This document shows positions 1 through 64,000 of a stretch of 64,000 bases of DNA, piece after piece. The notes beneath the pieces are model-generated. The model was not told the origin of the DNA. It saw only the letters and a program-made list of their open reading frames with translations, and made no database searches. Every line of letters begins with the position of its first letter. The stretch's first letter is position 1. The DNA is from Candidatus Spongiisociaceae bacterium (GTDB lineage Bacteria; Actinomycetota; Acidimicrobiia; Spongiisociales; Spongiisociaceae). A program made the position numbers and the translations under genes. The stretch lies in the NCBI GenBank assembly GCA_965219685.1, contig CBDCOH010000002.1:1376001-1440000 (forward strand). The letters are read 5' to 3'.

Positions 1-51
1 GACCTGCTCCGGCACCTCGGTGAGGTGTAGATGGCAATCTACCGTGACCAT
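1..51 (-). CDS. Amidohydro_2-type amidohydrolase, N-terminus only (runs off window)
   Basis: Reverse strand reads GGAGAG-tca-ATG then MVTVDCHLHLTEVPEQV, matching the starts of paralogues at 5922, 6831 and 33700; absent from the ORF track. Confidence 0.85.
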   Translation of the reverse strand, partial: MVTVDCHLHLTEVPEQV

Positions 52-311
52 TGACTCTCCTGCGTGCGATTAGCGGGCGGTGTGGGATCGGATTCGGGCG
101 CGATCCAGCGCAGAATAGACGAGACCCGATGTGGTGGACGATGGGAGCGGTTCGTGTACCGCTATGGTGAAGGCCGCATGGGCCGATACACCCGACGCGG
201 CGGGCAGTCGAGGCGTGAGGAGGCTTGTCGTGGTGCAGACGAACGACGGTCAACCTACGACCATCCTGCTGTCCGGATCGATGTGACAGGCAGTCGAGTC
301 CTGATCCGCTG

Positions 312-1079
312 ATGTCATCAGGAGCGGAGTCGGACGTTTCCCGAGGCTCCATGGTGCTGCTCGGGGCCGTCGGCGTCCTGCTGATGATGGGCGCCTGGGA
401 ATTGATCGGCAGGCTCGAACTCCTGGGACGGAACTGGCAGCCCCTCTCGGCCGTGGTCGCCGCGTTCTTGGAGAACACTCCGGTCTTCGCCAGGGCTACC
501 CGTGCCACCACCGTCGACGCGGGTAAGGGATTCGCCGCCGGGATCCTGCTGGGGCTGGGACTCGCGGTGCTGGGGCTGCTCGCACCGGCGCTGAATCGCG
601 GCATCGGCCGGATGGCGACCCTGGTCAACTCGATCCCGTGGATAGCGCTCGGACCCGTCCTGGTGATGATCGTATCGCAGGAAACGGTGCCGTTCACGTT
701 CGCCCTGCTGGCCGTCTTCTTCGCCAGCTTCATCGCCATCACCTCGGGTTTCTACCTCGCCCGCCAGGCTCACCACGACCTCCTGACCAGCCTGGGATCG
801 TCTCGCTGGACCAGATTCCGGCGGCTGCAGCTACCGGTCGCAGTGCCGTCGCTGATCTATGCCGCCAAGCTCGGGGCGCCGGCGGCCATGTTCGGCGTGG
901 TCTTCGGCGAGTGGTTCGGCTCGTCACGTCCGGGACTCGGCGCCCTGATAGTCACCTCGATGCGGAGCCTCCGCGCGGACCGGCTCTGGGCGGCCGCAGC
1001 CCTCACATCGCTGATCGCCATCGCTGTATTCGCGGCCTTCGCCGCCCTCGAGAGGGCCGCACTCAACAGGTTCCGTTGA
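312..1079 (+). CDS. ABC transporter permease (SsuC/TauC/NitT family)
   Basis: Hydrophobic; NSIPWIALGP, LGSSRWTRFRRLQLP EAA-like loop, VVFGEWFG; ATG 312 chosen within ORF 225..1079. Confidence 0.88.
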   Translation: MSSGAESDVSRGSMVLLGAVGVLLMMGAWELIGRLELLGRNWQPLSAVVAAFLENTPVFARATRATTVDAGKGFAAGILLGLGLAVLGLLAPALNRGIGRMATLVNSIPWIALGPVLVMIVSQETVPFTFALLAVFFASFIAITSGFYLARQAHHDLLTSLGSSRWTRFRRLQLPVAVPSLIYAAKLGAPAAMFGVVFGEWFGSSRPGLGALIVTSMRSLRADRLWAAAALTSLIAIAVFAAFAALERAALNRFR

Positions 1080-1915
1080 TGTCGACCGATGGGCCCCCCG
1101 CCGTCAAGGATCCATCGACCCGGACGGGCCACGAACGTGACTCCGATGATTCCCGGCTGCCGGCCGTCCGGTCCATGGCGCGCCGCTTCCTCGTCGCTAT
1201 CTGGCCCTATGCGCTGGTGATCGCCGCCTGGCAGGCCTGGGTGACCCTCGGGGGGGTACACCGGCTCGTGATCCCGCCCCCGGGTTCGGTGGCCTTCGAC
1301 ATCTGGTCGGCCCCGGGCGAGTACTGGTCCTACGGTTGGCGGACCGTCCTGGAAGCCGCCGCCGGCCTTGCCATCGGGACCGCCATCGGCGTGGCCGCCG
1401 CCGTCGCAGTGTGGTTCTCCCGGGTTCTCCGCGGCCTGCTGACGACCTCCATGATCCTGCTCTACTCCGCTCCCATCGTGGCCACGATTCCGATCATGGC
1501 AAAAGTACTGGGCTACACCCCTACCACGGTTCTCGCCATTGCGGCCATCGTCTCGATGTTCCCCACGTTCGTCCTCGTCAACTCCGGTCTCCTGGACTTG
1601 CCGGCGGGTTCGCTGGATGTCTTCCGGAGCCTCGGGGCACCGCGCAAGATGCAACTGCTGAGGCTGGCCCTGCCTGCCGCCATGCCGAACTTCCTGGTCG
1701 CATTCCGCCTCAACGCGGCGGTCGCGTTCATTGCGGCGGTCATCGGTGAGTACCTGACCGGTGTCCGGGGCCTGGGCTGGCTGTTCGCGCTCTCGTTCAG
1801 CCGGTTCGACGTCGACCGCGCCTGGGGTGCGGCGATGGTCATCATCGCTCTGTCCATCCTCTCCTACGCAGCCGCCAGCCGGGTCGAGGAACGGGGTATC
1901 GAACGCTGGACCTGA
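1079..1915 (+). CDS. ABC transporter permease (SsuC/TauC/NitT family), second subunit
   Basis: TGATG stop/start overlap at 1077-1081; LLRLALPAAMP, AVIGEYLTG motifs. Confidence 0.88.
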   Translation: MSTDGPPAVKDPSTRTGHERDSDDSRLPAVRSMARRFLVAIWPYALVIAAWQAWVTLGGVHRLVIPPPGSVAFDIWSAPGEYWSYGWRTVLEAAAGLAIGTAIGVAAAVAVWFSRVLRGLLTTSMILLYSAPIVATIPIMAKVLGYTPTTVLAIAAIVSMFPTFVLVNSGLLDLPAGSLDVFRSLGAPRKMQLLRLALPAAMPNFLVAFRLNAAVAFIAAVIGEYLTGVRGLGWLFALSFSRFDVDRAWGAAMVIIALSILSYAAASRVEERGIERWT

Positions 1916-2116
1916 TCGGGCACGATCCCGGCAGGTGCTTGGCGAAGACCGACCCGTTCGAGGACGGTTGGAGCGGCATTAGGTGCCGCGTGCCAGCCGC
2001 AGGCCAAGGCCGCTGGTTGGTCGGAGGGCCTTCACCTGTATGATTGTCCGGTCCGCCGGATTGGTTGGCCCCGATCCGCGCTCGGATGGGAGATGGGACT
2101 ACCAGGAGGAGTAGGC

Positions 2117-3292
2117 ATGATTACCCACGGGACACGGGTCAGATGGATGGCGGTGCTTGCGCTCCTCGCGCTCGTAGCGGTCGCCTGCGGAGATGACGAC
2201 ACCGCTGAGACGCAGGCCACCACACAGGCTACGGCCGCCCCGACCACCACCGCGGCCCCGACCACCACGGCGGCGCCGACCACGACCGAAGCCGAGATGA
2301 CCGAGACCACGGCCGCGCCGACCACGACCGAGGCGCCTGCCGAGCCGACCGATATCAGATTGAGGCTCAGTTGGATCGCCGACCCCGGATTCATGGGACT
2401 CTACGAGGCCGTCGAGCAGGGCTTCTTCGATGACGAGAACATCAACGTCACCATCGAGCACGGCGGTCCCAACGTGCCCAACTCGACGCAGGTAGTCGCG
2501 GGTGGGGCAGCCGACATCGGCGTCACCGATCCGTTCTCCCTCGCCCTTGCCATGTCCGAGGGTGCCGACTTCGTCGTGTTCGGGGTCCGTATGCAGTCCG
2601 ACCCAACCGGCATCGGCTCGCTCTGCGACAACCCGATCAACTCCCCTGCCGACATCGCCGGCAAGAAGATCGCAGGCGGCACGACCGACGGATTCCTGAT
2701 CGACGCGTTGCTGACCGCCAACGGGCTGGAGCCCGGCACCTACGAGTTGATCCCCGCCGGTTGGGACATGTCGCCGGTGGTCGACGGAACGGTCGACGGC
2801 ATGCTGATCTGGGTCAACAGCCATCCCCTCCCGCTGAACGCCATGGGCATCTGCAACGTCAGCTGGACCTTCAGCGAGATGGGGCTGCCCGCCTACCAGG
2901 ACCTGTTCTTCACCACGACGGAGTTCATGGCTAACAATCGCGAGGCGATCGTCGGCTTCCTCCGGGCCAACATCAGGGGCTGGGAATACGCCTTCAACGA
3001 CCCTGAGCACGCGATCGACCTGGTGATGAACACGTGGGGTGGCGTCGATCTCGGCCTGGTGCTGGAGGACCAGTTCCCGATCCATGAGGCGCAGATCCCC
3101 CTGATGACCAGCCCCCTCACCGATGAGAAGGGCCTCTTCTGGTTCGATCTCGACCAGATCCAGAACCTCCAGAACGGCTACGTGATGACGGCTACCGGGC
3201 TCCCATCGATTCCGGACGCCGCCGACGTCTACGACATCTCGATTCTCGAGTCTGCCTACGAGGGCTGCGGATCCTCACTGCTGGACTGCTAG
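2117..3292 (+). CDS. ABC substrate-binding lipoprotein, SsuA/THI5(NMT1)-like
   Basis: AGGAGG RBS; lipobox VAC-G; TTAAP linker; LSWIADP..GFFDDENINV..GGP motifs. Confidence 0.88.
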   Translation: MITHGTRVRWMAVLALLALVAVACGDDDTAETQATTQATAAPTTTAAPTTTAAPTTTEAEMTETTAAPTTTEAPAEPTDIRLRLSWIADPGFMGLYEAVEQGFFDDENINVTIEHGGPNVPNSTQVVAGGAADIGVTDPFSLALAMSEGADFVVFGVRMQSDPTGIGSLCDNPINSPADIAGKKIAGGTTDGFLIDALLTANGLEPGTYELIPAGWDMSPVVDGTVDGMLIWVNSHPLPLNAMGICNVSWTFSEMGLPAYQDLFFTTTEFMANNREAIVGFLRANIRGWEYAFNDPEHAIDLVMNTWGGVDLGLVLEDQFPIHEAQIPLMTSPLTDEKGLFWFDLDQIQNLQNGYVMTATGLPSIPDAADVYDISILESAYEGCGSSLLDC

Positions 3293-3314
3293 AAGCGAGT
3301 TCTCCACCAGATAG

Positions 3315-3357
3315 AAGAGCGCTGCCTCTCCTAAAGGAGGGGCAGCGCCTCTTTTTT
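3315..3357 (+). terminator. Rho-independent terminator hairpin between convergent genes
   Basis: AAGAGCGCTGCCTCTCCT-AA-AGGAGGGGCAGCGCCTCTT followed by TTTT. Confidence 0.8.
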
Positions 3358-3386
3358 CCTACCCTCCGGCCGCCGCCGGACCGGAT

Positions 3387-4289
3387 CTACAGGCCGAGCT
3401 TGTACAGCTGGTTGGCGGTGCCGCCCATGATGGCCTCCATCTCGTCGTCCGAGATTTCGGCGGTGCCCCGCTTGGCGGCGACCTCGTTCACGGCGTAGAA
3501 CAGCTCTGGGACGGTCGCCACGTTCTTGCCGATCCTGATCTTGTCGTTCCCGTCCGATCCGTACAGGGCGCGGTCGATGCAGCCGAAGTCCTTGATCTTC
3601 AGCAGCGCGTCGTAGAGCTGCTCCGCGCTCCCCCCTCCGAACCACGCCAGGTCCATGTAGAAGTTGGGATGGCGGGCGGCAACGGCGATCCCCTCATCGA
3701 TCCATGGAAACGCCAGGTAGAAAACGACCTTCAGGTTGCGGAGCTCCCTGCCCACGTCGTCCAGCAGGATCGGGTTCGAGTACTTCATGGGAGCGTTGAT
3801 GATCGGCGTCCACCCGGTGAAGAGGTCCACGGGAACGTCGAGTTCGATGCACTTCTCGTAGAAGGGATACACCCGGCGGTCGTTGATGGCGTGGTCGTGG
3901 TAGGCGGTCTTCAGGGCCAGGGCCACGAACCCGTGCTCCTTGATGAAGTACTCGGTCTCGGCGAGGGCGTCCTGCGGATCGCGCAGCGGATCCACCGCCA
4001 CCTGGCCCCGGAGCCGGTCCGGGTGCTTCGCCACCTCCTGGGCGATCCACTCGTTGGGGATGTACACCCCGTGGTCGCCGGGATGGTCCGGATGCGAGGT
4101 GGTGCGCCGGATGTCGCCGCCTTGGACGATCGCGATGTCGATCCCGGCGTCGTCGATCATGTCCACGATGTCCTGGCCGTACCGGGAGACGCCCGTGCCC
4201 CCGTACGGCAGGTACATCTCCTCCATCCACCACTTGGGAACCTGGCTCGGCGTCAGACCGATGTAGTGATGGCAGTCGACGGTGACCAT
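3387..4289 (-). CDS. Amidohydro_2-type amidohydrolase (degenerate metal site)
   Basis: MVTVDCHHY start after GAGGAG RBS; YPFYEKCIELDVPV, HPNFYMDLA, LYGSD. Confidence 0.85.
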   Translation of the reverse strand: MVTVDCHHYIGLTPSQVPKWWMEEMYLPYGGTGVSRYGQDIVDMIDDAGIDIAIVQGGDIRRTTSHPDHPGDHGVYIPNEWIAQEVAKHPDRLRGQVAVDPLRDPQDALAETEYFIKEHGFVALALKTAYHDHAINDRRVYPFYEKCIELDVPVDLFTGWTPIINAPMKYSNPILLDDVGRELRNLKVVFYLAFPWIDEGIAVAARHPNFYMDLAWFGGGSAEQLYDALLKIKDFGCIDRALYGSDGNDKIRIGKNVATVPELFYAVNEVAAKRGTAEISDDEMEAIMGGTANQLYKLGL

Positions 4290-4457
4290 GTGGGTGCTCC
4301 TCGTTCGGATTGCTGAGCTCGCTTGGCGGGGTGGCTCGCTCCGGGACGGTAGTAGCAGCGGATGGCTGGTCAAAAGGTCACGCGTGCTGACGATCGATCC
4401 GCGATCCCTCCGTACTCGATCCGGGATCCCACCAGCAAGGTGGCATAGAATCCCCCT

Positions 4458-4874
4458 ATGCGTACCGGTCTGGATGTCGAGGAATTGGGTGACCTGCTCG
4501 ATCGTCCACTTCTGGCGACGCTCGCGACCTATCGCCGGGATGGCCTCGTCCTGCTGTCGCCCGTGTGGTTCGAATGGCGGGAAGGCGGGTTCAACATCGC
4601 CATCGGCCGCAACGATGTGAAGGCAAGGCATCTCAGGCGTGACCAGCGGGCGTCGGTCGTGGTGGCGGAGGCCGAACCGCCGCTAGGCGGTCTCGAGATA
4701 CGCGGTCGCGCCCGGCTGCTGCCCCAGGATCCCGATGTCGATCGCCGAATCGTCGAGCGTTACATCGGCGCGGCCAAGGCAGACGAGTACCTGGCCACCC
4801 TACCTCCGGGGACGCTCGTCCGGCTCGAGCCCGGCGAGCTCCGGGCCTGGGACTTCGCCGACGAACACCACTGA
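4458..4874 (+). CDS. PPOX-class (pyridoxamine 5'-phosphate oxidase-like) probable F420-dependent oxidoreductase
   Basis: LATLATYRRDG..LSPVWF..KARHLRRDQRASVVV; TAGAAT -10 six nt before ATG (leaderless). Confidence 0.85.
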   Translation: MRTGLDVEELGDLLDRPLLATLATYRRDGLVLLSPVWFEWREGGFNIAIGRNDVKARHLRRDQRASVVVAEAEPPLGGLEIRGRARLLPQDPDVDRRIVERYIGAAKADEYLATLPPGTLVRLEPGELRAWDFADEHH

Positions 4875-4921
4875 ACCGGGGCCGGGATCGGTATCCTGAA
4901 TCGGGCAAGAACGCGAAAAAG

Positions 4922-4981
4922 CGTGACCACCGCAGTGCGGCCAGCAAGGGATACGAGTTCCTCTATCGTCCGGTCGCTCAT
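4922..4981 (-). pseudogene. N-terminal remnant of a short-chain dehydrogenase
   Basis: MSDRTIEELVSLAGRTAVVT is a typical SDR start but is cut off just before the GxxxGxG motif. Confidence 0.6.
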
Positions 4982-5049
4982 ATCCACAATGGCCACATCC
5001 ACTCCCCTGGTCCTATACGGATCCGGCGCGTGACCGGCAGAACGCTGCT

Positions 5050-5922
5050 CTACGCGCTGATCCGGAATAGCTCCGCAGCCGTGTCGCCCATGATCCCGGC
5101 CATTTCCTCATCGGTGATCTCGGTTTCCTGGCTGCGGGCGATCTCACGGGCGTCCCGGTAGAGGTCCCTGGCGTCCGAGTTGTCGGAGCCGAACACCACC
5201 CGGTTGATGGCGCCGAGCTCCTTGAGCTTCGAGAGGGCGCCCGCCAGGACCTCGGGACCCCAGGCGGTCCATCCCGCCATCTCGGCGTAGAAGTTGGGGT
5301 GCTTCGCGACGACCGCTACCCCTTCGTCCACCCACGGGTAACCGAGATGCGCGACGATGACCTTCAGATCCCGGTAGCGACGTCCGACGTCGTCCAGCTG
5401 GATCGGGTCCTGGAACTCCATCGCCGAGTTGATGGTGGCTGTCCATCCGGTGTGGATCATCACCGGTAGATTCAGCTCGAGGCACTTCTCGTAGAGCGGG
5501 TCCAGCCGCCGGTCCTTCGGGTTGTAGTGGTGGTAGGTGGGCACGAGCTTCAGCAGCCGGAAGTCCAGTTCCTTGACGCACCTCTCCAACTCGAGCACCG
5601 CCGCCGGGATGTCCCGGAGGGGATCCATCGCCGCCACCCCGTAGAGACGCCCGCCGGATTGGGCGACCTGGCGGGCGACGTAGTCGTTGGAAACGTAGAC
5701 GCGGCGGTCGTGAGGATGATCGGGGTGGTAGGTGGTGCGGCGGATATCCCCACCCTGGATCATGCCGATGTCGAATCCCGTGGCATCCAGGTGCTCGATG
5801 ACCGCAGGACCATCCACGGAACCGACTTCCCATCCCCAAGGCGCGTACATCTCCCGCACCCACCACTCGGGGGCGTGCTCGGGCACCTCGGTTACATGCA
5901 GGTGACAATCGATCGTTACCAC
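5050..5922 (-). CDS. Amidohydro_2-type amidohydrolase (complete metal-ligand set)
   Basis: DCHLH, IHTG, AHLG, FGSD motifs. Confidence 0.9.
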   Translation of the reverse strand: MVTIDCHLHVTEVPEHAPEWWVREMYAPWGWEVGSVDGPAVIEHLDATGFDIGMIQGGDIRRTTYHPDHPHDRRVYVSNDYVARQVAQSGGRLYGVAAMDPLRDIPAAVLELERCVKELDFRLLKLVPTYHHYNPKDRRLDPLYEKCLELNLPVMIHTGWTATINSAMEFQDPIQLDDVGRRYRDLKVIVAHLGYPWVDEGVAVVAKHPNFYAEMAGWTAWGPEVLAGALSKLKELGAINRVVFGSDNSDARDLYRDAREIARSQETEITDEEMAGIMGDTAAELFRISA

Positions 5923-5925
5923 TGG

Positions 5926-6831
5926 TCAGCCCCCCAATCCGTACAGCCGCGCTGCGCTACCACCCATGATCGCCGCCATCTCCTCGTCCGTGAACGGCTC
6001 GGCCTCTCGCTCGCGGGCAACCCGGTTCACGCTGCGGTACACGTCCGGCACGGTGGCCTCCGTCCGGCCGACGCGCACCTTGTCGCTGTTGTTCGATCCG
6101 TACAGCACCCGGTCGAGCGCCGACAGCGAGCGGAACCGGTCCAGCACCTCGAACAGCGGCTCGGGCCCGAGTTCGGCGTAGTGGTACATGTCGCCGTGGA
6201 AGTTGGGGTGTTTCGCCACCAGCAGAATGCATTGGTCGATCCAAGGATCGGCCATCGAGATGATCACTTTGAGGTCGCGGAAGCGACGGCCGACCTCGTC
6301 GAGATGCACCGGATCGGCGTTTTCGAGTCTGGCCATGATGATCGGGGTCCATCCGGTGAAGAAGTGGGCCGGGATGCCCAGTTCGATGCACTTCTCGTAG
6401 ATGGGATCCAGCCGCCGGTCGTTCGGTGAGAAGTGCAGGTACGAACCGAGCAGCTTGAGGGCGCGAAAATCCAACTCGTTGACGCACCGATCGAGTTCTT
6501 CCAGGGCCGCGCCCATATCCCGGATCGGGTCGATGCACGCGACACCCTTCAACCTGTCCGGGAAGAGTGCCACCTGCTCGGCCGTGTAGTCGTTGGGAAC
6601 GAACACGTCGTGCTCGGTGGGATGGTCCGGACTGTAGGTCGTCCGCCGCATATCCCCGCCCTGGACCAACCCGACGTCGACACCAGAACGGTCCAGGAGG
6701 TCGACGATCCACTGCCCGTCATAGTTGGCCAGAGCCCCTCCCCCGTACGGTCGGTACATCTCCGTCAACCACCATTCGGGTATCTGGCTCGGGACCACGC
6801 CGAGGTGCAGATGACAGTCGACGCTGACCAC
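5926..6831 (-). CDS. Amidohydro_2-type amidohydrolase (degenerate)
   Basis: DCHLH; paralogue of 5050..5922; GSNN in place of GSD. Confidence 0.88.
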   Translation of the reverse strand: MVSVDCHLHLGVVPSQIPEWWLTEMYRPYGGGALANYDGQWIVDLLDRSGVDVGLVQGGDMRRTTYSPDHPTEHDVFVPNDYTAEQVALFPDRLKGVACIDPIRDMGAALEELDRCVNELDFRALKLLGSYLHFSPNDRRLDPIYEKCIELGIPAHFFTGWTPIIMARLENADPVHLDEVGRRFRDLKVIISMADPWIDQCILLVAKHPNFHGDMYHYAELGPEPLFEVLDRFRSLSALDRVLYGSNNSDKVRVGRTEATVPDVYRSVNRVAREREAEPFTDEEMAAIMGGSAARLYGLGG

Positions 6832-6997
6832 CGAGGCCTCCCATCGTGGCTAGCTGGATACGCCGGTTCGGCGGCCAGTGTACAGGCAGGACCCAGCGCG
6901 ACTATCCGGTGCCACCGCGATGTAGGCTGGCGCCGGCTGGATCTCACGGGACGCTCTCGGGCATCCCCGCCACCGGCGCCACACGGGAGGGCTTGGA

Positions 6998-7774
6998 ATG
7001 ATGCGGTTGTCGGGTTCGAGGGTTGTCATAACCGGCGCGGCGACCGGGATCGGCCTCACGGTGGCCGAGAGGTTCCTCGAGGCCGGCGCCGGCGTGCATA
7101 TATGCGACATCGATGCCGATGCGCTGGCAGCGGCCCGGGAAGAAGTGCCCGGCATCTCCGCCACCCATGCCGACGTCGGATCGGAACGGGACATCGGCCG
7201 GTTGTTCGACGAAGCGGTCGAGCAACTCGGAGGGCTGGACATCCTCGTGAACAACGCCGGGCCGAGCGGCCCCACGGTTCCCGTCGACGAACTCACCTAC
7301 CAGGATTGGCGCGCCTGCATCAGCGGCAACCTCGATGGCGCCTTCCTCAGCACGCGGGCCGCGGCGCCGCACCTCAAGAAGACCGGCGCGGGGGCCATCG
7401 TTAACATGTCGTCCGTCTCGGGATTGTTCGGCTCCCCCCTGCGGAGCCCGTACGCGGCGGCCAAGTGGGCGATCCTCGGCCTGACGAAGACCTGGGCCTC
7501 CGAGCTCGGCCCCTATGGCATCCGGGTGAACGCGGTCTGTCCGGGAGGAGTGGCCGGTCCCCGGCTCGACCGGGTCATGCAGGAACTGGCCGACGAACGA
7601 GGTGTTCCCTTCAAAGAGGTTTCCGACGAGTGGAAGATGCAGGCGTCCCTCCGGACCTTCATCGAACCTGACGAGATCGCGAACCTGGTCCTGTACCTAT
7701 GCTCGCCGCTCAGCGCCGGAATCACGGGAGCGGTCATCCCCATCGACGGCCACCTCGAGACCCTGGTCGGATGA
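6998..7774 (+). CDS. SDR family NAD(P)-dependent oxidoreductase
   Basis: TGAATGIG, NNAG, YAAAK catalytic motif. Confidence 0.92.
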   Translation: MMRLSGSRVVITGAATGIGLTVAERFLEAGAGVHICDIDADALAAAREEVPGISATHADVGSERDIGRLFDEAVEQLGGLDILVNNAGPSGPTVPVDELTYQDWRACISGNLDGAFLSTRAAAPHLKKTGAGAIVNMSSVSGLFGSPLRSPYAAAKWAILGLTKTWASELGPYGIRVNAVCPGGVAGPRLDRVMQELADERGVPFKEVSDEWKMQASLRTFIEPDEIANLVLYLCSPLSAGITGAVIPIDGHLETLVG

Positions 7775-7806
7775 TTGGTGATTGGTGATTGGTGATTGGT
7801 GATTGG
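7772..7806 (+). repeat. Heptamer tandem repeat (TGATTGG)x5 beginning at the SDR stop codon
   Basis: Five exact copies read directly. Confidence 0.95.
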
Positions 7807-7891
7807 TTGTCGCTTCCGGCCGGATGCCTGGAACTGGTCGGCTAACGACAGAACATCCCCTGGGCTGGGCGTTCGGCGGGTCCGGTCTTAG

Positions 7892-8887
7892 GTGCTACCG
7901 CGAACTATGGTGGCGGGCCAGATGACGAGGAGGGTGATGCGACCTAGCCCGGACGAAGTACAGCGGATCGCCGTAGTTGGAGCGGGGACGATGGGGCACT
8001 CGATCGCCCAGGTCTTCGCCCAGGCCGGGATCGACGTGGACCTGGTGGACCTCGACGAGACAGCCCTGGCGCGCGCACCCGGGTTGGTGGACGCCAACCT
8101 GCGCGTGCTGGTCGACGGAGGCCGCCTGGACCCCGAAGAGATCCCGGCGATCCTGGGGCGCCTCCATCCGACCACGTCACTCGCCAGGGCGGCGGCCCGC
8201 GCCGAGTTCGCGATGGAGGTGGTCAGCGAGACCATCGCCGCCAAGCAGGCTGTCGTCAACGCGTTCGAGGATGCGGCCGCGCCCGATGTGGTGCTGGCGA
8301 GCAACACATCCGCCCTGGACCTGTTCGCTCAGGTCACGGCCGCCAGACCCGAGCGGTTCGTCTGCGCCCACTGGTTCATGCCCCCGTACATCGTCCCCTT
8401 GGTGGAGGTCGCCGGCGGGCCCGACTCGTCGGAAGAATCGCTCGAGTGGACCGCCGGCCTGCTCCGGCGGATCGGGAAGCAGCCGCTGGTCATGAAGCAG
8501 TTCGCGATCGGCTTCATCGCCAACAAGATCATGATGGCGATGGGAGCTGCGGCGGAGGAACTGATGGACGATGGGGCCGCGACGGTGGAGGACATCGACT
8601 TCGTCATGAAGACCAGCGTCGGCGTGCGGCTGGGGCTGGTGGGCATCTTCCAGAGTCTCGACTTCAACGGGCTCGACCTAATAGCGGAAGGCACGGCGGA
8701 GATGGGACTCGAAGTGCCTCCCTACCTCAAGGAGGTCGTCGACCAGGGCTTCTACGGACCGAAGACGGGCCGCGGCTTCTACGACTACGGCGGCCGCTCC
8801 GAGCGAGAGGTCGTCCGCAAACGGGACCTGGCCTACCTGGCCGTACTGGACGCCCTGGAGCAGGCAGACGCGTTCTCGCCGCTGTAG
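7892..8887 (+). CDS. 3-hydroxyacyl-CoA dehydrogenase family protein (start uncertain)
   Basis: GAGTMG, SNTS, HWFMPP..LVEV, GPKTGRGFYDY. Confidence 0.88.
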   Translation: MLPRTMVAGQMTRRVMRPSPDEVQRIAVVGAGTMGHSIAQVFAQAGIDVDLVDLDETALARAPGLVDANLRVLVDGGRLDPEEIPAILGRLHPTTSLARAAARAEFAMEVVSETIAAKQAVVNAFEDAAAPDVVLASNTSALDLFAQVTAARPERFVCAHWFMPPYIVPLVEVAGGPDSSEESLEWTAGLLRRIGKQPLVMKQFAIGFIANKIMMAMGAAAEELMDDGAATVEDIDFVMKTSVGVRLGLVGIFQSLDFNGLDLIAEGTAEMGLEVPPYLKEVVDQGFYGPKTGRGFYDYGGRSEREVVRKRDLAYLAVLDALEQADAFSPL

Positions 8888-8943
8888 ACCTTTCGGGTAC
8901 CAAGACCCCGGGTAAGAGACATCAACCGACTTGGAGAGAAGGT

Positions 8944-9906
8944 ATGGCAAGACGGGTGCTGAAGTGTGATCGCGAAACGCTACAGAAAGATGTAAGTGGC
9001 AAGGTCTACATTGTTACCGGCGCCAATTCTGGAGTAGGGCTCGAGACCACCCGCCAACTCGTAAGGCAGGGTGGCCATGTCGTGATGGCGTGTCGCCGTG
9101 TTGAAGCCGGCGAAGAGGAGGCCAAGACATTTGCCGGGCTTAGTGGCAGTTGGGAGGTCATGAGGCTCGACCTTACAGAATTACAGTCAGTCCGTGGTTT
9201 TGCTACGGCATTTAGCAGCAATTATGAAAGACTCGATGGTCTCGTCTGTAATGCCGGAGCGGTCTTCATGGGCAATGAGGCTGCGTACACAGTGGACGGC
9301 TTCGAGATGACTATCGGCGTCAACTATCTAGGCCATTTCCTGCTCACCGAGTTGCTCCTGGATTTGCTTGAGAGCAGTTCACCCTCACGTATGGCCATCG
9401 TCTCGTCCGTAGTACATGCCGGTCGCCCGGGTGGTCGACCGAAGATCCATTTGGATGACCTGCATTACCGAGAGCGGGATTACCGAGCCTTCTCTGCATA
9501 CGCGGAAGCCAAGGTTGCGGATGTCCTGTATGCCAAGGAGCTTGCGGAACGCCTGAAGGGCACGGGAGTTTCGGTCTTTTCCGTACATCCCGGTTGGGCG
9601 CGATCAAACTTTGGCAGGGGCGGCAACCTGTTGATGCGAACCATGTTGACCATCATGCGGCCACTTACAAGGGGTATGTCTGACAGCAATGAAGACTCAG
9701 CCCAAACATCTCTACACTGCATGCTCTCGGATGATGCCGCTCAACACTCGGGCGCCTACTTCAGCCAAAGCAGTGCCCTGTACCGGGACAAGCAGTGCAA
9801 GAACGGTGGATGGCCGATGGAATCACCCAACCCGAACGCCACTGACATGGATACGGCAGTTGAGTTGGTTGAAGTATCTAGACAACTCGTCGGTCTGGAT
9901 AGATAA
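8944..9906 (+). CDS. SDR of the retinol dehydrogenase/WWOX-like subgroup; lower GC than neighbours
   Basis: TGANSGVG, CNAG, DGFEMTIGVNYLGHF, YAEAK, SVHPG. Confidence 0.88.
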   Translation: MARRVLKCDRETLQKDVSGKVYIVTGANSGVGLETTRQLVRQGGHVVMACRRVEAGEEEAKTFAGLSGSWEVMRLDLTELQSVRGFATAFSSNYERLDGLVCNAGAVFMGNEAAYTVDGFEMTIGVNYLGHFLLTELLLDLLESSSPSRMAIVSSVVHAGRPGGRPKIHLDDLHYRERDYRAFSAYAEAKVADVLYAKELAERLKGTGVSVFSVHPGWARSNFGRGGNLLMRTMLTIMRPLTRGMSDSNEDSAQTSLHCMLSDDAAQHSGAYFSQSSALYRDKQCKNGGWPMESPNPNATDMDTAVELVEVSRQLVGLDR

Positions 9907-10056
9907 TAGCTCTTCGGATTGGTTATCGGGCCCTCTGATCGGTCTAGCGATGCGGGATGTGTAATAGTCGTTGACGACCATCCCCTCAGTGGTCTCACCG
10001 ACGACTTGCCGAAACACTAGGGTGGACGAAGTGCCCTTTGCGACGGAAGGCGAGCC

Positions 10057-10512
10057 GTGGCCCTGGCAACACCGACAGCTCAGGCACCGCGCGAGACGCG
10101 GCAGCTGTTTACCGCAGCGGACCTGCCCCGGCTCATGTCGGTGCCTTCGAGTGTTGACACCGACCCGTACCGTGCCCCGCTGCTCCAGTTCATTTGGGAT
10201 TGGAACATGGCCCACGACAAGGCGGACCTCGTCAGCGAGACCCCGGCCTATGACGGCAACGACCCACTGCTGCTACCGACCATCGCCGTGGTCGTCCACG
10301 CCCTAGCTGACCGTGACGGTGTCCCCGTACCCGGTTGGGTTCCCGGTCACCGAGCACCAGACGACGTGATGATGTTCGGGTGGGCGTTCGCCGGGCGCTA
10401 CGCACAGTGGGTCCGGATGCGCTCCCCTGCCGTATGCGCCCATCATCGAGTCTGGTTCCACCCGAGGATGCTCGACAAGGGCACCCCGGACTGGTGGCTG
10501 CCCTGGGATTGA
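10057..10512 (+). CDS. Hypothetical protein, probable partner/antitoxin of the downstream nucleotidyltransferase
   Basis: 3-nt gap to the next gene; resembles the C-terminal domain of actinobacterial proteins encoded upstream of DUF6036 genes; no HTH seen. Confidence 0.55.
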   Translation: MALATPTAQAPRETRQLFTAADLPRLMSVPSSVDTDPYRAPLLQFIWDWNMAHDKADLVSETPAYDGNDPLLLPTIAVVVHALADRDGVPVPGWVPGHRAPDDVMMFGWAFAGRYAQWVRMRSPAVCAHHRVWFHPRMLDKGTPDWWLPWD

Positions 10513-10515
10513 GCG

Positions 10516-11085
10516 GTGCCGCACCGAAACCTGCTCAACGCTGAACGGATCGGAGAACTGTTCCAGGCGGTGGACACAGGCCTGAGCGGTTCCGGCCTTC
10601 GCTCGCCCGTTGAGATCGTGATCGTCGGCGGCGCTGCTGTAGCTCTGCAGTGGAACCGCCGGCGGGCAACCTACGACATCGACATCGTGTCCGAGGGCAT
10701 TCCATCGGTGTTCTGGGACGTGGTCGCAACGGTCGGCCGCGACGAGGATCTCGACGATGGCTGGTTGAACGCCGCGGCCCGTGTCAAAGCCCCATCCGCG
10801 CCTACGCCCGGGGAACCTACCGAGGTCTATGGCGGGCCAAACCTGCGGGTGTGCGGGGCAAGCGCGCACTATGTGCTGGCCATGAAACTGATCGCCGGCC
10901 GCCCAGTAGACCGAGCCGACATGCCTGCCCTCTTAGAGGCCGCCCGGCCACAGAGCAAAGATGCCCTGTACGACCTAATCGAACAGGCCTATCCGACGGC
11001 CCAGATCCCCGCCTCCGTCGGATACCTCATCGACGAGGTGTGGCACGACTACGCCGCTTCCGATCCCGAGCCGCCTCTCCTATGA
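10516..11085 (+). CDS. DUF6036/AbiEii-like nucleotidyltransferase
   Basis: IVGGAAVAL..RATYDID, WLN, LAMKLIAGRPVDRAD. Confidence 0.8.
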   Translation: MPHRNLLNAERIGELFQAVDTGLSGSGLRSPVEIVIVGGAAVALQWNRRRATYDIDIVSEGIPSVFWDVVATVGRDEDLDDGWLNAAARVKAPSAPTPGEPTEVYGGPNLRVCGASAHYVLAMKLIAGRPVDRADMPALLEAARPQSKDALYDLIEQAYPTAQIPASVGYLIDEVWHDYAASDPEPPLL

Positions 11086-11155
11086 GTACTTGATCATCCG
11101 GCAGGTCAAGTAGTTCACATCCTTGAGCGACCGAAATCCGCGTCGGCCCCCCGGC

Positions 11156-12319
11156 TTACAGGCGTCCGGCGCCGTGCTCGGGGTATAGCTCCTGGTAGAG
11201 CTTCCCCCGCTGGTACGGGTAGGCCTCCAGGACGGTCTCGTCGATCTCTATCCCCAGCCCGGGCCCGGCGGGGACCGCCATGCGGCCGTTCTCGACGCGG
11301 TCCATGCCGAAGATGGGGTCGGCCAGCAACTCGTCCCGTAGCGGCTGGTACGGGTCGGGGTCGTACTCGAGCACCTCGGGCTCGATCGCGGCCGCCAGAT
11401 GGAGACCGGCGGCGAATCCCACTGCGGTCAGGCCTCCGATGTGGGGGACCACCGCGAGATCGTGCGCCTTCGCCAGGGCAGCCACCTCCATGCAGGCGAG
11501 TATGCCTCCGCAGACTGTGGGGTCGGGCTGGAGAACGTCCGCGGCGCGATGATGCACCACGTTCGCGAATCCGGCCAGGGAGAAGACCCGCTCGCCCACC
11601 GCGATACGGACCGGCGACTCGGCCCGGAGCTCGGCAAGCGCCTCGATCATGTACTGGGGAAGGGGCTCCTCGTAGAAGCTCACGTTGTACGGTTCCATCC
11701 TCCGGGCCAGGCGGATCGCCTCCCGGAGCGTGTATGTCCAGTAGCCGTCGGCCATCAGCAGGCAGTCGTCGCCGATGACGCTCCTGGTCCGGGTGATCAG
11801 GTCGAGGTCCCGATCCGGGTCGTTGCCCAGCCGCACCTTGATGGCCTTGATCCCGACGTCGAGGACATCGTCGAAGTACGTCTCGTGCCAGCCGAGGTCC
11901 ACCTCGAACGAAGTCGTGCCCGTCGCGTACAGGGGCAGACTGTCCACGCCGGCGCCGAGTATCGCCGCAATCGAGACACCGTGCTCCTTCCCGAAGATGT
12001 CCCACAGGGCGATCTCGATGGCGCCGATGACCTGCGCCGAGATACCGTCCCATCCGAGGTACCCGTCGAGCCAGAGGTGCATCTCGGCCAGCCGGGCTCT
12101 GATCGCCAGCGGGTCCTTCCCGACCAGCAGGTCGGCAAGGACATCATCCACGATGGTCTCCACGACCGTGGGGTACGAATGCCCGTAGGACGAGCTTGCC
12201 TCACCCCACCCGACATGGCCGGCGTCCGTCTCGATCCTCACGAGCGAGAAGCTGCGATGCATCGCCGGATCGACCTTCATGTAGCCGGCCGAGAAGGCCT
12301 TGATCCGGGTGATCCTCAT
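11156..12319 (-). CDS. Mandelate racemase/muconate lactonizing enzyme family (enolase superfamily)
   Basis: RIETDAGHVGWGE, IEIALWDIFGK, KVRLG, LMAD, EEP, GE, QPD, H. Confidence 0.9.
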   Translation of the reverse strand: MRITRIKAFSAGYMKVDPAMHRSFSLVRIETDAGHVGWGEASSSYGHSYPTVVETIVDDVLADLLVGKDPLAIRARLAEMHLWLDGYLGWDGISAQVIGAIEIALWDIFGKEHGVSIAAILGAGVDSLPLYATGTTSFEVDLGWHETYFDDVLDVGIKAIKVRLGNDPDRDLDLITRTRSVIGDDCLLMADGYWTYTLREAIRLARRMEPYNVSFYEEPLPQYMIEALAELRAESPVRIAVGERVFSLAGFANVVHHRAADVLQPDPTVCGGILACMEVAALAKAHDLAVVPHIGGLTAVGFAAGLHLAAAIEPEVLEYDPDPYQPLRDELLADPIFGMDRVENGRMAVPAGPGLGIEIDETVLEAYPYQRGKLYQELYPEHGAGRL

Positions 12320-12350
12320 GCGATCACCGCCGCGGGGCCGGGCTGCAACG

Positions 12351-12755
12351 TCATTGCTGTGTCCCGGCCTCGAACTTGCCCACCAGCGTGGGGGCGGGAA
12401 CCTCCTCCGGCGCGGTCTCCAGGTATCCGGTGACGCTGACGATCGTATCCCTGAACCAGATATCGAAGGGGTTGTCGGACGCGGTCATCTTGTCGAGGAT
12501 GTCCTCGGGGTCGACGCCGTCGATGGCGACGATGGCCAGATCCATCCCGGGAAGGCGCTGCTCCCACACGACCTCGCGCGTGACGCCCATCCGCCTGTGA
12601 TGGTCGGCCCATTCCTCATACCTGGGACCCGTGACCTCCTGCATCATCCGACGCCACGCCTCCCGCTTGCCGGGAAGGATCGGCGCCACGATCAGGAACT
12701 CGGTCGTGCCTGCCAACGGGTCCTCCCTTGCTCGGGCGGGTCCGGAGTGTATCAA
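12351..12755 (-). CDS. Hypothetical small protein (dimeric alpha-beta barrel-like)
   Basis: PILPGKREAWRR..SDNPFDIWFR; co-oriented with the racemase gene. Confidence 0.6.
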   Translation of the reverse strand: MIHSGPARAREDPLAGTTEFLIVAPILPGKREAWRRMMQEVTGPRYEEWADHHRRMGVTREVVWEQRLPGMDLAIVAIDGVDPEDILDKMTASDNPFDIWFRDTIVSVTGYLETAPEEVPAPTLVGKFEAGTQQ

Positions 12756-12807
12756 TCCGGTAGCCCGCCGGCCCGATCATCGCGGGTGAGCCACCCCCCT
12801 ACAATCG

Positions 12808-13257
12808 TTGTGTGCGGTGGTCACGAACGTGCCCATGGGATCGAAGGGCGCCGGTGTGAAGGTATTCGACTTCGATCCGGGCAGGATCCATCTGTTGAGC
12901 TTCAGCCAGGGTGACGACCTGCTGGACTCGTTGACGGCATTCGCCCGATCCAGCGGCATCCTGGCCGCGACCATCACCTTCCTCGGCTCGGTCAGCCGCG
13001 CCGACCTGTCCTGGTACGACCCGGACGCGGGCGACTACCGCACCATCGTCCGGGAGGAGCAGTTGGAGGTTGCGGGTGGAACCGGCAACATCTCTCTGTA
13101 CGAAGGCCAACCGCTGGTGCACATCCACGCGGTCTTCGCTGACTCGACCGGCCGGACGATCGGCGGCCACATCAACCCGGGAACAACTGTGTTCGCTATG
13201 GAGGCCACGGTCCAGCAGTTGGTGGGCGATCCGCCGGAGTTCTGGGGAACCCTATGA
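12808..13257 (+). CDS. PPC/DUF296 domain protein
   Basis: EVAGGTGNIS..PLVHIHAVFAD..GGH; start uncertain. Confidence 0.88.
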   Translation: MCAVVTNVPMGSKGAGVKVFDFDPGRIHLLSFSQGDDLLDSLTAFARSSGILAATITFLGSVSRADLSWYDPDAGDYRTIVREEQLEVAGGTGNISLYEGQPLVHIHAVFADSTGRTIGGHINPGTTVFAMEATVQQLVGDPPEFWGTL

Positions 13258-13331
13258 GCCAACCGCGGCCTCGATCGGGATCCGGGATATGGAGCGCACC
13301 GGCGGGGCATCAGCGCATTCGATCAGGGACG

Positions 13332-13499
13332 AGCGGTCTGCCTGCGAAACAACTTGGCGTGGTCTGCTTGCCATCGGCGCCCCTCACTGCGTTCCGCTTC
13401 CTTGACGTACCGCTGCGGGGTACGCCTTTGTCAGCGGGCCTCGCGAGGAACACCGCTGCCGTCGCATACCACACCGCCATCCCACAGACAGACCGCTAG
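13332..13499. mobile_element. MITE-like ~165-bp palindromic element, copy 1
   Basis: Terminal IRs AGCGGTCTGCCTG / CAGACAGACCGCT, ends in CTAG; aligns end to end with 19443..19608. Confidence 0.75.
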
Positions 13500-13532
13500 T
13501 CTCCGTTTCCGGGGACCCCCGAGGAGGAGCCA

Positions 13533-14351
13533 TTGACTGACCGCATCTTGGAAGACGGTGACGTAGGAGGGGACGTCGCAGCTGCTTCCCCGGTCATCTC
13601 CCTGCAAGACGTGAGTAAGGAGTTCAAGCTCCGGAGGGGCGAGTCGTTGCTGGCGGTCTCCGACGTCAGCTTCGAGGTGGCAGCCGGGGAGTTCGTGGCG
13701 CTAATCGGTCCTTCCGGCTGCGGCAAGTCGACCTTGCTGCGGCTGGTCGGGTCGCTGGAGGTGCCTTCGAGCGGCACGGTGGTGGTGAACGGGCGCCAGC
13801 CTGCCGAGTTGGCGGCGGCGCATCGCCTGGGAGTGGCGTTCCAGGATCACGCGCTGCTTCCGTGGCTCAGTTCGTGGGACAACATCGCCCTGCCGTTCCA
13901 CGTCGCCGGGATGAAACCGGACAAGCAGCGCATCGCCGAGCTCATCTCGCTCGTCGGCATGGTGGGGTTCGAGAAGGCGAGGCCGAAACAGCTCTCTGGC
14001 GGCATGCGCCAGCGGATCGCCATCGCCCGCGCCCTCGCTCTGAACCCCGAAGTGCTGCTCCTCGACGAGCCGTTCGGGGCTCTCGACGCGGTGACCCGCC
14101 GGCAGATGAACATGGAACTGCAGCGGATCTGGTCGGCCCAGCAGCACACCACGATTCTGGTGACCCATTCGGTGGACGAGGCCCTGTTCCTCGCCGACCG
14201 CGTCATCGTCCTGACCGAGCGTCCGGGGCAGGTGAAGTTGGTGCAGGAAGTGAACTTCGAAAGACCTCGAACGAGGGAACTTGCTACCACGTCTGAGTTC
14301 CACGCCATTGCCGACGAACTCACCCTGGCCCTGGACTCGACCGGAACCTGA
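13533..14351 (+). CDS. ABC transporter ATP-binding protein (SsuB/TauB/NitT family)
   Basis: GPSGCGKST, LSGGMRQR, LLLDEPFGALD, VTH; TTG start after GAGGAGG. Confidence 0.93.
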   Translation: MTDRILEDGDVGGDVAAASPVISLQDVSKEFKLRRGESLLAVSDVSFEVAAGEFVALIGPSGCGKSTLLRLVGSLEVPSSGTVVVNGRQPAELAAAHRLGVAFQDHALLPWLSSWDNIALPFHVAGMKPDKQRIAELISLVGMVGFEKARPKQLSGGMRQRIAIARALALNPEVLLLDEPFGALDAVTRRQMNMELQRIWSAQQHTTILVTHSVDEALFLADRVIVLTERPGQVKLVQEVNFERPRTRELATTSEFHAIADELTLALDSTGT

Positions 14352-14530
14352 ACCCTGACCTCGCCTGCGACGGTGGGCGGCACGAAAGAGCTGTGCGGAT
14401 ACTGGCACAGCCTCCAAACTCCATCACGACTACCGTCCTATTCGCGCCCACTTGGAGCGGCCACCCCCTACGTAGTAACCTGCAGTAGACCGCCTAAGAC
14501 CGGAGACATCTCATCCTTCAACACAGCGAG

Positions 14531-16267
14531 TTAGTTTCCAACTAGGCGCCACTCTCTTGCCAACGTACTGACCAGTATCTTCTGCCGACGTTCTAGAACA
14601 CTCGGCGTCCACTCGGACTCGCTGATAACCTGCGTAGTTAGAGGATAAACGGAGACACCGTTACGTTGGAAGTAGACGGTCTTCTTCCGCTGAAAGGCCC
14701 AGTTCGAGGCACGAGAGTTCTTACGACGTGATAAAATGACAAGATTCGCTAACTTATGGGTCCATTCACACCGTTCTTCTTCGTCGGGGAACCACTCAGT
14801 CCACTCCGAATCCTCCATCGGATTCTGTGGAAGTACGTGCTCCACCGTAACGATCCTACGATCATACGTAGCCCCGGAGTTTGACTCAGCAACAAGACTA
14901 TCTAGACGGAGCAATAGAACGCGCCGGGCGATAGCCACCCATCTGTATACATCACCGTCTAACCGCCGCAGTATTGACTCCTTTTCGGAAGCGCACAACT
15001 GTAGCGGTGAATCAGGATGCGATAAGTCGCTCCCTCCTTCTATAGCATTCAGTAATTGTGCGTAACGCTTGATTCGTGTGTTGACATTCGCCCGGATAAT
15101 GAACAGTCCATAGGCAAGTCTCTCTAGGTCCTTAGCGAATGTGACCACCTGTCTGTAGTCCCCCGCGTTCCGATGGAAGAAGGCCATGGCTGGTGGCATC
15201 CAATCAGAGTTATCAAGTCGCCTCAGATAAGTAAGGTACTTGTTGACCTCTTCCGCATAGTGAGTGCTTTCATAAGAGGCGAAGCGGACCGTTTCATACA
15301 CTCTGGCATACGGGATCAACGTTTCCTTGATAAAACCTTGACCTGTTGAGGTTGTAAGGATGTGGTCTAAGAAGTCAGCCTGAAGCGTCTGTCGCATCTT
15401 CGTCTTCAAGTGTATCATCCGTATATGAGTAAAGAGATCACGAAAGTTGCCTCGGCCCAGTCGTTCTTCAGTATTCTCCCAGTCTTCCCCGTAGGATGCC
15501 TGGTCTGACTCTTGGATTCGCCCGATCGTTTCGGCCTTTAGGATGTCGGTCGGAGATAGGTCGAGTCCACGATCATTCATGACAGAGAAAGTGCGATACG
15601 CGGAATCTCTGTCGGTAGCGGTCACGACCACGAGATAGCAGTGTCGCACGATAAAGGTCGCGAACTTGATCTGCTCAGCATCGGGTAATAGTTCGAGTGT
15701 CCGCACAATTCGATCTACGTTGTCTACTATACGTTCTTGGATGTCGGTAAAGTCAGATCGATCCTCGGCGGCTAACTGTTCAATATTGTCGTTTGCCTGG
15801 ACATAGTTCTCAAAAAAGGGCTGATCACGATCACGAAGGCGTAAGCGGAATTGGTCTGGTATCCCCTTTATAGCACTACCTTTCTGCCTGATGAATTCGT
15901 CAAGCTCTAACTTTCTTTCGCTATTGTCTATAAGACCTCGTAGTACACAAAGGATCATTGTAAGTGTCGTCAAACGCTGTTGGCCGTCCACTACCGCACT
16001 CTTTGGGACTTTCTCTTTTTTAATGAGAACTATACTCCCAAGGAAGTATGGCGCTGTAGGGTCGCGCTTCATAGCGTCTAGGAGGTCATCGAGGAGTTCA
16101 TCAACCTGCTCCGTAGTCCAAGCATACGGACGCTGGTACAGAGGGACGTGAAAGAGATACTGGTCGCCAAACACGGCGACCAGGTTCTTCTCAGCTGCCT
16201 TGATCACCTGAGACGCCGCTACCCCCCGTCCGCTGGCCGATTCGATTGAGGCTAGCAGGCTCTTCAC
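14531..16267 (-). CDS. DUF262/DUF1524 GmrSD-family modification-dependent restriction endonuclease
   Basis: YQRPYAW, VVDGQQRLTT, MNDRG, EHVLPQ, LANLVILSRRKNSRASN; markedly lower GC. Confidence 0.88.
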   Translation of the reverse strand: MKSLLASIESASGRGVAASQVIKAAEKNLVAVFGDQYLFHVPLYQRPYAWTTEQVDELLDDLLDAMKRDPTAPYFLGSIVLIKKEKVPKSAVVDGQQRLTTLTMILCVLRGLIDNSERKLELDEFIRQKGSAIKGIPDQFRLRLRDRDQPFFENYVQANDNIEQLAAEDRSDFTDIQERIVDNVDRIVRTLELLPDAEQIKFATFIVRHCYLVVVTATDRDSAYRTFSVMNDRGLDLSPTDILKAETIGRIQESDQASYGEDWENTEERLGRGNFRDLFTHIRMIHLKTKMRQTLQADFLDHILTTSTGQGFIKETLIPYARVYETVRFASYESTHYAEEVNKYLTYLRRLDNSDWMPPAMAFFHRNAGDYRQVVTFAKDLERLAYGLFIIRANVNTRIKRYAQLLNAIEGGSDLSHPDSPLQLCASEKESILRRLDGDVYRWVAIARRVLLLRLDSLVAESNSGATYDRRIVTVEHVLPQNPMEDSEWTEWFPDEEERCEWTHKLANLVILSRRKNSRASNWAFQRKKTVYFQRNGVSVYPLTTQVISESEWTPSVLERRQKILVSTLAREWRLVGN

Positions 16268-16374
16268 TGGCCTCGTTATGCAGTTAAGCAGGAAAAGGTA
16301 CTGACACTACCTTGAAGGAACCAGGTTGAGGGCTGCGCGCATCGAAACGTCCCGCTCGGACTCCTAAACGGGGA

Positions 16375-16405
16375 AGGTGGTGCCCCGATTATCGGGGCAC
16401 CACCT
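16375..16405 (-). terminator. Hairpin terminator downstream of the SBP gene
   Basis: AGGTGGTGCCCCGAT-T-ATCGGGGCACCACCT perfect inverted repeat. Confidence 0.7.
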
Positions 16406-16429
16406 CTTAGAACTGGGCCACCCGTGAGA

Positions 16430-17647
16430 TCAGCAGTCCAGGAGCGACGCTCCGCAGCCGGCGAACGCATCATCGAGCAAGCTGGTGTCGATCATCGCTT
16501 CGGGACTGGGAAGGTTCTCGATGCCGGTCAGGCCCAGGACGTCCCACATGGTGGACGCCATGAGATCGAAATCCATCTGGAACAGGCCTTTCTCGTCGGT
16601 GAGGCTGCTCGTCATCAGAGGCACCTGAGCGTCATGGACGGGCCGCTGGAACGAGATGTCCATGCCGAGCTCGGCCCCGCCCCACTTGTTCATCATGAGG
16701 TCGATGGCGGTGTCGGGATCGGCGAAGGCCGCTTCCCAACCCTTGATCATCGCCCGCAGGAACCCCACCATCGCATCGCGGTTCTCGTCCAGGAAGCTGC
16801 GGTTGACGAATGCCAGGTCGTGGTACATCTGCATGCCGAGTTCGGCATAGGAGACGGCCACGTTGTCGACACCCATGAAGTCGAGGATGACGGGGTGGCT
16901 GTTCATGTAGTTGATCTGGCCCCGCACCAAGCCTTCGGCCACCGGTGACGGATCGAAGCCGACCGGGACCATGTCGTAGCACCCGGCTTCCAGCCCGTTG
17001 AGGACCAGCAGGGCATCGAGCTGGACTATGTCACCGGGGGTGGCGCCGATCTTGCTGCCGCAAATGTCGCTCGCAACCAGGATCGGGTCGGAGGCCAGGG
17101 AACTGATCCCCAGGATGCCCTCCTGCAGCCTGGTACCGAAGATCACGAATTCGTCGCCCTGTGACACCGCATCGGCGATGATGGCCAGACCGCCGAAGCC
17201 GATGTCCGCAGCTCCCCCGGCCAGGATCTGGACGGGGTGTGGGACGTTCGGGCCCCCGTACTCGAACTCGGGCGCCACGTTCTCATCGGCGAAGAACCCC
17301 AGTTCGTCCGCCATGTACAGGCCCAGGAACCCAGGATCTGCCGTCCAGTTGAGCCGGACCCGGATAACGGTCGGCTCCATGGGAGCTTCGGTGGTCGGCG
17401 CCGCGGTCGTCTCCGGAGCGGCGGTCGTAGCCGGCGCAGCGGTCGTGTCCGGCGCTGCCGTCGTGGCGGGCGCCGCGGTTGTCGCGGGCGCTGCGGTCGT
17501 GGCGGGCGCTGCGGTCGTGGCGGCAGGCTCGTCGTCACCACACGCGGCGGCCAGCAAGGCCAGCACGAGGATGACCCCGCCCAATCGTGATCTGGATGAG
17601 TACTGCAAAGGGTGCCTCCTACAACGCATGCGCCTTAAGTCTGCCAC
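16430..17647 (-). CDS. ABC substrate-binding lipoprotein, SsuA/THI5-like; paralogue of 2117..3292
   Basis: GTG after GGGAGA; lipobox AAAC-G; repeated TTAAP linker; C-terminus GCGASLLDC vs GCGSSLLDC. Confidence 0.87.
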   Translation of the reverse strand: MADLRRMRCRRHPLQYSSRSRLGGVILVLALLAAACGDDEPAATTAAPATTAAPATTAAPATTAAPDTTAAPATTAAPETTAAPTTEAPMEPTVIRVRLNWTADPGFLGLYMADELGFFADENVAPEFEYGGPNVPHPVQILAGGAADIGFGGLAIIADAVSQGDEFVIFGTRLQEGILGISSLASDPILVASDICGSKIGATPGDIVQLDALLVLNGLEAGCYDMVPVGFDPSPVAEGLVRGQINYMNSHPVILDFMGVDNVAVSYAELGMQMYHDLAFVNRSFLDENRDAMVGFLRAMIKGWEAAFADPDTAIDLMMNKWGGAELGMDISFQRPVHDAQVPLMTSSLTDEKGLFQMDFDLMASTMWDVLGLTGIENLPSPEAMIDTSLLDDAFAGCGASLLDC

Positions 17648-17706
17648 CCTGTCTCCCCGAATGGGAATGCGATCCGGCGCGAATCCGATGGGATCCCGGA
17701 ACGGTC

Positions 17707-19431
17707 TCAGAGCATCCGCTGCTGGCCGCGTTCCTCGAGCCGGCTGGCCCCTACGTACACGACGACCGACAGTACGACTATCACAACTGCAGAACCCCAG
17801 GCCCGAGGCATTTCGAGACCGGCATAGGAGATGGCGAAGAGCCACCCGAGTCCGTCGCGGCCGGTGAGGAACTCTCCCAGGATGGCGGCGACGATCGCCA
17901 GGGCCCCGTTCAGCCGAAGGGCGGTGAGCAGGTCGGGCACCGCAGACGGCAACGCCAGGTGGCGCAGCCGGGCATGCCGTCGCGCTCCCATGACCGAGAA
18001 GACATCGTCGGCACCAGGAGGGGTGGAACGGAAACCGGAACTGACCAGAACGAACGTCGGGAACATCGACACCAGGGCGGCCACCGCCACGACGGTCGTC
18101 CGCGTGTAACCGATCACCCTGGCCATGATCGGCACGGTCGCCACCAGCGGCACCGAGTACATGATGATCATCGGCGTGGTAAGCATTCCCTTCAGCACCG
18201 GAGACAGCCAGCCGGCCAGTGCCACTGCCAGCCCGATCAGGCTTCCGACCGCCAAGCCCACCGCAGCCATCTGCAGCGTATTGAACGTGTATTCGAGGTA
18301 GGTACCCGGGTCGGCGGCGATGTCGCTCACCACCGACGAGGGGGTCGGCGCCACTATGGGACTCACCTCCCAAACCGTGACCGCGAACTGCCAGAAGCCG
18401 ATGACGACGACGAACGGCCACACCGTGAGGGCGATGTCGCCCACTCGCCGGCGCCAAGAGGGGGACTCCCCGTGCCCCTCCGTCGATCCGCCGGTACCCG
18501 CCAACTCCCTGACGTCTTGGCGCACCGAGAAGTCACGACGCCGGACCAGTTCCTCTATCAAGGCGAGGAACCCGAAGGCCACGATCGCTATGAACGCGGT
18601 GAGCCCGGCCGCGGCCCACAGCCTGGCCGTGAAGAACTGCTGGAGCGCGACGACCATCACCAGGCCCAGTCCCGGCTCGGTCGTGCCGAACCACTCGCCG
18701 AAAACGACGCCGAACATGGCGGCGGGAGCGCCGAGCTTGGCCGCGTACACGATCGAGGGCAACACCGCCGGCATCTCGAGCCTCCAGAACCGGCCGGTCC
18801 TGGAAGCGCCCAGAACGGTGAACACATCCTGGTGGGACCGGCTCACGAGGTTGAAGCCGGAACTCACCGCGATGAAGCTCGAGAAGAACACCGCCAGGCT
18901 CGCGAAGACCAGCGGGGTCGCGGACGACGAGACCACCATGACGATGAGCGGACCGAGAGCGATCCAGGGAATGGAGTTGACGACGGTGGCAAGGCGACCG
19001 ATTCCCCGCCGGAGCGGGGTGATGAGCAACCCGACGATGGCCAGGGAGACGCCCAGTGCCATTCCGGCGGCGAAGCCTCTCACCGCGTCCCAGATCGTGC
19101 CTATGCCGGCTCGCCAGAGTATCTCCCTGTCATCGGAGAGAGACTTGAGAACATCGGAAAAAGGCGGCCAACCCCTACCGAACGCCTCGGCTTGGCCGAC
19201 CAGTTCCCAGGCGGCGAGGAGGACCGCGACGCCCCCGATCCCCAGAACGGCTGATCGCCAGCCCGATATGTCCTTTGCGGGGATGGCTAGGCGCCCTTCG
19301 ATCGACCGGAGCCGGTGCCGCTCCGGCAGTCCGTACCCGACCACCGTCGACCCGGTCGTGACGATGACAAGGCCACCACCGCTAGTCCTGTGCGGCCGAA
19401 ACCGAACCCTCCGGTTGCCATGTCCGATCAT
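17707..19431 (-). CDS. ABC permease with two fused SsuC-like domains (start uncertain)
   Basis: Halves align with 312..1079 and 1079..1915 (NSIPWIALGP; AAKLGAPAAMFGVVFGEWFG; SMFPTFVLV). Confidence 0.88.
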   Translation of the reverse strand: MIGHGNRRVRFRPHRTSGGGLVIVTTGSTVVGYGLPERHRLRSIEGRLAIPAKDISGWRSAVLGIGGVAVLLAAWELVGQAEAFGRGWPPFSDVLKSLSDDREILWRAGIGTIWDAVRGFAAGMALGVSLAIVGLLITPLRRGIGRLATVVNSIPWIALGPLIVMVVSSSATPLVFASLAVFFSSFIAVSSGFNLVSRSHQDVFTVLGASRTGRFWRLEMPAVLPSIVYAAKLGAPAAMFGVVFGEWFGTTEPGLGLVMVVALQQFFTARLWAAAGLTAFIAIVAFGFLALIEELVRRRDFSVRQDVRELAGTGGSTEGHGESPSWRRRVGDIALTVWPFVVVIGFWQFAVTVWEVSPIVAPTPSSVVSDIAADPGTYLEYTFNTLQMAAVGLAVGSLIGLAVALAGWLSPVLKGMLTTPMIIMYSVPLVATVPIMARVIGYTRTTVVAVAALVSMFPTFVLVSSGFRSTPPGADDVFSVMGARRHARLRHLALPSAVPDLLTALRLNGALAIVAAILGEFLTGRDGLGWLFAISYAGLEMPRAWGSAVVIVVLSVVVYVGASRLEERGQQRML

Positions 19432-19442
19432 CCCTTCGGGGT

Positions 19443-19608
19443 GTGGTCTGTCTGCGAAACAACGTGGCGTGTTCTGCTTGCCAGGGGCGCCCCTCGCGGC
19501 GTTCCGCTTCCCGAACGTACCACTGCGGGTACGCCTCCGTCAGCGGGCCTTTCAAGGAACACAGCTGCCGGCGCGTACCACACCGCCATTCCGCAGACAG
19601 ACCACTAG
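19443..19608. mobile_element. MITE-like ~165-bp palindromic element, copy 2
   Basis: 14-bp perfect terminal IR GTGGTCTGTCTGCG / CGCAGACAGACCAC, ends in CTAG; same orientation as copy 1. Confidence 0.75.
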
Positions 19609-19716
19609 CTCAGATTCGAGGATGATACCCGCCGGGCCGGTCCGGCAAGCAGGACGGAATCCACGATGTGCCGGTGCGCGCGACTAGCGTTGCAACCCGG
19701 CACCCAAAGGGACGAC

Positions 19717-20367
19717 ATGAGGATTTTCACCGTTCAGGCCACCCTTCGCGACGAGCACCTGGAGAGGTTCGTGACAGCATCGATCGCCAATGCGAGTGCT
19801 TCCGTAACGACCGAGCAAGGATGTCGACGCTTCGACATCTTCCGCGACGACGCGGATGCCGCGAGGGTGGGATTCAACGAGATCTATGACGATGCCCGCG
19901 CAACCGACGCCCATGAGAACTCGGCACATTTCGCGACCTGGTTGTCGGCCACCGACGGGATGCTCGATCAACTGGTGTGGGCGAAGTGCCGCAACCTGTT
20001 CGCCGGGGGAACGCCATCCCAGAGCCGAACCGCCGATCCCTCCTCCACCGGCGGAATCGGCGTCTACCAGGCGCGTCTGTCGCTGCGGGCAGATGACGCC
20101 GACAGCTTCATCGCCTCGGTGACGGAACAGGCCCGCGCCGCGGTGGCAAACGAGCAGGCGCTGCTCCGGTTCGACATCAACCAGAACATCGACGTCTCGA
20201 CCGAAGTCTGGCTCTATAAGGTCCATGCCGACCCCGCGGCCGCAAGAGACCACGCGTCGGCGCCGTACACGGCTGCCCATCTCGACCGGTTCGGCGAGTA
20301 CTACTCGGAAGGGTCGCCCAGCCCTATCTCCGGAACGAACATCTGGCCTCCCGACGCCGGATGGTGA
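19717..20367 (+). CDS. Tandem ABM/LsrG-like (putative quinol monooxygenase) domain protein
   Basis: Two repeats of E.GC.RFD...E.Y.D..A..AH. Confidence 0.78.
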   Translation: MRIFTVQATLRDEHLERFVTASIANASASVTTEQGCRRFDIFRDDADAARVGFNEIYDDARATDAHENSAHFATWLSATDGMLDQLVWAKCRNLFAGGTPSQSRTADPSSTGGIGVYQARLSLRADDADSFIASVTEQARAAVANEQALLRFDINQNIDVSTEVWLYKVHADPAAARDHASAPYTAAHLDRFGEYYSEGSPSPISGTNIWPPDAGW

Positions 20368-20437
20368 CCCCACCGGTGTCCTATCCCAGCTGCGATGAGT
20401 GTCCGGTGGTATCGGGCAGGAGAGTGCGGACCCTCGG

Positions 20438-21391
20438 CTAGATGCGCGGGGTGACTTGGAACGAGAAGAGGTCCGAGCGGCTGTAGTGGCCGGCGACATC
20501 CAGATCGAACTTCCCTCTGATGGTGTTCGAAAGGTCGATGTCGGCGAACAGGATCTCCTCGCTTCCATAGTGGGGACCGGCCAGGACTTCGCCGAAGGGA
20601 TCCACGATGCAGCTGCCTCCCCGGGTGATCACCTGGTCGGGATCATCTCCGAAGGCGGAGGCGTAGTCGGTGGGATAGTCGGCACGGGTGGTGTACTGGT
20701 TGGCGGAGAGCACGTAGCAACGGCCCTCCACCGCGATGTGTCGCATCGACGCGGTCCAACTGTCCCTGGCGTCGGCGGTGGGAGCGCACCAGATCTGGAC
20801 ATCCTGCCGGTACAGGGAGTAGCGGAGCAACGGCATGTAGTTCTCCCAGCATATGGCAGCTCCCAGGTTGCCGTGCCTGGTCCGGTGGACCTCCAGCGTG
20901 GACCCGTCGCCGAAGCCCCATATGAGGCGCTCGGACCCCGTCGGCATGACCTTGCGGTGCTTGGCATAGAGGCCCTCGTCGGGTGAGAGGAACAGAACCG
21001 AACAGTACAGGGTGCTCCCGCCCCGCTCGATGACCCCGATCACGATGTCCAGGGCCAGTTCGCGTGCCACCTCCGCAAGCCGGTCGGTCACCGGGCCGGG
21101 CACATCGACCGCCGAGTCCCAGTAGCGGAGGAACATGTCCCGTCCGGCCTCGCTCCTGGACCCGACCACTGCACCGAAGTCGAGACCGCGCGGGTAGGCG
21201 GACAGGAACGCCTCGGGGAACACGACCAGGTCGGCGCCCTCGGACCCGGCCTGCGTGGCCAGATCGATCGCTTTGGCCAGAGTGGCCTCCCGATCGAAAC
21301 CGACCGGCGCCGCCTGCACGACCGCCGCCCTGAACGTCCGCCCCGCCCGGTGCTCAGCCGCGGAGTGCTCGTTAGGATCGGCCATCGACAT
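20438..21391 (-). CDS. Nitrilase (carbon-nitrogen hydrolase, branch 1)
   Basis: FPEAF, KHRKVMPT..ER..WG, ICWENYMP catalytic triad, GHYSR.D. Confidence 0.92.
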   Translation of the reverse strand: MSMADPNEHSAAEHRAGRTFRAAVVQAAPVGFDREATLAKAIDLATQAGSEGADLVVFPEAFLSAYPRGLDFGAVVGSRSEAGRDMFLRYWDSAVDVPGPVTDRLAEVARELALDIVIGVIERGGSTLYCSVLFLSPDEGLYAKHRKVMPTGSERLIWGFGDGSTLEVHRTRHGNLGAAICWENYMPLLRYSLYRQDVQIWCAPTADARDSWTASMRHIAVEGRCYVLSANQYTTRADYPTDYASAFGDDPDQVITRGGSCIVDPFGEVLAGPHYGSEEILFADIDLSNTIRGKFDLDVAGHYSRSDLFSFQVTPRI

Positions 21392-21457
21392 CGCCGATAG
21401 AGGCTAGTACCGGCAGGGCCTGCCGGAGCAGCCGCCCAGATCTCCCAGGGGGTTCCA

Positions 21458-21895
21458 ATGTCCGTCCGAAGGTTCACAGAAGTCGAGGCCTACCAGCATG
21501 CCGACGACGGCTACTACTACCGCCCGCTGGTCGCCGGGAAGGAGTTGTTCTCCTACGTGGCGCACGTCCCCGCCGGCGGTTACATGCCACCCGACGCGGA
21601 GGAGGCCGAGCTGTTCGAGTTGTCCCTGTTCATGCTGGAGGGAGAACTCGACGGGATACTCGACGAGGACCGGGTTGCCCTCACCGCGGGGGACGCGCTG
21701 CATATTCCGAGAGGCATGCCCTTCGGCGTCGAGAACAGGGGCTCGGCAACGGTCTCTTTCGTGTTGAGCTTCGCTCCCCCGCCTCCCAACGTGGACCTCG
21801 ACACCATGAAGCAGTCGGCCATCGACCGGGGGCGGGTGGTCGTCGAAGCCTCCGACGTCGAGGACGTGGTCGGCCCGGTCAGCTTCCCCCGATAG
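21458..21895 (+). CDS. Cupin domain protein
   Basis: FMLEGEL...GDALHIPRGMPFGVEN. Confidence 0.8.
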   Translation: MSVRRFTEVEAYQHADDGYYYRPLVAGKELFSYVAHVPAGGYMPPDAEEAELFELSLFMLEGELDGILDEDRVALTAGDALHIPRGMPFGVENRGSATVSFVLSFAPPPPNVDLDTMKQSAIDRGRVVVEASDVEDVVGPVSFPR

Positions 21896-21929
21896 GGTCG
21901 GCGGCTGCTGGCCCGTGGGCGGTGACCCG

Positions 21930-22922
21930 ATGAGCGCCAACCGCTCCTACCGGGAAGAGGATCGTGCTGTCGAGGTCGACGGCGCAACGCTGGCCGGGAC
22001 GCTCGCCCTCCCCACCACGGAGGGCCCGTGGCCCGTGACGCTCCTCCTGGGAGGCACGTTCTCGGATCTGAGGGATGCTGATGTGGATCCCAGGCTGTGG
22101 CCGGGGGTGCCCAGGCGCGGCATGTACGCGATCCTCGCCCGCGGGCTGGCGGAGGCGGGCATCGCCTCGTTCCGCTTCGACCGCAGGGGCGCCGGCGAGA
22201 GTACGGGAGAGTTGGGCGTCGAGCGCGCCCAGGAGGTCGCTGACGCCGGGACCGTGTGGCGATGGGTCAGGTCCCTTCCGGAGTGCAACGGCAGGGCGGC
22301 CATGCTGGGCCACAGCGCCGGCGCCTACGTGCTGTGCCGGGTGGCGCACGAAGTGGGCCAGCCCGACGCGGCGGTGCTCCAAGGCGCCCTGTACCGCACG
22401 ATCGCCGAACTCCTCGAATACAACTACCGCCTGGTACGCGACTACCTGGGCCTCGGGGAATCCGAGGCGGCATGGGTGAGGGAGAACTCCCCGAAGGCCT
22501 ACGAGGATGCGATGATGATGGACACCATCGTGGGGGCGATCGAGAACAGAGAGCCGCAGGCCGTTGCGGAGCTGAAGGGCGATAGGAGAACCCGTGACCT
22601 GTCGAGCCTGCGGTACGACCTGGACCTTCCTCCCGAGGAACAGTTCCGCCACCTGGCCGCCCCCGCCCTCGTGCTGCACGCCTCCGAGGACCTGAACGTC
22701 CCCGTGGAGGACGCCTTCGACACGGTCCGCGCCTTGTGGGCCGCCGGGAACCGGGACGTGGAGTTGAGGGTGGTCCCGGGCGCCAACCACTCGTTCCAAC
22801 TGGACGCCGAGGACTACGCCACCCGGGTGCGGGAGAAGATCACGATGAAGAACTTCGGGCGACCCTTCCATCCCCTCTATCCGAGAGTCGTGATCGACTA
22901 CCTGACAAGAACGCTCCTCTGA
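21930..22922 (+). CDS. Alpha/beta hydrolase
   Basis: LAGTLALP, RFDRRGAGES, GHSAG nucleophile, D.NVP, GANH. Confidence 0.85.
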   Translation: MSANRSYREEDRAVEVDGATLAGTLALPTTEGPWPVTLLLGGTFSDLRDADVDPRLWPGVPRRGMYAILARGLAEAGIASFRFDRRGAGESTGELGVERAQEVADAGTVWRWVRSLPECNGRAAMLGHSAGAYVLCRVAHEVGQPDAAVLQGALYRTIAELLEYNYRLVRDYLGLGESEAAWVRENSPKAYEDAMMMDTIVGAIENREPQAVAELKGDRRTRDLSSLRYDLDLPPEEQFRHLAAPALVLHASEDLNVPVEDAFDTVRALWAAGNRDVELRVVPGANHSFQLDAEDYATRVREKITMKNFGRPFHPLYPRVVIDYLTRTLL

Positions 22923-23045
22923 TCCTGCCGCAAGGTTCCAATGCTGTCATTGTTCGCTCTGCCCCGACTTTGATCGGGGCTAACCTCGGCGTTGGGGCCT
23001 GTGATCGGCCAGCCGTACACGTCGTGTACCTGTTAGGAGAGTCCG

Positions 23046-24470
23046 ATTAGCTCGCGATCCGTCACCTGCGACCTTCTCATCAGCGGCGGCGTGGTCGTCA
23101 CCGTCGATGACCGGCGTCGCGTGATCGATCCGGGCGTGGTGGCGATAACCGGAGACCGGATCGTCGGGGTCGGGAACCGGCACGACATGCGCCACTACCA
23201 CGCGGACCGGGTGATCGACGCTTCCGGTGCAGCGGTCCTACCCGGGCTCGTGGACACCCACCAGCACCTGTTCCAGTACCTGACCCGCGGTCTGGGCGAA
23301 GGTCTGGAGCTGTGGCCCTGGTTGTCCGACTTCATGTGGCCGGTGACCACCGCCATCTCCCCCGAGGAGGCGAGGATCGGCGCGCAACTCGGGGCTGTCG
23401 AGGCGGCCCGCTCCGGCGTCACCACGATCCTGGACAACCATTACGCCCCCACCGACTTCCAATCCACACTGGCCGTGGCCGACGCCATAGCCGCGGTCGG
23501 ACTGCGCGGTGCGGTTGCCAGGGGCATGACCGGGGAACTGACCGAGATGGCGGCCAAGCACGGCCTGGCCGGCGAGTTGTTCCGCTACTCCAACCAGGAG
23601 GAGCTCGACATCACCCGGGCCTGCATCGAGGCTCGTCCACCCGGCGCCCGCGTCGGCGTCTGGCCGGCCCCCCTCAACATCATCTACGTCGACCAGCAAC
23701 TCGTGGTCGATGCAGTAGGCCTGGCCCGCGAGACAGGCACCGGCTGGCACTCGCACTGCTCGGAGGCAGCGAACGACCCGGTCTTCTACCTGGAGGAATA
23801 CGACCGCAGGCCGGTCGAGTGGCTGGCGGAACAGGGCCTGTTGGACCGGCGAGCCACCCTGGCCCACGGGATCTTCCTGGATGACCGCGAGGTCGAACTG
23901 GTCGGGGACTCGCGGACCGGCATCGCCTACTGCCCCATCTCCCATCAGTACATCGCCTTGGGGGTGATGCGTCTGCGCGACCTCCGCAGGGCCGGCGCCA
24001 CCGTCGGCCTCGGTCTCGACGGGGGAAGCGGGCACCGGCTGGACATGTTCGCCTGCATGAAGCAGGCGGTCCTCCTGCAGCGGGTCCACACGCAGAACCC
24101 CACCGAGTCCAACGGTGAGGAGGCGATAGAGCTGGCCACCAGGGTCGGTGCCGAGTACATGGGGATCGAAGCCGGCGTGATCGCCCCCGGAAAGCTTGCG
24201 GACCTGGTGATCGTGGACCAGTCCGCTCCCCACCACGCGCCACTCCACCGCACGGTGGCATCGGTTGTCTACTCGACCAGTCCCTCCGACGTGACCCACA
24301 CGATCGTGGGGGGCGAGGTCATCTTCGAGAACGGGAGCTGCACCATGGTGGACGAAGCGGCGGTAGTGGAGGAAGCCAACGGACGGGCGGCCGACCTCGT
24401 GTCGCGGGCGGGGCTGACCTCCCTTCTCGAGCCTTGGCGTACAGCCCCGGCGGCTTCGGGCAAGGAGTGA
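23046..24470 (+). CDS. MtaD/SsnA/TRZ-ATZ-type amidohydrolase (deaminase); probable ATT start
   Basis: PGLVDTHQH, HSHCSE, AHG, GLGLDG; conserved CDLLISGG lies upstream of the first GTG (23091); AGGAG 6 nt before ATT. Confidence 0.85.
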   Translation: MSSRSVTCDLLISGGVVVTVDDRRRVIDPGVVAITGDRIVGVGNRHDMRHYHADRVIDASGAAVLPGLVDTHQHLFQYLTRGLGEGLELWPWLSDFMWPVTTAISPEEARIGAQLGAVEAARSGVTTILDNHYAPTDFQSTLAVADAIAAVGLRGAVARGMTGELTEMAAKHGLAGELFRYSNQEELDITRACIEARPPGARVGVWPAPLNIIYVDQQLVVDAVGLARETGTGWHSHCSEAANDPVFYLEEYDRRPVEWLAEQGLLDRRATLAHGIFLDDREVELVGDSRTGIAYCPISHQYIALGVMRLRDLRRAGATVGLGLDGGSGHRLDMFACMKQAVLLQRVHTQNPTESNGEEAIELATRVGAEYMGIEAGVIAPGKLADLVIVDQSAPHHAPLHRTVASVVYSTSPSDVTHTIVGGEVIFENGSCTMVDEAAVVEEANGRAADLVSRAGLTSLLEPWRTAPAASGKE

Positions 24471-24560
24471 GACATCGGCTGGAGGATATCCACAGAGTGG
24501 CGGTTGTAAGCGCGTTCCAGGTCTGTTCCGCTTAGCTCACGTTCACGATATGATCTGTCT

Positions 24561-24920
24561 ATGACTACTAAGACAAGATACTACAACGTTACCGGGCGGG
24601 ATTTCCTTACCAAGGCTCGGAGCTACCTAGCCGAGGGAGACCTGCTGCAAGCCTCCGAGAAAGGCTGGGGCGCTGCCGCCCAAATGGTTAAGAGCGTCGC
24701 CGAGGCCCGAGGATGGCCCCACAACGGGCATCACGAACTATGGCGTGTGGCCAACCGCCTCGTGGACGAGACCGGAGACCGGGACATTCGGACCGCATTC
24801 ACTGCTGCCGGCGCCCTGCACACCAACTTCTACGAAGGCTGGTTACCTCGCGAACACGTCGAGGACTGCCTTGCCCAGGTCGAGGAGTTGATCTCGAAGC
24901 TGGAAGCTCTCGCCGCCTAG
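24561..24920 (+). CDS. PaREP1-family (HEPN-like) protein
   Basis: QASEKGWGAAAQMVKSVA, LHTNFYEG; TATGAT -10 six nt before ATG (leaderless). Confidence 0.82.
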   Translation: MTTKTRYYNVTGRDFLTKARSYLAEGDLLQASEKGWGAAAQMVKSVAEARGWPHNGHHELWRVANRLVDETGDRDIRTAFTAAGALHTNFYEGWLPREHVEDCLAQVEELISKLEALAA

Positions 24921-25422
24921 CCGGCGGATGCCGGGTGTCTCGGCTCACGACCTTTCATCCTCGCCCGCCAGGCGCCATCAAGTCGCGAAAAACGCCGAGG
25001 TCCATCCCTGCACAGGGCCCGCCCCCAACCTCCACCTTGCCTGGGCGTGGGCGCGAACCCCTGGTCCGCCACCGTGCAGATGCTCCGCGATCATGTTCCC
25101 TCGGGCGGTCGAGCCGACGTCGAACGCTGGACCGCCGGGTGCTTGGTCAGATACGAGTAAGCGTGCCGGAAGGGTGTGACAGGGTCAACCCCCCTGTGCC
25201 TCGGGCTGTGCGCCCGGCTCGAACCCTGGCAGGGTCAAGTACCCTCACAGCCCACTGGTTCTCCGGCTTCAACCAATCTCCTGGGGTTGCCGCCAGGCAG
25301 GCCGGATGCAGAGAGTCGAGGCACGAGCGGGTAGGTTCTGTACGGTTTGTGCCGACCCGGCGGTCTCTCGAAGCCACGGTGGCCAGCGCCGGGAGCAGTC
25401 AGTTGTCTGGAAAGGAAAACCG

Positions 25423-26388
25423 ATGGGCGAGATCGAAGCGACCTGGGACTTTCGCGACCCGTACCTGTGGATGCAGAAGACGGCGCGGAGCGCGTTGCCG
25501 CCTTTGATCATCACCGCGGCCATCAGCGGCGGCGGCCACGGTAAGGAGTCGAACGCGGCCCTGCCGGAGACGCCGGAGGAACAGGCCGCGGAGGCCCGCC
25601 GGGCGTACGAGGCCGGGGCCTCGCAGATCCACGTGCACGTGAGGGACCCGCAGGACTGGAGCCAGTGCAGTGGCAACCGGGAGGACTACGGGCGGGTCAA
25701 CCGGATGATCCGCGAGCAGTGCCCGGACGTGATCATCAACAACAGCACCGGCGGGGGCCCGACGCTAACCACCGAGGAGCGTTATTCGCCCCTGTTCGCC
25801 GATCCGGCGCCCGACGTGGCGACGCTCAATCTCGGACCCTTCGTCTCGCGCTTCACAATGCCCGAGAGGCCCGACCACCTGCCGCATCCACGGGGACCCG
25901 TCGAGTACGACATGTGCAGCGGGACGACCTACGGCGAGCTCAACCACTACGCCTCGGTGATCGCCGAGCGCGGCATGAAACCAGAATTGGAGATCTACGA
26001 CCCCGGCCAGTACTGGGTGCTCCGGGACCTCATCTACAACCAGAACGTGACCCCTCCCTACATGGTCCAGTTCGTCCTGGGCGCGCAGACGGCATCCTTC
26101 CCGACCCCCGCCAACCTCACGTCGCTCATCAGCGAGCTGCCCGCCGGAGCCCTGTTCTCGGTGATCGGGACGGGACCGTTCCAGATCCCGATGAACGTCC
26201 TGGGAATCCTCCTCGGCGGCCACGTGCGAGTGGGGCTGGAGGACAACATCTACTACCGGCGGGGAGAGAAGGCAACCGGTAACGCGCAACTGGTGAGCCG
26301 CATCCGGCGCATCGCCGAGGAGATGAACCGGGAGATCGCCACCCCCGCCCAGGCCCGCCAGATGCTCGACCTCCCGCAGGTCGCATGA
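25423..26388 (+). CDS. Beta-keto acid cleavage enzyme (BKACE/Kce, DUF849)
   Basis: IITAAISG, PETPEE, AGASQIHVHVRD, INNSTGG, KPELEIYD, GGHVRVGLEDN, NAQLV. Confidence 0.92.
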   Translation: MGEIEATWDFRDPYLWMQKTARSALPPLIITAAISGGGHGKESNAALPETPEEQAAEARRAYEAGASQIHVHVRDPQDWSQCSGNREDYGRVNRMIREQCPDVIINNSTGGGPTLTTEERYSPLFADPAPDVATLNLGPFVSRFTMPERPDHLPHPRGPVEYDMCSGTTYGELNHYASVIAERGMKPELEIYDPGQYWVLRDLIYNQNVTPPYMVQFVLGAQTASFPTPANLTSLISELPAGALFSVIGTGPFQIPMNVLGILLGGHVRVGLEDNIYYRRGEKATGNAQLVSRIRRIAEEMNREIATPAQARQMLDLPQVA

Positions 26389-26443
26389 GCGGCCATGGCT
26401 GTCAGGTGAGCACCGAACTCGGCGACGGACCGGGAGGGTCCGG

Positions 26444-27781
26444 GTGGTAGGCGCCGGTCCGCGCCGCCAGGTCCTCAACCTGGGTTCGTTCCCCGTCACC
26501 GATGTCCGGGCAGGCTCCGCCACGGCCCTGGCCGGCGGAGTGCTCACCGTCGACCTCGAGGAACTGGAGAGGATGCTGTCCGACGATCCCAACTTCGCCG
26601 CAGTCTCGGTGAGGATCGTCAGGCCGGGAGACCCGGTTAGGGTCATCAACGCCATCGACGCCGTCGAGCCGCGGATCAAGGTAGACCCCGTGGGCGCTGA
26701 CTTCTCGGGACTGCTCACCACGCCCCGGTTTGTCGGCCTCGGCACGACCCACGCCCTCAAGGGGGTGGCGGTGGTCGAGACCGCCCTTCCGGTGCCGGGA
26801 GAGCCCCGCTACTGGCGTGAGGCGATCTTCGACATGGCCGGACCCACCGCCAAGTACTCCCCCCTTTCCGAGCTTTTCAACGTGGTGGTCTCGTGCGAGC
26901 CCACCCGGGCCCTGCTGGAGAGCAGCGACCGGCCCACCAACGTCTTCGAGGGAACGCCGGAGGCGGTGGAGTACAACAAGGCGGTCCGGCTAGCGGGTCT
27001 CAGGGCGGCAACTTACCTGGCCGAGACAACCCTGGGGATGGAACCCGAGCGGTCGGACACCTACGACCTGGCCCCGTCACCCGCCGACGGCCTGCCGGCC
27101 GTCGTGTATCTGTACCAACTCGCCATCCCGTTCCTGCACGGCGAGATCGCTCCCGGCGCCGGCGCGATCGGCGGAGCGGCCCACCTTCCCACGCCGATCC
27201 ACCCGAACGAACTGCTCGACGGTGCGCTGGTGTGCGGCTGGAACGCCATAGCCTGCATGAGGGAGCTCACCTACACCGTGCAGAACCATCCCATCATCGA
27301 GGATCTGTACGCCCGCCACGGCCACGACATCGACTTCCGCGGCGTCGTGCTGTTCACCAACGGCGACACGCGCGCCGCCAAGGAGCGTTTGGCCAACCAC
27401 GCGGCCAACCTGGCGATCATGATGGGCGCCGAGGGGGCGCTGATCAACTACGCCGGAGGTGGGCATCCCGCCGTCGACGCCATGATGATCTGCAGGAATC
27501 TCGAGCGGCGGGGAGTGACGACCACGATGCTGTCCATGGAGATGGCCGCCAATCCCGGCGAGTCCGGCTTCGTCCACTTCGTCCCGGAGGCCGATGCCAT
27601 CGTGAGCACCGGGAACTACGAGGAGACGGTCCCGTTCGAGCCGGTGGAGCAGGTCATCGGGGGTGACGCGATGATCCAGATCGAAAGCGACCCAGCCGGC
27701 GCGTTCGAAGCCCCATTGGCCATCGTCATGGCCAGCACCCACCAGTTCGGCGGAACACACATACGAGGCGAGGAGTACTGA
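26444..27781 (+). CDS. Glycine/sarcosine/betaine reductase component B proprotein-like subunit (GrdE/GrdG/GrdI family)
   Basis: RPGDPVRV..IDAVEPRIKV, HPNELLDGALV, TY..QNHPIIEDLY, EADAIVSTGN. Confidence 0.85.
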   Translation: MVGAGPRRQVLNLGSFPVTDVRAGSATALAGGVLTVDLEELERMLSDDPNFAAVSVRIVRPGDPVRVINAIDAVEPRIKVDPVGADFSGLLTTPRFVGLGTTHALKGVAVVETALPVPGEPRYWREAIFDMAGPTAKYSPLSELFNVVVSCEPTRALLESSDRPTNVFEGTPEAVEYNKAVRLAGLRAATYLAETTLGMEPERSDTYDLAPSPADGLPAVVYLYQLAIPFLHGEIAPGAGAIGGAAHLPTPIHPNELLDGALVCGWNAIACMRELTYTVQNHPIIEDLYARHGHDIDFRGVVLFTNGDTRAAKERLANHAANLAIMMGAEGALINYAGGGHPAVDAMMICRNLERRGVTTTMLSMEMAANPGESGFVHFVPEADAIVSTGNYEETVPFEPVEQVIGGDAMIQIESDPAGAFEAPLAIVMASTHQFGGTHIRGEEY

Positions 27782-27790
27782 GGGGTTCCC

Positions 27791-29116
27791 ATGGCCAAGA
27801 TCGTCCACTATCTCAACCAGTTCTTCGGAGGGATGGGCGGCGAGGACCGCGCCGGCACCGGCCCGGTCTCCCAACCCGGTCCGGTGGGAACGGGCCGCGG
27901 ACTGGCCCGTCTCCTGGAGGCCGACCACCGGATCGTGGGGACGGTGATCTGCGGCGACAACTACATGGCACAGGGAGGGGCACCGGCCGTCGACGAGGTG
28001 GTCGAGTTGATTTCCGGGTTCGGTCCGGATGTGGTGGTCGCCGGGCCGGCCTTCGGATCCGGGCGGTACGGCCTGGCCTGCGGTGCGGTCTGCCGGGCGG
28101 TGACCGACCGGCTCGGCATCCCGGCCGTGACGGGGCTCCACGCCGACAGCCCGGGCGCCGCCGAGTGCCGGGCATGGGTTCCGATTCTCGCCACTGCCGA
28201 GACTGCCGCAGGCATGGGTGTCGCGCTCGAGAACCTCGCCCGGCTGGCCATGAAACTCGCACGCGGTGAGGAGTTGGGGAGCGCCGACGAAGAGGGGATT
28301 CTCACCAGGGGCCTTCGCCGCAACAAGTTCGAAGACCTGCGCGGATCGACCAGGGCGATCGAGATGCTGCTCTCCAAGATGCGAGGGGAGCCTTTCAGGA
28401 CGGAGTGGCCACTCCCCCGCTACGAACCTGCGGAACCTTCCGAGCCGATAGAAAGGGGCGCCCCCTTCCGGCTGGCACTGGTAACCGAGGCGGGGATCGT
28501 CCCGGCGGGAAACCCCGACCGGCTGCCATCCGGTTGGGCGACCGACTGGATGACCTACACGATCCACGACCGGGACGGCTTCGCGGAGGGCGAGTTCGAA
28601 TCGGTCCATGGCGGTATCGACACCAGCTTCGCCAACCGTGATCCCGATCGCCAGGTTCCGCTCGATGTGGCCCGATCGATGGAGCAGGAGGGCCGGTTCA
28701 GCCTCCATCCCGAGCTGCTCAGCACAACGGGAAACATGGGCACCCTCCGTGACATGACCCGCATCGGTGCCGAGATGGGACGCGCGTTGATCGCCGACGG
28801 CGTTCAGGCCGCCATCGTCGGTTCCACCTGAGGGACGGGGACGCGTAGCGGGTCTACGCTTGCGAAGTCGATCGAGAACCAGGGCGTTCCGGCCGCCCTG
28901 GTTACGGCGCTGGTACCGCTGGCGGAGTCGGTGGGGGTGCTGCGAATCGTCCAGGGCAAGGCCGTCACCCATCCGTTCGGCGACCCGACCCTCGAGGCCG
29001 CCGACGAACTCACGTATCGCAGGCTGGTGGTCGAGACCGCCATCACCGCTCTGGAAACGAACGTGGCGGAACCCACGGTGTTCGAAGTAGGAGATCGAAC
29101 GGCCGCGGTGGGGTAA
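27791..29116 (+). CDS. Glycine/sarcosine/betaine reductase selenoprotein B-like subunit (GrdB family), Sec at codon 347
   Basis: HYLNQFFGG..GE, TVICGDNY, GPAF..GRYG.ACG, GIVP.GNPDR, HGG.D; in-frame TGA at 28829 in ST-U-GTGTRSG, followed by GrdB-like C-terminus HPFGDP..RRLVVETA..TVF. Confidence 0.9.
28843..28859 (+). promoter_or_regulatory. Bacterial SECIS-like hairpin
   Basis: GCGTAG-CGGGT-CTACGC stem-loop starting 11 nt after the UGA, G-containing apical loop. Confidence 0.72.
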
Positions 29117-29157
29117 AATGCATAGCTAGCCGTCACTTTTCGGCTGTTTTCGACGGC

Positions 29158-30303
29158 ATGATGTACACAAGCTCACCCAGGCACCACAACGGAGCTTCTT
29201 TCTGCTTGGCGTGAGAGGAGTCGGCAAGAGCACTTGGGCGCGCTCCGTGCTGCCGGACGCATTGCGCCTCGACCTGCTCGACGAGGCGCTGTTCACCGAC
29301 CTGCTGACCGACCCGTCACTATTCGCAAGGCTTATCTCCGGGCGACACAGCGGTCAGTGGGTGGTGGTGGACGAGATACAGCGGATACCGAGCCTGCTCA
29401 ACGAGGTGCACCGCACATCGAGGAGAGCGGTATCCGGTTCGCGCTGCTGGGTTCGAGCGCCCGCAAGCTGAAGACCGCCGGGACCAACCTCCTGGCAGGC
29501 CGAGCCCTGCGCAAGGTGATGTACCCGCTCACCGCTGCCGAACTCGGCGACGACTTCGACCTCGACCAAGTGCTCCAGTACGGCACGATCCCACTCGTCT
29601 GGGTCTCGGATGAGCGCCGCGAGGCGCTCGAGAGCTACACCCAGCTCTACCTGCGGGAGGAGATCAGGGCCGAAGCGGTGGTGCGGAACCTGGCCGGATT
29701 CGTACGGTTCCTGCCAATCGCCGCGCTGATGCACGCCCAACTCGTGAACGCGGCCGGCATCGCACGTGACGCCGGTGTCGCCCGATCCACGGTCAATGGC
29801 TACTTGGAGATCCTGGAGGACACTCTCGTGGCCACCCGGCTACCGGCGTTAGACACCAAGCTTCGGGTACGTGAGCGTCGGCGACCGAAGCTCTACTGGG
29901 TGGATCCCGGCCTGGTAAGGGCCATCAAGCGACGCCTCGGGACGGTGGCCTCTGAGAAACCGGGCCCGCTCTTGGAAGGATGGGTGTTCGGCACCCTCCG
30001 GGCCCACGCCGAACACCACCATCTCTACGACGACATCGCATACTGGGCCCCGGCCCAGTCGCAGACCGAGGTCGTTTCGTCCTCACCCGCGACGGAAGGC
30101 ACCTCGCCATCGAAGTCAAGGCCGCTCGGCGCTACCACACGTCCATGGTCAAAGGCCAGCGGGCCATCGCGGATCTGGCAGGACTGACCCGCCGCATCCT
30201 GGTCTACACCGGCCCGCACACCTTCCGCACGAACGACGGCATCGAGGTCTGGCCTCTCACCACCTTCCATGAAGTCATCGCCGAGGACCGCCTCTGGCCC
30301 TGA
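29158..30303 (+). pseudogene. AAA_14/DUF4143 ATPase, frameshifted
   Basis: GVRGVGKST, VDEIQRIP, LLGSSARKL, KLYWVDPGL, AIEVK distributed over different frames; shifts near 29175, 29415 and 30075. Confidence 0.82.
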
Positions 30304-30444
30304 ACCGGACACGCAACTCACCCTGGACCGACACCACCACGTTCACCACACCCACGGCCCCGGCAGCCCCCCAGGGCGCAGGAACATCGCGACGTCAGTG
30401 GTCAGGTGTCAACGGACAACGAGCAACGGACAACGGATCCAGCC

Positions 30445-31848
30445 CTAACGCCTCCAAGGGGTAAGGAGGCCATGCAGGCCGGCCCGGTCGATGAGGTCTT
30501 CGGAGCGGGATTGCGCCTCCTCCATGACCTCGTCCTCGTCGACCATGGTGCAGCGGCCGTTCTCGAGAACGATCCGGCCGTCGATGATGGAGTGGACCAC
30601 GTCAGAGCCCCGGGCACAGTAGGTGAGCGCCGAGACGGTCCGGTGCCAGGGCGTCAGGTGGGGACTCTTCATGTTCACGACGATCAGGTCGGCCAACTTG
30701 CCGGGGGCGATCACTCCGGCCTCGATGTTCGCGTAACGGGCACCCTCCCTCGTCGCCATCTCCAGAGCCTCCTCACCGTTGCTGATGGTCGGCTCCAGGG
30801 TGTGCACGCGTTGCAGGAGGATGGCCTGCTTCATCACCTCGAACATGTCCTGGCGGTGGTTGCAGCACGGTCCGTCGGTACCGAGGCCGATCGGAGCGCC
30901 GGACGCGCGCAGTTCGCGCAGTCTCATCACCCCGAGAGCGATGTACTGGTGGGAGATCGGGCAGTAGGCGATTCCTGTCTCTGTCTCGCCCACATGGTCG
31001 ATCTCGGCGTCATCCAGGTAGATACCGTGGGCGATGGTCGCCTCGGGTCCCAGCAGGCCTTCCTTGTACAGCCACTCGACCGGCCGGATGCCGTACTCCT
31101 CGAGGTAGGTCGGCGGATCCTCCAGACGCTCCGAGCAGTGGGTGTGCCACCCGACCCCGCCCTCGCGGGCCAGCGCCACGCTGCGCCGGACCAGGTCCTG
31201 GTCGTTGTAGATGATGTTGAGCGGCGCCGGCCAGACCTCGACCCGCCCACCGGCCGGGTACTCCTCCATGGCGGTGCGGGTGATCTCCATCTCCTCGTCG
31301 TTGGTGTAGGAGAAGAGTTCCCCGGCGAGGTTGTACCGGCGGGCGATGTCGGTCGCCTCGCCGGTGATCCCCCGCGCCACGGCACCCCGCAACCCCACCT
31401 CTCCGATGGCGCCTGCCACGGCCAGGGTGGTGTCGAGATCCGACGGCGCGTAGTGGAGATCGACAACGGTGGTGGTACCGGCCTTGAGCGCCTCCACCGC
31501 TCCCAGCCTCGCTCCGATCCGGCCTTCCTCCAGGTTGATGGAGATCGAGAACGGCCACATGAAGTCGGTCAGCCAGGTCCACAGCGGCATCCCCTCACCG
31601 AGGCCGCGGGCCAGGCCTTGGAACAGGTGGTTGTGGGTATCGATCAACCCGGGGAGGACGGCGGACCCGGAGCAGTCGATGGTGCGCGCTGCCCGGTATC
31701 CGGCCATGTCCTCGTCGGAGCCGACCGCCACGATGCGGTTGCCCGACACCGCGACGGTTCCCGGATCGATTACCCGGCGCTCGTCGTCGACGGTCACCAC
31801 GGAGCCTCCGGTCAGGAGGAGGTCGCACTCTCGGTTTGTCTCGTTCAT
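30445..31848 (-). CDS. MtaD/SsnA-type amidohydrolase; paralogue of 23046..24470
   Basis: PGLIDTHNH, HTHCSE, AHG, GLGTDG; shared YCPISHQYIALGVMRL. Confidence 0.9.
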   Translation of the reverse strand: MNETNRECDLLLTGGSVVTVDDERRVIDPGTVAVSGNRIVAVGSDEDMAGYRAARTIDCSGSAVLPGLIDTHNHLFQGLARGLGEGMPLWTWLTDFMWPFSISINLEEGRIGARLGAVEALKAGTTTVVDLHYAPSDLDTTLAVAGAIGEVGLRGAVARGITGEATDIARRYNLAGELFSYTNDEEMEITRTAMEEYPAGGRVEVWPAPLNIIYNDQDLVRRSVALAREGGVGWHTHCSERLEDPPTYLEEYGIRPVEWLYKEGLLGPEATIAHGIYLDDAEIDHVGETETGIAYCPISHQYIALGVMRLRELRASGAPIGLGTDGPCCNHRQDMFEVMKQAILLQRVHTLEPTISNGEEALEMATREGARYANIEAGVIAPGKLADLIVVNMKSPHLTPWHRTVSALTYCARGSDVVHSIIDGRIVLENGRCTMVDEDEVMEEAQSRSEDLIDRAGLHGLLTPWRR

Positions 31849-31863
31849 CTGGCCAACCTCCTT

Positions 31864-32796
31864 CTATCCGGCGGCTGTCCCGCCTGTATCCTCATCACGG
31901 TCCGGGATCCGCAGGAGGCGAGAGGCGGTGCCCCCCATGATCGCCGCGAGCTCGTCCGGCGTCAGTGCGGGCCCCCCGACCTGTTCGGCCACCCGGTTGA
32001 CACTGTGGAAGATGCCGGAAGCCACTCCTCCCGGACCGGACTTCTGCTTGTCGTTGTTGTCGGAGCCGTAGACCGCCCGGTCCAGCGCGTTCAGGCTCCT
32101 CAACTTGTTCAACACCCGGTACAGATCCCGTGGGTCTCCTCCCGCGTAGTAGGACAGGTCCGCGTAGAAGTTGGGATGGCGAGCCACGACCGCGATCCCC
32201 TCGTCGACATACGGGAAGGCCAGGTAGACGACTACCTTGAGGCCCCGGTAGCGGATACCTAGCTCGTCGAGCAGCATCGGGCGGGCGTGGTGTATGGGAG
32301 CGTTGATGATCGGCGTGAACCCCGTGTGGGTGTGGATCGGGATGTCCAGTTCCAGACACTTCTCGTAGACGGGCGCCAGCCGCCGGTCGGCGGGATCGTG
32401 ATGGTGATAGGTGGGAAGGAGCTTCATCATGCGGAACCCGTACTCCCGGACGCAGCGATCGATCTCCTCGGTCGCCCACCGCACATCGCGCAGCGGGTCC
32501 ACACACACCACCCCGTAGAGACGTCCCGGATGGGCCGCACACTGGGCCGCCGTGTAGTAGTTCGGCACGTACACCTCGTGCTCCTCCGGATGGCTCGGAT
32601 GGAACGTGGTACGGCGCAGGTCCGATCCGTGAGCAAGGCCCACCTCGATCCCGGCCTCGTCGAGGAGTTGGACCAGGGCGGCGCCGTCCGTCCAGCAGTA
32701 TTCGCCTCCGTAGGGGCGGTACAACTCCTCCATCCACCAGACGGGCGCATGGCGGGGGGTCTCGGTCAGGTAGAGCAGGACGTCGACGGTGGGCAT
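31864..32796 (-). CDS. Amidohydro_2-type amidohydrolase lacking HxH
   Basis: MPTVDVLLYL, DLRRTT, HTHTG, YGSD. Confidence 0.85.
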   Translation of the reverse strand: MPTVDVLLYLTETPRHAPVWWMEELYRPYGGEYCWTDGAALVQLLDEAGIEVGLAHGSDLRRTTFHPSHPEEHEVYVPNYYTAAQCAAHPGRLYGVVCVDPLRDVRWATEEIDRCVREYGFRMMKLLPTYHHHDPADRRLAPVYEKCLELDIPIHTHTGFTPIINAPIHHARPMLLDELGIRYRGLKVVVYLAFPYVDEGIAVVARHPNFYADLSYYAGGDPRDLYRVLNKLRSLNALDRAVYGSDNNDKQKSGPGGVASGIFHSVNRVAEQVGGPALTPDELAAIMGGTASRLLRIPDRDEDTGGTAAG

Positions 32797-32800
32797 CGGC

Positions 32801-33700
32801 TCAGTCCAGTTTGTACAGGCGGCGGGCGTTGCCACCGACTATGCCCTCGATCTGCGCTGCGACGAAAGGCTCCCGGTATGTGCGCTCGGCTACCTCGTTC
32901 AGTTCGTCCAGCAGGTGGGTCCCGATCTGCTGACCCCCGCCGGTCCGGTCCTTGTCGTTGTTGTCCGAGCCGTACACGACGCGTTCGAGTGCGTTCAAGC
33001 CCCGGAGCTTGTCGAGAGCGTCAAACAGGGGCTCGGGGCCGGCACCGACGAAGTAGGCGATGTCGGCGTGGAAGTTGGGATGGCGGGCCACCACGGCGAT
33101 CCCCTCATCGACGTAGGGGAAGTTGATGTACACGAGTACCCGCAGATCTCGATGGCGGATGCCGATCACATCGAGCCTCTCAGGATGGCCGTACCGGAGT
33201 GCCGCCGTGATGGTCGGCGAATACCCGGTGTTGACATGGGCGACGATGTCGAGTTCCTCGCAGCTCTCCAGCATCGGCGTGACAGCCGGATCGTCTATGT
33301 AGTAGTTCTGGTAGGTCGGCAGGAACTTCGAGGATCTGAAACCGTACTCCTCGACGCATCGGCGTTGCTCTATGACTCCTGCCCTCACGTCTCTCAGGGG
33401 ATCGATGTTGGCGACGCCGATCAGCCGGTCGGGGAACAGGGCCACCTGCTGGGCCGTGTAGTCGTTGGGGACGAACACGTGGCGCTGGTCAGGGAAGTCC
33501 GGATGATAGGTGGTACGGCGGATGTCGGACCCCTGGACCATCCCGATGTCGACACCACCCCGGTCGAGGATGCCGACGATGGCAGCGCCGTCCGTCCAGA
33601 TGTATCCACCGCCGTAAGGACGGTACATCTCCTCCATCCACCAGATCGGCGCCTGCTCGGCGGAGTCCGTCAGGTGGAGGTGGCAGTCGACGGTCAGCAT
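32801..33700 (-). CDS. Amidohydro_2-type amidohydrolase
   Basis: DCHLH, DIRRTT, HPNFHADIA, YGSD. Confidence 0.88.
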   Translation of the reverse strand: MLTVDCHLHLTDSAEQAPIWWMEEMYRPYGGGYIWTDGAAIVGILDRGGVDIGMVQGSDIRRTTYHPDFPDQRHVFVPNDYTAQQVALFPDRLIGVANIDPLRDVRAGVIEQRRCVEEYGFRSSKFLPTYQNYYIDDPAVTPMLESCEELDIVAHVNTGYSPTITAALRYGHPERLDVIGIRHRDLRVLVYINFPYVDEGIAVVARHPNFHADIAYFVGAGPEPLFDALDKLRGLNALERVVYGSDNNDKDRTGGGQQIGTHLLDELNEVAERTYREPFVAAQIEGIVGGNARRLYKLD

Positions 33701-33727
33701 CGGAAGCTGCCCTCCACGGGATCGGTG

Positions 33728-34951
33728 CTACGGGAAACTGATGACTCCTTCCTCGGCCATGTACCTCAACTCGGGCTCGCCGCACCCTATCAAACCGCCC
33801 AGGATGTCCCGGTTGTGCTCGCCGAGTGACGGGCCGGTGGTCCGCACGCCGCCCGGGGTCGCCGACAGGCGGCCGACCAGGTTCTGCATGCGGACCGGAC
33901 CGAGTACGGGATCCTCGACCGTGGTGACGGTCTCGTTGTGGACGAACTGGGGATCCTCGAGTATGCCGGTGATGTCGAGGATCGGTGCGATGGCGGCGCC
34001 CGCCTCGCTGAAGGCGGCCACCACCTCTTCGGCGTCCCGGGCACCCACCCACGCCCCTATGGCTTCGTCCAGCTCGTCCTGATGCAGGAGGCGTCCCGCG
34101 TGGTTGGCGAACCATGGCTCGGCCGCCATCTCGGGCCTTCCCACCAGGCGGACCGTGCGCTCGGCCGTGGACTGGGACGAGCCCGAGAGCCCGAGCCACA
34201 CCCCGTCCCGCGAGAGGTAGGCGTTGCGGGGAGCGGTGAAGGGCGCCCGGTTTCCGGTCCTACCCTGGACGATCCCCAACTGGTCGTAGATGGTGGCCTG
34301 CGGTCCCAGGAGCCAGAAGATGGGTTCGTAGATCGACAGGTCGATCACCTGACCCGTCCCGTCGCCCAGGTCGCGTGCCCGCAGCGCCGCCATCGTCAGG
34401 AAGGCTCCGCTCAGGCCGGCTATCCCGTCGGCCAGGGCGAACGGCGGCAGAGTCGGCGGCCCGCCCGGGTGCCCGTTGATGTGAGCGAAACCCGACATCG
34501 ACTCGGCCAGCGTGCCGAACCCGGCCCGCTCCCGGTAGGGGCCGGTCTGCCCGAATCCGGTCACCCGGACCATGACCAGCCGGGGGTTGACCTCGGACAG
34601 GTCGTCCCATCCGAGACCCCAGCGTTCCATGGTCCCCGGCCGGAAGTTCTCGACGAGTACGTCCGCCCCCTCCACCAGGCGCAGCATCGCCCGCCTGCCC
34701 AGGTCGTGGGAGAGCTTGAGGGTGACCGCCCGCTTGTTCCGGTTCACGACCGCCCACCACAGCGAGACCCCGTCCTTCTCCCAGCCCAGGTTCCGCAGGC
34801 TGTCCCCCGCCGGATGCTCCACCTTGATCACATCGGCGCCGTAGTCCCCGAGAAGGGTGGCGACCATGGGCCCGGCGAACAGGGTCGCCGCGTCGATCAC
34901 CCTCAACCCGGCGAGGGGACCCGCCATGGCGGGGCTTCGGTCATCGTGCAT
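33728..34951 (-). CDS. CaiB/BaiF family III CoA-transferase
   Basis: GPLAGLRVID, AGP, GADVIKVE, NRNKR, ENFRPG, GFGQTGPY. Confidence 0.92.
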   Translation of the reverse strand: MHDDRSPAMAGPLAGLRVIDAATLFAGPMVATLLGDYGADVIKVEHPAGDSLRNLGWEKDGVSLWWAVVNRNKRAVTLKLSHDLGRRAMLRLVEGADVLVENFRPGTMERWGLGWDDLSEVNPRLVMVRVTGFGQTGPYRERAGFGTLAESMSGFAHINGHPGGPPTLPPFALADGIAGLSGAFLTMAALRARDLGDGTGQVIDLSIYEPIFWLLGPQATIYDQLGIVQGRTGNRAPFTAPRNAYLSRDGVWLGLSGSSQSTAERTVRLVGRPEMAAEPWFANHAGRLLHQDELDEAIGAWVGARDAEEVVAAFSEAGAAIAPILDITGILEDPQFVHNETVTTVEDPVLGPVRMQNLVGRLSATPGGVRTTGPSLGEHNRDILGGLIGCGEPELRYMAEEGVISFP

Positions 34952-35006
34952 CGGGCGAGCCTAACGGTTCGACCGGCCGGCAACGGTCAGGACTGCGGCA
35001 CTGGCT

Positions 35007-35450
35007 CTACGCATCACGGTCGGGGGGCCGGCGTAAACGCTTTGTCTCGGACCGCCTGCGCTTCTCCTCCATCCGCTTCCGCCGGGCGGCCGGCCCGGGC
35101 CGTGACGCTCGCCGCGTGGGCGGCTCCGGGGCCAGCGCGTCGTCGAGCAACCCCCGGAGGCGTTGCCTGGCCACCTGGCGGTTCCGCCACTGGGAGCGGT
35201 GATCATCCACCACCAGGCGCACCGCTCCGTACCGCATCCTGGCGGCCAGTCGCTTCTCCATCCGTACCTTCTGCTCGTCGGTGAGCGCGTCCGACTTCCA
35301 GATCGAGAACGTCAGACCCACCCGGGTGTGGGCTCGGTTGGCATGCTGGCCTCCAGGACCGGAAGCAGGACCGAAGTCCCACCGCAATTCTGCGGCCGGT
35401 ATCACCGGTCCACGTCGGAGTTGGAGGTCACGGTTCGAGTTCGCGGCCAT
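35007..35450 (-). CDS. arfB: Alternative ribosome rescue peptidyl-tRNA hydrolase
   Basis: SGPGGQHAN, RSQWRN, basic C-terminal tail. Confidence 0.9.
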   Translation of the reverse strand: MAANSNRDLQLRRGPVIPAAELRWDFGPASGPGGQHANRAHTRVGLTFSIWKSDALTDEQKVRMEKRLAARMRYGAVRLVVDDHRSQWRNRQVARQRLRGLLDDALAPEPPTRRASRPGPAARRKRMEEKRRRSETKRLRRPPDRDA

Positions 35451-35469
35451 ATTCAGCGAAACTAATCCG

Positions 35470-36357
35470 ATGAGCGCCAGATCCCCTAACCCCTGGGTGC
35501 TCGCCGCCCGGCCTCGCACCCTCTGGGCGGCTGTCAGCCCGGTGCTGGCCGGGTCGGGCCTGGCAGTCGGCAGCGGCGTGTTCCGGGCCGATGCGATGGT
35601 GGCCGCCCTGGTCTGCGCCCTGAGCCTCCAAGTGGCCGCCAACTTCGCCAACGACGCCTCCGACGCCCGGCGGGGCGCCGACCCGGAGAACCGCATCGGC
35701 CCGACCCGGGCTGTGGCGACCGGACTGCTGACCTCTCGGCAGGCGTGGATGGCGGTCTGGACCATGTTCGCCACAGCCGGCGCGTGCGGTCTCTACGTAG
35801 CTTCGATCACCAGTTGGTTGGTGGTCGGCGTAGGTGCGGTGGCGATCCTGGCCACGCTCACCTACACGGGCGGCCCTTCCCCCTACGGCTACAGGGGTCT
35901 CGGTGAGGTGTCGGTGTTCATCTTCTTCGGGCTCGCCGCCACGGTGGGGACCCGCTACGCCCACGACGGAACCGCACCGTTGGAGGCCTGGCTCCTGGCG
36001 GTGCCGGTCGGGTTGACCGCATCGGCGATCCTGGTAGCCAACAACGTCCGCGACATCGACACCGACGCGGCGGCCGGCAAGCGGACCCTGGCAGTAGTGC
36101 TGGGCCGGGACCGCGCACGGACGCTGTACACGGCGACGGTGACGGCCGCCTTCGTAGTGATCGCGGTGGCGGCGGGGACCGGGCTCGTCCCACGCTGGGC
36201 GGCGCTGGGTCTGCTCACCGCTCCGCTGGCCCTCCCGCTCATCAGGACCATCCACTCGACCGCCGAAGGCCCCGCCCTGATCAGAGTGCTCGAGGGCACC
36301 GCCCGTCTGCATCTCCTGGCCGGCATCGGCCTCAGCATCGGGGCCGCGTTCGGTTGA
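35470..36357 (+). CDS. menA: 1,4-dihydroxy-2-naphthoate polyprenyltransferase
   Basis: ARPRTL, NFANDASD..GAD..RIGP.R, YTGGP.PYGY.GLGE, NNVRDIDTD..GKRTLAV. Confidence 0.92.
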   Translation: MSARSPNPWVLAARPRTLWAAVSPVLAGSGLAVGSGVFRADAMVAALVCALSLQVAANFANDASDARRGADPENRIGPTRAVATGLLTSRQAWMAVWTMFATAGACGLYVASITSWLVVGVGAVAILATLTYTGGPSPYGYRGLGEVSVFIFFGLAATVGTRYAHDGTAPLEAWLLAVPVGLTASAILVANNVRDIDTDAAAGKRTLAVVLGRDRARTLYTATVTAAFVVIAVAAGTGLVPRWAALGLLTAPLALPLIRTIHSTAEGPALIRVLEGTARLHLLAGIGLSIGAAFG

Positions 36358-36503
36358 CACCAGGGACGACCTGAGAGGGGTAGACCCACGTCCCCCCGCC
36401 ATGCTGCATCGAGTTCGCAGTCCTGGTTGGGGGTCTCCGTTGCTTGAGGATCAGAACCTGTTCTTTAGCAGAGTGACGTTTTGGACCATTCTCAGGGTGT
36501 TTA

Positions 36504-36540
36504 TGTCACAGCCGGGTCCTATAATGCGAACATATGTACG
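36504..36540 (+). promoter_or_regulatory. Candidate DNA-damage promoter: PafBC/RecA-NDp-like motif plus LexA-like box
   Basis: TGTCAC-N10-TATAAT followed by CGAAC-ATAT-GTACG overlapping the ATG. Confidence 0.6.
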
Positions 36541-37898
36541 ATCACCTACTCGACTACCCCGAACCCGACACGGTCAAGCCCCGCGACTTCCTCGACCGGG
36601 GTGGTGCGGAGCCGGACGGCGACATGTTCACCACCCGCTACCAGAGGGAATGCCGCAGGGTCTATGAACGTGCCCGCCACATGGCCGAGCGTTCGGACTA
36701 CGCGCACGCGGACGTGGAGGACGCCAAAGCCGAGGCCGCCCTGGTCAGGGCCCAAGCGCAGGTCAGCCGGGCCCGCGGCGACCAGGTCGGCTGGGTGCGC
36801 CACATGCTACGGCGGGGTGCTGTGGCAAGGTTCGGGTATCGCAACCCCACCGAGATGGTCGCCTCACGACTCGACGTGCGCCGCTCCGTCGCCCGCGACC
36901 TCGTCTATCTGGCTGAGCGGCTCAGCGATAACCAGGTCGAGTCGATCCGCCACGGTTCGGTCTCCTACGAGCGGGCGTTGGCAGAGACACGACTGAGCGA
37001 TGCCGGCGCGTCACGGGAGGTGATCGAACGAAGCCGCGGCGACGACCTCGAATCGGTCAAGCGGATCCTCCAAGCACATCGCCGCATGAGCCGCCACGAC
37101 GAACGCCGAATCTTCGAAGGCCAGTACCTGACCCTGCAGCCCTCCCTGGACGGCAGCCACGTGCAGGTCAACGGCCGGCTCGCCGCCCTCGAAGCCGAGA
37201 TATGCCGCAACGGCCTGGACCGGCGCGGCGAAAAGCTCCTACCCGCCGGCGAAGACCGTCCCGACGCAGGACAGAGAAGAGCCCTGGCCCTCACCACCCT
37301 ATGCCAGGACGAACTCGACCGCAGCCCACAACCCGCCCGCACGACCACGGAACGGTTCCGGGAGGCCTCCAGACGCCGCGAACCGGCCCTCATGGTCGTC
37401 GCCGACCAGCAACTAGCCGACAAATCAGGATACGAACAAGGCGCAGCAGTACTCGCCGGCGCCCGGGTAGGACCCGACACCATAGACCTCATCCGCTGTG
37501 TCGGCACCACCGAGACAATCACCGTGGCCGGCCACGACATCATCCAACACGGAACGACCACATACCTGACGCCGTCGCTACGCCGTGCCGTGCTAGCCCG
37601 AGACGACGGATGCACCATCGACGGATGCACATCCACCTACCGGCTCGAAGTCCACCACATCACCCCCCGATCCGAAGGAGGGGACCACAGCCCCGACAAC
37701 CTCACCACCCTGTGCTGGTGGCACCACCACGTATCCATACACCGCCGAGGCATGCGCATCGACCCCCAATCACCACCCCGAAGACGGCGGCTACTACCAC
37801 CCACAAGAACCTGCGGCTACCAGCCACCCGACCCCGACCCCCACACCCTCGCCATACTCCGCGCACTCCACACCCGCCCCAACCGGTCCCCACCCTGA
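36534..37898 (+). CDS. DUF222/13E12-like HNH endonuclease
   Basis: LRRAVLARDDGCTIDGC..EVHHI..GG..NL.TLCWWHH. Confidence 0.87.
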   Translation: MYDHLLDYPEPDTVKPRDFLDRGGAEPDGDMFTTRYQRECRRVYERARHMAERSDYAHADVEDAKAEAALVRAQAQVSRARGDQVGWVRHMLRRGAVARFGYRNPTEMVASRLDVRRSVARDLVYLAERLSDNQVESIRHGSVSYERALAETRLSDAGASREVIERSRGDDLESVKRILQAHRRMSRHDERRIFEGQYLTLQPSLDGSHVQVNGRLAALEAEICRNGLDRRGEKLLPAGEDRPDAGQRRALALTTLCQDELDRSPQPARTTTERFREASRRREPALMVVADQQLADKSGYEQGAAVLAGARVGPDTIDLIRCVGTTETITVAGHDIIQHGTTTYLTPSLRRAVLARDDGCTIDGCTSTYRLEVHHITPRSEGGDHSPDNLTTLCWWHHHVSIHRRGMRIDPQSPPRRRRLLPPTRTCGYQPPDPDPHTLAILRALHTRPNRSPP

Positions 37899-38201
37899 CC
37901 AGGACGGCCATAACGGAGCGGTAAAGGCAAGCGAATAACGAGCCTGACCGCAGTTCTCGCGCGGGAGGATGCTGCTATCGGACGGTATCGTGGTCGAACA
38001 GCGCTACGCGGCCCGTTCGCGCGGCCCAGTGCAGCGCCCGACCCCGGACCACGGCCTGTCTATCTCCCTGTTCAGTAACTCTCCGAGCCTACCGCTGTCA
38101 CCCGTTACGCTACACACGAGGATACGGGTGTCCAGCAGAGTCACGCCTCTGCGTGAACGCCGTCATGGAGGATGGAAAATAGTCTGATCTGATGTTAGCC
38201 A

Positions 38202-38244
38202 CCGATCTCCAACTAACAACTATAGAGCTACCGACTAGGAACTA
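38202..38244. repeat. Degenerate heptamer tract
   Basis: CCGATCT CCAACTA ACAACTA TAGAGCTA CCGACTA GGAACTA; abuts the hydrolase stop codon. Confidence 0.75.
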
Positions 38245-39081
38245 ATCATCTGGGAGGTCGCTCAGGAAGTCGGCTATCTCGGCGGCCACCAAGTCGGGGC
38301 GCTCCATCACCACCATGTGGGACTGTCCCGTCAGGAACGATGTCTTGGCGTTCGGCAGCCGGCCCTCCAAGGCGTCCATCACGGCTTCCAATACCCCGGG
38401 GAAGTCGGAGATCAACAGCCTGATGGGTGCTGTCAGTTGATCGAGGCGTTCGTAGATGCGGGTCTCGGCGCTCGCAGCGAAGACGGCCGACTCCACCTCG
38501 GGGCGACATGCCAGGGCGACCCCTTCGGGATGAGGCACCAGACCCCCCTCCAGGTACCCGGAGAAGGCGTCCTCGTGCCACCGTGTGAACAATGGCTTCG
38601 AACGGTACGAATCGGCCGCGGCCTGGCGAGAAGGAAAGGTCGGGCGCCGCAGGGCCGCCATCACCGCCAAGGGGTGGTCATCCACTAGGGGCTCGTCTCC
38701 CGTTCCACGGAGGTGCGGGGCGATGATCACAGGCTCGATCAGCACCATGCCGGACAGCAGACCAGGTCGCATCATGTCGACCATCACCATGGCAGCGCCA
38801 CCCATCGAGTGCCCTACCCCCACAATGGGCGCCTTCGGTGACAACTCGTCGATCAGGTCGACCAGATCGTTTGCGAAAGTCCTCCACGTGACGTCCGATT
38901 CGAACGGAGGAGCGCTTCCGTGACCCCTAGCGTCCCAAGCCAGGGCGGTGGTGCCCACCCCCTGCTCGCGCAACTCAGCCACGAGCGGTCGCCAGACCTC
39001 CTTGCAGAAACCCGTGGCGTGACCGAGCAGTAGCAACGCATCGTCAGAACCCGCGTGCCACTCCAGTGCAGTCCGATTCAT
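38242..39081 (-). CDS. Alpha/beta hydrolase
   Basis: HATGF, DARGHG, GHSMGG, SHMVVME. Confidence 0.88.
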   Translation of the reverse strand: MNRTALEWHAGSDDALLLLGHATGFCKEVWRPLVAELREQGVGTTALAWDARGHGSAPPFESDVTWRTFANDLVDLIDELSPKAPIVGVGHSMGGAAMVMVDMMRPGLLSGMVLIEPVIIAPHLRGTGDEPLVDDHPLAVMAALRRPTFPSRQAAADSYRSKPLFTRWHEDAFSGYLEGGLVPHPEGVALACRPEVESAVFAASAETRIYERLDQLTAPIRLLISDFPGVLEAVMDALEGRLPNAKTSFLTGQSHMVVMERPDLVAAEIADFLSDLPDD

Positions 39082-39099
39082 GACGCCAATGCTCCCCGG

Positions 39100-40131
39100 C
39101 TACGCGTCGTCGTTTGCAATGACCCAGATCTGCTTCAGCGGGAGTTCGGCCTGGATCTCTTTGGGGAGACGGTCGTAGTTCTCGGTGATCTTTTCGATCA
39201 GATCGGCTGAGTCCCATATTCGAAGGTTGAACCACTGGTCCCGCGCCAACCTCCGTGCACCCCGGTTGAACCCGCTCCACGACACGAACAGCGACTGATC
39301 GGCGCCGAAGCTGCCAGCGGCGCCCAAGAGGTTTCGTAACGTGGGACCATCCACCGCCTTCTGTCCCGACTTGACCTGGACAGCGATCCTGGGCGGCTCA
39401 AAGCCGAGCGGTCCCCGGGCGGCCAGCACGTCGACTCCGCCGTCGGGACCGGCCGGGGACCGGAATGTGACGTAACCCTCCGCATCGAGTACCGCCTCGA
39501 CCAGTCTCTCCAACCCGTGTGCTTTGAACGTCGCGGCTATGTGGGCCGCGATGCCGTCGATCGCCAACGGCTCGATATCCACCGCGCCTTCTTCGTCGAC
39601 CGAGTCCGTACGGTCCTCTTGAGTCACTTCGCCCGATTGGCGGAGTTCCGGATCGCGCCCGGTCCGGGAGAACTCGGCCAGACGGGCTACTGCATTGTTC
39701 CGACTCGGGCTGAAAACCGTATGCAGGCCGCCCAACGTGTGGAGGAGATCCTGGCCGAGTGAACTTCGGGGCTGCTCGGTCAGCAGCCACTCCACAGGGC
39801 GAACGTGACGGCACCCGTCAGGGTTGCCGGGCTGGAACTTGTATCGGCCCGTGCATCGCCCTACCGCCAAGGTCCTTGTCCTCTTGGCGGGCAACACCAC
39901 CAGATCACCGATGTCGATGCTACGGACGAAGCGGAAGATCTGCCCGGCGTGGTTCAGCAGCCTGCCTCCCTCGGCGTATCCCGTAGCCAAGAGTTTCTCG
40001 CGGACTTCATCGCGGCCTTTGACGTTCGACAAGTCCCCCAACTCGTCCCAACCGATAACGACTACACCCATCTCCAGGGCGAAATCCTCATTCTCGCCGT
40101 CCTTGCCGGCGCGAACCACCCATGCCCTCAT
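39100..40131 (-). CDS. Mrr-family restriction endonuclease
   Basis: WVVRAG N-terminus; DGGVDV..AVQVKS Mrr_cat motif; LPLKQIW end. Confidence 0.85.
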   Translation of the reverse strand: MRAWVVRAGKDGENEDFALEMGVVVIGWDELGDLSNVKGRDEVREKLLATGYAEGGRLLNHAGQIFRFVRSIDIGDLVVLPAKRTRTLAVGRCTGRYKFQPGNPDGCRHVRPVEWLLTEQPRSSLGQDLLHTLGGLHTVFSPSRNNAVARLAEFSRTGRDPELRQSGEVTQEDRTDSVDEEGAVDIEPLAIDGIAAHIAATFKAHGLERLVEAVLDAEGYVTFRSPAGPDGGVDVLAARGPLGFEPPRIAVQVKSGQKAVDGPTLRNLLGAAGSFGADQSLFVSWSGFNRGARRLARDQWFNLRIWDSADLIEKITENYDRLPKEIQAELPLKQIWVIANDDA

Positions 40132-40148
40132 CCGCTCTACCTCCGTCG

Positions 40149-42848
40149 TTACGCGTCGGCGTGCCAGGGATCGGTGGCTTCGGCCGCGATCCGGTAGCGC
40201 TTGATGGCCCGGGCGACCTCCGCCGGGTCCAGCCTTCCTTCAGCTGCCAGATGCGACAGCACGGCTACCACGATGTGGGGACCGTCCACCTCGAAGAACT
40301 TTCGCAGCGAGTCGCGGGTGTCGGAACGGCCGAACCCGTCGGTGCCGAGCGAAGTGAAAGGTCGTGGGATCCAGCGGGACACCTGGTCGGGAACCGCCCG
40401 CATGTAGTCTGTGACCGCCACCACCGGGCCATGGGACCCTGCCAGGTGCCGGGTGACGGTGGGAATCCTGGGTTCCTCGGCGGGATGGAGGCGGTTCCAT
40501 CGCTCGGTGGATATCGCGTCTTCCCGGAGGTTTCCATAGGAGGTCACACTCCACAGTTCGGCCCCGACGTCATAGCGTCCGGCCAGTTCCTCCCTGGCCC
40601 AGCGGGCAGCCGAGTGGCTGGGGCCTGAGAAGAGGACGGACGCCTTGTGCGCGGTGTTCTCCGGTGACTCGGCGTAGCGGTACATCCCTTCGACGATGCC
40701 CTGGCGGACCCCGTCGGGCATCTCGGGCTGGGGGTAGTTCTCGTTGTAGATGGTGATGTAGAAGATGACGTCGTCGTGCTCTATACACATCCGGTGCAGG
40801 CCGTTCTCGATGATCACAGCGAGTTCGTAGGCGAACGCGGGGTCGTAGGAGACGACTCCCGGGTTGGTACCGGCGAGGATGTGGCTGTGCCCGTCCTGGT
40901 GCTGGAGACCCTCTCCGGCCAGGGTCGTGCGCCCGGCCGTGGCGCCCATCAGGAACCCTCGCGCCCGGGCGTCGGCTGCCTGCCAGATGAGATCTCCAAC
41001 CCTCTGGAAACCGAACATGGAGTAGAAGGCGAAGAACGGGACCATCGGCACGCCCCGGTCGGCATAGGCCGTCCCCGCCGCGATGAAGCTGCACACCGAA
41101 CCGGCTTCGGTGATCCCTTCCTCGAGGATCTGGCCGTCCTGCGCCTCCTTGTAGGAGAGGAGCATGTCGGCGTCGATCGGCTCGTACTTCTGGCCTCCCG
41201 CCGCGTATATCTTGAGCTCGCGGAAGAGGCCGTCCATCCCGAAGGTCCGCGCCTCGTCGGGAACGATCGGGACGAGACGCTCGCCGAAGTCCTCGTCCCT
41301 GGCCAGGCTCCTGAGCAGACGCACGTAGGCCATGGTCGTGGAGGCGGCGAACTCCCCCGTCCCGGCGTGAAACTCCTCGTAGACCGCCGGATCCGGCATG
41401 TGCACCGGCCGCCGTATGCGGACGGAACGGCTGGGGAGCGTCCCGTGCAGGGCCTTGCGACGGTCCATCATGTACTGGTACTCGGGTGAGTCGACCCCGA
41501 ACCTGCGGAACGGGAGTTCCCGGCCGTCCTCCAATTCCTCGGCAGCGATGTCGTCCTGCAGGCTGAGCCGAACCCGCAGCTCCCGGAACTGCTCGTTCGA
41601 CATCTTCTTGATCTGGTGGGTGGCGTTGCGGCCTTCGATATCCGGTCCGAGTGTCCAACCCTTGATGGTCTTGGCGAGGATCACCGTGGGGGCGCCCTCC
41701 TGCTCGGTGGCCGCCTTGTAGGCCGCGTACAGCTTCTTGTAGTCGTGACCCCCGCGGGGCAACTTCTCGAGATGGCGGTCGGAGAGGTGGGCGACCATCC
41801 TCCGCAACCTCGGGTCCGGTCCGAAGAACTTCTCCCTTATCTCCGAGCCGGGCGCCACCTGCAGCCGTTGGTACTCACCGTCCACCGTCTGGTTCATGCG
41901 ATGCAACAGCACTCCGTCTACATCGCGAGCGAGCAGTTCGTCCCAGCCCCAACCCCAGATCACTTTGATGACGTTCCAGCCCGCCCCTCGGAACACCGCT
42001 TCCAACTCCTGGATGATCTTGCCGTTGCCGCGGACCGGACCGTCGAGGCGCTGGAGGTTGCAGTTGACCACCCAGATCAGGTTGTCGAGCTGCTCGCGGG
42101 CGGCCAGCGAGATCGACCCGAGGGTCTCGGGTTCGTCGCACTCGCCGTCACCCACGAAACACCAGATACGCGACTCGCTGGTGTCATCGAGCCGCCGGTT
42201 GTGCAGGTAACGGTTGAACCGTGCCTGGTAGATGGAAGCGATCGGCCCGAGGCCCATCGAGACGGTGGGGTACTCCCAGAAGTCGGGCATGAGGCGGGGA
42301 TGCGGGTACGAGGAGAGGCCGCCCTCCGACAGCTCGCGGCGGAAGTGTTCGAGGTTCCCCTCGTCGAGGCGCCGCTCCAGGTAGGCCCTGGCATATATGC
42401 CGGGCGCCGCGTGGCCCTGGATGTAGACGTGGTCGCCCGGCGTCCCACCGGCCTTGCCCCGGAAGAAGTGGTTGAAGCCGACCTCGTACTGGGCCGCGGA
42501 CGAGGCGAAGGTCGAGAGGTGCCCCCCTATCCCCTCGGCCGTCTTGTTGGCCCTGACCACCATGACCGCGGCGTTCCACCTGATGAACCGCCGGATCCGC
42601 TTCTCCAGGTACTCGTCTCCCGGGAACCACGCCTGCTCCTCGGCGGGGATCGTGTTCACGTAGGGTGTGGACACGGTGGCCGGGTAGCCGACCTGCAGTT
42701 GCCGGGCGCGCTCCAGCATGGATCGCATCAGGAAGCGGGCCCGCGTCTTCCCCCGTTCGTTGACGACCGACTCGAGCGAGTCGAGCCACTCCTGGGTTTC
42801 CTCCGGATCGATGTCGGGCAGTTGGTGGAAGAAACCGTCGATCATCAA
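40149..42848 (-). CDS. aceE: Pyruvate dehydrogenase E1 component, homodimeric type
   Basis: DIDPEETQEWL, GGHLSTFAS, PTVSMGLG, GDGECDEPE, PDEARTFG, GTDGFGRSDTR. Confidence 0.97.
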   Translation of the reverse strand: MMIDGFFHQLPDIDPEETQEWLDSLESVVNERGKTRARFLMRSMLERARQLQVGYPATVSTPYVNTIPAEEQAWFPGDEYLEKRIRRFIRWNAAVMVVRANKTAEGIGGHLSTFASSAAQYEVGFNHFFRGKAGGTPGDHVYIQGHAAPGIYARAYLERRLDEGNLEHFRRELSEGGLSSYPHPRLMPDFWEYPTVSMGLGPIASIYQARFNRYLHNRRLDDTSESRIWCFVGDGECDEPETLGSISLAAREQLDNLIWVVNCNLQRLDGPVRGNGKIIQELEAVFRGAGWNVIKVIWGWGWDELLARDVDGVLLHRMNQTVDGEYQRLQVAPGSEIREKFFGPDPRLRRMVAHLSDRHLEKLPRGGHDYKKLYAAYKAATEQEGAPTVILAKTIKGWTLGPDIEGRNATHQIKKMSNEQFRELRVRLSLQDDIAAEELEDGRELPFRRFGVDSPEYQYMMDRRKALHGTLPSRSVRIRRPVHMPDPAVYEEFHAGTGEFAASTTMAYVRLLRSLARDEDFGERLVPIVPDEARTFGMDGLFRELKIYAAGGQKYEPIDADMLLSYKEAQDGQILEEGITEAGSVCSFIAAGTAYADRGVPMVPFFAFYSMFGFQRVGDLIWQAADARARGFLMGATAGRTTLAGEGLQHQDGHSHILAGTNPGVVSYDPAFAYELAVIIENGLHRMCIEHDDVIFYITIYNENYPQPEMPDGVRQGIVEGMYRYAESPENTAHKASVLFSGPSHSAARWAREELAGRYDVGAELWSVTSYGNLREDAISTERWNRLHPAEEPRIPTVTRHLAGSHGPVVAVTDYMRAVPDQVSRWIPRPFTSLGTDGFGRSDTRDSLRKFFEVDGPHIVVAVLSHLAAEGRLDPAEVARAIKRYRIAAEATDPWHADA

Positions 42849-43057
42849 GGTGGGAACACTCCTTGGACTGTCATCAGCACTAACTCTATCCTCTCTTGAA
42901 GTGAAGAGGGACCGTGCTCAGTTACAGATGTCCTCCATCGGCGTAGCGAATTCGAACAGGGCAGAACCCCAGGGCTCCCCGACCGGTTACACCCTCAGAT
43001 CACGGGCGGGAAAACAGGCTGGTGAGTAGGTTCGGGTGGGTGCTGGTGGAGCCTTGG

Positions 43058-43339
43058 TCAGACTCCGGCTGCGCCGATGGCAAACAACCCGGCCAAGGCC
43101 ACGATGAACAGAACTACCCCGGCGAGGGACACCACCAGTCCGGCAACTGCGAGCCCATGGCGAGGCCGTTCTGGCGACTTGCGGGCCTTTGCAAGGCCGA
43201 CGGCGGAGAAAACCAGTCCCAAGAGCCAGACGATTTGCGCCACGACTGGCAGCCAGAAGAGGACAACGGCGCAAAGGGCAAGAACGAAGCCAGCAACGGC
43301 GATCCCATTTGTGCTATTGGGGCCGCTAGGTTCGGTCAT
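43058..43339 (-). CDS. DUF4190-like small membrane protein
   Basis: NGIAVAGFVL..GLAVAGLVVS; AAGGAGG RBS. Confidence 0.7.
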   Translation of the reverse strand: MTEPSGPNSTNGIAVAGFVLALCAVVLFWLPVVAQIVWLLGLVFSAVGLAKARKSPERPRHGLAVAGLVVSLAGVVLFIVALAGLFAIGAAGV

Positions 43340-43548
43340 GGTCGAACGCCTCCTTAGGTTGGGACCTCGCATCATATCAGCGCCACCGGACCACTGACCT
43401 GGCGAAAGGCCACGCGAACCGAGCGCCGAGCCGAAAGGCAATCCAGACGCCTCAACGGTGACGATCCAACCTCGTTCACGACAAGAACCCGTGTACCCGC
43501 GGGTTCTTACACCCATGTAATTACGAGGGAGCCTCAGACCACCCCAGC

Positions 43549-44820
43549 ATGGATGAACCGAGATGTCCTATCAATTCGCGGATCAGCCCGACATCGCGAG
43601 CGGCGTCGATCGGTGTGACACCTGCGCCCAGCTGCAACTACCGTGTCCCGGTGACCATCTGGTGCTTGGATCCGTCCGTCAGCCATCTCAACCACGGCTC
43701 GTTCGGCGCCACCCCCGCCCCGGTGCTGGATGTGCAGCGCCGGTGGCGGGACCTGATGGAGTCCAACCCGACCCGGTTCATGCTGGACCAGTACCAACCG
43801 GCCCTCGACCGCGCTCGACAGAGACTGGCCCGGTTCGTCGGATGCGATCAGGGGAACCTCGGGTTCGTCAACAACGCCACCGCAGGCGTCAACGCGGTGC
43901 TGCGCTCGCTGGAGGCGACCTTGCGGCCGGGCGACGAGATAGTGGTCACCGACCACGGTTACAACGCGTGCCGCAACGCGGCGCTGGTAACCGCGGCCCG
44001 GACCGGAGCCAGGGTGGTAACCGCCTCGTTCCCCTTCCCCATCGAAGGTTCGTGGCAGGCGATGGAGGGCGTCATGGCAGCGGTCAGCGCCCGGACCAGG
44101 CTGGTACTCATCGACTCGGTGACCTCCCCCACGGCCCTGGTGCTTCCGGTAGCCGACCTGGTGGGAGCTCTGGAGCCCGATGTCCGGGTTCTTGTCGATG
44201 CGGCCCACGCTCCCGGAATGGTCGACTTCGATCTCGACTCGTTGGGCGCCTCCTACGTGACCGCCAACTGTCACAAGTGGATGTGCGCCCCCAAGGGCTC
44301 CGCCTTCCTTTACGTCCGGGAGGACCGGCGCCGTGACATCTACCCGGCCGTCATCAGCCATGGATACAACGGAGCATGGCCTGCCGAGGGCGGACATCTC
44401 CACACCCAGTTCGACTGGACGGGAACTGACGACCCGACGGCCTGGCTGGCGGTGCCCGATGCCCTGGACACGGTCGGCGGGCTCCACCCGGACGGCTGGG
44501 CCGGGATCCGGCACAGCAACCGCCAACTCTGCCTGGCCGGCCGTGACATCCTCATCGAGTCGCTCGGGATCGACAGGCCGGCGCCGGACGACATGATCGG
44601 TGCCATCGCATCTGTACCCCTCCCGGACTCGCGGGGGCGCGCCCGAAACATCTTCGATCCTCTGATGGAGGCGCTGCGTTCCAGGTGGTCCATTGAAGCG
44701 ATGGTGTTCACATGGCCGGAACCCCCGCATAGGTTGCTGCGGATCTCGGCGCAGCAGTACAACCGGATCGACGAATTCCACCGCCTGGCCCGAGCCGTGA
44801 AGTCCGAGCTAGACGATTAG
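43549..44820 (+). CDS. PLP class-V enzyme (isopenicillin N epimerase / C-S lyase-like); start uncertain
   Basis: LNHGSFGA, NAT, DAAH, NCHKWMCAPKG, FDWTGTDD. Confidence 0.88.
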   Translation: MDEPRCPINSRISPTSRAASIGVTPAPSCNYRVPVTIWCLDPSVSHLNHGSFGATPAPVLDVQRRWRDLMESNPTRFMLDQYQPALDRARQRLARFVGCDQGNLGFVNNATAGVNAVLRSLEATLRPGDEIVVTDHGYNACRNAALVTAARTGARVVTASFPFPIEGSWQAMEGVMAAVSARTRLVLIDSVTSPTALVLPVADLVGALEPDVRVLVDAAHAPGMVDFDLDSLGASYVTANCHKWMCAPKGSAFLYVREDRRRDIYPAVISHGYNGAWPAEGGHLHTQFDWTGTDDPTAWLAVPDALDTVGGLHPDGWAGIRHSNRQLCLAGRDILIESLGIDRPAPDDMIGAIASVPLPDSRGRARNIFDPLMEALRSRWSIEAMVFTWPEPPHRLLRISAQQYNRIDEFHRLARAVKSELDD

Positions 44821-44916
44821 CTCCAAGCCATCAGACCGCAAGCGATCAGGGTATTGCTCGGGCAGCGCCATCCGGACCGGAAAGTACCCGATCCAACGCT
44901 AACCACCGAGTACAAA

Positions 44917-44951
44917 CCAAACACCCCCAAACACCGAACACCTGATACCTA
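44917..44951. repeat. Degenerate heptamer tract at the EamA stop
   Basis: CCAAACA..CCAAACA CCGAACA CCTGATA CCTA. Confidence 0.5.
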
Positions 44952-45863
44952 GAAGGGTGACCGGCGCGCCCGGGCAGCCGTCCGCCGGGGGAGGTCGTCC
45001 GATGCGACTCCCTTCCGCATGACGAGGGTCACCGCGGCGAGAATGACCACGCCGCCGGCGAGCACCCACGGGGCCGGTCTCTCGCCTAGAACGATCCAAC
45101 CGGATACCGTCGCGAGCGGCGGGGTGGCGTAGATTGCCGAAGCGACGACCGATGCGGGCGCATCCATCAGCGCCATCGCCCAGAAGACGAAACCGAGGGC
45201 GGAGGCGCCGATTCCGAGGTACAGGAAGGCGAAAACCGCGTCCGGGGGCGCGCTGAGCACCTGCGGTAGCACCCGCGGGGTCAAGGGCAGAGCCGTGACT
45301 GTGGCCGACCACAAGGCCCACGTGACCACCTGCGCGGGTCGGTACCTCGACATCAATCGCTTCGTCATCACTATGTAGCCGGCATGTGCGATGGCTGCGA
45401 CGACCACCAGGACCGCCGGCACATCCAGCCGGATCCGGTCTCCCTGGCCGAGCACCACCAGCACCAACCCCGGGAATGCCGCCAGCAATCCGGCCCAACC
45501 CCAGCCGGTGAGACGTTCCCCGGCCATGCCTAAAGACATCACCGCCACCATGATGGGGCACAGCCCGAGAAGGATCGCCGCGGTTGCCGACTCCACTACC
45601 TCCAGGGCGGTGTTGAGGACCAACCAGTAGACGGTCATCCCCAGAACCCCCGATGCGGACACCCGCCAGCGGTCGCCCCGGGCGGGGAACCCGACCCGCA
45701 CGAACACCGCCATGAGGGAGAGGGCCGCCGAGGCCGTGATGATCCGTAGGGTCGTGACGGCCAGTGGGTCGAAGTGGCGGAGTGCCACCCGCGCCACGGT
45801 GTAGGAGGACGACCAGAGCAGGATCGCTGAGAACGCGGCAACGAGGGCCGCGCGAGAACCCAT
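44949..45863 (-). CDS. EamA/DMT family transporter
   Basis: About 10 TM segments; LWSSSY, GERL, LGE repeats. Confidence 0.9.
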   Translation of the reverse strand: MGSRAALVAAFSAILLWSSSYTVARVALRHFDPLAVTTLRIITASAALSLMAVFVRVGFPARGDRWRVSASGVLGMTVYWLVLNTALEVVESATAAILLGLCPIMVAVMSLGMAGERLTGWGWAGLLAAFPGLVLVVLGQGDRIRLDVPAVLVVVAAIAHAGYIVMTKRLMSRYRPAQVVTWALWSATVTALPLTPRVLPQVLSAPPDAVFAFLYLGIGASALGFVFWAMALMDAPASVVASAIYATPPLATVSGWIVLGERPAPWVLAGGVVILAAVTLVMRKGVASDDLPRRTAARARRSPF

Positions 45864-45932
45864 GACCGGATACCATACCCCGCCCGGAAACGGTCGATCA
45901 CCCGACCGGTGGCGGACCGTCCGGCGTGATGG

Positions 45933-46778
45933 TCAGCGGATCCCGGTGAAGAGGTCCTCCTCCCGGAAGGGAACGTGAACCCTCGAGTACAGGCGCTGGA
46001 ACGCCTCGGTCCCGACCGCCGCGGGGAGGTCCGCCTCCGGCACCTGAAGCATGAACCAGTCCTCGGGGATCTGGGAACGGTGTGCTCGCAGGGCCTCGAT
46101 CTTGAGATCCACCCATTGGGTCACGTCCACCATCGCGGAGATGTCCCCGTCGGGAGTACCCCACCCTTCGGACTCCGCCGCTTCCTCCTCGGTGATCAGA
46201 CCAGCCGCTAACCGGGCCGCGGTCATGGCCGCCACCCTGGAGCGCGGCCAGGTGCTCATGTAGAGCTTGGTAACCCTCCAGGGTTCCTCACCCTCCTCCA
46301 GCGGGAACCTCCGCACGTCGTCGCTGCCGAAGAAGGCGGACATGCCGATCCTGTGAACCTGGATGTGGTCGGGGTGGCCGTACCCCCCGAAGGGGTCGTA
46401 GATGGTTAGAACCTCGGGTGTGTACCGCCTGATGAGCTTCACGAGCCGGCCGGTCGCATCCATGAAATCGGCCTGCCAGAAGGAGTCGGGATGCTGGTTG
46501 GGCTCGGTCCCCATCATTCCCGAGTCGCGAAACCCGAGGAAGTGGTGGTTGGGTACGCCAAGGACGGCCAGGGCCTTGGCGATTTCCTCCGCCCTCAGTT
46601 CCACCAGGCGGGGTCGGAGTTCATCGGGGTTGTCGTAGTTGTGGATCTCCCCCTCTGCCCCATCAGTGGCGGTGACCACCACCACCTGCTCGCCCGACTG
46701 CAGATACTTGGCCAGCACGCCTCCGGTGGAGGTGACCTCGTCGTCGGGATGGGCGTGGAAGCAAAGAAGTCCGGGCAT
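45933..46778 (-). CDS. PIG-L family deacetylase (mycothiol MshB/Mca-like)
   Basis: HAHPDDE, GFRDSGMMG, GGYGHPDHIQVH, EDLFTGI. Confidence 0.88.
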   Translation of the reverse strand: MPGLLCFHAHPDDEVTSTGGVLAKYLQSGEQVVVVTATDGAEGEIHNYDNPDELRPRLVELRAEEIAKALAVLGVPNHHFLGFRDSGMMGTEPNQHPDSFWQADFMDATGRLVKLIRRYTPEVLTIYDPFGGYGHPDHIQVHRIGMSAFFGSDDVRRFPLEEGEEPWRVTKLYMSTWPRSRVAAMTAARLAAGLITEEEAAESEGWGTPDGDISAMVDVTQWVDLKIEALRAHRSQIPEDWFMLQVPEADLPAAVGTEAFQRLYSRVHVPFREEDLFTGIR

Positions 46779-46898
46779 GGGATCTCCGGTGTGGGGTATC
46801 GGACGTTTCGAAGGGTCAGGATAGATGGAACGGAGCCCTTCGCAGCCGCGCTTGCACACGATTCCGAAACCATCACGTCGGGGATCCCGGTGCGGGGT

Positions 46899-47906
46899 TC
46901 AGCCGCCGATGTAGCTCATCTCGACCTTCGGAAGGTCGACCGTCGCCTCCGAACGGATCTCCGAGTACCGGTCCGCACGGACCTCCCACACTCTGCGGAC
47001 CATCCCGAGAATCTCCTCCTCGCCCCCACCACGTCGCAGAACGGACCGCAGGTCGGTCCCGCTGGTGGCGAACAGGCACGTGTACAGCATCCCTTCGGCG
47101 GATATGCGGGCCCGGGTGCAAGTCCGGCAGAACGGCTGGGTCACCGACGCGATGAACCCGATCTCACCCTGTCCATCCAGATACTCCCAGCGCCGGGCCA
47201 CTTCGCCCCGGTAGTTGGGCGCCGCCGGCCGGATCGGGAACTCCGCATTGATCCGCCCGATGAGTTCCGCCGCCGGTACCACGTCGTCGAGGCACCACCC
47301 GTTGGTGGCCCCTACATCCATGTACTCGATGAACCGCAGGATGTGGCCGGTCCCACGGAAGAAGCGGGCCATGTCGACCACGCCATGGTCGTTCACCCCC
47401 CGCTTGACCACTGCGTTCACCTTCACCGGCAGACCGGCCACCGACGCCGCCTCGATGCCGTCGAGGACCGCCCCGACCGGGAAACCGACATCGTTCATCG
47501 CCTGGAACACGGCGTCGTCCAGCGAGTCGAGAGACACGGTGATCCTGGCGAGGCCGGCCGACGCCAGCGCGGGCGCCTTCCGGACCAGCAGGGACGCGTT
47601 GGTGGTGAGGGTCACCTCGCAGCCGGTTGCCTCCACCAACATCCCCACCAGGTCCTCGATGCCCTTTCGGAGCAGCGGCTCCCCCCCGGTGAGGCGGATC
47701 TTGCGGACCCCGAGCCGCTCGAAGGCCCGGGCCAGGGTGGTCAGTTCCTCGAAGTTGAGTAGGAGATCGCGCCTGAGAAACACGTAGTCGCGGTTGAAGA
47801 TCTCCGCTGGCATGCAGTACCGGCACCGGAAGTTGCACCGGTCGGTCACCGACAGACGTAGGTCTCGGAGGGGCCGCTGCTGGGTGTCGACGGCTACAGG
47901 TTCCAT
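46899..47906 (-). CDS. moaA: GTP 3',8-cyclase (radical SAM)
   Basis: SVTDRCNFRCRYCMP, LTGGEPLLR, FCRTCTRAR..TCLF, C-terminal MSYIGG. Confidence 0.95.
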   Translation of the reverse strand: MEPVAVDTQQRPLRDLRLSVTDRCNFRCRYCMPAEIFNRDYVFLRRDLLLNFEELTTLARAFERLGVRKIRLTGGEPLLRKGIEDLVGMLVEATGCEVTLTTNASLLVRKAPALASAGLARITVSLDSLDDAVFQAMNDVGFPVGAVLDGIEAASVAGLPVKVNAVVKRGVNDHGVVDMARFFRGTGHILRFIEYMDVGATNGWCLDDVVPAAELIGRINAEFPIRPAAPNYRGEVARRWEYLDGQGEIGFIASVTQPFCRTCTRARISAEGMLYTCLFATSGTDLRSVLRRGGGEEEILGMVRRVWEVRADRYSEIRSEATVDLPKVEMSYIGG

Positions 47907-48053
47907 CTGCAACAGGTTACCGGCTCGGCCCGCCGGAGTGCTACCGGAGCTTAACAATTACCACTCTGCTCACCTACCTCTTGATGAACACATACTCCCT
48001 ATGTATGTTTCTAACACTGGCAGGGGTTAAAGGTGTTCGGCAAGGGAACAGCA

Positions 48054-48494
48054 ATGATTGGCGTACGGGAACCTCCGAGAAGCGGTAGGAACGCGGCAGC
48101 TGGTACGTCCCACCGTTTGCGCGCCCGAGGCCAGGCGGGAGGCGCGGCGGTTGAGGTGCTGATGGCCATGGGAGTGGCCCTGTTGCTCACGCTCCTGCTC
48201 GTGAATGTCCTGCTGATGCTCTACGGCCGCTCGGTCCTGCAGCACGCTGCCGACATCGGCGCCCGCAACGGTGCACGGTCAGGTGGTACCGAGACCAGCT
48301 GCGAGACCGCGACCGCGGAAGCCATCGAGAGACTGGCCGCTCTATACGCCGGCAGTGCCGGAGTCGAGTGTTCTCGCGAGACGCTGGCCACATCAGCCAC
48401 CGTCACCGCCCGCCTCGAGCCGGTCTTCACGGGCCTGGGGTCGGGGTGGGATGTGACGGTGAGGGCCACCAGCGCCACGGAGGTCGTGCCTTGA
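48054..48494 (+). CDS. TadE-like pseudopilin
   Basis: G-GAAVE prepilin motif, hydrophobic helix, AA..GAR. Confidence 0.75.
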   Translation: MIGVREPPRSGRNAAAGTSHRLRARGQAGGAAVEVLMAMGVALLLTLLLVNVLLMLYGRSVLQHAADIGARNGARSGGTETSCETATAEAIERLAALYAGSAGVECSRETLATSATVTARLEPVFTGLGSGWDVTVRATSATEVVP

Positions 48495-48931
48495 ACATCC
48501 TTACAGGGATACCGCCGCTTCGGACCGAGCGGGGGTCCGGCGCCGTCGAGCTGGTACTCACCGCGGCCTTCATCCTGATGCCGGTCGCCATGCTGCTGCT
48601 GAGCTTCCCGTTGATGGTTGCGTACCACTCGATGGGAGACGCGGCGGCCCGCGAGGCCGCGCGGGCCTGTGCAACTGCCTTCGACTCGACCTCCGGACAG
48701 GAACGCGCCGAGAGGATCGCCCACCGGATCCTGGGCGAACGTGGACTGGCCCCGGCCGCTACCCGTGTCACCGTCGACTGCGTCTCGTCCTGGCAACCGG
48801 ACGGAGAAGTAACCGCCACTGTCTCGTTCCGGGCCCCGATGATCGAGGTCGTGGGAATAGGCAGCCTCGGTTCGGTCACCGTCGAACGTTCGTACCGGGA
48901 GCGGATCGAGCCATACCGGAGTTGGCCATGA
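48491..48931 (+). CDS. TadE-like pseudopilin
   Basis: ERG-SGAVE, AAAREAARA, ERIEPYRS. Confidence 0.8.
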   Translation: MNILTGIPPLRTERGSGAVELVLTAAFILMPVAMLLLSFPLMVAYHSMGDAAAREAARACATAFDSTSGQERAERIAHRILGERGLAPAATRVTVDCVSSWQPDGEVTATVSFRAPMIEVVGIGSLGSVTVERSYRERIEPYRSWP

Positions 48932-49374
48932 GGCGAGCATCCGGTGAGTGGGGACGACCTCAGGCGGGCGAGGGCGGCGCCGTGATCATCTGGAGCCTCG
49001 GGCTGCTACTTCTCCTCTTCTTCGCCGGCGCCGTCGCCCTGGACCTCTGGCGGGTCGTCTCCAGTCATGGCACCCTGACCGGCATCGCCGACAAGGCAGC
49101 AATCGCGGGGGCGGCCGAGATAGATGCGCGCTCGCTCAGCAGCAACCAGCTCAGGCTGGTCCCCACCCGGGCGGTCACATCGGCGGAGGAATTCGCCCGG
49201 ACGCAACCCGAGTGGGACGGCGCCGCCATGACGGTCAGGGCCACCGCCGACTCGTCTCGCATCTCGGTGGTGGTGACGGGCCAGGTGCAGGTAAGCCTGC
49301 TGCGGATGTTCGCATCGGCCCAGGCGATAGAGCTCACTGTTGACAGCCGGGCATCGCCGGTCCTGTTCGAGTAG
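48928..49374 (+). CDS. Tad/TadG-like pilus-associated protein
   Basis: EGGAVII, ALDL, ADKAAIAGA. Confidence 0.78.
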   Translation: MRRASGEWGRPQAGEGGAVIIWSLGLLLLLFFAGAVALDLWRVVSSHGTLTGIADKAAIAGAAEIDARSLSSNQLRLVPTRAVTSAEEFARTQPEWDGAAMTVRATADSSRISVVVTGQVQVSLLRMFASAQAIELTVDSRASPVLFE

Positions 49375-49430
49375 ATGGTGTGTTCTCCGTCGATTAGTCG
49401 ATAGCGGGCAGTCATCGACCCGGTCGACCG

Positions 49431-50012
49431 ATGCGACGAGTAATCGTGCTGGCAGCGCGCATCAGCGAACATGGTGTTGTGCGTGTCGTGAGCTCGAGAA
49501 GCACCGCGGAGTTGACCCCGTCGGAGTCCACCCGGATCAGGACCCTCCTCGACGAGGCATTCGAGGGCAGATTCACGGATGCGCTCTGGGGCCAGGCACT
49601 CGGAGGAGTGCATTTCTTCGTCGAGGAAGACGGCGTCCCGATCTCCCATGCTTCGGTCGTTCCTCGCCTCCTTTCCGTTCGAGACCGTGAGATCAACACC
49701 GGGTACGTCGAAGCGGTCGGCACGCGGCATCGCGATCGGGGCAAGGGCCTGGCCCGGAGCGTTCTTGCCGCTGCCCGGCGTCACATAGCGGACACGTACG
49801 AGCTCGGAGCCCTACATTCTGTGCTGCCCACCTTCTACGAGCACCTGGGGTGGGAGCGCTGGCGCGGCCCCACCTTCGTGCGGACGGATTCGGGTCTGGT
49901 GCGGACTCGAACGGACGACGGGTGCATCCACATCTGGCGTGTCGCGGCCTCAGCTGCTCTCGACCTCGATGATCCGATCAGCTGCGAGTGGCGTCCCGGA
50001 TTCGTCTGGTAG
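49431..50012 (+). CDS. GNAT acetyltransferase, AAC(2')-I-like; start uncertain
   Basis: W..ALGG.H, HASVVPR.L, TGYVEAV, YELGAL, GWERWRGPT, CEWRPG.VW. Confidence 0.8.
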   Translation: MRRVIVLAARISEHGVVRVVSSRSTAELTPSESTRIRTLLDEAFEGRFTDALWGQALGGVHFFVEEDGVPISHASVVPRLLSVRDREINTGYVEAVGTRHRDRGKGLARSVLAAARRHIADTYELGALHSVLPTFYEHLGWERWRGPTFVRTDSGLVRTRTDDGCIHIWRVAASAALDLDDPISCEWRPGFVW

Positions 50013-50469
50013 CGGAGCCCGGGTATCGCCGGGTCCCGCTCACGCGATGGCCATCTCCAATGAGGGGAAGCCCCCAAGGACGAAATCGTGCGGCCCCTTC
50101 GGTTCGGCGGTGAGCTCGACGTTGGGACAGCGGCTGGTCAGCCGGGCCAACGAAACCTACAGATCGAGCCGTCCAGCGGGGCGCCCAAACACGTGTGGAT
50201 GCCGCCTCCGAAGCTGAGGTGGCCGCAGGGATCCGGAGCCGTAGTGACCCGGGGTCGTCGGAGCTAGACGAGCGACTCCAAGAGGTCTGATCGGAAGCGA
50301 CCGCACTGTACTGTCGGAACACAACGAGGTACCACGCTCTGTGGCTCGCATACGCCTGTGGCCGGGCTCGGATGCCTTCGCTTCCACTTCGCGAAAGGCC
50401 CTCCGGCGCGACCGTAGGACCCAAATAGCTTCACAGGGTCCGGAAAACAACCCGATCTAACGCTAGCAA

Positions 50470-50511
50470 CCGATCACCAACTACCGACTATCGACTACCG
50501 ACTAGGAACTA
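50470..50511. repeat. Degenerate heptamer tract, same unit order as 38202..38244
   Basis: CCGATCA CCAACTA CCGACTA TCGACTA CCGACTA GGAACTA. Confidence 0.8.
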
Positions 50512-50530
50512 GTCATCTAGGATTCGAGCG

Positions 50531-51457
50531 ATGGATGATCGACCAGCATCGCACGCACCTCGTTTCGGGGTCGTCGTGCCGTCCAGCGGGACTCTCTCCC
50601 GACCGGAGTCCATGGTCGCCGTTGCCCGTCGGGCGGACGAGGTCGGGTTCGATTCGATCTGGGCGATCGACCACATCGTCATCCCGGCCTCAGCCGTCTA
50701 CATCTACGGCGAAGAGATCTACGATCAACTGGTGGTGCTCGCCCATCTGGCAGCTGTCACGCAGCGGGTCCGGCTGGGCACATCCGTGATGGTGGTGCCC
50801 TACCGCAACCCCATCGTCACGGCCAAGATGCTCGCCACCATCGATGCGTTGTCGGGCGGGCGGCTGATCCTCGGGGTGGGGTCGGGATGGCTCGAGGAGG
50901 AATTCGACACGCTCGGCGCCGACTACGCATCCCGCGGTGCGGTAACGGATGAGGCGCTGGACAAGTTCGTCAGCTTGTGGACGCGCCGCGACGAAGGCCG
51001 CTCGGCGAGGTTCGGGAAGATCCGGTTCGCGCCGACCCCGGTCCAGGATCCCCATCCCCCCATCCTCATCGGCGGCAACAGTCGCCGCGCCATCCGGCGA
51101 GCGGTGGAGCTGGGACAGGGCTGGCACCCCACGACGGTTCTCAGCGAGGCCGAGCTCGTCACGCTCGCCGACCATTTGCAGACGAGTTGGGAGGCGGCGG
51201 GACGCCGGGGGAAGCCCGAGATCGCGCTGGGGATCCCGGTCTTCGTCACGGAGACGCCGCCGGATCCCGAGGAGACCTGGCTCGGAGCGCGGATGGCGGC
51301 CGGATCGCCGGAGGAAGTCGTGGCCGAGCTCCGGAGGCTCGCCGGGTTCGTGACGCACTTCGTCATCCACGTGGTGGCGCACACCCGCGATGAGTTGTTC
51401 GCCCAGCTCGAGCTGATAGCCCGGGACGTACTTCCAGGCGCTCGGCTACGCTCGTAA
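50531..51457 (+). CDS. LLM-class probable F420-dependent oxidoreductase
   Basis: GFDSIWAIDH, LGTSVMVVPYRNP, SGGRLILGVGSGW, PPILIGG. Confidence 0.9.
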   Translation: MDDRPASHAPRFGVVVPSSGTLSRPESMVAVARRADEVGFDSIWAIDHIVIPASAVYIYGEEIYDQLVVLAHLAAVTQRVRLGTSVMVVPYRNPIVTAKMLATIDALSGGRLILGVGSGWLEEEFDTLGADYASRGAVTDEALDKFVSLWTRRDEGRSARFGKIRFAPTPVQDPHPPILIGGNSRRAIRRAVELGQGWHPTTVLSEAELVTLADHLQTSWEAAGRRGKPEIALGIPVFVTETPPDPEETWLGARMAAGSPEEVVAELRRLAGFVTHFVIHVVAHTRDELFAQLELIARDVLPGARLRS

Positions 51458-51484
51458 ACCGGCGCGGTGAGGAGGACAGGACCC

Positions 51485-52891
51485 ATGGCTCGGGATTTCG
51501 TTCGTGCCTTCAACGAGAACATCGGCGTGAACACAACGGGCCGGCTCCAGGTCGAGGACGTGGACGCCACCGGACTCGCCGAGAGGTTCGGAACGCCGCT
51601 CTACGTCATCTCCGAGAACCAGATCTACGCCAATGTCAATAAGTGGCACCATGCGTTCGCGTCGCGCTATCCCCGGTCCGAGATCCTCTTCGCGACCAAG
51701 GCCAACAACAACCTCACCGTGAGACGCATCTTCACCCTGGCCGGGGCCGGAGGAGACGCGTTCGGTCCGGGTGAGCTGTACCTGACGCTGCTGGCCGGTA
51801 CCGATCCCGAGCGAGTCGTTCTCAACGGATTCAACAAGCGGGATGAGGAGATCCGGATGGCCATCGAGGCCGGCGCCGCCATCCATCTCGATGCCCCCGA
51901 CGAGCTCGATGACGTGATCCGGCTGGCTCGCGACCTCGGGAAGAGAGCCCGCATCGGGATGCGGACGAGGTTGTTGTTGCACGACCTCGACGATATGGAG
52001 GCGGACTGGCCGCCCGGGATCAAGATCGGGCCGGGGGTTCGCGAGATCAACAAGTTCGGGATCGCCCTCGACGATCTCGAGACGGTGTGCCGCCACGCCC
52101 TTCGGGAACCCGACGTCGAGCTCGTCGGGTTCCATCACCACGTCGGTCGCTGGGCGCCCGACCTGAGGGTTCACGATGCGGTCGTGAAGGACCAGATGGA
52201 GGCCGCCGGGGTGCTCAAGGACCGGTTCGGATGGGTACCGGAATACTTCGATTTCGGCGGCGGCTTCGCGTGGGGAAGGCCGGAAGGTCACGGGCCCATG
52301 GGATTCGACCGGGGCTCGCCGACCGCGGAGGAGTTCGCCGAGGTGATGACGGCGCGCTTCCGAGAGGGGCTCGACGCTCACGGCCTCGGCGAGCCCCGGC
52401 TGATGATCGAGCCCGGACGGGGGATCTCGTCCGACATCGGCATCCTCCTGTCCACGGTCGGCATCAGGAAATCGTTCTCCGACGTGGGCCAGACCTGGAT
52501 CGGCCTCGATGCCAGCGAGAACCACCTGCTCAACATCCTGTCGGGCGGCTTCTACTACCACCCGGTCGTGACAGATCGAGTCAACGAAACGCCCACCGAG
52601 ACGGTCAACCTGGGGGATCCGCTGTGCTGGTTCGGCAACCTCGCGCTCAACGTCCAGCTTCCACACCTGGAGCGTGGCGACGTCGTGGCGTTCCTGGACA
52701 CCGGCGCCTACTGCGAGAGCAAGAGCCTGCAGTTCAACTCGATGCCCCGTCCGGCGACCGTACTGGTCTCGGGCTCGACGACCGAGGTCATCACCGAGCC
52801 GGAGGTGCTCCAAGACGTCACACGCCGCTTCCGCCTGCCCGCCCGGCTGATGCCCCAGCCGACCTCGCCCGCCGAGCTGAGCACGACCTGA
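51485..52891 (+). CDS. PLP fold-III decarboxylase (diaminopimelate decarboxylase-like)
   Basis: FGTPLYV, FATKAN, HHHVG, DFGGG, EPGR, DTGAY, FNSMPRPA. Confidence 0.85.
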   Translation: MARDFVRAFNENIGVNTTGRLQVEDVDATGLAERFGTPLYVISENQIYANVNKWHHAFASRYPRSEILFATKANNNLTVRRIFTLAGAGGDAFGPGELYLTLLAGTDPERVVLNGFNKRDEEIRMAIEAGAAIHLDAPDELDDVIRLARDLGKRARIGMRTRLLLHDLDDMEADWPPGIKIGPGVREINKFGIALDDLETVCRHALREPDVELVGFHHHVGRWAPDLRVHDAVVKDQMEAAGVLKDRFGWVPEYFDFGGGFAWGRPEGHGPMGFDRGSPTAEEFAEVMTARFREGLDAHGLGEPRLMIEPGRGISSDIGILLSTVGIRKSFSDVGQTWIGLDASENHLLNILSGGFYYHPVVTDRVNETPTETVNLGDPLCWFGNLALNVQLPHLERGDVVAFLDTGAYCESKSLQFNSMPRPATVLVSGSTTEVITEPEVLQDVTRRFRLPARLMPQPTSPAELSTT

Positions 52892-52924
52892 CAACCGCCG
52901 TTCATGCGATGAAAGAGAGAGCCC

Positions 52925-54472
52925 ATGCCCACCAACGGCCCACGCTCCGAGTTGGTTCTCCACTGGCCCGGTAGTCCGCCGTCCTTCAACCCGTTCTCCA
53001 ACCTGTCGATGCCGAGCTGGTTCCCCATCTGGTTCATCTTCGACCAACTCGTCAACCTCGACGGGGAAGCCCTGGTCGGTCCCCAGCTTGCCGAAAGCTG
53101 GGACGTCTCGGCCGACGGGCGCCGGTACACCTTTCGCCTTCGCCGCGATGTGACCTGGCACGACGGCGCACCCTTCAGCGCGGAGGACGTCGCCTTCACG
53201 TACACGATGCTCGTCGATCCCAGGTCCACGAGCAGGTACCAGTCTCTGGCGCTTCCGATCAAGGGCGCCGAGGCGTACGCCGCGGGAGACGCGGCAACGG
53301 TCGAGGGCATCAAGGTGGTCGACGATTGCACGGTCGTCATGGAGCTCGCCGAACCGCACTTCGGCTTCCTCGCGACGATGGCCTTCCCGATCATCCCGAA
53401 GCACATCCTCGAGGGCGTAGCGAAGGGCGAACGGGTCGAGGACACGGAATGGTCCCTCCGGTCACCGGTCGGAACCGGGCCTTTCCGGATCTCTTCGTAC
53501 GAGCCCGGGGGTGACGCCGTCTTCGTCGCCAACGAGGCGTACTGGGGCGGGGCTCCGAATCTCGAGGGCTTGGTGCTTCGCAGGCTCGACGACGAGGCCG
53601 CTCTGGTGGCGTTCGCCGCCGGGGAAATCGACGTCATGTTCATCGACGCGCTCGATGCCGACCGGGTGAGGGAGCGACCCGGCGCCAGGGTCGAGGCGTT
53701 CCGGACGTGCGAATGGCGGACGATCATCTTCAACTTCAGCCATCCGGCGCTGGGCGACCGGAGGGTGCGCGAAGCGGTCGTCCGCGCCATCGACCGCGAG
53801 ACCATCGTCCGCGACGTCTACCAGGGAATGGGCGAGGTGGTCGGCTCGCCCCTCATCATGCCCGAGTGGGCGGTGAACCACCGCCTGGACTCGCAGTACC
53901 CGTACGACCCGGAGGGTGCCAGGGCGCTTCTCGCAGAGGCCGGGTTCGCCGAGGGCTTCAAGGTCGATCTGGTCACGGGCCCGGGCGCCATCCCGGCCCG
54001 TCACAATGCTCCGTTCCTGGGAGAGGTCCAGCGTTACCTCGCCGGCGTCGGCATCGACCTCGTGCTCAACATCAAGCCGATCGTGGAGTACGTCGACGAC
54101 TACGAGAACTCACGTTTCGACGTGTACACCTGCTGCGGCGCCTCCGGTCCCGATCCGGACTTCACCGCGATCTACTTTCACTCGTCGTCGATGCCGCCGA
54201 AGGGATCCAACGGGGCGCGCTATGTCAGCGCGGAAGCCGACGAGCTGCTGCGGCGCGGCCGGACGACCGCCGACCCCGAGGAGCGGGCCGCCGTATACCA
54301 CCGCTATGCCGAGGTGCTGACCCACGACCTGCCGTGGGTGGCTCTGTGGCACGAGAACCGGGTCCTAGCGCTGAACGAGGGCGTCGGCGGAGACTTCACC
54401 GAACTGGGCATGTCGTGGCTGCCGGGAACGATTCCAGGATCGTGGCAATGGACCAAGAACGGGCCCGGCTGA
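52925..54472 (+). CDS. Family-5 (Opp/Dpp) solute-binding protein without visible signal peptide
   Basis: LAESWDVS.DG..YTF.LR..WHDG.PF.AEDV.FT, GTGPF, VREAV..AIDR. Confidence 0.85.
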   Translation: MPTNGPRSELVLHWPGSPPSFNPFSNLSMPSWFPIWFIFDQLVNLDGEALVGPQLAESWDVSADGRRYTFRLRRDVTWHDGAPFSAEDVAFTYTMLVDPRSTSRYQSLALPIKGAEAYAAGDAATVEGIKVVDDCTVVMELAEPHFGFLATMAFPIIPKHILEGVAKGERVEDTEWSLRSPVGTGPFRISSYEPGGDAVFVANEAYWGGAPNLEGLVLRRLDDEAALVAFAAGEIDVMFIDALDADRVRERPGARVEAFRTCEWRTIIFNFSHPALGDRRVREAVVRAIDRETIVRDVYQGMGEVVGSPLIMPEWAVNHRLDSQYPYDPEGARALLAEAGFAEGFKVDLVTGPGAIPARHNAPFLGEVQRYLAGVGIDLVLNIKPIVEYVDDYENSRFDVYTCCGASGPDPDFTAIYFHSSSMPPKGSNGARYVSAEADELLRRGRTTADPEERAAVYHRYAEVLTHDLPWVALWHENRVLALNEGVGGDFTELGMSWLPGTIPGSWQWTKNGPG

Positions 54473-54537
54473 GGAAACATCACCGCCACTTACGCCGCCC
54501 AAACTGAGAGGATTAACTAACTCAAACCACTGGAAAC

Positions 54538-54568
54538 AGCAACTAGCAACTAGCAAACTAGCAACTAG
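54538..54568. repeat. Heptamer tandem repeat (AGCAACT)x4 with one insertion
   Basis: AGCAACT AGCAACT AGCAAACT AGCAACT AG. Confidence 0.85.
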
Positions 54569-54608
54569 TTTGGTGAGGGTTGTGGTGCGCTGGTTTCGGT
54601 GAGAGGGC

Positions 54609-57212
54609 TTAGTCGCGCTGGGTGGTGACGAGGGCGGTGGCGAAGTTGGGTACTGGGTTGCCGTCGGTGTCTGTGAGGCCGCCGAAGTAGATGATGGTGG
54701 CTTCAGCACCGGGCGGGATCGGGGTGCCGAGTGTGAGGGTGACGGTGGCGCCGTGGACGGTGAGTTGGCTGGGTGACTGGTTGTGGACTGGATTGCCCTG
54801 GCTGTCTTGTGCGCCGTGGATCAGGAAGCTCTGGCGAAGAGTTGCGGCTGTCGTGTCGTCGACGGCGGCGAGGCTGCGGCTGAAGGTGAGCGTCAGTTCG
54901 TTGCCGCTGACTGCCGCGCTGGTCGGCACCATGGACCTGTCCGTCGGCTCGGGCGGCCCGAGGGTGATCACCTCCGGTTCTTGGGCTTCGGTGACAGCCA
55001 CAGCCAGGTCTGCCGCGGTGGTCTTCTTGCCGACCGTGGCGGTCACAGTCACCTCGTAGACGTTGTCTTTGTCGCTGTCGGCGGGTGTCTCGTAGTCGGG
55101 TGCTGCGGCGAAGCTCAGCTCTCCCTCGGTGCTGATCTCGAACATGTCGGCGTCGGCGCCTGATAGCGAGTACGCGGCGTCGGCGTCCTCGGGAACGCTC
55201 ACGGAACAATGCCCCGCAACCAGGGCGCCCGGCACGTAGGGCTCGCCGGCCGGACGCACGGGCTCGACGAGTGTCCACCGTTGGTTGGCGGCGTCATAGG
55301 GCTGGGCGGGTGTGCAGAGCATCTGGATGCTCGGACCGGACACCGGCACGAAGACCTGCTGCTGTTGCCAGTCGACCTTGTGGGCGGGGTCGTGGCCCAG
55401 CCCCGGCTGCGCCAGGTCGGCGTCGACGCCGTCGGTCACGGCACGGATCGAGCCGCGGTTCAGATAGAGCGTGTTGGCAAGCACCGCGATGCCCCGCGAC
55501 GAGTAATTCGGCTCCACGACCGCGTGGTGGAACACCAGCTCGTCGGTGCCGCTGCCGCCGGCGTAAACCGCGACGTTGCGGCCTCCGGGGGCCGGGTCCA
55601 TGTCGATGACCAGTGTCGGCGTGCCAGTCACCTCCACCGCCTCGCTGAACGTGACCCGCACCGAGATCACCTCTCCGATGGCGTAGGTGTCATCGTATCC
55701 GGCCCAGGAGGCCACTTCCACGCCGGTCACCGACGGGACCACCTTGAGGCGTATCGGAACCTTGTTGTCGACGAGCTGCGACAGGCCCGTGTAACCGCTC
55801 GGCGCGAGGGCCACGTAGAAGACTTTGGCCGTGCGGCCGCTGTTCGCGGCTCTCTCGTCGAGTTCGATGGCGACCGTGCGTGGGGCGCCGGCCGAGGCGG
55901 TCCCGCCCCAGTCGAACTTCTCGTAGCCGTAGGTGCGGTACAACGTGCGCGAACCGCCCGAGAACAGCTCCCCGTAGCCGTGGTTGAAGGCCGTGCGCGC
56001 CGGCCGCTGGCTGCCCAGCGAGACGTCCTTGTGATAGTCGGGATGGGTGTCGGGGATGATCGGATCCTCAGCCACCAGCGCCCGGGCGGCGCCGTCGGCC
56101 GAACTGTGGATGACGGCGACCACCGGCCACTCGGCCGAGCGGGAGGCCCACAGCGTGCAATCCGCATCGGTGCCTCGAGTGACCTCCGCCGGACAGGTGA
56201 GCGTGAAGCCCGGGACCGACACCTCAACCTCGTCGACGTCGTCTCCCAGCGCCGCCCGGACGATCCTCACCGAACGGGTACCGGTGGTGGTCCCGTCCTC
56301 GGCCGTCACCGTAAGGGTCACCGTGGTAGCTCCGACGGCAAGGGGCACCGCCGCGCTCTCCTCGCCGCTGATCACCTCGATGCTGGTGCCGCCCCTGCCG
56401 TCGAGGTCCACGCTGCTACCGCCGAACGACGCGCTCAGCGTCATGGTCGTCCCGCGGGCCGCCTCCGCTGTCAGCGTCGCCTCCGTCACCTCGTAACCGA
56501 CAGTCTGCGACTGCCTGGCATGCGCCGCCGACAGCGCGTAGCTCTGCCCGGCGAACAGCTCCAGGCTGCTGAGCGACGTGTCGCTGCTGGGGCTGTCGTC
56601 GTCGGTGAGGGCGATGCTCGCCTTGTTGTTGTAGAGGAGGCCGACGCCGCTGCTGCCGTCCGGGCCGAGGGCCACATAGAACTTCTCGCTGTCCTCGTCG
56701 AGGCTGTCGTTTGTGGCGACGATGTTGACCGTGCGGCTGTTGCCGGGTGCTCCCACAGTGGTGGTGGTCTGGGTGGGATCGGCACCGGCGCTGCCGGACC
56801 AGTCAAAGCGCGAGTAGCCCACGAGAGTCTCCCCGATCCAGGTGACGCCGCCATCGATGGCGGCGTCGGGACTCGGGGCGCCCAGGGTCACATCGATCGA
56901 AGTGCCCCGCACGAGCGCACGGTCGGAGTCGGTGGACAGGTGCAGGATCGCCACCACCGGCCACGGCTTCGGCTCCGCGGCGGTGTTCTTCAGCGTGCAG
57001 GCCAGCGAGGCGCCCTCGGCGACGGTGTTGGTGGCGCACATCAACTCGAAGTCGCCCTGTTCTACCGTGATCGACGAGTCGGAACTTGCCACGCCGCCGA
57101 GGAGCAGGAACCCGATGCCAGCGACCAGCACAGCGACCGCCGCCCACCGCCCGGCTTGCACTCGACCAACACGAAGTCTCGGATGATGCATGATCCGCAT
57201 GTTCCCGAGCAT
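54609..57212 (-). CDS. Large secreted multidomain surface protein (cadherin-like and Ig-like modules)
   Basis: Signal-like N-terminus; SSDTSLSSL..VTAEDG cadherin-like beta-sandwich; VTFSEAVEVTGTP; LSGADA..PDYE.P.D.D.DNVYEVTV cadherin repeat; LTLTFS C-terminal module. Confidence 0.8.
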   Translation of the reverse strand: MLGNMRIMHHPRLRVGRVQAGRWAAVAVLVAGIGFLLLGGVASSDSSITVEQGDFELMCATNTVAEGASLACTLKNTAAEPKPWPVVAILHLSTDSDRALVRGTSIDVTLGAPSPDAAIDGGVTWIGETLVGYSRFDWSGSAGADPTQTTTTVGAPGNSRTVNIVATNDSLDEDSEKFYVALGPDGSSGVGLLYNNKASIALTDDDSPSSDTSLSSLELFAGQSYALSAAHARQSQTVGYEVTEATLTAEAARGTTMTLSASFGGSSVDLDGRGGTSIEVISGEESAAVPLAVGATTVTLTVTAEDGTTTGTRSVRIVRAALGDDVDEVEVSVPGFTLTCPAEVTRGTDADCTLWASRSAEWPVVAVIHSSADGAARALVAEDPIIPDTHPDYHKDVSLGSQRPARTAFNHGYGELFSGGSRTLYRTYGYEKFDWGGTASAGAPRTVAIELDERAANSGRTAKVFYVALAPSGYTGLSQLVDNKVPIRLKVVPSVTGVEVASWAGYDDTYAIGEVISVRVTFSEAVEVTGTPTLVIDMDPAPGGRNVAVYAGGSGTDELVFHHAVVEPNYSSRGIAVLANTLYLNRGSIRAVTDGVDADLAQPGLGHDPAHKVDWQQQQVFVPVSGPSIQMLCTPAQPYDAANQRWTLVEPVRPAGEPYVPGALVAGHCSVSVPEDADAAYSLSGADADMFEISTEGELSFAAAPDYETPADSDKDNVYEVTVTATVGKKTTAADLAVAVTEAQEPEVITLGPPEPTDRSMVPTSAAVSGNELTLTFSRSLAAVDDTTAATLRQSFLIHGAQDSQGNPVHNQSPSQLTVHGATVTLTLGTPIPPGAEATIIYFGGLTDTDGNPVPNFATALVTTQRD

Positions 57213-57439
57213 ACTATCTACACATCATGCCGACTTCCCAGAGGACTCACGTGTCAATATCTGGGATACTGAGCTTGTCCCCTGTTCATCCCGTGTAGAA
57301 TCGACACAGATGTCGAGATATAGAATAGCGACATTTACACTCTCCAAGCCAGCTCCGCAGGGTCCAGCGACAGCCGATGTCGGGCAACAGCCCGGCCAGC
57401 CGGCACCGCACGCTGACCGGTGTAGCGAAGGACGCGTGC

Positions 57440-57633
57440 TGCGAGTACCTCGATCCCGACTCGCTGCTCAAGCAGGTAGCGGTCTCCCACGTCCCCCGGC
57501 CACTCAACTTCGGCGGCTGGGGCTACCTACACAGCAACTGGCACACCAACGTCCGCACCCGGATGAAGATCGACCGCATCCGCGTATGGCCGCCCGAGAA
57601 CCACTACTCCGACATGGAGCCCGTGTACCAGTG
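57440..57633 (+). pseudogene. C-terminal remnant of a third GH16-like paralogue
   Basis: EYLDPD..QVAVSH..MKIDRIRVWPPENHYSDMEPVYQ; the paralogues' stop position reads TGG here. Confidence 0.8.
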
Positions 57634-57707
57634 GGAAGTGGGACGCCGACGAGCGTCATATGCCTCCAATTACGGCAACAACGCATCATGTGGACATCAC
57701 ATTGACT

Positions 57708-59387
57708 ATGAGTCACCGTGTCGAATCGGGTAATCCCCCAGGTGCGAGACGCGTGGCGTTGCTGGCTGCGGTGACGGCGGTGGCTGCTCTGTTATCGGTC
57801 ACCCCCGGCGCGGCGGACACCGGCGCGGCGGACACCGCCCAGCCGGCGGTAGTCTTCGCCGACACCGAGTACTTCGTCCCCTTTTTGGGCAGAATGTTCA
57901 ACGAGACCACCACTCCCGGAGGCAACCCCGGCCTGCCCGGAACCGTCGCCTTGTCGGTCTCCACCAACAAGTTCAACTACTTCGGCGAGCTGGAGATGCA
58001 GAAGCGGTCCGGCACCGATCTGGACCTGTCATTCAAAGTCGAGGGCCAGCCCGACGCATCCAATTACCGGTACTGCAGACAGGACCGCTCCACCTGCCAC
58101 AACACAGAGGTGAGAGTTCTCCCCGACAAGGGTCTCCTGTACCTCTGGAACTCTGGGAACACGGACCCGCTTCACTGGCTGGCCACGTTCGAGCCCGAGC
58201 GGCTGGAGGTGTCGGCGGCGGACACCGGCACCGGACTGAAGGTATACCGGGAGGTGCTGGTGAACCCGCCGCCGGAGGTGCAGGGCTGCGAGGACTACGA
58301 CGACTACACCATCGAGGCCTATGTCTGCCTGTACCTGCGGGAGATCATTCCCGAGGAGGCTCGAGGCGGCAACGAGGCGACTCTGCGAGCGGGCCTGCCC
58401 GGGTTGGTCCAAGACAGCTCGAACTACCAACTGGTGTTCGCCGAGGAGTTCGACGGCTCCCCTCCTGCGGCAAACTTCGTGGGATGCAGAGACGGCCTAT
58501 CCACGCTGGACGACTCAGTGTGGAACTACGGCAATGCGTGTGCTTGGGTGGACTCCCGAGGCGAATCGTGCGGCAACATCGCCGACGGCAGCCTGAAGGT
58601 GGCGGCGGCCTACAAGTGCTATGCAGGCCTGAATACCTTCGGGAAGGTCCAATACAAGTACGGATACCTGGAGTTCAAATACACAGTCAACATGGATTAT
58701 TGGAGCAATTGGCCGAACTACAACCTAATAGCGTGGAACCCTCACAATTGGCGGAAGCATCTGTGGAACCAGTACGGCGTGCCGATGAACGACTGGGAGG
58801 ACTACCTCAAGTACGGCGATGTCGAACTCGATTGGCTTGAGTACGTCCCCGGCTCCAGACACCAGAGTTCGATTGTTCACGCGAATTGGGCCCACAGCAG
58901 TGCCGGCAACCTGCCATCGTACAAGATTGGTACGAATTTCAATTTCTGCCGACGCACGAGTAATCCGTACCACAGGTTCTACGTGAATCCCGCCGGAGGC
59001 TGCAGGCGAGCAGACACTTTCACAGTCACCATGGGAGTGGAGTGGACCCCGCGCGGCTATCGCACCTATACCACATTGGATGGCATCCATGACGAACAAA
59101 CGTTGGTGACCGAGCAATACTTGGAGATCATGGATTTCAAGGAAGGGCGAACAGCCCAGATTCCAGAAGGCGATCGGGCTCGCTACTTCGAATACCTCGA
59201 CCCCGATGACCCCAGCACGATCCTGGGGCAGGTCGGCGTTGCCCACACGCCGAGTCCCTTGAGCATCGGCACATGGGGATGGATGCGCGTAGGCCAGTCC
59301 TATATCCGCAGTTGGATGAAGATCGACTACATCCGACTGTGGCAGCCCGAGAACCACTACTCCGACATGGAGCCCGTCTACCAATGA
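57708..59387 (+). CDS. Secreted GH16-like (ConA-fold) glycoside hydrolase with N-terminal extra domain
   Basis: Signal peptide; YQLVFAEEFDG, YKYGYLEF, catalytic ELDWLE (ExDxxE), MKIDYIRLWQ. Confidence 0.72.
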   Translation: MSHRVESGNPPGARRVALLAAVTAVAALLSVTPGAADTGAADTAQPAVVFADTEYFVPFLGRMFNETTTPGGNPGLPGTVALSVSTNKFNYFGELEMQKRSGTDLDLSFKVEGQPDASNYRYCRQDRSTCHNTEVRVLPDKGLLYLWNSGNTDPLHWLATFEPERLEVSAADTGTGLKVYREVLVNPPPEVQGCEDYDDYTIEAYVCLYLREIIPEEARGGNEATLRAGLPGLVQDSSNYQLVFAEEFDGSPPAANFVGCRDGLSTLDDSVWNYGNACAWVDSRGESCGNIADGSLKVAAAYKCYAGLNTFGKVQYKYGYLEFKYTVNMDYWSNWPNYNLIAWNPHNWRKHLWNQYGVPMNDWEDYLKYGDVELDWLEYVPGSRHQSSIVHANWAHSSAGNLPSYKIGTNFNFCRRTSNPYHRFYVNPAGGCRRADTFTVTMGVEWTPRGYRTYTTLDGIHDEQTLVTEQYLEIMDFKEGRTAQIPEGDRARYFEYLDPDDPSTILGQVGVAHTPSPLSIGTWGWMRVGQSYIRSWMKIDYIRLWQPENHYSDMEPVYQ

Positions 59388-59445
59388 CCCTCCCCCCGGC
59401 GGTCAGAGAGCCACGGTCCGCAGTCGCGTCGGAACCCAATCGGCC

Positions 59446-61197
59446 TTGGACGCTCCGGGGTGGCACGTGATCAGGTCGCCGGCCAGGCGTCTAGCACTGC
59501 CAGCTGCCGTGATGATGGTGGTGACGGCGCTTCTCGTCGTGTCGGCGCCAGGCGGGGAATCGTCGACGTATCTGGGCTCCGTCCCGGCCGCCGCGGCCGC
59601 CTCTCAGCCGTCGGGGCCGGTGTCGTCAGGCAACCACGAGCCGACGGTGGCCTTCGCCGACACCGAGTACTCGGTCCTCTTGTTGGGACGCATATTCGGC
59701 CGCACCGAGGTTCCCGGAGGCAACCCCGACCTGCCCCGGGACTTAGCGGAGGCAGCTTCCACCAACACGTTCACATACTTCGGTGAACTGGAGACGGAGC
59801 AGCGGCACGACGCCGACTTGGATCTGACGTTCATGGTCGAGGGCCGGCCCGACGCATCCAACTACCAGTACTGCAGACAGGATTCGCCCACCTGCCACAA
59901 CACAGAGGTGAGAGTTCTCCCCGACAAGGGACTCCTGTACTTCTGGTACTCAGGAAGCACGATCAACGAGACCCACTGGCCGGCCGCATTCGCCCCCCAG
60001 CGGCTGGAAGTGTCGGCGTCCGAGACCGGCACTGGACTCAAGGTGTACCGGGAGGTGCTGGTGAACCCGCCGCCGGAGGCCGAGGGCTGCGAGGACTACG
60101 GCGAAAACAGCGTCGAGGCCTACGTCTGCATCTACCTGCGGGAGTTCATCCCCGACGGAGCCGGGGGTGGCAGCAACGAAGGGACGCTGCGGGCCGGCTT
60201 GCCCGGGCTGGTGTACGACAGTTCAAACTACAACCTGGTTTTTGCGGAAGAGTTCGACGGCACCCCTCCTGCCGCCAACGATGCAGGGTGCAGCGACGGC
60301 CTTTCCACGCTGGACGACTCGATTTGGAACTACAACGACGCCTGCGTAGAGGTGGACCCCCGGGGCGAGTCGTGCGGCAACATCGCCGACGGCAGCCTTA
60401 CGATCGCGAGGGCACACAAGTGCCGTGCGAAGCTGAGTACCTATGGCAAACTCCACTACAGATACGGATACCTGGAGTTCAAATACACAGTCAACATGGA
60501 TCGATGGACCGACTTACACGCCAACATGAACCTCTTAGCGTGGGTCCACAACAATTCGCGGAAGCATCTGTGGAGCCAATACGGCGTGCCGATGAACGAC
60601 TGGGAGGACTACCTCAAGTACGGCGATGTCGAAATGGACTTCTTGGAGTACGTTCCCCCCGGCAGACACCAGAGTTGGAATACGCACGCGAATTGGCACC
60701 AATCCATAGCCGACAACCTGCCGGGGTACAGGGGCCGCAAGCAGATCTATTTCTGCTGGAACTCGAACTATTCGTACTATGGGTTCTGGGTGAATCCCGG
60801 AACCTGCAGGGCTGCAACCACTTTCACAGTCACCCAGGGAGTGGAGTGGACCCCGCGCGGCTACCGCACCTTTATGAAATTAGACGACTTTCATGACGAA
60901 CTAACGTTGGTGACCGAGCAATACATAGAGATCACGGAGTTCAGGCAAGGGCGAGTAGTCCACCCTTCGGAGGACGAGCGGTCTCGCTACTTCGAATACA
61001 TCAAGCCCGATGACCCCAGCACGATTCTGGAGCAGGTCGCCATCGGCCACACGCCGAATCCTTTGAGCATCGCCACCTGGGGCTATCCGGCGAGCTTCGC
61101 TCGGCCGCCCTCTATACGCACCCGGATGGAGTTCGACTACGTCCGGCTGTGGCAGCCCGAGAACCACTACTCCGACATGGAGCCCGTGTACCAGTAG
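59446..61197 (+). CDS. Secreted GH16-like glycoside hydrolase, tandem paralogue
   Basis: YNLVFAEEFDG, YRYGYLEF, EMDFLE, MEFDYVRLWQ; start uncertain. Confidence 0.72.
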   Translation: MDAPGWHVIRSPARRLALPAAVMMVVTALLVVSAPGGESSTYLGSVPAAAAASQPSGPVSSGNHEPTVAFADTEYSVLLLGRIFGRTEVPGGNPDLPRDLAEAASTNTFTYFGELETEQRHDADLDLTFMVEGRPDASNYQYCRQDSPTCHNTEVRVLPDKGLLYFWYSGSTINETHWPAAFAPQRLEVSASETGTGLKVYREVLVNPPPEAEGCEDYGENSVEAYVCIYLREFIPDGAGGGSNEGTLRAGLPGLVYDSSNYNLVFAEEFDGTPPAANDAGCSDGLSTLDDSIWNYNDACVEVDPRGESCGNIADGSLTIARAHKCRAKLSTYGKLHYRYGYLEFKYTVNMDRWTDLHANMNLLAWVHNNSRKHLWSQYGVPMNDWEDYLKYGDVEMDFLEYVPPGRHQSWNTHANWHQSIADNLPGYRGRKQIYFCWNSNYSYYGFWVNPGTCRAATTFTVTQGVEWTPRGYRTFMKLDDFHDELTLVTEQYIEITEFRQGRVVHPSEDERSRYFEYIKPDDPSTILEQVAIGHTPNPLSIATWGYPASFARPPSIRTRMEFDYVRLWQPENHYSDMEPVYQ

Positions 61198-61232
61198 GAA
61201 TTGGGCCCCGGCGAGCGTCAGCGGGCAGCCCA

Positions 61233-61733
61233 CTAGCTGTCGGTAGGCGAATTCTCCCAGCGAACCTCTCCGAAGCGGGCGAAGTCGGTGTCGGCGCTCA
61301 TCACCGTGAGGCCGTGCTCAGTGGCGAGAGCCGCCAGCATGGCGTCGGGCACCAGATTGGCCGTGACGTGATGGCCGGTGACGAGTTCGCCCAGGATGGC
61401 GGCGGCGCGGCGCAGGTCACTCCACTGCTTCAGGGCGCGGCCGTCGGGATAGAGCCGCAGCACGGTCGGCTCCGGCTGGCGGACGGTGACACGTCCGGCG
61501 AGCCCCATGTCCCGGATCACCGGTCGTTGCAGGCCCCACAGCCGGAACGCGCACGTGGAGAAGCGGAACCCGTCGATGAGTTCTTCCGTGGCGACAGCGC
61601 CGCCCACGTGGCTGCGCGCTTCGAGAAGCCGCACCCGGAACCCGGCACGCGCCAGGTAGAACGCCGTCACCAACCCGTTGTGCCCGGCTCCCACGATGAC
61701 GACATCCGTGCCGGTCCTCGTCGAGCCCCTCAC
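61233..61733 (-). pseudogene. In-frame chimera: phytoene-dehydrogenase-like N-terminus fused to a VapC PIN-toxin C-terminus
   Basis: DVVIVGAGHNGL..LEAR..VGGAVATEE then NLVPDAMLAALATEHGLTVMSADTDFARF..RWEN. Confidence 0.75.
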
Positions 61734-61738
61734 GGGCG

Positions 61739-63259
61739 TCAGCCCACTATCGGCCAGGGGGTGAAGCTCCCCGGACCCACCTCGTTCTCGAAGCGGGAAG
61801 CGGCCGCATCGATCCGGCGATACGCCTCCGCCGCGTCGAAGCGGGTGAAGCGACCCCCGTCGTAGATGGCTTCCCCGTCGACGATGACCGTGTCGACCGT
61901 GCGGGACTGCCGGTAGAACACCAGGCTGTCGACGGGATCCTGGAATCTGGGGTGCGCTTCGGGACGATCCAGCGAGTGGATCACGATGTCGGCGCGCTTG
62001 CCGACTTCCAGCGACCCGATCTCGTCTGCCATGCCCACAGCCGCCGCGCCGTGCAGTGTTGCCATCTCGAGGATCGTCTCCCCCGTGAAGACCGGCATCT
62101 CGTTCCGGACCTCGCGGAATCCAACCGCGGCGAGATACATCTGCCGCCCGACGTCGCGCCGTGCGCTCACCCCATCGGACCCGAGGGCGACCGTTGAACC
62201 GGCGCGCACCATCTCCGGGAAACGGCCCATCCGCAGGGCGCCCATACCCCGGCGTACCGAGGCGGTCGGGCAGTGGACGACGCTGGTGCCCGACTCGATC
62301 GTGAGCTCCAGCTCGCGCTCGTCGAGGTGGATCATGTGCACGAGCGTGAGCCCCGGTCCGAGGATTCCGAGGTCGGCGAGGTGTTCGAGGGGCCGCTTAC
62401 CGTGCTCGTCGAGCGAGGCGCTGACCTCCTCGGGCCCCCAGGACTGATGCATGAGCATGGGCACCCGGTGCTCGTGCGCCAACTCCCTGGCTCGGACAAG
62501 CAGCTCGTCGGTGTTCCGTCCGCTGCCGAACAGGTTGACTACGCCCCTCACCCGTCGCTCGCTGTGAAACGGGTGATCCTCGATCTGGCGCTGCAGCCGC
62601 TCGAGCGCGACGGGGGTGGTCACCCCGAGGATGTCGATCTCCGACTGCGGCATCGAGCCGAACCGCGGGTCCTCGAGCTCGTCGGCATCGATCTCCAGGT
62701 TGCCGTCGATGAGAAAGTGGCCCGGGAAGCCCCGGATACCCACCATCTCGAGGGCGCGCACCTCGTCCTCCAGCCAGAAAGCGCTCCCGGTATCGGCGAA
62801 CATCGTTGTGCCGTTGGCGACCATCTCCATGGACGAGATCAGAGTGCCGAAGTGGTCCATCTCCGGTGAGCGTGCATCCCACAGGGCCAACTCCAGGTCG
62901 CTCCAGTCGGCCGTGTCTTTGGGCGCGAACCCGCGGATCAGCTCTTGGCTGTTGACATGAACGTGGGCATCGATGAATCCGGGGTGAACAAGGGCGCCTT
63001 GCAGGTCGCGTTCCGCTGCGCCGTCGGGCACCGCAATCTCGTCGTCCGGTCCGATGGCGACGATCCGGCCGCTGCCGATCGCGATCGAACCATCCAGCAG
63101 GATACGGCGATCGGTATCCATCGTGATGATGTGACCGTGCCGCAGCACGGTGTCCACACCGGTTGCCGGACGCTCTTCGCCTGCAGGCGTCACGTCGACC
63201 TGCTCCGGCTCCACGGTCTCTACGCTGCCTTGCCTGCCGCCTACGACCCGACGAGCCAA
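61739..63259 (-). CDS. SsnA/MtaD-type amidohydrolase (start possibly GTG 63214)
   Basis: PGFIDAHVH, MHQS, LVHM, LGSDG, GSLEVGKRADIV. Confidence 0.88.
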   Translation of the reverse strand: MARRVVGGRQGSVETVEPEQVDVTPAGEERPATGVDTVLRHGHIITMDTDRRILLDGSIAIGSGRIVAIGPDDEIAVPDGAAERDLQGALVHPGFIDAHVHVNSQELIRGFAPKDTADWSDLELALWDARSPEMDHFGTLISSMEMVANGTTMFADTGSAFWLEDEVRALEMVGIRGFPGHFLIDGNLEIDADELEDPRFGSMPQSEIDILGVTTPVALERLQRQIEDHPFHSERRVRGVVNLFGSGRNTDELLVRARELAHEHRVPMLMHQSWGPEEVSASLDEHGKRPLEHLADLGILGPGLTLVHMIHLDERELELTIESGTSVVHCPTASVRRGMGALRMGRFPEMVRAGSTVALGSDGVSARRDVGRQMYLAAVGFREVRNEMPVFTGETILEMATLHGAAAVGMADEIGSLEVGKRADIVIHSLDRPEAHPRFQDPVDSLVFYRQSRTVDTVIVDGEAIYDGGRFTRFDAAEAYRRIDAAASRFENEVGPGSFTPWPIVG

Positions 63260-64000
63260 CGGCGGGGGTTGTCCTGGGTGATCTTCTTTATCGCCTCTTC
63301 CGTAATGCCCAGATCGAGCAGCGCCGGGAGGAACGTCTCGGAGAGATACACGAAGCCGGGACCGCCGTGGGTCTTGAACTGAGGGAACTTGCAGGTGTCG
63401 TGGGAGAGCAGGACATAGTCCTCATGTCCCTTGTCGACCAACTCCTTCACGGTGTTCATGATGTGCTCCTCGAAGGTTCCCAGACCAGTGAATTGCCCGC
63501 AGTTGTCGAACATGACGAGGGCTCCTCGTGCGATGAGACCCTCGAGGAATTCCATGTGGGGATAGGAATCGCAATGGCCGACCGCGACCCGAGACATGTC
63601 GACATCCTCTTCCTCGAAAATCGTCAGGATGTCGGGTGCGACGGGGCCGATAGCGTGGATCGCACCCAGCGCGAGTCCGGTTGCCTTGTGGGCCCGTGCC
63701 GCCGCTCGCAGCACCCTCTCCTCCACCGGAGCGACCCAGGTCTTCTCCACACCGATCTCGCCGATCACCCCGGGCTTGATGCCGGTCCCGTCGACTCCCT
63801 CTGTGATCTCTGCGATGAGCTGGTCGGCGAGGGATCCGACGGTACGTCTCTCGATCACATCCTCGGGCCGGTAGTAATTGCCCCGATACCATCCGCACCC
63901 CATCACGATCTGGACGCCCGTGGTCTCAGAAAGCTTACGCAGGCGCTCCGGCGACCTGCCGATGTCCGGTACGGTCAGATCGACGAGAGTGGTTCCGCCC
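63241..64000 (-). CDS. Phosphotriesterase-homology protein (5' end outside window)
   Basis: GGTTLVDLT..IGR.P..L, EITEGVDGTGIKPGVIGEIG, GHCD, LLSHD, DNPRR. Confidence 0.88.
   Translation of the reverse strand, partial: GGTTLVDLTVPDIGRSPERLRKLSETTGVQIVMGCGWYRGNYYRPEDVIERRTVGSLADQLIAEITEGVDGTGIKPGVIGEIGVEKTWVAPVEERVLRAAARAHKATGLALGAIHAIGPVAPDILTIFEEEDVDMSRVAVGHCDSYPHMEFLEGLIARGALVMFDNCGQFTGLGTFEEHIMNTVKELVDKGHEDYVLLSHDTCKFPQFKTHGGPGFVYLSETFLPALLDLGITEEAIKKITQDNPRRWLVGS

Follow-up and report, generated by a model that had tools for sequence, protein, structure and literature searches.

A BKACE-family β-keto acid cleavage enzyme, a GrdE-like proprotein, and a GrdB-like selenoprotein are encoded by a conserved, clade-specific gene trio that is central to a ~13-gene catabolic island. 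Relatives and marine Acidimicrobiia carry this island in compact form, whereas its genes are dispersed in the source genome. The trio lies in a 64,000-nt stretch of a sponge-associated marine Candidatus Spongiisociaceae bacterium (GCA_965219685.1, contig CBDCOH010000002.1, positions 1,376,001 to 1,440,000 of the forward strand), which we refer to in its entirety as the window. As the original prediction stated, the three genes are closely spaced and co-directional, with BKACE, GrdE-like, and GrdB-like open reading frames following one another on the plus strand across intergenic gaps of 55 nt and then 9 nt. The same prediction took the three genes as a candidate new module, and neighborhood and tree surveys show them to be a conserved, clade-specific unit. 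A literature search found no description of a BKACE–GrdE–GrdB combination.

Conservation and co-occurrence of the trio

The BKACE–GrdE–GrdB neighborhood is not a product of chance. In a survey of the kind proposed originally, BKACE was immediately 5′ of GrdE at all 15 orthologous loci, which came from three genera, and was directly upstream at 21 of 21 loci in the genome collection with GrdE identity of at least 55% and at none of 56 more distant loci. GrdE and GrdB were downstream of BKACE on all seven assessable metagenome contigs (BKACE identity at least 68%), and at loci L037 and L042 the BKACE match abuts or overlaps that of GrdE. In the GrdE tree, the 22 BKACE-linked rows formed a single clade with SH-like support of 99, and the active-site loop was invariant across this clade. 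Among 41 relatives, BKACE and GrdE orthologues occurred in an identical set of 16, all of which also contained GrdA and GrdC. The genes for a 3HCDH-family dehydrogenase and a substrate-binding protein (SBP) were each present in 15 of these 16 trio-bearing relatives and in none of the other 25. The trio was found in Acidimicrobiia from sponges and the open ocean. One sister GrdE, at locus L055, lacks a BKACE within 10 kb yet sits in a similar hydrolase-rich context, and thus Grd function in this radiation is generally not BKACE-dependent.

The island and its partner genes

In addition to the trio, the island contains genes for an ABC importer with an NMT1-type binding protein, a TRZ/ATZ-type amidohydrolase, two Amidohydro_2 proteins, a GcvT-like folate protein, the 3HCDH-family dehydrogenase, GrdC, and Sec-GrdA. 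At three marine loci (L051, L052, and L054), the SBP, ATPase, GcvT, two Amidohydro_2, BKACE, GrdE, GrdB, GrdC, and GrdA genes share one strand and 3HCDH is divergent; the best matches of these operon genes in the source genome lie in or beside the window. In genomes G004, G015, and G010, this same set falls within 15–20 kb.

Table 1. Features of the window (window coordinates; scores in bits).
Feature	Position	Strand	Evidence
Amidohydro_2 protein B of conserved pair	5050..5922	-	PF04909; 54% to marine operon gene; in compact islands
Amidohydro_2 protein A of conserved pair	5926..6831	-	PF04909; 57% to marine gene upstream of BKACE; in compact islands
3HCDH-family dehydrogenase	7892..8887	+	PF02737, PF00725; 53% identical to marine-operon 3HCDH
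Enolase-superfamily (MR_MLE) gene	11156..12319		
ABC transporter ATPase	13533..14351	+	PF00005; 65% to marine operon ATPase; in compact islands
NMT1/THI5-type lipoprotein SBP (start approximate)	16430..17629	-	71% to NMT1 half of marine fused SBP
ABC permease, double BPD_transp_1, upstream of SBP	17707..19431	-	PF00528; conserved beside trio region in relatives
TRZ/ATZ-type Amidohydro_1 (amino-heterocycle deaminase-like)	23091..24470	+	PF01979, 169.8; in compact islands
BKACE-family enzyme, 321 aa, predicted Zn-type β-keto acid cleavage enzyme	25423..26388	+	PF05853, 273.5 (cutoff 24.8), profile positions 1-274 of 274 covered
GrdE-like component B proprotein, 445 aa, divergent processing-site loop LVCGWNAIACMRE	26444..27781	+	PF09338, 322.8 (cutoff 22.2)
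GrdB-like selenoprotein B, 441 aa, Sec347	27791..29116	+	PF07355, 391; TIGR01918, 430.4 (cutoff 65.45)
In-frame UGA read as selenocysteine	28829..28831	+	TGA conserved
SECIS-like hairpin GCGUAG-CGGGU-CUACGC, 11 nt past UGA	28843..28859	+	17-mer conservation
Family III (CaiB) CoA-transferase	33728..34951		

The 3HCDH-family and CoA-transferase genes that had been noted in the region were both found, and the suggestion that the former belongs with the trio is borne out by its co-occurrence pattern and its presence in the marine operon region. Its nearest solved relatives are 3-hydroxybutyryl-CoA dehydrogenases. The SBP, found in 15 of 41 relatives in a pattern matching that of the trio, has a lipobox-like N-terminus. 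The TRZ/ATZ-type protein is nearest among solved structures to 8-oxoguanine deaminase (191 bits), and Amidohydro_2 protein A is nearest, with a weak score of 42 bits, to the LigJ hydratase. The TRZ/ATZ-type orthologue lies directly 5′ of BKACE at 7 of 15 loci in relatives, and an eighth locus has a PaREP1 insertion, like the source genome.

The trio had been considered stand-alone. As claimed, grdA, grdC/D, and thioredoxin reductase genes are absent from the window, and the GrdA, GrdC, and TrxB homologues of the genome map outside it. However, the genome has GrdA and GrdC matches at a single site (C2:1715575-1718206, ~275 kb past the window end and 310 kb from the trio), these being the only partners for its sole component B, GrdE/B, and GrdA and GrdC adjoin the trio in G004, G005, G006, G015, and the marine loci, so the trio does not stand alone. 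GrdA, with its own UGA, scored 202.6 (cutoff 130) and GrdC scored 589 (cutoff 450); with both passing at the equivalog level, the later carboxymethyl steps are probably canonical. GrdD, component C alpha, is the acetyl-phosphate-forming subunit. Of the grdA, grdC, and grdD genes sought elsewhere, only grdD was missing: its best score in the source genome was 28 bits (cutoff 350), it was detected in none of the 41 relatives (E ≤ 1e-10), and none of four further genomes had a match over the cutoff, whereas a positive-control genome scored 614 bits. The single TrxB homologue (44% identical) is at C2:3.47 Mb, unlinked to the trio, and no dedicated thioredoxin or thioredoxin reductase genes were seen in the islands.

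Active-site features and selenocysteine decoding

The start of BKACE (MGEIEATWDF) is kept in six of six aligned orthologues. Its best characterized relative is Kce, the 3-keto-5-aminohexanoate cleavage enzyme of lysine fermentation (PDB 2y7d, matched at 154.8 bits), with which the HxH and ED motifs align, as do the pairs IHVHVRD/IHLHIRE, NNSTGGG/QISTGGA, ATLNLG/ATLNAG, ELEIY/EVEVY, and HVRVGLEDN/HIRCGFEDN. Every residue that we take to bind Zn in Kce (His-x-His plus Glu) or to be catalytic (Ser/Thr/Asn/Glu/Arg/Asp) is matched in this alignment. By contrast, BKACE has a GGGHGKE loop in place of the Kce loop with the amine-binding Glu, ~35 inserted residues, and a WDFRDP extension at its N-terminus. 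The residue aligned with Glu14 of Kce, presumably the one that binds the substrate amine, is Gly, which counts against the pathway favored below. BKACE thus keeps the metal-binding and catalytic motifs of Kce; it falls below all NCBIfam equivalog cutoffs, with Kce (NF052387) the best at 240 versus 382, NF053538 at 183 versus 430, and NF053568 at 166 versus 350.

The GrdE-like gene has a GTG start with a GGGAGG sequence upstream. We take the canonical Asn-Cys self-cleavage site, in the SGNC motif seen in Geosporobacter GrdE and GrdG-like proteins, to be the pyruvoyl-type processing site of GrdE/GrdG. The aligned pair in the GrdE-like protein is Trp-Asn (CGWN), in an alignment that is ungapped from the flanking DGA anchor to the TY anchor, and the protein resembles neither canonical GrdE nor the GrdI-like protein at this site. 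Among 119 rows examined (118 parsed), Cys occupied the canonical site only in two Firmicutes GrdE/GrdG-like rows. Four residues past this site, Cys271 is present in all 22 BKACE-linked GrdE rows and is replaced by Ser in some distant homologues, and this conserved Cys/Ser raises the possibility that the GrdE-like protein may be processed. Against the GrdG model the protein scored 224 (cutoff 780).

The GrdB-like protein also scored below its equivalog cutoffs (GrdF, 430 versus 800; GrdB, 416 versus 602; GrdH, 371 versus 775). Its reading frame contains a single TGA, whose position is shared by the window and all 20 related loci examined (21/21 sequences). The 17-mer of the downstream hairpin is identical in 18 of the 21 sequences, while adjacent codons vary synonymously, and a compensatory pair change is present in L051; a wider 70-nt fold around the hairpin was no better than shuffles. 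The genome encodes tRNA-Sec, selB (322.7; cutoff 242), and selD (366.9; cutoff 125). The conserved hairpin and this machinery support decoding of the GrdB-like UGA as Sec.

Relation to known systems and candidate routes

The clostridial glycine, sarcosine, and betaine reductases, from amino-acid-fermenting Clostridia, combine GrdE/B, GrdG/F, or GrdI/H with GrdA, GrdC, GrdD, and thioredoxin. The module described here shares with them the families PF09338 and PF07355/TIGR01918, equivalog-level GrdA and GrdC, Sec in both GrdB and GrdA, and a predicted reductive cleavage of a Cα–N bond. Unlike them, it has GrdE-like and GrdB-like proteins far below every substrate-specific cutoff, Trp-Asn in place of Asn-Cys, neither GrdD nor adjoining trx genes, BKACE as an obligatory neighbor, and hosts that are not fermenting Firmicutes. 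An amidohydrolase-superfamily protein, a β-hydroxy acid dehydrogenase, and a BKACE also recall the logic of deoxyribonate catabolism (hydrolase/lactonase, dehydrogenase, BKACE) and of the phloroglucinol route of the same order, which we take to lie behind model NF053538. The deoxyribonate and phloroglucinol routes, however, are not known to include a selenoprotein reductase or a nitrogen-removal step.

We tentatively favor, at somewhat less than even confidence, a Grd-type system for a new substrate that is fed by, or operates beside, β-keto acid cleavage. In such a pathway, the importer would bring in a nitrogen-containing compound, hydrolytic trimming would follow, and the 3HCDH-family enzyme would oxidize a β-hydroxy acid intermediate to a β-keto acid. 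BKACE and acetyl-CoA would then convert this β-keto acid to acetoacetate and an acyl-CoA with an α-amino group, the acyl unit being of the glycyl or N-alkylglycyl type and derived from a γ-amino-β-keto acid; the general reaction of the family, as given in PMC11961710, yields acyl-CoA and acetoacetate from a β-keto acid and acetyl-CoA. The aminoacetyl unit would be bound by the GrdE-like protein, Sec347 of the GrdB-like protein would cleave the Cα–N bond with release of the amine, and the carboxymethyl group would pass to Sec-GrdA and exit via GrdC as an acetyl thioester, with the thioredoxin system as reductant. Retention of the Kce motifs is consistent with this proposal, as Kce itself acts on an amino-β-keto acid. 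Several observations argue against it. A simple γ-amino-β-hydroxy acid leaves the roles of the amidohydrolases and GcvT-like protein unaccounted for, 3HCDH could instead process the acetoacetate product, the compact islands encode no thioesterase that would free an amino acid from its CoA ester, and GrdE occurs without BKACE at L055. Gene adjacency, moreover, leaves the order of the steps unfixed.

It is possible, if less likely, that the island houses parallel branches, in which case a complex amino- or N-methyl-substituted N-heterocycle or similar compound would be degraded, the Grd proteins would reduce a glycine or sarcosine fragment not supplied by BKACE, and BKACE and 3HCDH would handle a separate β-hydroxy/β-keto fragment or an acetoacetate/acetyl-CoA pool. 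Grd systems reduce a glycine or sarcosine fragment in clostridial purine or creatinine fermentation. This arrangement would suit the two families of deaminase-type amidohydrolases (sponge genomes have the TRZ/ATZ type and marine genomes the adenosine-deaminase type), the SBPs of NMT1/THI5 and Bmp/PnrA types, the core membership of the GcvT-like folate protein, the Rieske/VanA_C oxygenases, Rieske-FNR-Fer2 reductase, and GST at the end of the marine operon, and the lack of any component B in the genome other than GrdE/B. L055, in which a xanthine-dehydrogenase-family Mo subunit is directly 5′ of GrdE and several amidohydrolases accompany it, fits as well. It would leave unexplained why BKACE, rather than another island gene, is always immediately 5′ of grdE and sometimes overlaps it, and why the BKACE-linked GrdE proteins form a clade with an invariant active-site loop; the low scores of GrdE and GrdB on glycine and sarcosine equivalog models and the missing Asn-Cys also argue against a glycine or sarcosine fragment.

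The route proposed originally, from carnitine through betaine to trimethylamine (TMA), now appears improbable. L-carnitine would be oxidized to dehydrocarnitine, BKACE would form betainyl-CoA, and a GrdH/GrdI-like component B would reduce glycine betaine to TMA and an acetyl unit. A dehydrocarnitine-cleaving BKACE route to glycine betaine was reportedly described by Bastard et al. in 2014. As in that chemistry, 3HCDH, which co-occurs with the trio, and BKACE would yield an aminoacyl-CoA and acetoacetate from a γ-amino-β-hydroxy acid; the lack of the Asn-Cys pyruvoyl site, shared with the betaine-type GrdI-like protein of Geosporobacter, would make a quaternary amine possible; and the Rieske demethylase-like and GcvT-like genes of the marine operon would suit methylated amines. 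The formation of betaine from carnitine by carnitine dehydrogenase and a BKACE is established (PMC9321204), but the known route includes no Grd system. The source genome also has a much better carnitine-type set at C2:398-405 kb, which comprises a 495-aa carnitine dehydrogenase-like protein (NF005471, 411 versus a cutoff of 414), the BKACE paralogue beside it (C2:402-405 kb), and a CaiD-like hydratase. The BKACE of the trio shares only 34% identity with this paralogue and is probably not the dehydrocarnitine cleavage enzyme; the carnitine dehydrogenase-like gene adjoins the paralogue instead. The window 3HCDH scored just 94–116 bits on carnitine dehydrogenase models, the GrdB-like protein matched the GrdH model less well than the GrdF and GrdB models, and the BKACE-linked GrdE clade is far from GrdI-like proteins in the tree. 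If the conserved Cys/Ser means processing, as it may, a pyruvoyl enzyme could not bind a quaternary amine. Nor does the CaiB CoA-transferase fit the route as had been suggested; it scored 147 on the carnitine CoA-transferase model (cutoff 413), lies close to the trio at just 4 of 17 sponge-type loci and at none of three full-length marine loci, and is not a core member.

Very improbably, the reductase might act first, with GrdE/GrdB opening a cyclic or substituted α-imino acid (e.g., of the 3-hydroxyproline type), as proline reductase does, to a δ-amino-β-hydroxy acid, which 3HCDH would oxidize and a Kce-like BKACE would convert, by analogy with lysine fermentation, to β-alanyl-CoA and acetoacetate. 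The relationship of BKACE to Kce, the 3HCDH-to-BKACE order, the MR_MLE gene in the window and in L055, and the divergence of the GrdE-like substrate loop from that of glycine-type proteins are compatible with such a scheme, and D-proline reductase PrdA/PrdB, which pairs a pyruvoyl proprotein with a Sec subunit, is a member of the same superfamily. However, PrdA and PrdB scores were weak (29 and 58 bits, the latter for a full-length GrdB-like protein), MR_MLE is absent from the compact islands, and co-occurring, adjoining, canonical GrdA and GrdC, whose implied involvement is not a Prd feature, point to carboxymethyl transfer rather than a free long-chain acid. In the Grd-type system that we favor, the substrate is probably neither carnitine nor betaine; the island as a whole probably breaks down a compound rich in nitrogen along a route that has not been described.

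Linkage of the BKACE, GrdE-like, and GrdB-like genes

The original prediction treated the BKACE, grdE, and grdB genes of the window (G+C ~65%) as a single module, and their linkage proved to be conserved. All 15 orthologous loci, drawn from three genera of the family, had BKACE directly upstream, followed by GrdE and TGA-containing GrdB. Among 77 genome-collection loci, BKACE was directly upstream in all 17 with GrdE of at least 80% identity and in all four with GrdE of 55–56% identity, the latter being marine Acidimicrobiia-type contigs of which two are filed under other phyla. GrdB was present wherever the contig goes on (16/17 and 3/4 loci, respectively), and no BKACE was found within the fetched flanks of the remaining 56 loci (GrdE identity 50% or less). 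The 15 orthologous and 77 collection loci come largely from the same genomes, and related genomes are kin rather than independent samples, so these counts overstate independence.

BKACE of at least 68% identity was found in 11 of 66 metagenome loci, with GrdE–GrdB downstream in all seven that had room for it; the other four end at or inside BKACE. Grd genes were absent from nine metagenome loci with BKACE of 54–59% identity and from all those with lower identity. Among 41 relatives, 16 have BKACE orthologues, exactly the 16 that have a GrdE orthologue. GrdC occurs in 17 genomes and GrdA in 18, the extra GrdC genome being G003, a relative with other Grd paralogues, and the extra GrdA genomes being G003 and G019 (a partial match). 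In a FastTree phylogeny of 119 GrdE-like rows (SH-like support only), the 22 BKACE-linked rows formed one clade (SH-like 99) with an Acidobacteriota protein (locus L055) as sister. This clade is nested in a large non-Firmicutes radiation, and Firmicutes GrdE, GrdG-like, and GrdI-like proteins lie on the opposite side of the tree.

The BKACE sister clade (54–59% identity) has a GGHGKE loop in common with the window enzyme. In three of four annotated metagenome contigs (loci L149, L153, and L154), the sister-clade gene adjoins a tungsten-type aldehyde:ferredoxin oxidoreductase, and ThiF, a class V aminotransferase, malonyl-CoA decarboxylase, and thiolases are also found near sister-clade genes. 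The context of this clade gave no clue to an amine substrate.

All three window proteins scored well under every function-specific NCBIfam cut-off (score/cut-off: Kce 240/382, GrdG 224/780, GrdF 430/800, GrdB 416/602, and GrdH 371/775), and the GrdB-like protein belongs to the general selenoprotein B family (TIGR01918, 430.4 vs 65.45). The alignment with Kce shows its metal and catalytic residues retained in BKACE. BKACE is also the most conserved member of the trio (89–98% identity; GrdE 80–96%, GrdB 70–92%). A longer BKACE open reading frame from 25306 was unsupported, and the start MGEIEATWDF is kept in 6/6 orthologues.

Features of the window and of the gene set around the trio
Feature	Position	Strand	Match or remark
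Amidohydro_2 pair	5926–6831 and 5050–5922		57% and 54% identical to marine genes
3HCDH (3-hydroxyacyl-CoA dehydrogenase family)	7892–8887		53% identical to marine gene
ABC ATPase	13533–14351		65% identical to marine gene
GmrSD-type type IV restriction endonuclease	14531–16267	-	PF03235 133 bits, PF07510 89 bits
NMT1 binding protein	16430–17629		71% identical to marine gene
PaREP1-family ORF	24561–24920	+	PF05942 78.8 bits
BKACE-family enzyme	25423–26388	+	PF05853 273.5 bits
GrdE-like proprotein	26444–27781	+	PF09338 322.8 bits
GrdB-like protein	27791–29116	+	PF07355 391.1 bits; one in-frame TGA, 28829–28831
Hairpin GCGUAG-CGGGU-CUACGC	28843–28859		eleven nt 3' of TGA
DUF4143 ORF	29234–30187	+	
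HNH endonuclease-domain gene	36534–37898	+	
Mrr-type restriction gene	39100–40131	-	
GcvT	30 kb upstream of window		49% identical to marine gene

The position of the grdB TGA codon is shared between the window and 20/20 related loci. The 17-nt hairpin that follows is identical in 18 of 21 sequences, and adjacent third codon positions vary; the exceptions are a double, pair-preserving change in marine locus L051, a loop change in related locus L043, and a related hairpin in L055. Because folding the 70 nt downstream of the UGA gave a result no better than shuffles (z = +0.9), only the local hairpin was counted as evidence. The genome contains the decoding genes for selenocysteine (Sec), namely tRNA-Sec, selB (322.7 vs 242), and selD (366.9 vs 125). 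The selD gene (C2:2564589–2565512) itself carries an in-frame TGA, and SelD is thus a predicted selenoprotein. A scan of positions 22800–30400 found no promoter-like sites and four terminator-like sites (3.1 expected), and an Rfam gathering scan of the window gave no matches.

Other Grd components and the GrdE processing site

Described originally as standing alone, the trio is isolated in the window, but this is not true of the genome as a whole. In the 4.42-Mb, two-contig assembly (window, G000:C2:1376001–1440000), the sole GrdE and the sole full GrdB are those of the window, and the suggested search for grdA, grdC, and grdD elsewhere recovered the first two: Sec-GrdA (NF040748, 202.6 vs 130) and GrdC (NF040746, 589 vs 450) lie together at C2:1715575–1718206, with a clan-AA protease-like ORF between them and EamA transporters on the flanks. 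GrdD (NF040747) was not found in this genome (best score 28 bits vs a cut-off of 350), in any of the 41 relatives at E ≤ 1e-10, or above cut-off in four further genomes (G041–G044); the positive control, Geosporobacter, scored 614 bits. A single TrxB homologue is located at 3.47 Mb. A 169-aa ORF at C2:2667467–2667832, away from other Grd genes, matched the GRDB family weakly and in part (PF07355, 34 bits) and has no internal stop.

Throughout the sampled non-Firmicutes Grd radiation (loci L059, L076, L086, L096, L098, and L109; genomes G041–G044; and the 41 relatives), GrdC–GrdA seem as a rule to occur without GrdD. That BKACE might stand in for the missing GrdD was rejected as a general explanation, because GrdC–GrdA without GrdD also accompany BKACE-less GrdE/GrdB loci in Chloroflexota, Burkholderiales, Actinomycetota, and others; GrdD is also missing from G044, an Acidobacteriota genome that lacks BKACE.

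The window GrdE-like protein has CGWN where Geosporobacter GrdE and GrdG-like proteins have SGNC, and the flanking anchors align gap-free. We take the Asn-Cys bond in SGNC to be the pyruvoyl-forming site. Since the Geosporobacter GrdI-like protein also lacks that cysteine, the window GrdE could still be a non-pyruvoyl, betaine-type enzyme. The 13-mer LVCGWNAIACMRE is identical in all 22 BKACE-linked GrdE proteins, and its second cysteine, Cys271, is kept or replaced by serine in many distant homologues, a pattern that would suit a shifted self-cleavage nucleophile. A PDB sequence search with GrdE gave no matches. In marine and sponge Dehalococcoidia (loci L079–L093), two or three tandem GrdE-like paralogues have two family III CoA-transferase genes on each side and no GrdB within 10 kb; these loci would represent a different use of GrdE-like proteins.

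A larger gene set around the trio

In the marine loci L051, L052, and L054, one strand carries genes for a fused Bmp+NMT1 binding protein, an ABC ATPase, a GcvT-like protein, two Amidohydro_2 proteins, BKACE, GrdE, GrdB, GrdC, and GrdA (the last at L054:14202–14630), and the 3HCDH gene is divergent and upstream of this operon. The operon tail (L054:14847–20315, and also in L051) contains a Rieske/VanA_C oxygenase gene and an adenosine-deaminase-family gene, together with genes for a VanA_C protein that has no Rieske domain, a Rieske-FNR-Fer2 reductase of 586 aa, and a GST. This tail presumably resembles the NdmABCDE methylxanthine (caffeine) N-demethylase set.

The best matches of the marine operon genes in the window's genome are in or beside the window. 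In the relative G004, a 15.5-kb stretch includes genes for GrdB, GrdE, BKACE, SBP, two Amidohydro_2 proteins, GcvT, a permease, an ATPase, 3HCDH, a TRZ/ATZ-type Amidohydro_1 protein, GrdC, and GrdA. Relatives G015 and G010 have the same gene set, and in G015 an additional GrdE/GrdB pair precedes GrdC; grdC–grdA lie just upstream of BKACE in G005 and G006. The proposal that the 3HCDH gene belongs with the trio was borne out: 3HCDH and SBP occur in 15 of 16 trio-bearing relatives and in none of 25 others, and 3HCDH occurs in the marine loci too. The one trio-bearing relative without them is G007, a fragmented genome in which the contig begins near the trio.

The island has been broken up and spread out in the window's genome. 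A GmrSD restriction gene of low GC divides the transporter genes, between the ABC ATPase and binding-protein genes; its stretch has a GC fraction of 0.53 vs ~0.65, and it looks like a foreign insertion. The PaREP1-family ORF lies between an Amidohydro_1 gene and BKACE; most relatives have no such ORF at this place, G007 has two copies, and some genomes carry it downstream of GrdB. The DUF4143 ORF directly after grdB and the HNH and Mrr-type genes are signs of mobile or defense DNA around the module. This genome also has several paralogous gene sets, each an Amidohydro_1 gene with a pair of Amidohydro_2 genes (window 30445–34951, - strand, and C2:1343872–1376051), which make up an expanded gene family; one set includes the family III CoA-transferase. 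For the Amidohydro_2 protein, the ESM Atlas gave nothing more specific than 'amidohydrolase' clusters.

Candidate reactions and their significance

The proposed route from carnitine through betaine to TMA fared poorly. A separate carnitine-type set at C2:398–405 kb (locus L126, G000:C2:398000–405000) comprises a 495-aa carnitine dehydrogenase-like gene (NF005471, 411 vs 414; NF005716, 485 vs 592), a BKACE paralogue (NF053538, 423.6 vs 430), a CaiD-like hydratase, an ADP-forming acyl-CoA synthetase-like gene, and an IclR regulator. The window BKACE is only 34% identical to this paralogue, and the window 3HCDH scores 94–116 bits on carnitine dehydrogenase models; by sequence, the module is probably not a carnitine route. 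Nor did the CoA-transferase at 33728 match its earlier assignment as CaiB: it belongs to family III but scores 147 vs 413, and it lies near the trio in 4 of 17 sponge-type loci.

Functions beyond family membership are ones that we infer. As described in PMC11961710, BKACE enzymes convert a beta-keto acid and acetyl-CoA to an acyl-CoA and acetoacetate. The scores of GrdA and GrdC are those of canonical proteins and suggest carboxymethyl group transfer, in which case a glycine-type unit would be expected as the Grd substrate; BKACE could yield a unit of that kind only from a gamma-amino-beta-keto acid, as happens in the carnitine route. On this logic we favor, tentatively and at less than even confidence, a coupled series in which a compound would be imported, trimmed hydrolytically, oxidized by 3HCDH, and cleaved by BKACE to acetoacetate and an aminoacetyl-CoA, with a final Sec-dependent step, involving GrdA and GrdC, that would reductively remove the amine. 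The main competing idea, which we judge unlikely though not greatly so, is that the Grd system and BKACE act on different fragments of one more complex starting material, for example a heterocycle bearing amino or N-methyl substituents. This idea draws on the presence of two types of amino-heterocycle deaminase, on the kinds of binding protein, on the GcvT-like protein, on the demethylase-like genes of the marine loci (given their presumed likeness to caffeine N-demethylase sets), and on a xanthine-dehydrogenase-family gene adjoining the BKACE-less sister GrdE at L055.

We regard as improbable a specific form of coupling in which the reductase would act on the BKACE-made CoA thioester rather than on a free amino acid and would regenerate acetyl-CoA. 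Here BKACE would convert a gamma-amino-beta-keto acid and acetyl-CoA to acetoacetate and aminoacetyl-CoA, and GrdE/GrdB with GrdA and GrdC would strip the amine reductively to give acetyl-CoA directly, for a net reaction of beta-keto acid + 2[H] -> amine + acetoacetate. Acetyl-CoA would thus be a catalytic carrier only. Such chemistry would explain the invariant BKACE–grdE–grdB arrangement, the absence of a thioesterase, and the absence of the acetyl-phosphate-forming GrdD, and it would fit the CoA-transferase pairs beside the GrdE-like paralogues of marine Dehalococcoidia.

Textbooks treat Grd-type selenoenzymes as Stickland enzymes of strict anaerobes, and we know of no role assigned so far to the Grd homologues in open-ocean and sponge metagenomes. 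Literature searches found neither BKACE combined with a selenoprotein reductase nor keto acid cleavage combined with glycine reductase or Grd, and found nothing on Spongiisocius. The main text of the NetSyn preprint on BKACE genomic contexts does not use glycine, reductase, or selen- terms, and PMC9321204 describes grdH homologues in open-ocean metagenomes though the pathway is considered anaerobic. The present analysis names specific proteins and possible substrates that can be tested. Should the proposed coupling hold, sponge symbionts and marine Acidimicrobiia would have a new route for removing nitrogen from host- or plankton-derived compounds, C2 and C4 units would be harvested by the same route, and both the BKACE and Grd families would be extended to new chemistry. 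If the reductase acts on the CoA ester, there would be a CoA-dependent Grd branch in bacteria of the oxic ocean.

Follow-up and report, generated by a model that had tools for sequence, protein, structure and literature searches.

A GrdB-family gene with an in-frame UGA and a candidate SECIS, but without the UxxCxxC cysteines, in an uncultured lineage of Acidimicrobiia

Introduction

Among the Stickland enzymes of anaerobes, those of the selenoprotein B type are textbook examples. The locus described here raises two questions: whether the TGA at 28829, which ends a GrdB-like open reading frame (ORF), is a stop codon or is decoded as selenocysteine (Sec), and what a protein of this family could do without the two cysteines of its UxxCxxC motif. 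PMC6778437 traces that motif to Wagner et al. 1999, and passages of several reviews show a mechanism still under debate, both as to the carbonyl group and as to what the CxxC and the Sec of protein B do (PMC13188914, PMC10838667, PMC10298544). Our analysis covers the window (the whole stretch of DNA that was analysed, 64 kb), the relevant features of which are collected in Table 1, together with L001, a 21-kb locus of a 91% identical relative and the single relative with DNA spanning the UGA.

Table 1. Features of the locus, in window coordinates
Feature	Position	Strand	Remarks
BKACE gene, head of the operon	25423..26388	+	Pfam PF05853, 2.4e-81
GrdE/GrdG/GrdI-like "protein B" partner gene	26444..27781	+	PF09338; predicted non-pyruvoyl
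Pyruvoyl-site column, C264-G-W-N267-A-I-A-C271	27233..27256	+	Aligned with the canonical SGN/CVxxC self-cleavage motif
Predicted GrdB-family selenoprotein gene	27791..29116	+	441 aa, U347; Pfam, TIGR01918, AlphaFold2
Active-site motif S-T-U-G-T-G350-T-R-S353-G	28823..28852	+	Canonical S-T-U-G-T-C-T-R-C-G; L001 identical
In-frame UGA, predicted Sec347	28829..28831	+	TGA shared with L001 and four canonical genes at the same column
Post-UGA coding segment, 94 codons	28832..29113	+	Purifying selection relative to L001
Alternative hairpin, 8 bp, bulged U, loop GGUCUA	28842..28864	+	Minimum-free-energy structure; competes with 28843-28859
Hairpin GCGUAG-CGGGU-CUACGC, candidate SECIS	28843..28859	+	Positional homologue of the canonical grdB/F/H hairpin

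A Single Reading Frame across the UGA

The first-pass annotation had proposed that the ORF track splits one gene in two, and the coordinates agree with it: the ORF that opens at ATG 27791 ends at TGA 28829-28831, beyond which the frame is uninterrupted as far as TAA 29114-29116, for a product of 441 aa in which U347 lies in the context VGST-U-GTGTRSGSTLAKSIE. Residues 2-346 match Pfam GRDB PF07355 (6.5e-117; 391 bits vs a cutoff of 22), and TIGR01918 aligns over its full model (residues 3-432 on positions 1-431 of 431; 430.4 bits vs a cutoff of 65.45), so that the part after the TGA matches the C-terminus of the family. The AlphaFold2 model of the 441-aa protein is confident across the UGA junction, with a mean pLDDT of 93.7 and values of 93-98 per 10-residue block for residues 351-430.

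Of the 62 matches in a pattern scan of genome contigs, only L001 was a true relative; L002 was a weak match over 82 residues. Between the window and L001, dN and dS are 0.054 and 0.316 downstream of the TGA, vs 0.040 and 0.336 upstream, and codons 348-380, the 33 codons that precede the first in-frame start at 28931, carry five synonymous and no non-synonymous changes; the pseudogene-like decay named at the outset as a reason for doubt is not seen. A search with the C-terminal piece recovered 40 ORFs, namely the window's own and 39 foreign small ORFs (66-91% identity), none of the 40 extending back to the U347 motif, and a homologue search restricted to residues 325-441 gave no match at E <= 0.001.

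Among the 120 homologues listed out of 2584 matches (46-93% identity), 116 end exactly one residue before the U347 column, and in the alignment all 114 homologues with 330 aa or more have gaps from position 347 on; the branch is therefore under-annotated, because gene callers stop at 346 aa. The label "hidden" fits the ORF track; it does not fit NCBI, where close relatives already carry the family name [quoted passage not shown], their products being given as 346 aa. By the sequence evidence, the gene interrupted by TGA 28829 is a single read-through gene of the selenoprotein-B family and not two ORFs.

When further in-frame TGAs flanked on either side by coding signal were sought, the stop of the GrdE-like gene and a borderline minus-strand site at 12779 were flagged. 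The former, which is in frame with the grdB-like gene, was rejected as a recoded TGA and judged an ordinary stop because the spacer to the grdB-like gene is unconstrained.

The Candidate SECIS and the Decoding of the UGA

Eleven nucleotides (28832-28842) lie between the TGA and the hairpin GCGTAG (28843-48)-CGGGT-CTACGC (28854-59), as had been claimed from the sequence, and this hairpin falls on the same alignment columns and codons as that of four canonical genes: Peptoclostridium acidaminophilum grdF, Enterococcus gilvus grdH, A. noterae grdB and Photobacterium grdB. In the hairpin alignment 92.9% of 42 cells are paired, and two pairs show compensatory change (UA to GC and UA to AU), which amounts to one evolutionary event because the window and L001 are a single lineage. 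When a perfect stem of at least 6 bp with a G in the loop, 9-14 nt after the TGA, is taken as the criterion, such a hairpin follows 8 of the 1474 TGAs on both strands of the window. Single-sequence folding of the post-UGA stretch gave no significant result (z of -0.2 to -1.06, and +0.54); the hairpin at 28843-28859 has -7.6 kcal/mol and a pair probability of about 0.03, vs -10.8 kcal/mol and about 0.33 for the shifted one, over which L001 is identical to the window, so that there is no covariation signal there. The proposal of a SECIS-type hairpin draws on the shared columns, the two compensatory pairs and the rarity by chance; against it, thermodynamics favours another local fold. Rfam returned no SECIS family, neither for the whole window at the gathering threshold nor for 28700-29000 in E-value mode; an SrbA fragment was discarded as a chance match. 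The E. coli fdhF SECIS is a stem-loop that starts about 11 nt after the UGA and has a G in its apical loop; judged by these features the window's hairpin is alike in both, and the alternative fold may be likened to it in that it has a bulged U and a loop that opens with GGUC.

We consider it very probable that Sec is inserted at UGA 28829; the stem-loop that starts 10-11 nt downstream would aid this decoding and the product would be a 441-aa GrdB-family protein. None of selA, selB, selC and selD was seen in the 64-kb window or in L001, which counts against recoding within that scope, and ARAGORN found no tRNA-Sec in the window; its one "tRNA-Pro" call was set aside as lying inside a coding ORF. 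A preprint reports Sec machinery for another order of Acidimicrobiia (10.64898/2026.04.03.716425).

Loss of the Motif Cysteines and Position in the Family

The canonical GrdB/F/H motif had been given as ST-U-GTCTRCG, and it reads ST-U-GTCTRCGATM in the DNA records of the canonical genes (4/4); the accompanying claim that both UxxCxxC cysteines are replaced is likewise correct, G350 and S353 standing at the Cys columns. The UGTGTRSG variant was seen in the window and in L001 only. Elsewhere in the protein, 32 of 33 close relatives retain C97, and the same holds for C101 (32/33). Homologues with neither U nor C at the Sec column, another early ground for doubt, came down to one case, P0249, a partial and distantly related protein from a different branch of the tree, which combines Thr at this column with GTGTRSG; a non-redox role of this type of motif therefore exists somewhere in the family.

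The gene misses the NCBIfam equivalog cutoffs for GrdB (415.7 vs 602.2 bits), GrdF (430.1 vs 800) and GrdH (371.4 vs 775), and the PrdB (58 vs 300) and PrdA (29 vs 700) cutoffs are missed as well; the A. noterae GrdB scores 946 on the GrdB model. A quick maximum-likelihood tree of 95 rows places the query in a clade of 21 rows (SH-aLRT 99), nested in a set of 58 rows (95) that holds no reference sequence. As far as the sequences tell, then, the gene sits in a separate branch, found in uncultured Acidimicrobiia, with uncharacterised sequences only. The assignment to an actinobacterial lineage was sound, since NCBI names the relatives at 83-84% identity as proteins of Acidimicrobiia metagenome-assembled genomes. 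In the protein collection, close relatives come from contigs of 1.6-4.1 Mb. Acidimicrobiia members of the selenoprotein-B family are already known to NCBI, and a Sec-containing member without CxxC, FarB, is already published (PMC10838667). A literature search found no paper on GrdB in Acidimicrobiia, and the excerpts of the literature on selenoproteins in Acidimicrobiia make no mention of GrdB. Sequence searches of the PDB gave 0 matches for either subunit, and Foldseek of the model against the PDB recovered only generic two-lobed alpha/beta proteins (sugar-binding proteins, epimerases; query-normalised TM <=0.22), which is uninformative.

The Partner Subunit and the BKACE Operon

The partner gene matches Pfam Gly_reductase PF09338 at 3.2e-96 and scores 224 bits on GrdG (cutoff 780) and 133.9 on FarE (cutoff 675); 56 nt separate its start from the BKACE gene upstream, and 9 nt its end from the GrdB-like gene downstream. 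At the Asn-Cys site, GrdE and GrdG have N-C (3/3), the window W266-N267, L001 W-N and GrdI S-F; the second Cys of the pyruvoyl motif is retained as C271. GrdI and FarE are described as unprocessed in PMC10838667, and the partner subunit is predicted from its sequence to be non-pyruvoyl. Natural E-B fusions exist (P0128, P0174, P0175 and P0189), and these four fused relatives are also without N-C. Because of these fusions and of what is known of the family, pairing of the two subunits is likely, and we are highly confident that they form a heteromer.

The operon neighbours are the BKACE gene and amidohydrolases. The BKACE gene, which starts at ATG 25423 behind GGAAAGGAAA, falls below all NCBIfam equivalog cutoffs, and its closest PDB relative is the 3-keto-5-aminohexanoate cleavage enzyme 2y7d (1.8e-44). 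A BKACE route from dehydrocarnitine to betainyl-CoA/glycine betaine is described in PMC9321204. The BKACE-E-B order is conserved in L001, and the link to betaine is by gene adjacency, which covers just these two closely related genomes. Between 22800 and 30500, a scan for promoters and terminators gave nothing above shuffles, and the upstream spacer holds no riboswitch (fold z -1.69). Literature searches found no paper linking BKACE with glycine reductase and none on carnitine or betaine in sponge Acidimicrobiia.

Comparison with Known Systems

Betaine reductase GrdH/GrdI (P. acidaminophilum, and E. gilvus at locus L005) shares with the window a Sec subunit with a partner that has no N-C, a TGA in the same alignment column, a hairpin on the corresponding codons and equivalents of both C97 and C101. 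It differs in that GrdH, at 39% identity, has UxxCxxC and sits on a different tree branch, and in that trxB-trx-grdA-grdC-grdD are adjacent in L005, whereas the window has none of these. GrdB/GrdE and GrdF/GrdG resemble the window in being encoded by two genes with the E-type gene directly upstream, and in their Sec column and C-terminal domain (GrdB and GrdF at 42-43% identity to the window gene); unlike the window, they have the CxxC cysteines and the N-C site of the partner. D-proline reductase PrdB/PrdA, in which PrdA is a pyruvoyl proprotein, is a distant family member. It is described as a Sec enzyme that is independent of GrdA and GrdCD (PMC13188914, PMC10298544), and a review lists the PrdB motif as UxxC (PMC13188914). 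The fluoroacetate reductase FarB/FarE of Cloacibacillus porcorum is portrayed in PMC10838667 as having, as in the window, a Sec-containing B subunit without CxxC and a partner that is not a proprotein; the partner gene misses the FarE cutoff, the likeness to FarB is one of description only, and, unlike the far operon, the window operon is without a far-type antiporter or radical-SAM gene.

Proposed Mechanism and Alternative Readings

The explanation that we favour, and hold to be probable as a whole, is a Sec-recoded 441-aa GrdB-family subunit of a separate branch that acts with a non-pyruvoyl partner through selenolate chemistry. The selenolate of Sec347, at a helix N-terminus, would attack the substrate carbon and expel the leaving group, and the selenoether would then be resolved by a thiol or selenol other than the missing CxxC, for which the conserved C97/C101 pair, a small thiol, a partner-subunit cysteine and a protein of the GrdA type with its gene elsewhere are candidates. 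Since the partner has no Asn-Cys pyruvoyl site, the substrate is probably not bound as a Schiff base; a compound with a good leaving group, for instance a betaine-type quaternary ammonium, on the carbon beside a carboxyl or acyl group may be more likely, and the adjacent BKACE enzyme could supply a substrate of the betaine type. We put forward a betaine-type or other non-Schiff-base substrate tentatively, with more doubt than conviction.

The alternative that survives best, a real possibility if not one on which we would settle, is an ordinary Stickland-type complex, in which a substrate-specific protein B would pass a carboxymethyl group to GrdA and GrdCD with recycling by thioredoxin, all of these being encoded elsewhere, and the absent cysteines would affect only the protection of Sec against oxidation. 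Passages of PMC6778437 and PMC10838667 describe the CxxC as protective and not catalytic, and FarB, which has no CxxC, is predicted to feed GrdA (PMC10838667). Against this reading, grdA, grdC, grdD, trx and trxB were not found by tblastn in the 64-kb window or L001, nor by NCBIfam on 50 window ORFs, and grdA/C/D/trx are adjacent in 3 of the 4 canonical loci fetched. This absence is weak evidence, because the remaining canonical locus, L003 (grdX-grdG-grdF), is also without them within 6 kb on each side, and extra B modules do sit apart from grdA/C/D in canonical organisms.

An unlikely alternative is a stand-alone reductase coupled to BKACE, which would reduce an alpha-substituted acyl-CoA made by that enzyme, for example betainyl-CoA to trimethylamine and acetyl-CoA; the acetyl-CoA used by BKACE would be regenerated, and GrdA and GrdCD would therefore be unneeded. 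The tight and conserved BKACE-E-B operon, the absence of grdA/C/D nearby, the predicted non-pyruvoyl partner and the BKACE chemistry described in PMC9321204 speak for such a coupling; its basis in adjacency in two genomes 91% alike, the equivalog cutoffs that the BKACE gene misses, the missing resolving thiol beside Sec and the want of any precedent in the literature search speak against it. In its fullest form, BKACE-E-B would be a self-contained, GrdA/GrdCD-independent selenoenzyme system taking a beta-keto acid, for example dehydrocarnitine, via an alpha-substituted acyl-CoA (betainyl-CoA) to trimethylamine and acetyl-CoA, the latter being re-used, which we regard as distinctly improbable; so, too, is its corollary that the selenoether would be resolved by C97/C101, by a cysteine in the partner or by mycothiol or another small thiol.

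Very unlikely is read-through without selenium, in which a standard tRNA would suppress the UGA or the residue would be non-catalytic, as in the Thr homologue: P0249, with its GTGTRSG, and the lack of Sec machinery in the window and L001 are in line with it, but the UGA is kept at one column across the family, the hairpin has the canonical SECIS position, another order of Acidimicrobiia has Sec machinery according to the preprint cited above, and P0249 is on a different branch. That translation really ends at TGA 28829, the 346-aa protein working alone or the gene decaying, agrees with the 346-aa products of gene callers and NCBI records and with the case of a motif-less B component in a different genome that was taken for a likely pseudogene (PMC6778437), but it is extremely unlikely given 94 open codons under purifying selection, 33 of them before any start codon, a downstream piece that is conserved in 39 other relatives, matches the family C-terminus (TIGR01918) and folds confidently with the rest, and on the selection evidence we rejected the pseudogene reading.

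Implications

The Sec-recoded subunit that we favour would belong to a large, selection-maintained branch in uncultured Acidimicrobiia in which Sec and its RNA signal have been kept and both the cysteines and the pyruvoyl site have been lost; neither of these would therefore be essential for a working Sec-dependent protein B. This advises caution in calling CxxC-less copies pseudogenes, as is done in PMC6778437, and it offers a natural variant with which the role of the cysteines may be probed. If the link with BKACE is functional, the operon would represent an unrecognised route from carnitine- and betaine-type osmolytes to methylamines outside strict anaerobes, and, should BKACE-E-B prove to be self-contained, a Stickland-like reduction with recycling of CoA in one lineage of the Actinomycetota.

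The read-through gene and its family

The GrdB-like gene is a read-through member of the selenoprotein-B family. Its frame continues beyond an in-frame TGA to give a 441-residue product recoded at position 347 (local sequence VGST-U-GTGTRSGSTLAKSIE), and the coordinates, length, motif and UGA-to-hairpin spacing reported in the first-pass annotation all agree with our re-reading of the sequence. Residues 2–346 match GRDB (Pfam PF07355, 6.5e-117), and the NCBIfam model TIGR01918, which bears the name glycine/betaine/sarcosine/D-proline family reductase selenoprotein B, aligns with residues 3–432 over its positions 1–431 of 431 and scores 430 bits (cutoff 65); because this match is full length, the 94-residue stretch that follows the TGA is the normal C-terminus of the family, as had been claimed. 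The protein falls under every NCBIfam equivalog cutoff (GrdB 416 vs 602, GrdF 430 vs 800, GrdH 371 vs 775) and scores 58 against a cutoff of 300 on the PrdB model; for scale, Acetoanaerobium noterae GrdB reaches 946 with the GrdB profile. The structure predicted by AlphaFold2 from 86 sequences has a mean pLDDT of 93.7, with residues 351–430 at 93–98, and places residue 347 between strand 340–344 and the N-terminus of helix 348–363.

Features of the GrdB-like locus, with the residues of Sec-free homologous proteins at the Sec column
Feature	Location or site	Strand	Details
GrdB-like ORF	ATG 27791 to TGA 28829–28831; same frame stop-free to TAA 29114–29116	+	ORF reading
GrdE-like partner	26444–27781	+	9 nt upstream of GrdB-like gene; Gly_reductase PF09338, 3.2e-96
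BKACE gene	start ATG 25423	+	56-nt gap to partner gene; PF05853, 2.4e-81
Inverted repeat GCGTAG/CTACGC	28843–28848 and 28854–28859	+	loop CGGGT; 11 bases (28832–28842) after TGA
Shifted hairpin	28842–28864	+	8 pairs, bulged U, loop GGUCUA; preferred by ensemble
P0122	Sec column and motif C-GTCQRCG		full-length homologue without Sec
P0197	Sec column and motif C-GTGTRCG		full-length homologue without Sec
P0214	Sec column and motif C-GTGTRCG		full-length homologue without Sec
P0249	Sec column and motif T-GTGTRSG		homologue without Sec, partial, 37–39% identical, from representative library

Evidence that the TGA is translated

A word-indexed protein search returned 2584 hits, and among the 120 listed (46–93% identity) 116 finish with ..[SAG]-T, one residue ahead of column 347. 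The four exceptions are P0021 (frameshifted end), P0041 (a 255-aa fragment), and P0065 and P0066, proteins of 432 aa in which the TGA has been read with a different table, giving W at the Sec column ahead of GTCTRCG. In the joint alignment, each of the 114 homologues with 330 aa or more is gapped from position 347 onward. Searching with the 94 C-terminal residues recovered 40 small ORFs of 51–77 aa, including the window's own, the other 39 being 66–91% identical; several lie on contigs equal in size to those listed for N-terminal pieces, and the motif is reached by none of the 40.

The sole DNA relative compared, the MAG contig L001, is syntenic over window 18.9–41.0 kb, encodes a protein of 91% identity, and has a TGA at the same place followed by 15 identical residues. 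The pseudogene-like decay that would speak against read-through is not seen, as dN and dS are 0.040 and 0.336 before the TGA and 0.054 and 0.316 after it (codons 348–432). The 33 codons from the TGA to the first in-frame start (GTG 28931) hold five synonymous and no non-synonymous differences, so this stretch is translated in the GrdB-like frame and cannot belong to a separate downstream ORF.

The hairpin following the UGA

Four canonical genes from a plasmid collection (Peptoclostridium acidaminophilum grdF, Enterococcus gilvus grdH, A. noterae grdB and grdB of a Photobacterium) served for comparison, and all four carry a hairpin (u)CGUUGC-GGN-GCAACG(a) over codons R-C-G-A-T. The window hairpin occupies the same alignment columns, where pairing holds in 92.9% of 42 cells; in two pairs both sides are altered (U-A to G-C and U-A to A-U), and loss of the closing C-G widens the loop to 5 nt vs the canonical 3 nt. 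Of the 1474 TGA trinucleotides of the window, 8 have a perfectly paired hairpin (6 bp or longer, G in the loop) 9–14 nt downstream, and this base rate, together with positional homology to the four canonical genes, places the window hairpin above chance. Alignment thus shows a predicted RNA hairpin conserved at the canonical place. Because the window and L001 are identical over the hairpin, the two compensations amount to a single event. The codon change that turns Cys into Ser (UGC to AGC) supplies one side of a compensatory pair, so that RNA signal and protein motif would be written in the same bases.

The hairpin first proposed is a candidate SECIS by its position, spacing, homology and rarity, but its exact fold (−7.6 kcal/mol, pair probability ~0.03) is not the one preferred by the ensemble, which is the shifted hairpin (−10.8 kcal/mol, ~0.33). 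In single-sequence folding, local folds of the post-TGA stretch were no better than shuffles, and no Rfam family matches the hairpin region.

Motif, cysteines and phylogenetic position

The motif UxxCxxC is stated for grdB/F/H in PMC6778437, which cites Wagner et al. 1999, and is also given in the review PMC13188914. The canonical genes read ST-U-GTCTRCGATM in 4/4 cases; the window and L001 both read ST-U-GTGTRSGSTL, and among Sec-bearing relatives the motif was read in L001 only. The proposed replacement of both CxxC cysteines thus holds for the window and for L001 (91% identical), with GTCTRCG in 4/4 canonical genes. Differences among the Sec-free homologues P0122, P0197, P0214 and P0249 make the motif variable in the wider family, and the first cysteine of CxxC has been lost there repeatedly, given GTGTRSG in P0249 and GTGTRCG in P0197 and P0214. 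A homologue with neither U nor C at the Sec column, an observation that the first-pass annotation would have held against a selenoprotein, occurs once, as the Thr of P0249; since this protein lies on another branch and the stop is kept in the window's clade, it has no bearing on that clade. Elsewhere in the protein, C97 is present in 32/33 close, 27/28 middle and 53/53 far homologues and in 4/4 canonical proteins, C101 in 32/33 close homologues and in GrdH, and C54, universal in canonical proteins, in only 19/33 close homologues.

In a quick maximum-likelihood tree of 95 N-terminal parts (LG+G4, SH-aLRT only; four rows cut from fusions, six at the Sec column), the window protein belongs to a 21-row clade (support 99) nested in a 58-row set (support 95) without any characterised protein; GrdB and GrdF references share one other group and GrdH falls in a third. 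The actinobacterial assignment stands, as NCBI names the close-clade members as proteins of MAGs of Acidimicrobiia, a class of Actinomycetota. Genes for mycothiol, F420 and menaquinone occur in the window itself, and a preprint (10.64898/2026.04.03.716425), whose available text leaves GrdB unmentioned, reports Sec machinery for another Acidimicrobiia order.

Partner gene and operon

Together with its upstream neighbours the gene forms a three-gene operon, BKACE-E-B, shown by the gene arrangement and by an identical order in L001. The partner scores 224 on GrdG (cutoff 780) and 134 on FarE (cutoff 675) in NCBIfam. At the aligned cleavage site GrdE and GrdG read SGN-C-VxxC (3/3), GrdI reads SGS-F-MPCS, and the window and L001 read CGW-N-AIAC, so the pyruvoyl-forming cysteine is absent from the partner, as in GrdI. 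Four natural fusions of E-type and B-type subunits (P0128, P0174, P0175 and P0189) lack N-C and end at the Sec column; natural E-B fusion proteins elsewhere measure 774–798 aa. In both genomes (window 27779–27793; L001 9592–9606) the GrdE-like gene stops at a TGA that shares the GrdB-like frame and precedes the GrdB-like ATG by 9 nt, and the E-B spacer looks unconstrained because 6/9 of its bases differ between them.

Neither tblastn against the window and L001 nor the NCBIfam models applied to 50 window ORFs detected GrdA, GrdC, GrdD, thioredoxin, thioredoxin reductase or GrdX. Such GrdA/C/D/thioredoxin-type genes adjoin the B genes at three of four canonical loci, and as the fourth, grdX-grdG-grdF, is also without them, their absence from 64 kb is weak evidence for absence genome-wide.

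Other features of the window

A PaREP1/PaREP8-family gene (24561–24920, +; archaeal-type, PF05942, 3.7e-22) is flanked by an amidohydrolase gene and the BKACE operon, single in the window and tandemly duplicated (96%) in L001 (5807–6106, 6365–6664). Ahead of the BKACE start, the 500-nt spacer (24921–25422) contains a ~140-nt block (~25015–25155) nearly invariant relative to L001, its neighbouring genes having dS ~0.33; the spacer gave no Rfam match, a fold z-score of −1.69 and no convincing ORF, and the block may have a regulatory role. Immediately after the selenoprotein gene, a DUF4143 gene (29234–30187, +) shares 77.5% DNA identity with L001 (11029–12228), its neighbours 90–91%; judged by these identities, the segment apparently evolves faster or has been exchanged. 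An HNH-endonuclease ORF (36534–37898, weak IscB-like hit; segment 36342–38259) and an Mrr_cat restriction-endonuclease ORF (39100–40131; segment 39109–40147) lie in segments without syntenic L001 counterparts, strain-specific insertions, probably of mobile or defence genes.

Amidohydrolase genes are unusually dense (3387–6831, 23091–24470, 30445–33700, 61739–63259; three Amidohydro_1/TRZ-ATZ-like, five Amidohydro_2) and, accompanied by CoA-transferase III, SDR, 3-hydroxyacyl-CoA dehydrogenase and NitT/TauT-type ABC transporter genes, suggest an island devoted to the catabolism of small nitrogenous compounds. A 166-aa ORF (61233–61733, −) matching FAD-binding N-termini (CrtO/CrtI-like) at residues 9–105 and a VapC PIN toxin at residues 98–163 probably joins, as a result of ORF picking, two genes that overlap or are fragmentary. 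The 89-nt tRNA-Pro(ggg) called by ARAGORN at 38884–38972 (−) is probably false, lying within the coding ORF 38242–39081 (alpha/beta hydrolase hits), and is not a tRNA-Sec.

Known relatives and proposed mechanism

The selenoprotein-B family is already known, and close relatives are NCBI-named members, albeit in truncated form. Also in print is a pair in which CxxC is missing and the partner is no proprotein: as described in PMC10838667, with which we compare by description, FarEB shares both departures of the window pair, FarB being without CxxC and FarE not a proprotein, and GrdI is likewise not a proprotein. Literature searches outside subscription journals and preprint supplements found no trace of this branch as such, of its GTGTRSG motif, of its BKACE-headed operon, or of the Cys-to-Ser change as half of a SECIS compensation.

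By analogy with the family, as outlined in reviews and in PMC10838667, the Sec selenolate would attack the carbon beside a carboxyl or acyl group and expel the substituent. Because the pyruvoyl group is absent, a good leaving group would be expected on the substrate, as in betaine and fluoroacetate. Since BKACE enzymes are described in PMC9321204 as converting dehydrocarnitine to betainyl-CoA/glycine betaine, a betaine-type substrate is our best, if tentative, guess. The selenoether might be resolved by a GrdA encoded elsewhere, by C97/C101, by a partner cysteine (C264 and C271 lie near the old cleavage site), or by a small thiol. On the boldest reading, which we consider improbable, the BKACE product would be reduced as its CoA ester independently of GrdA and GrdCD, thereby recycling acetyl-CoA.
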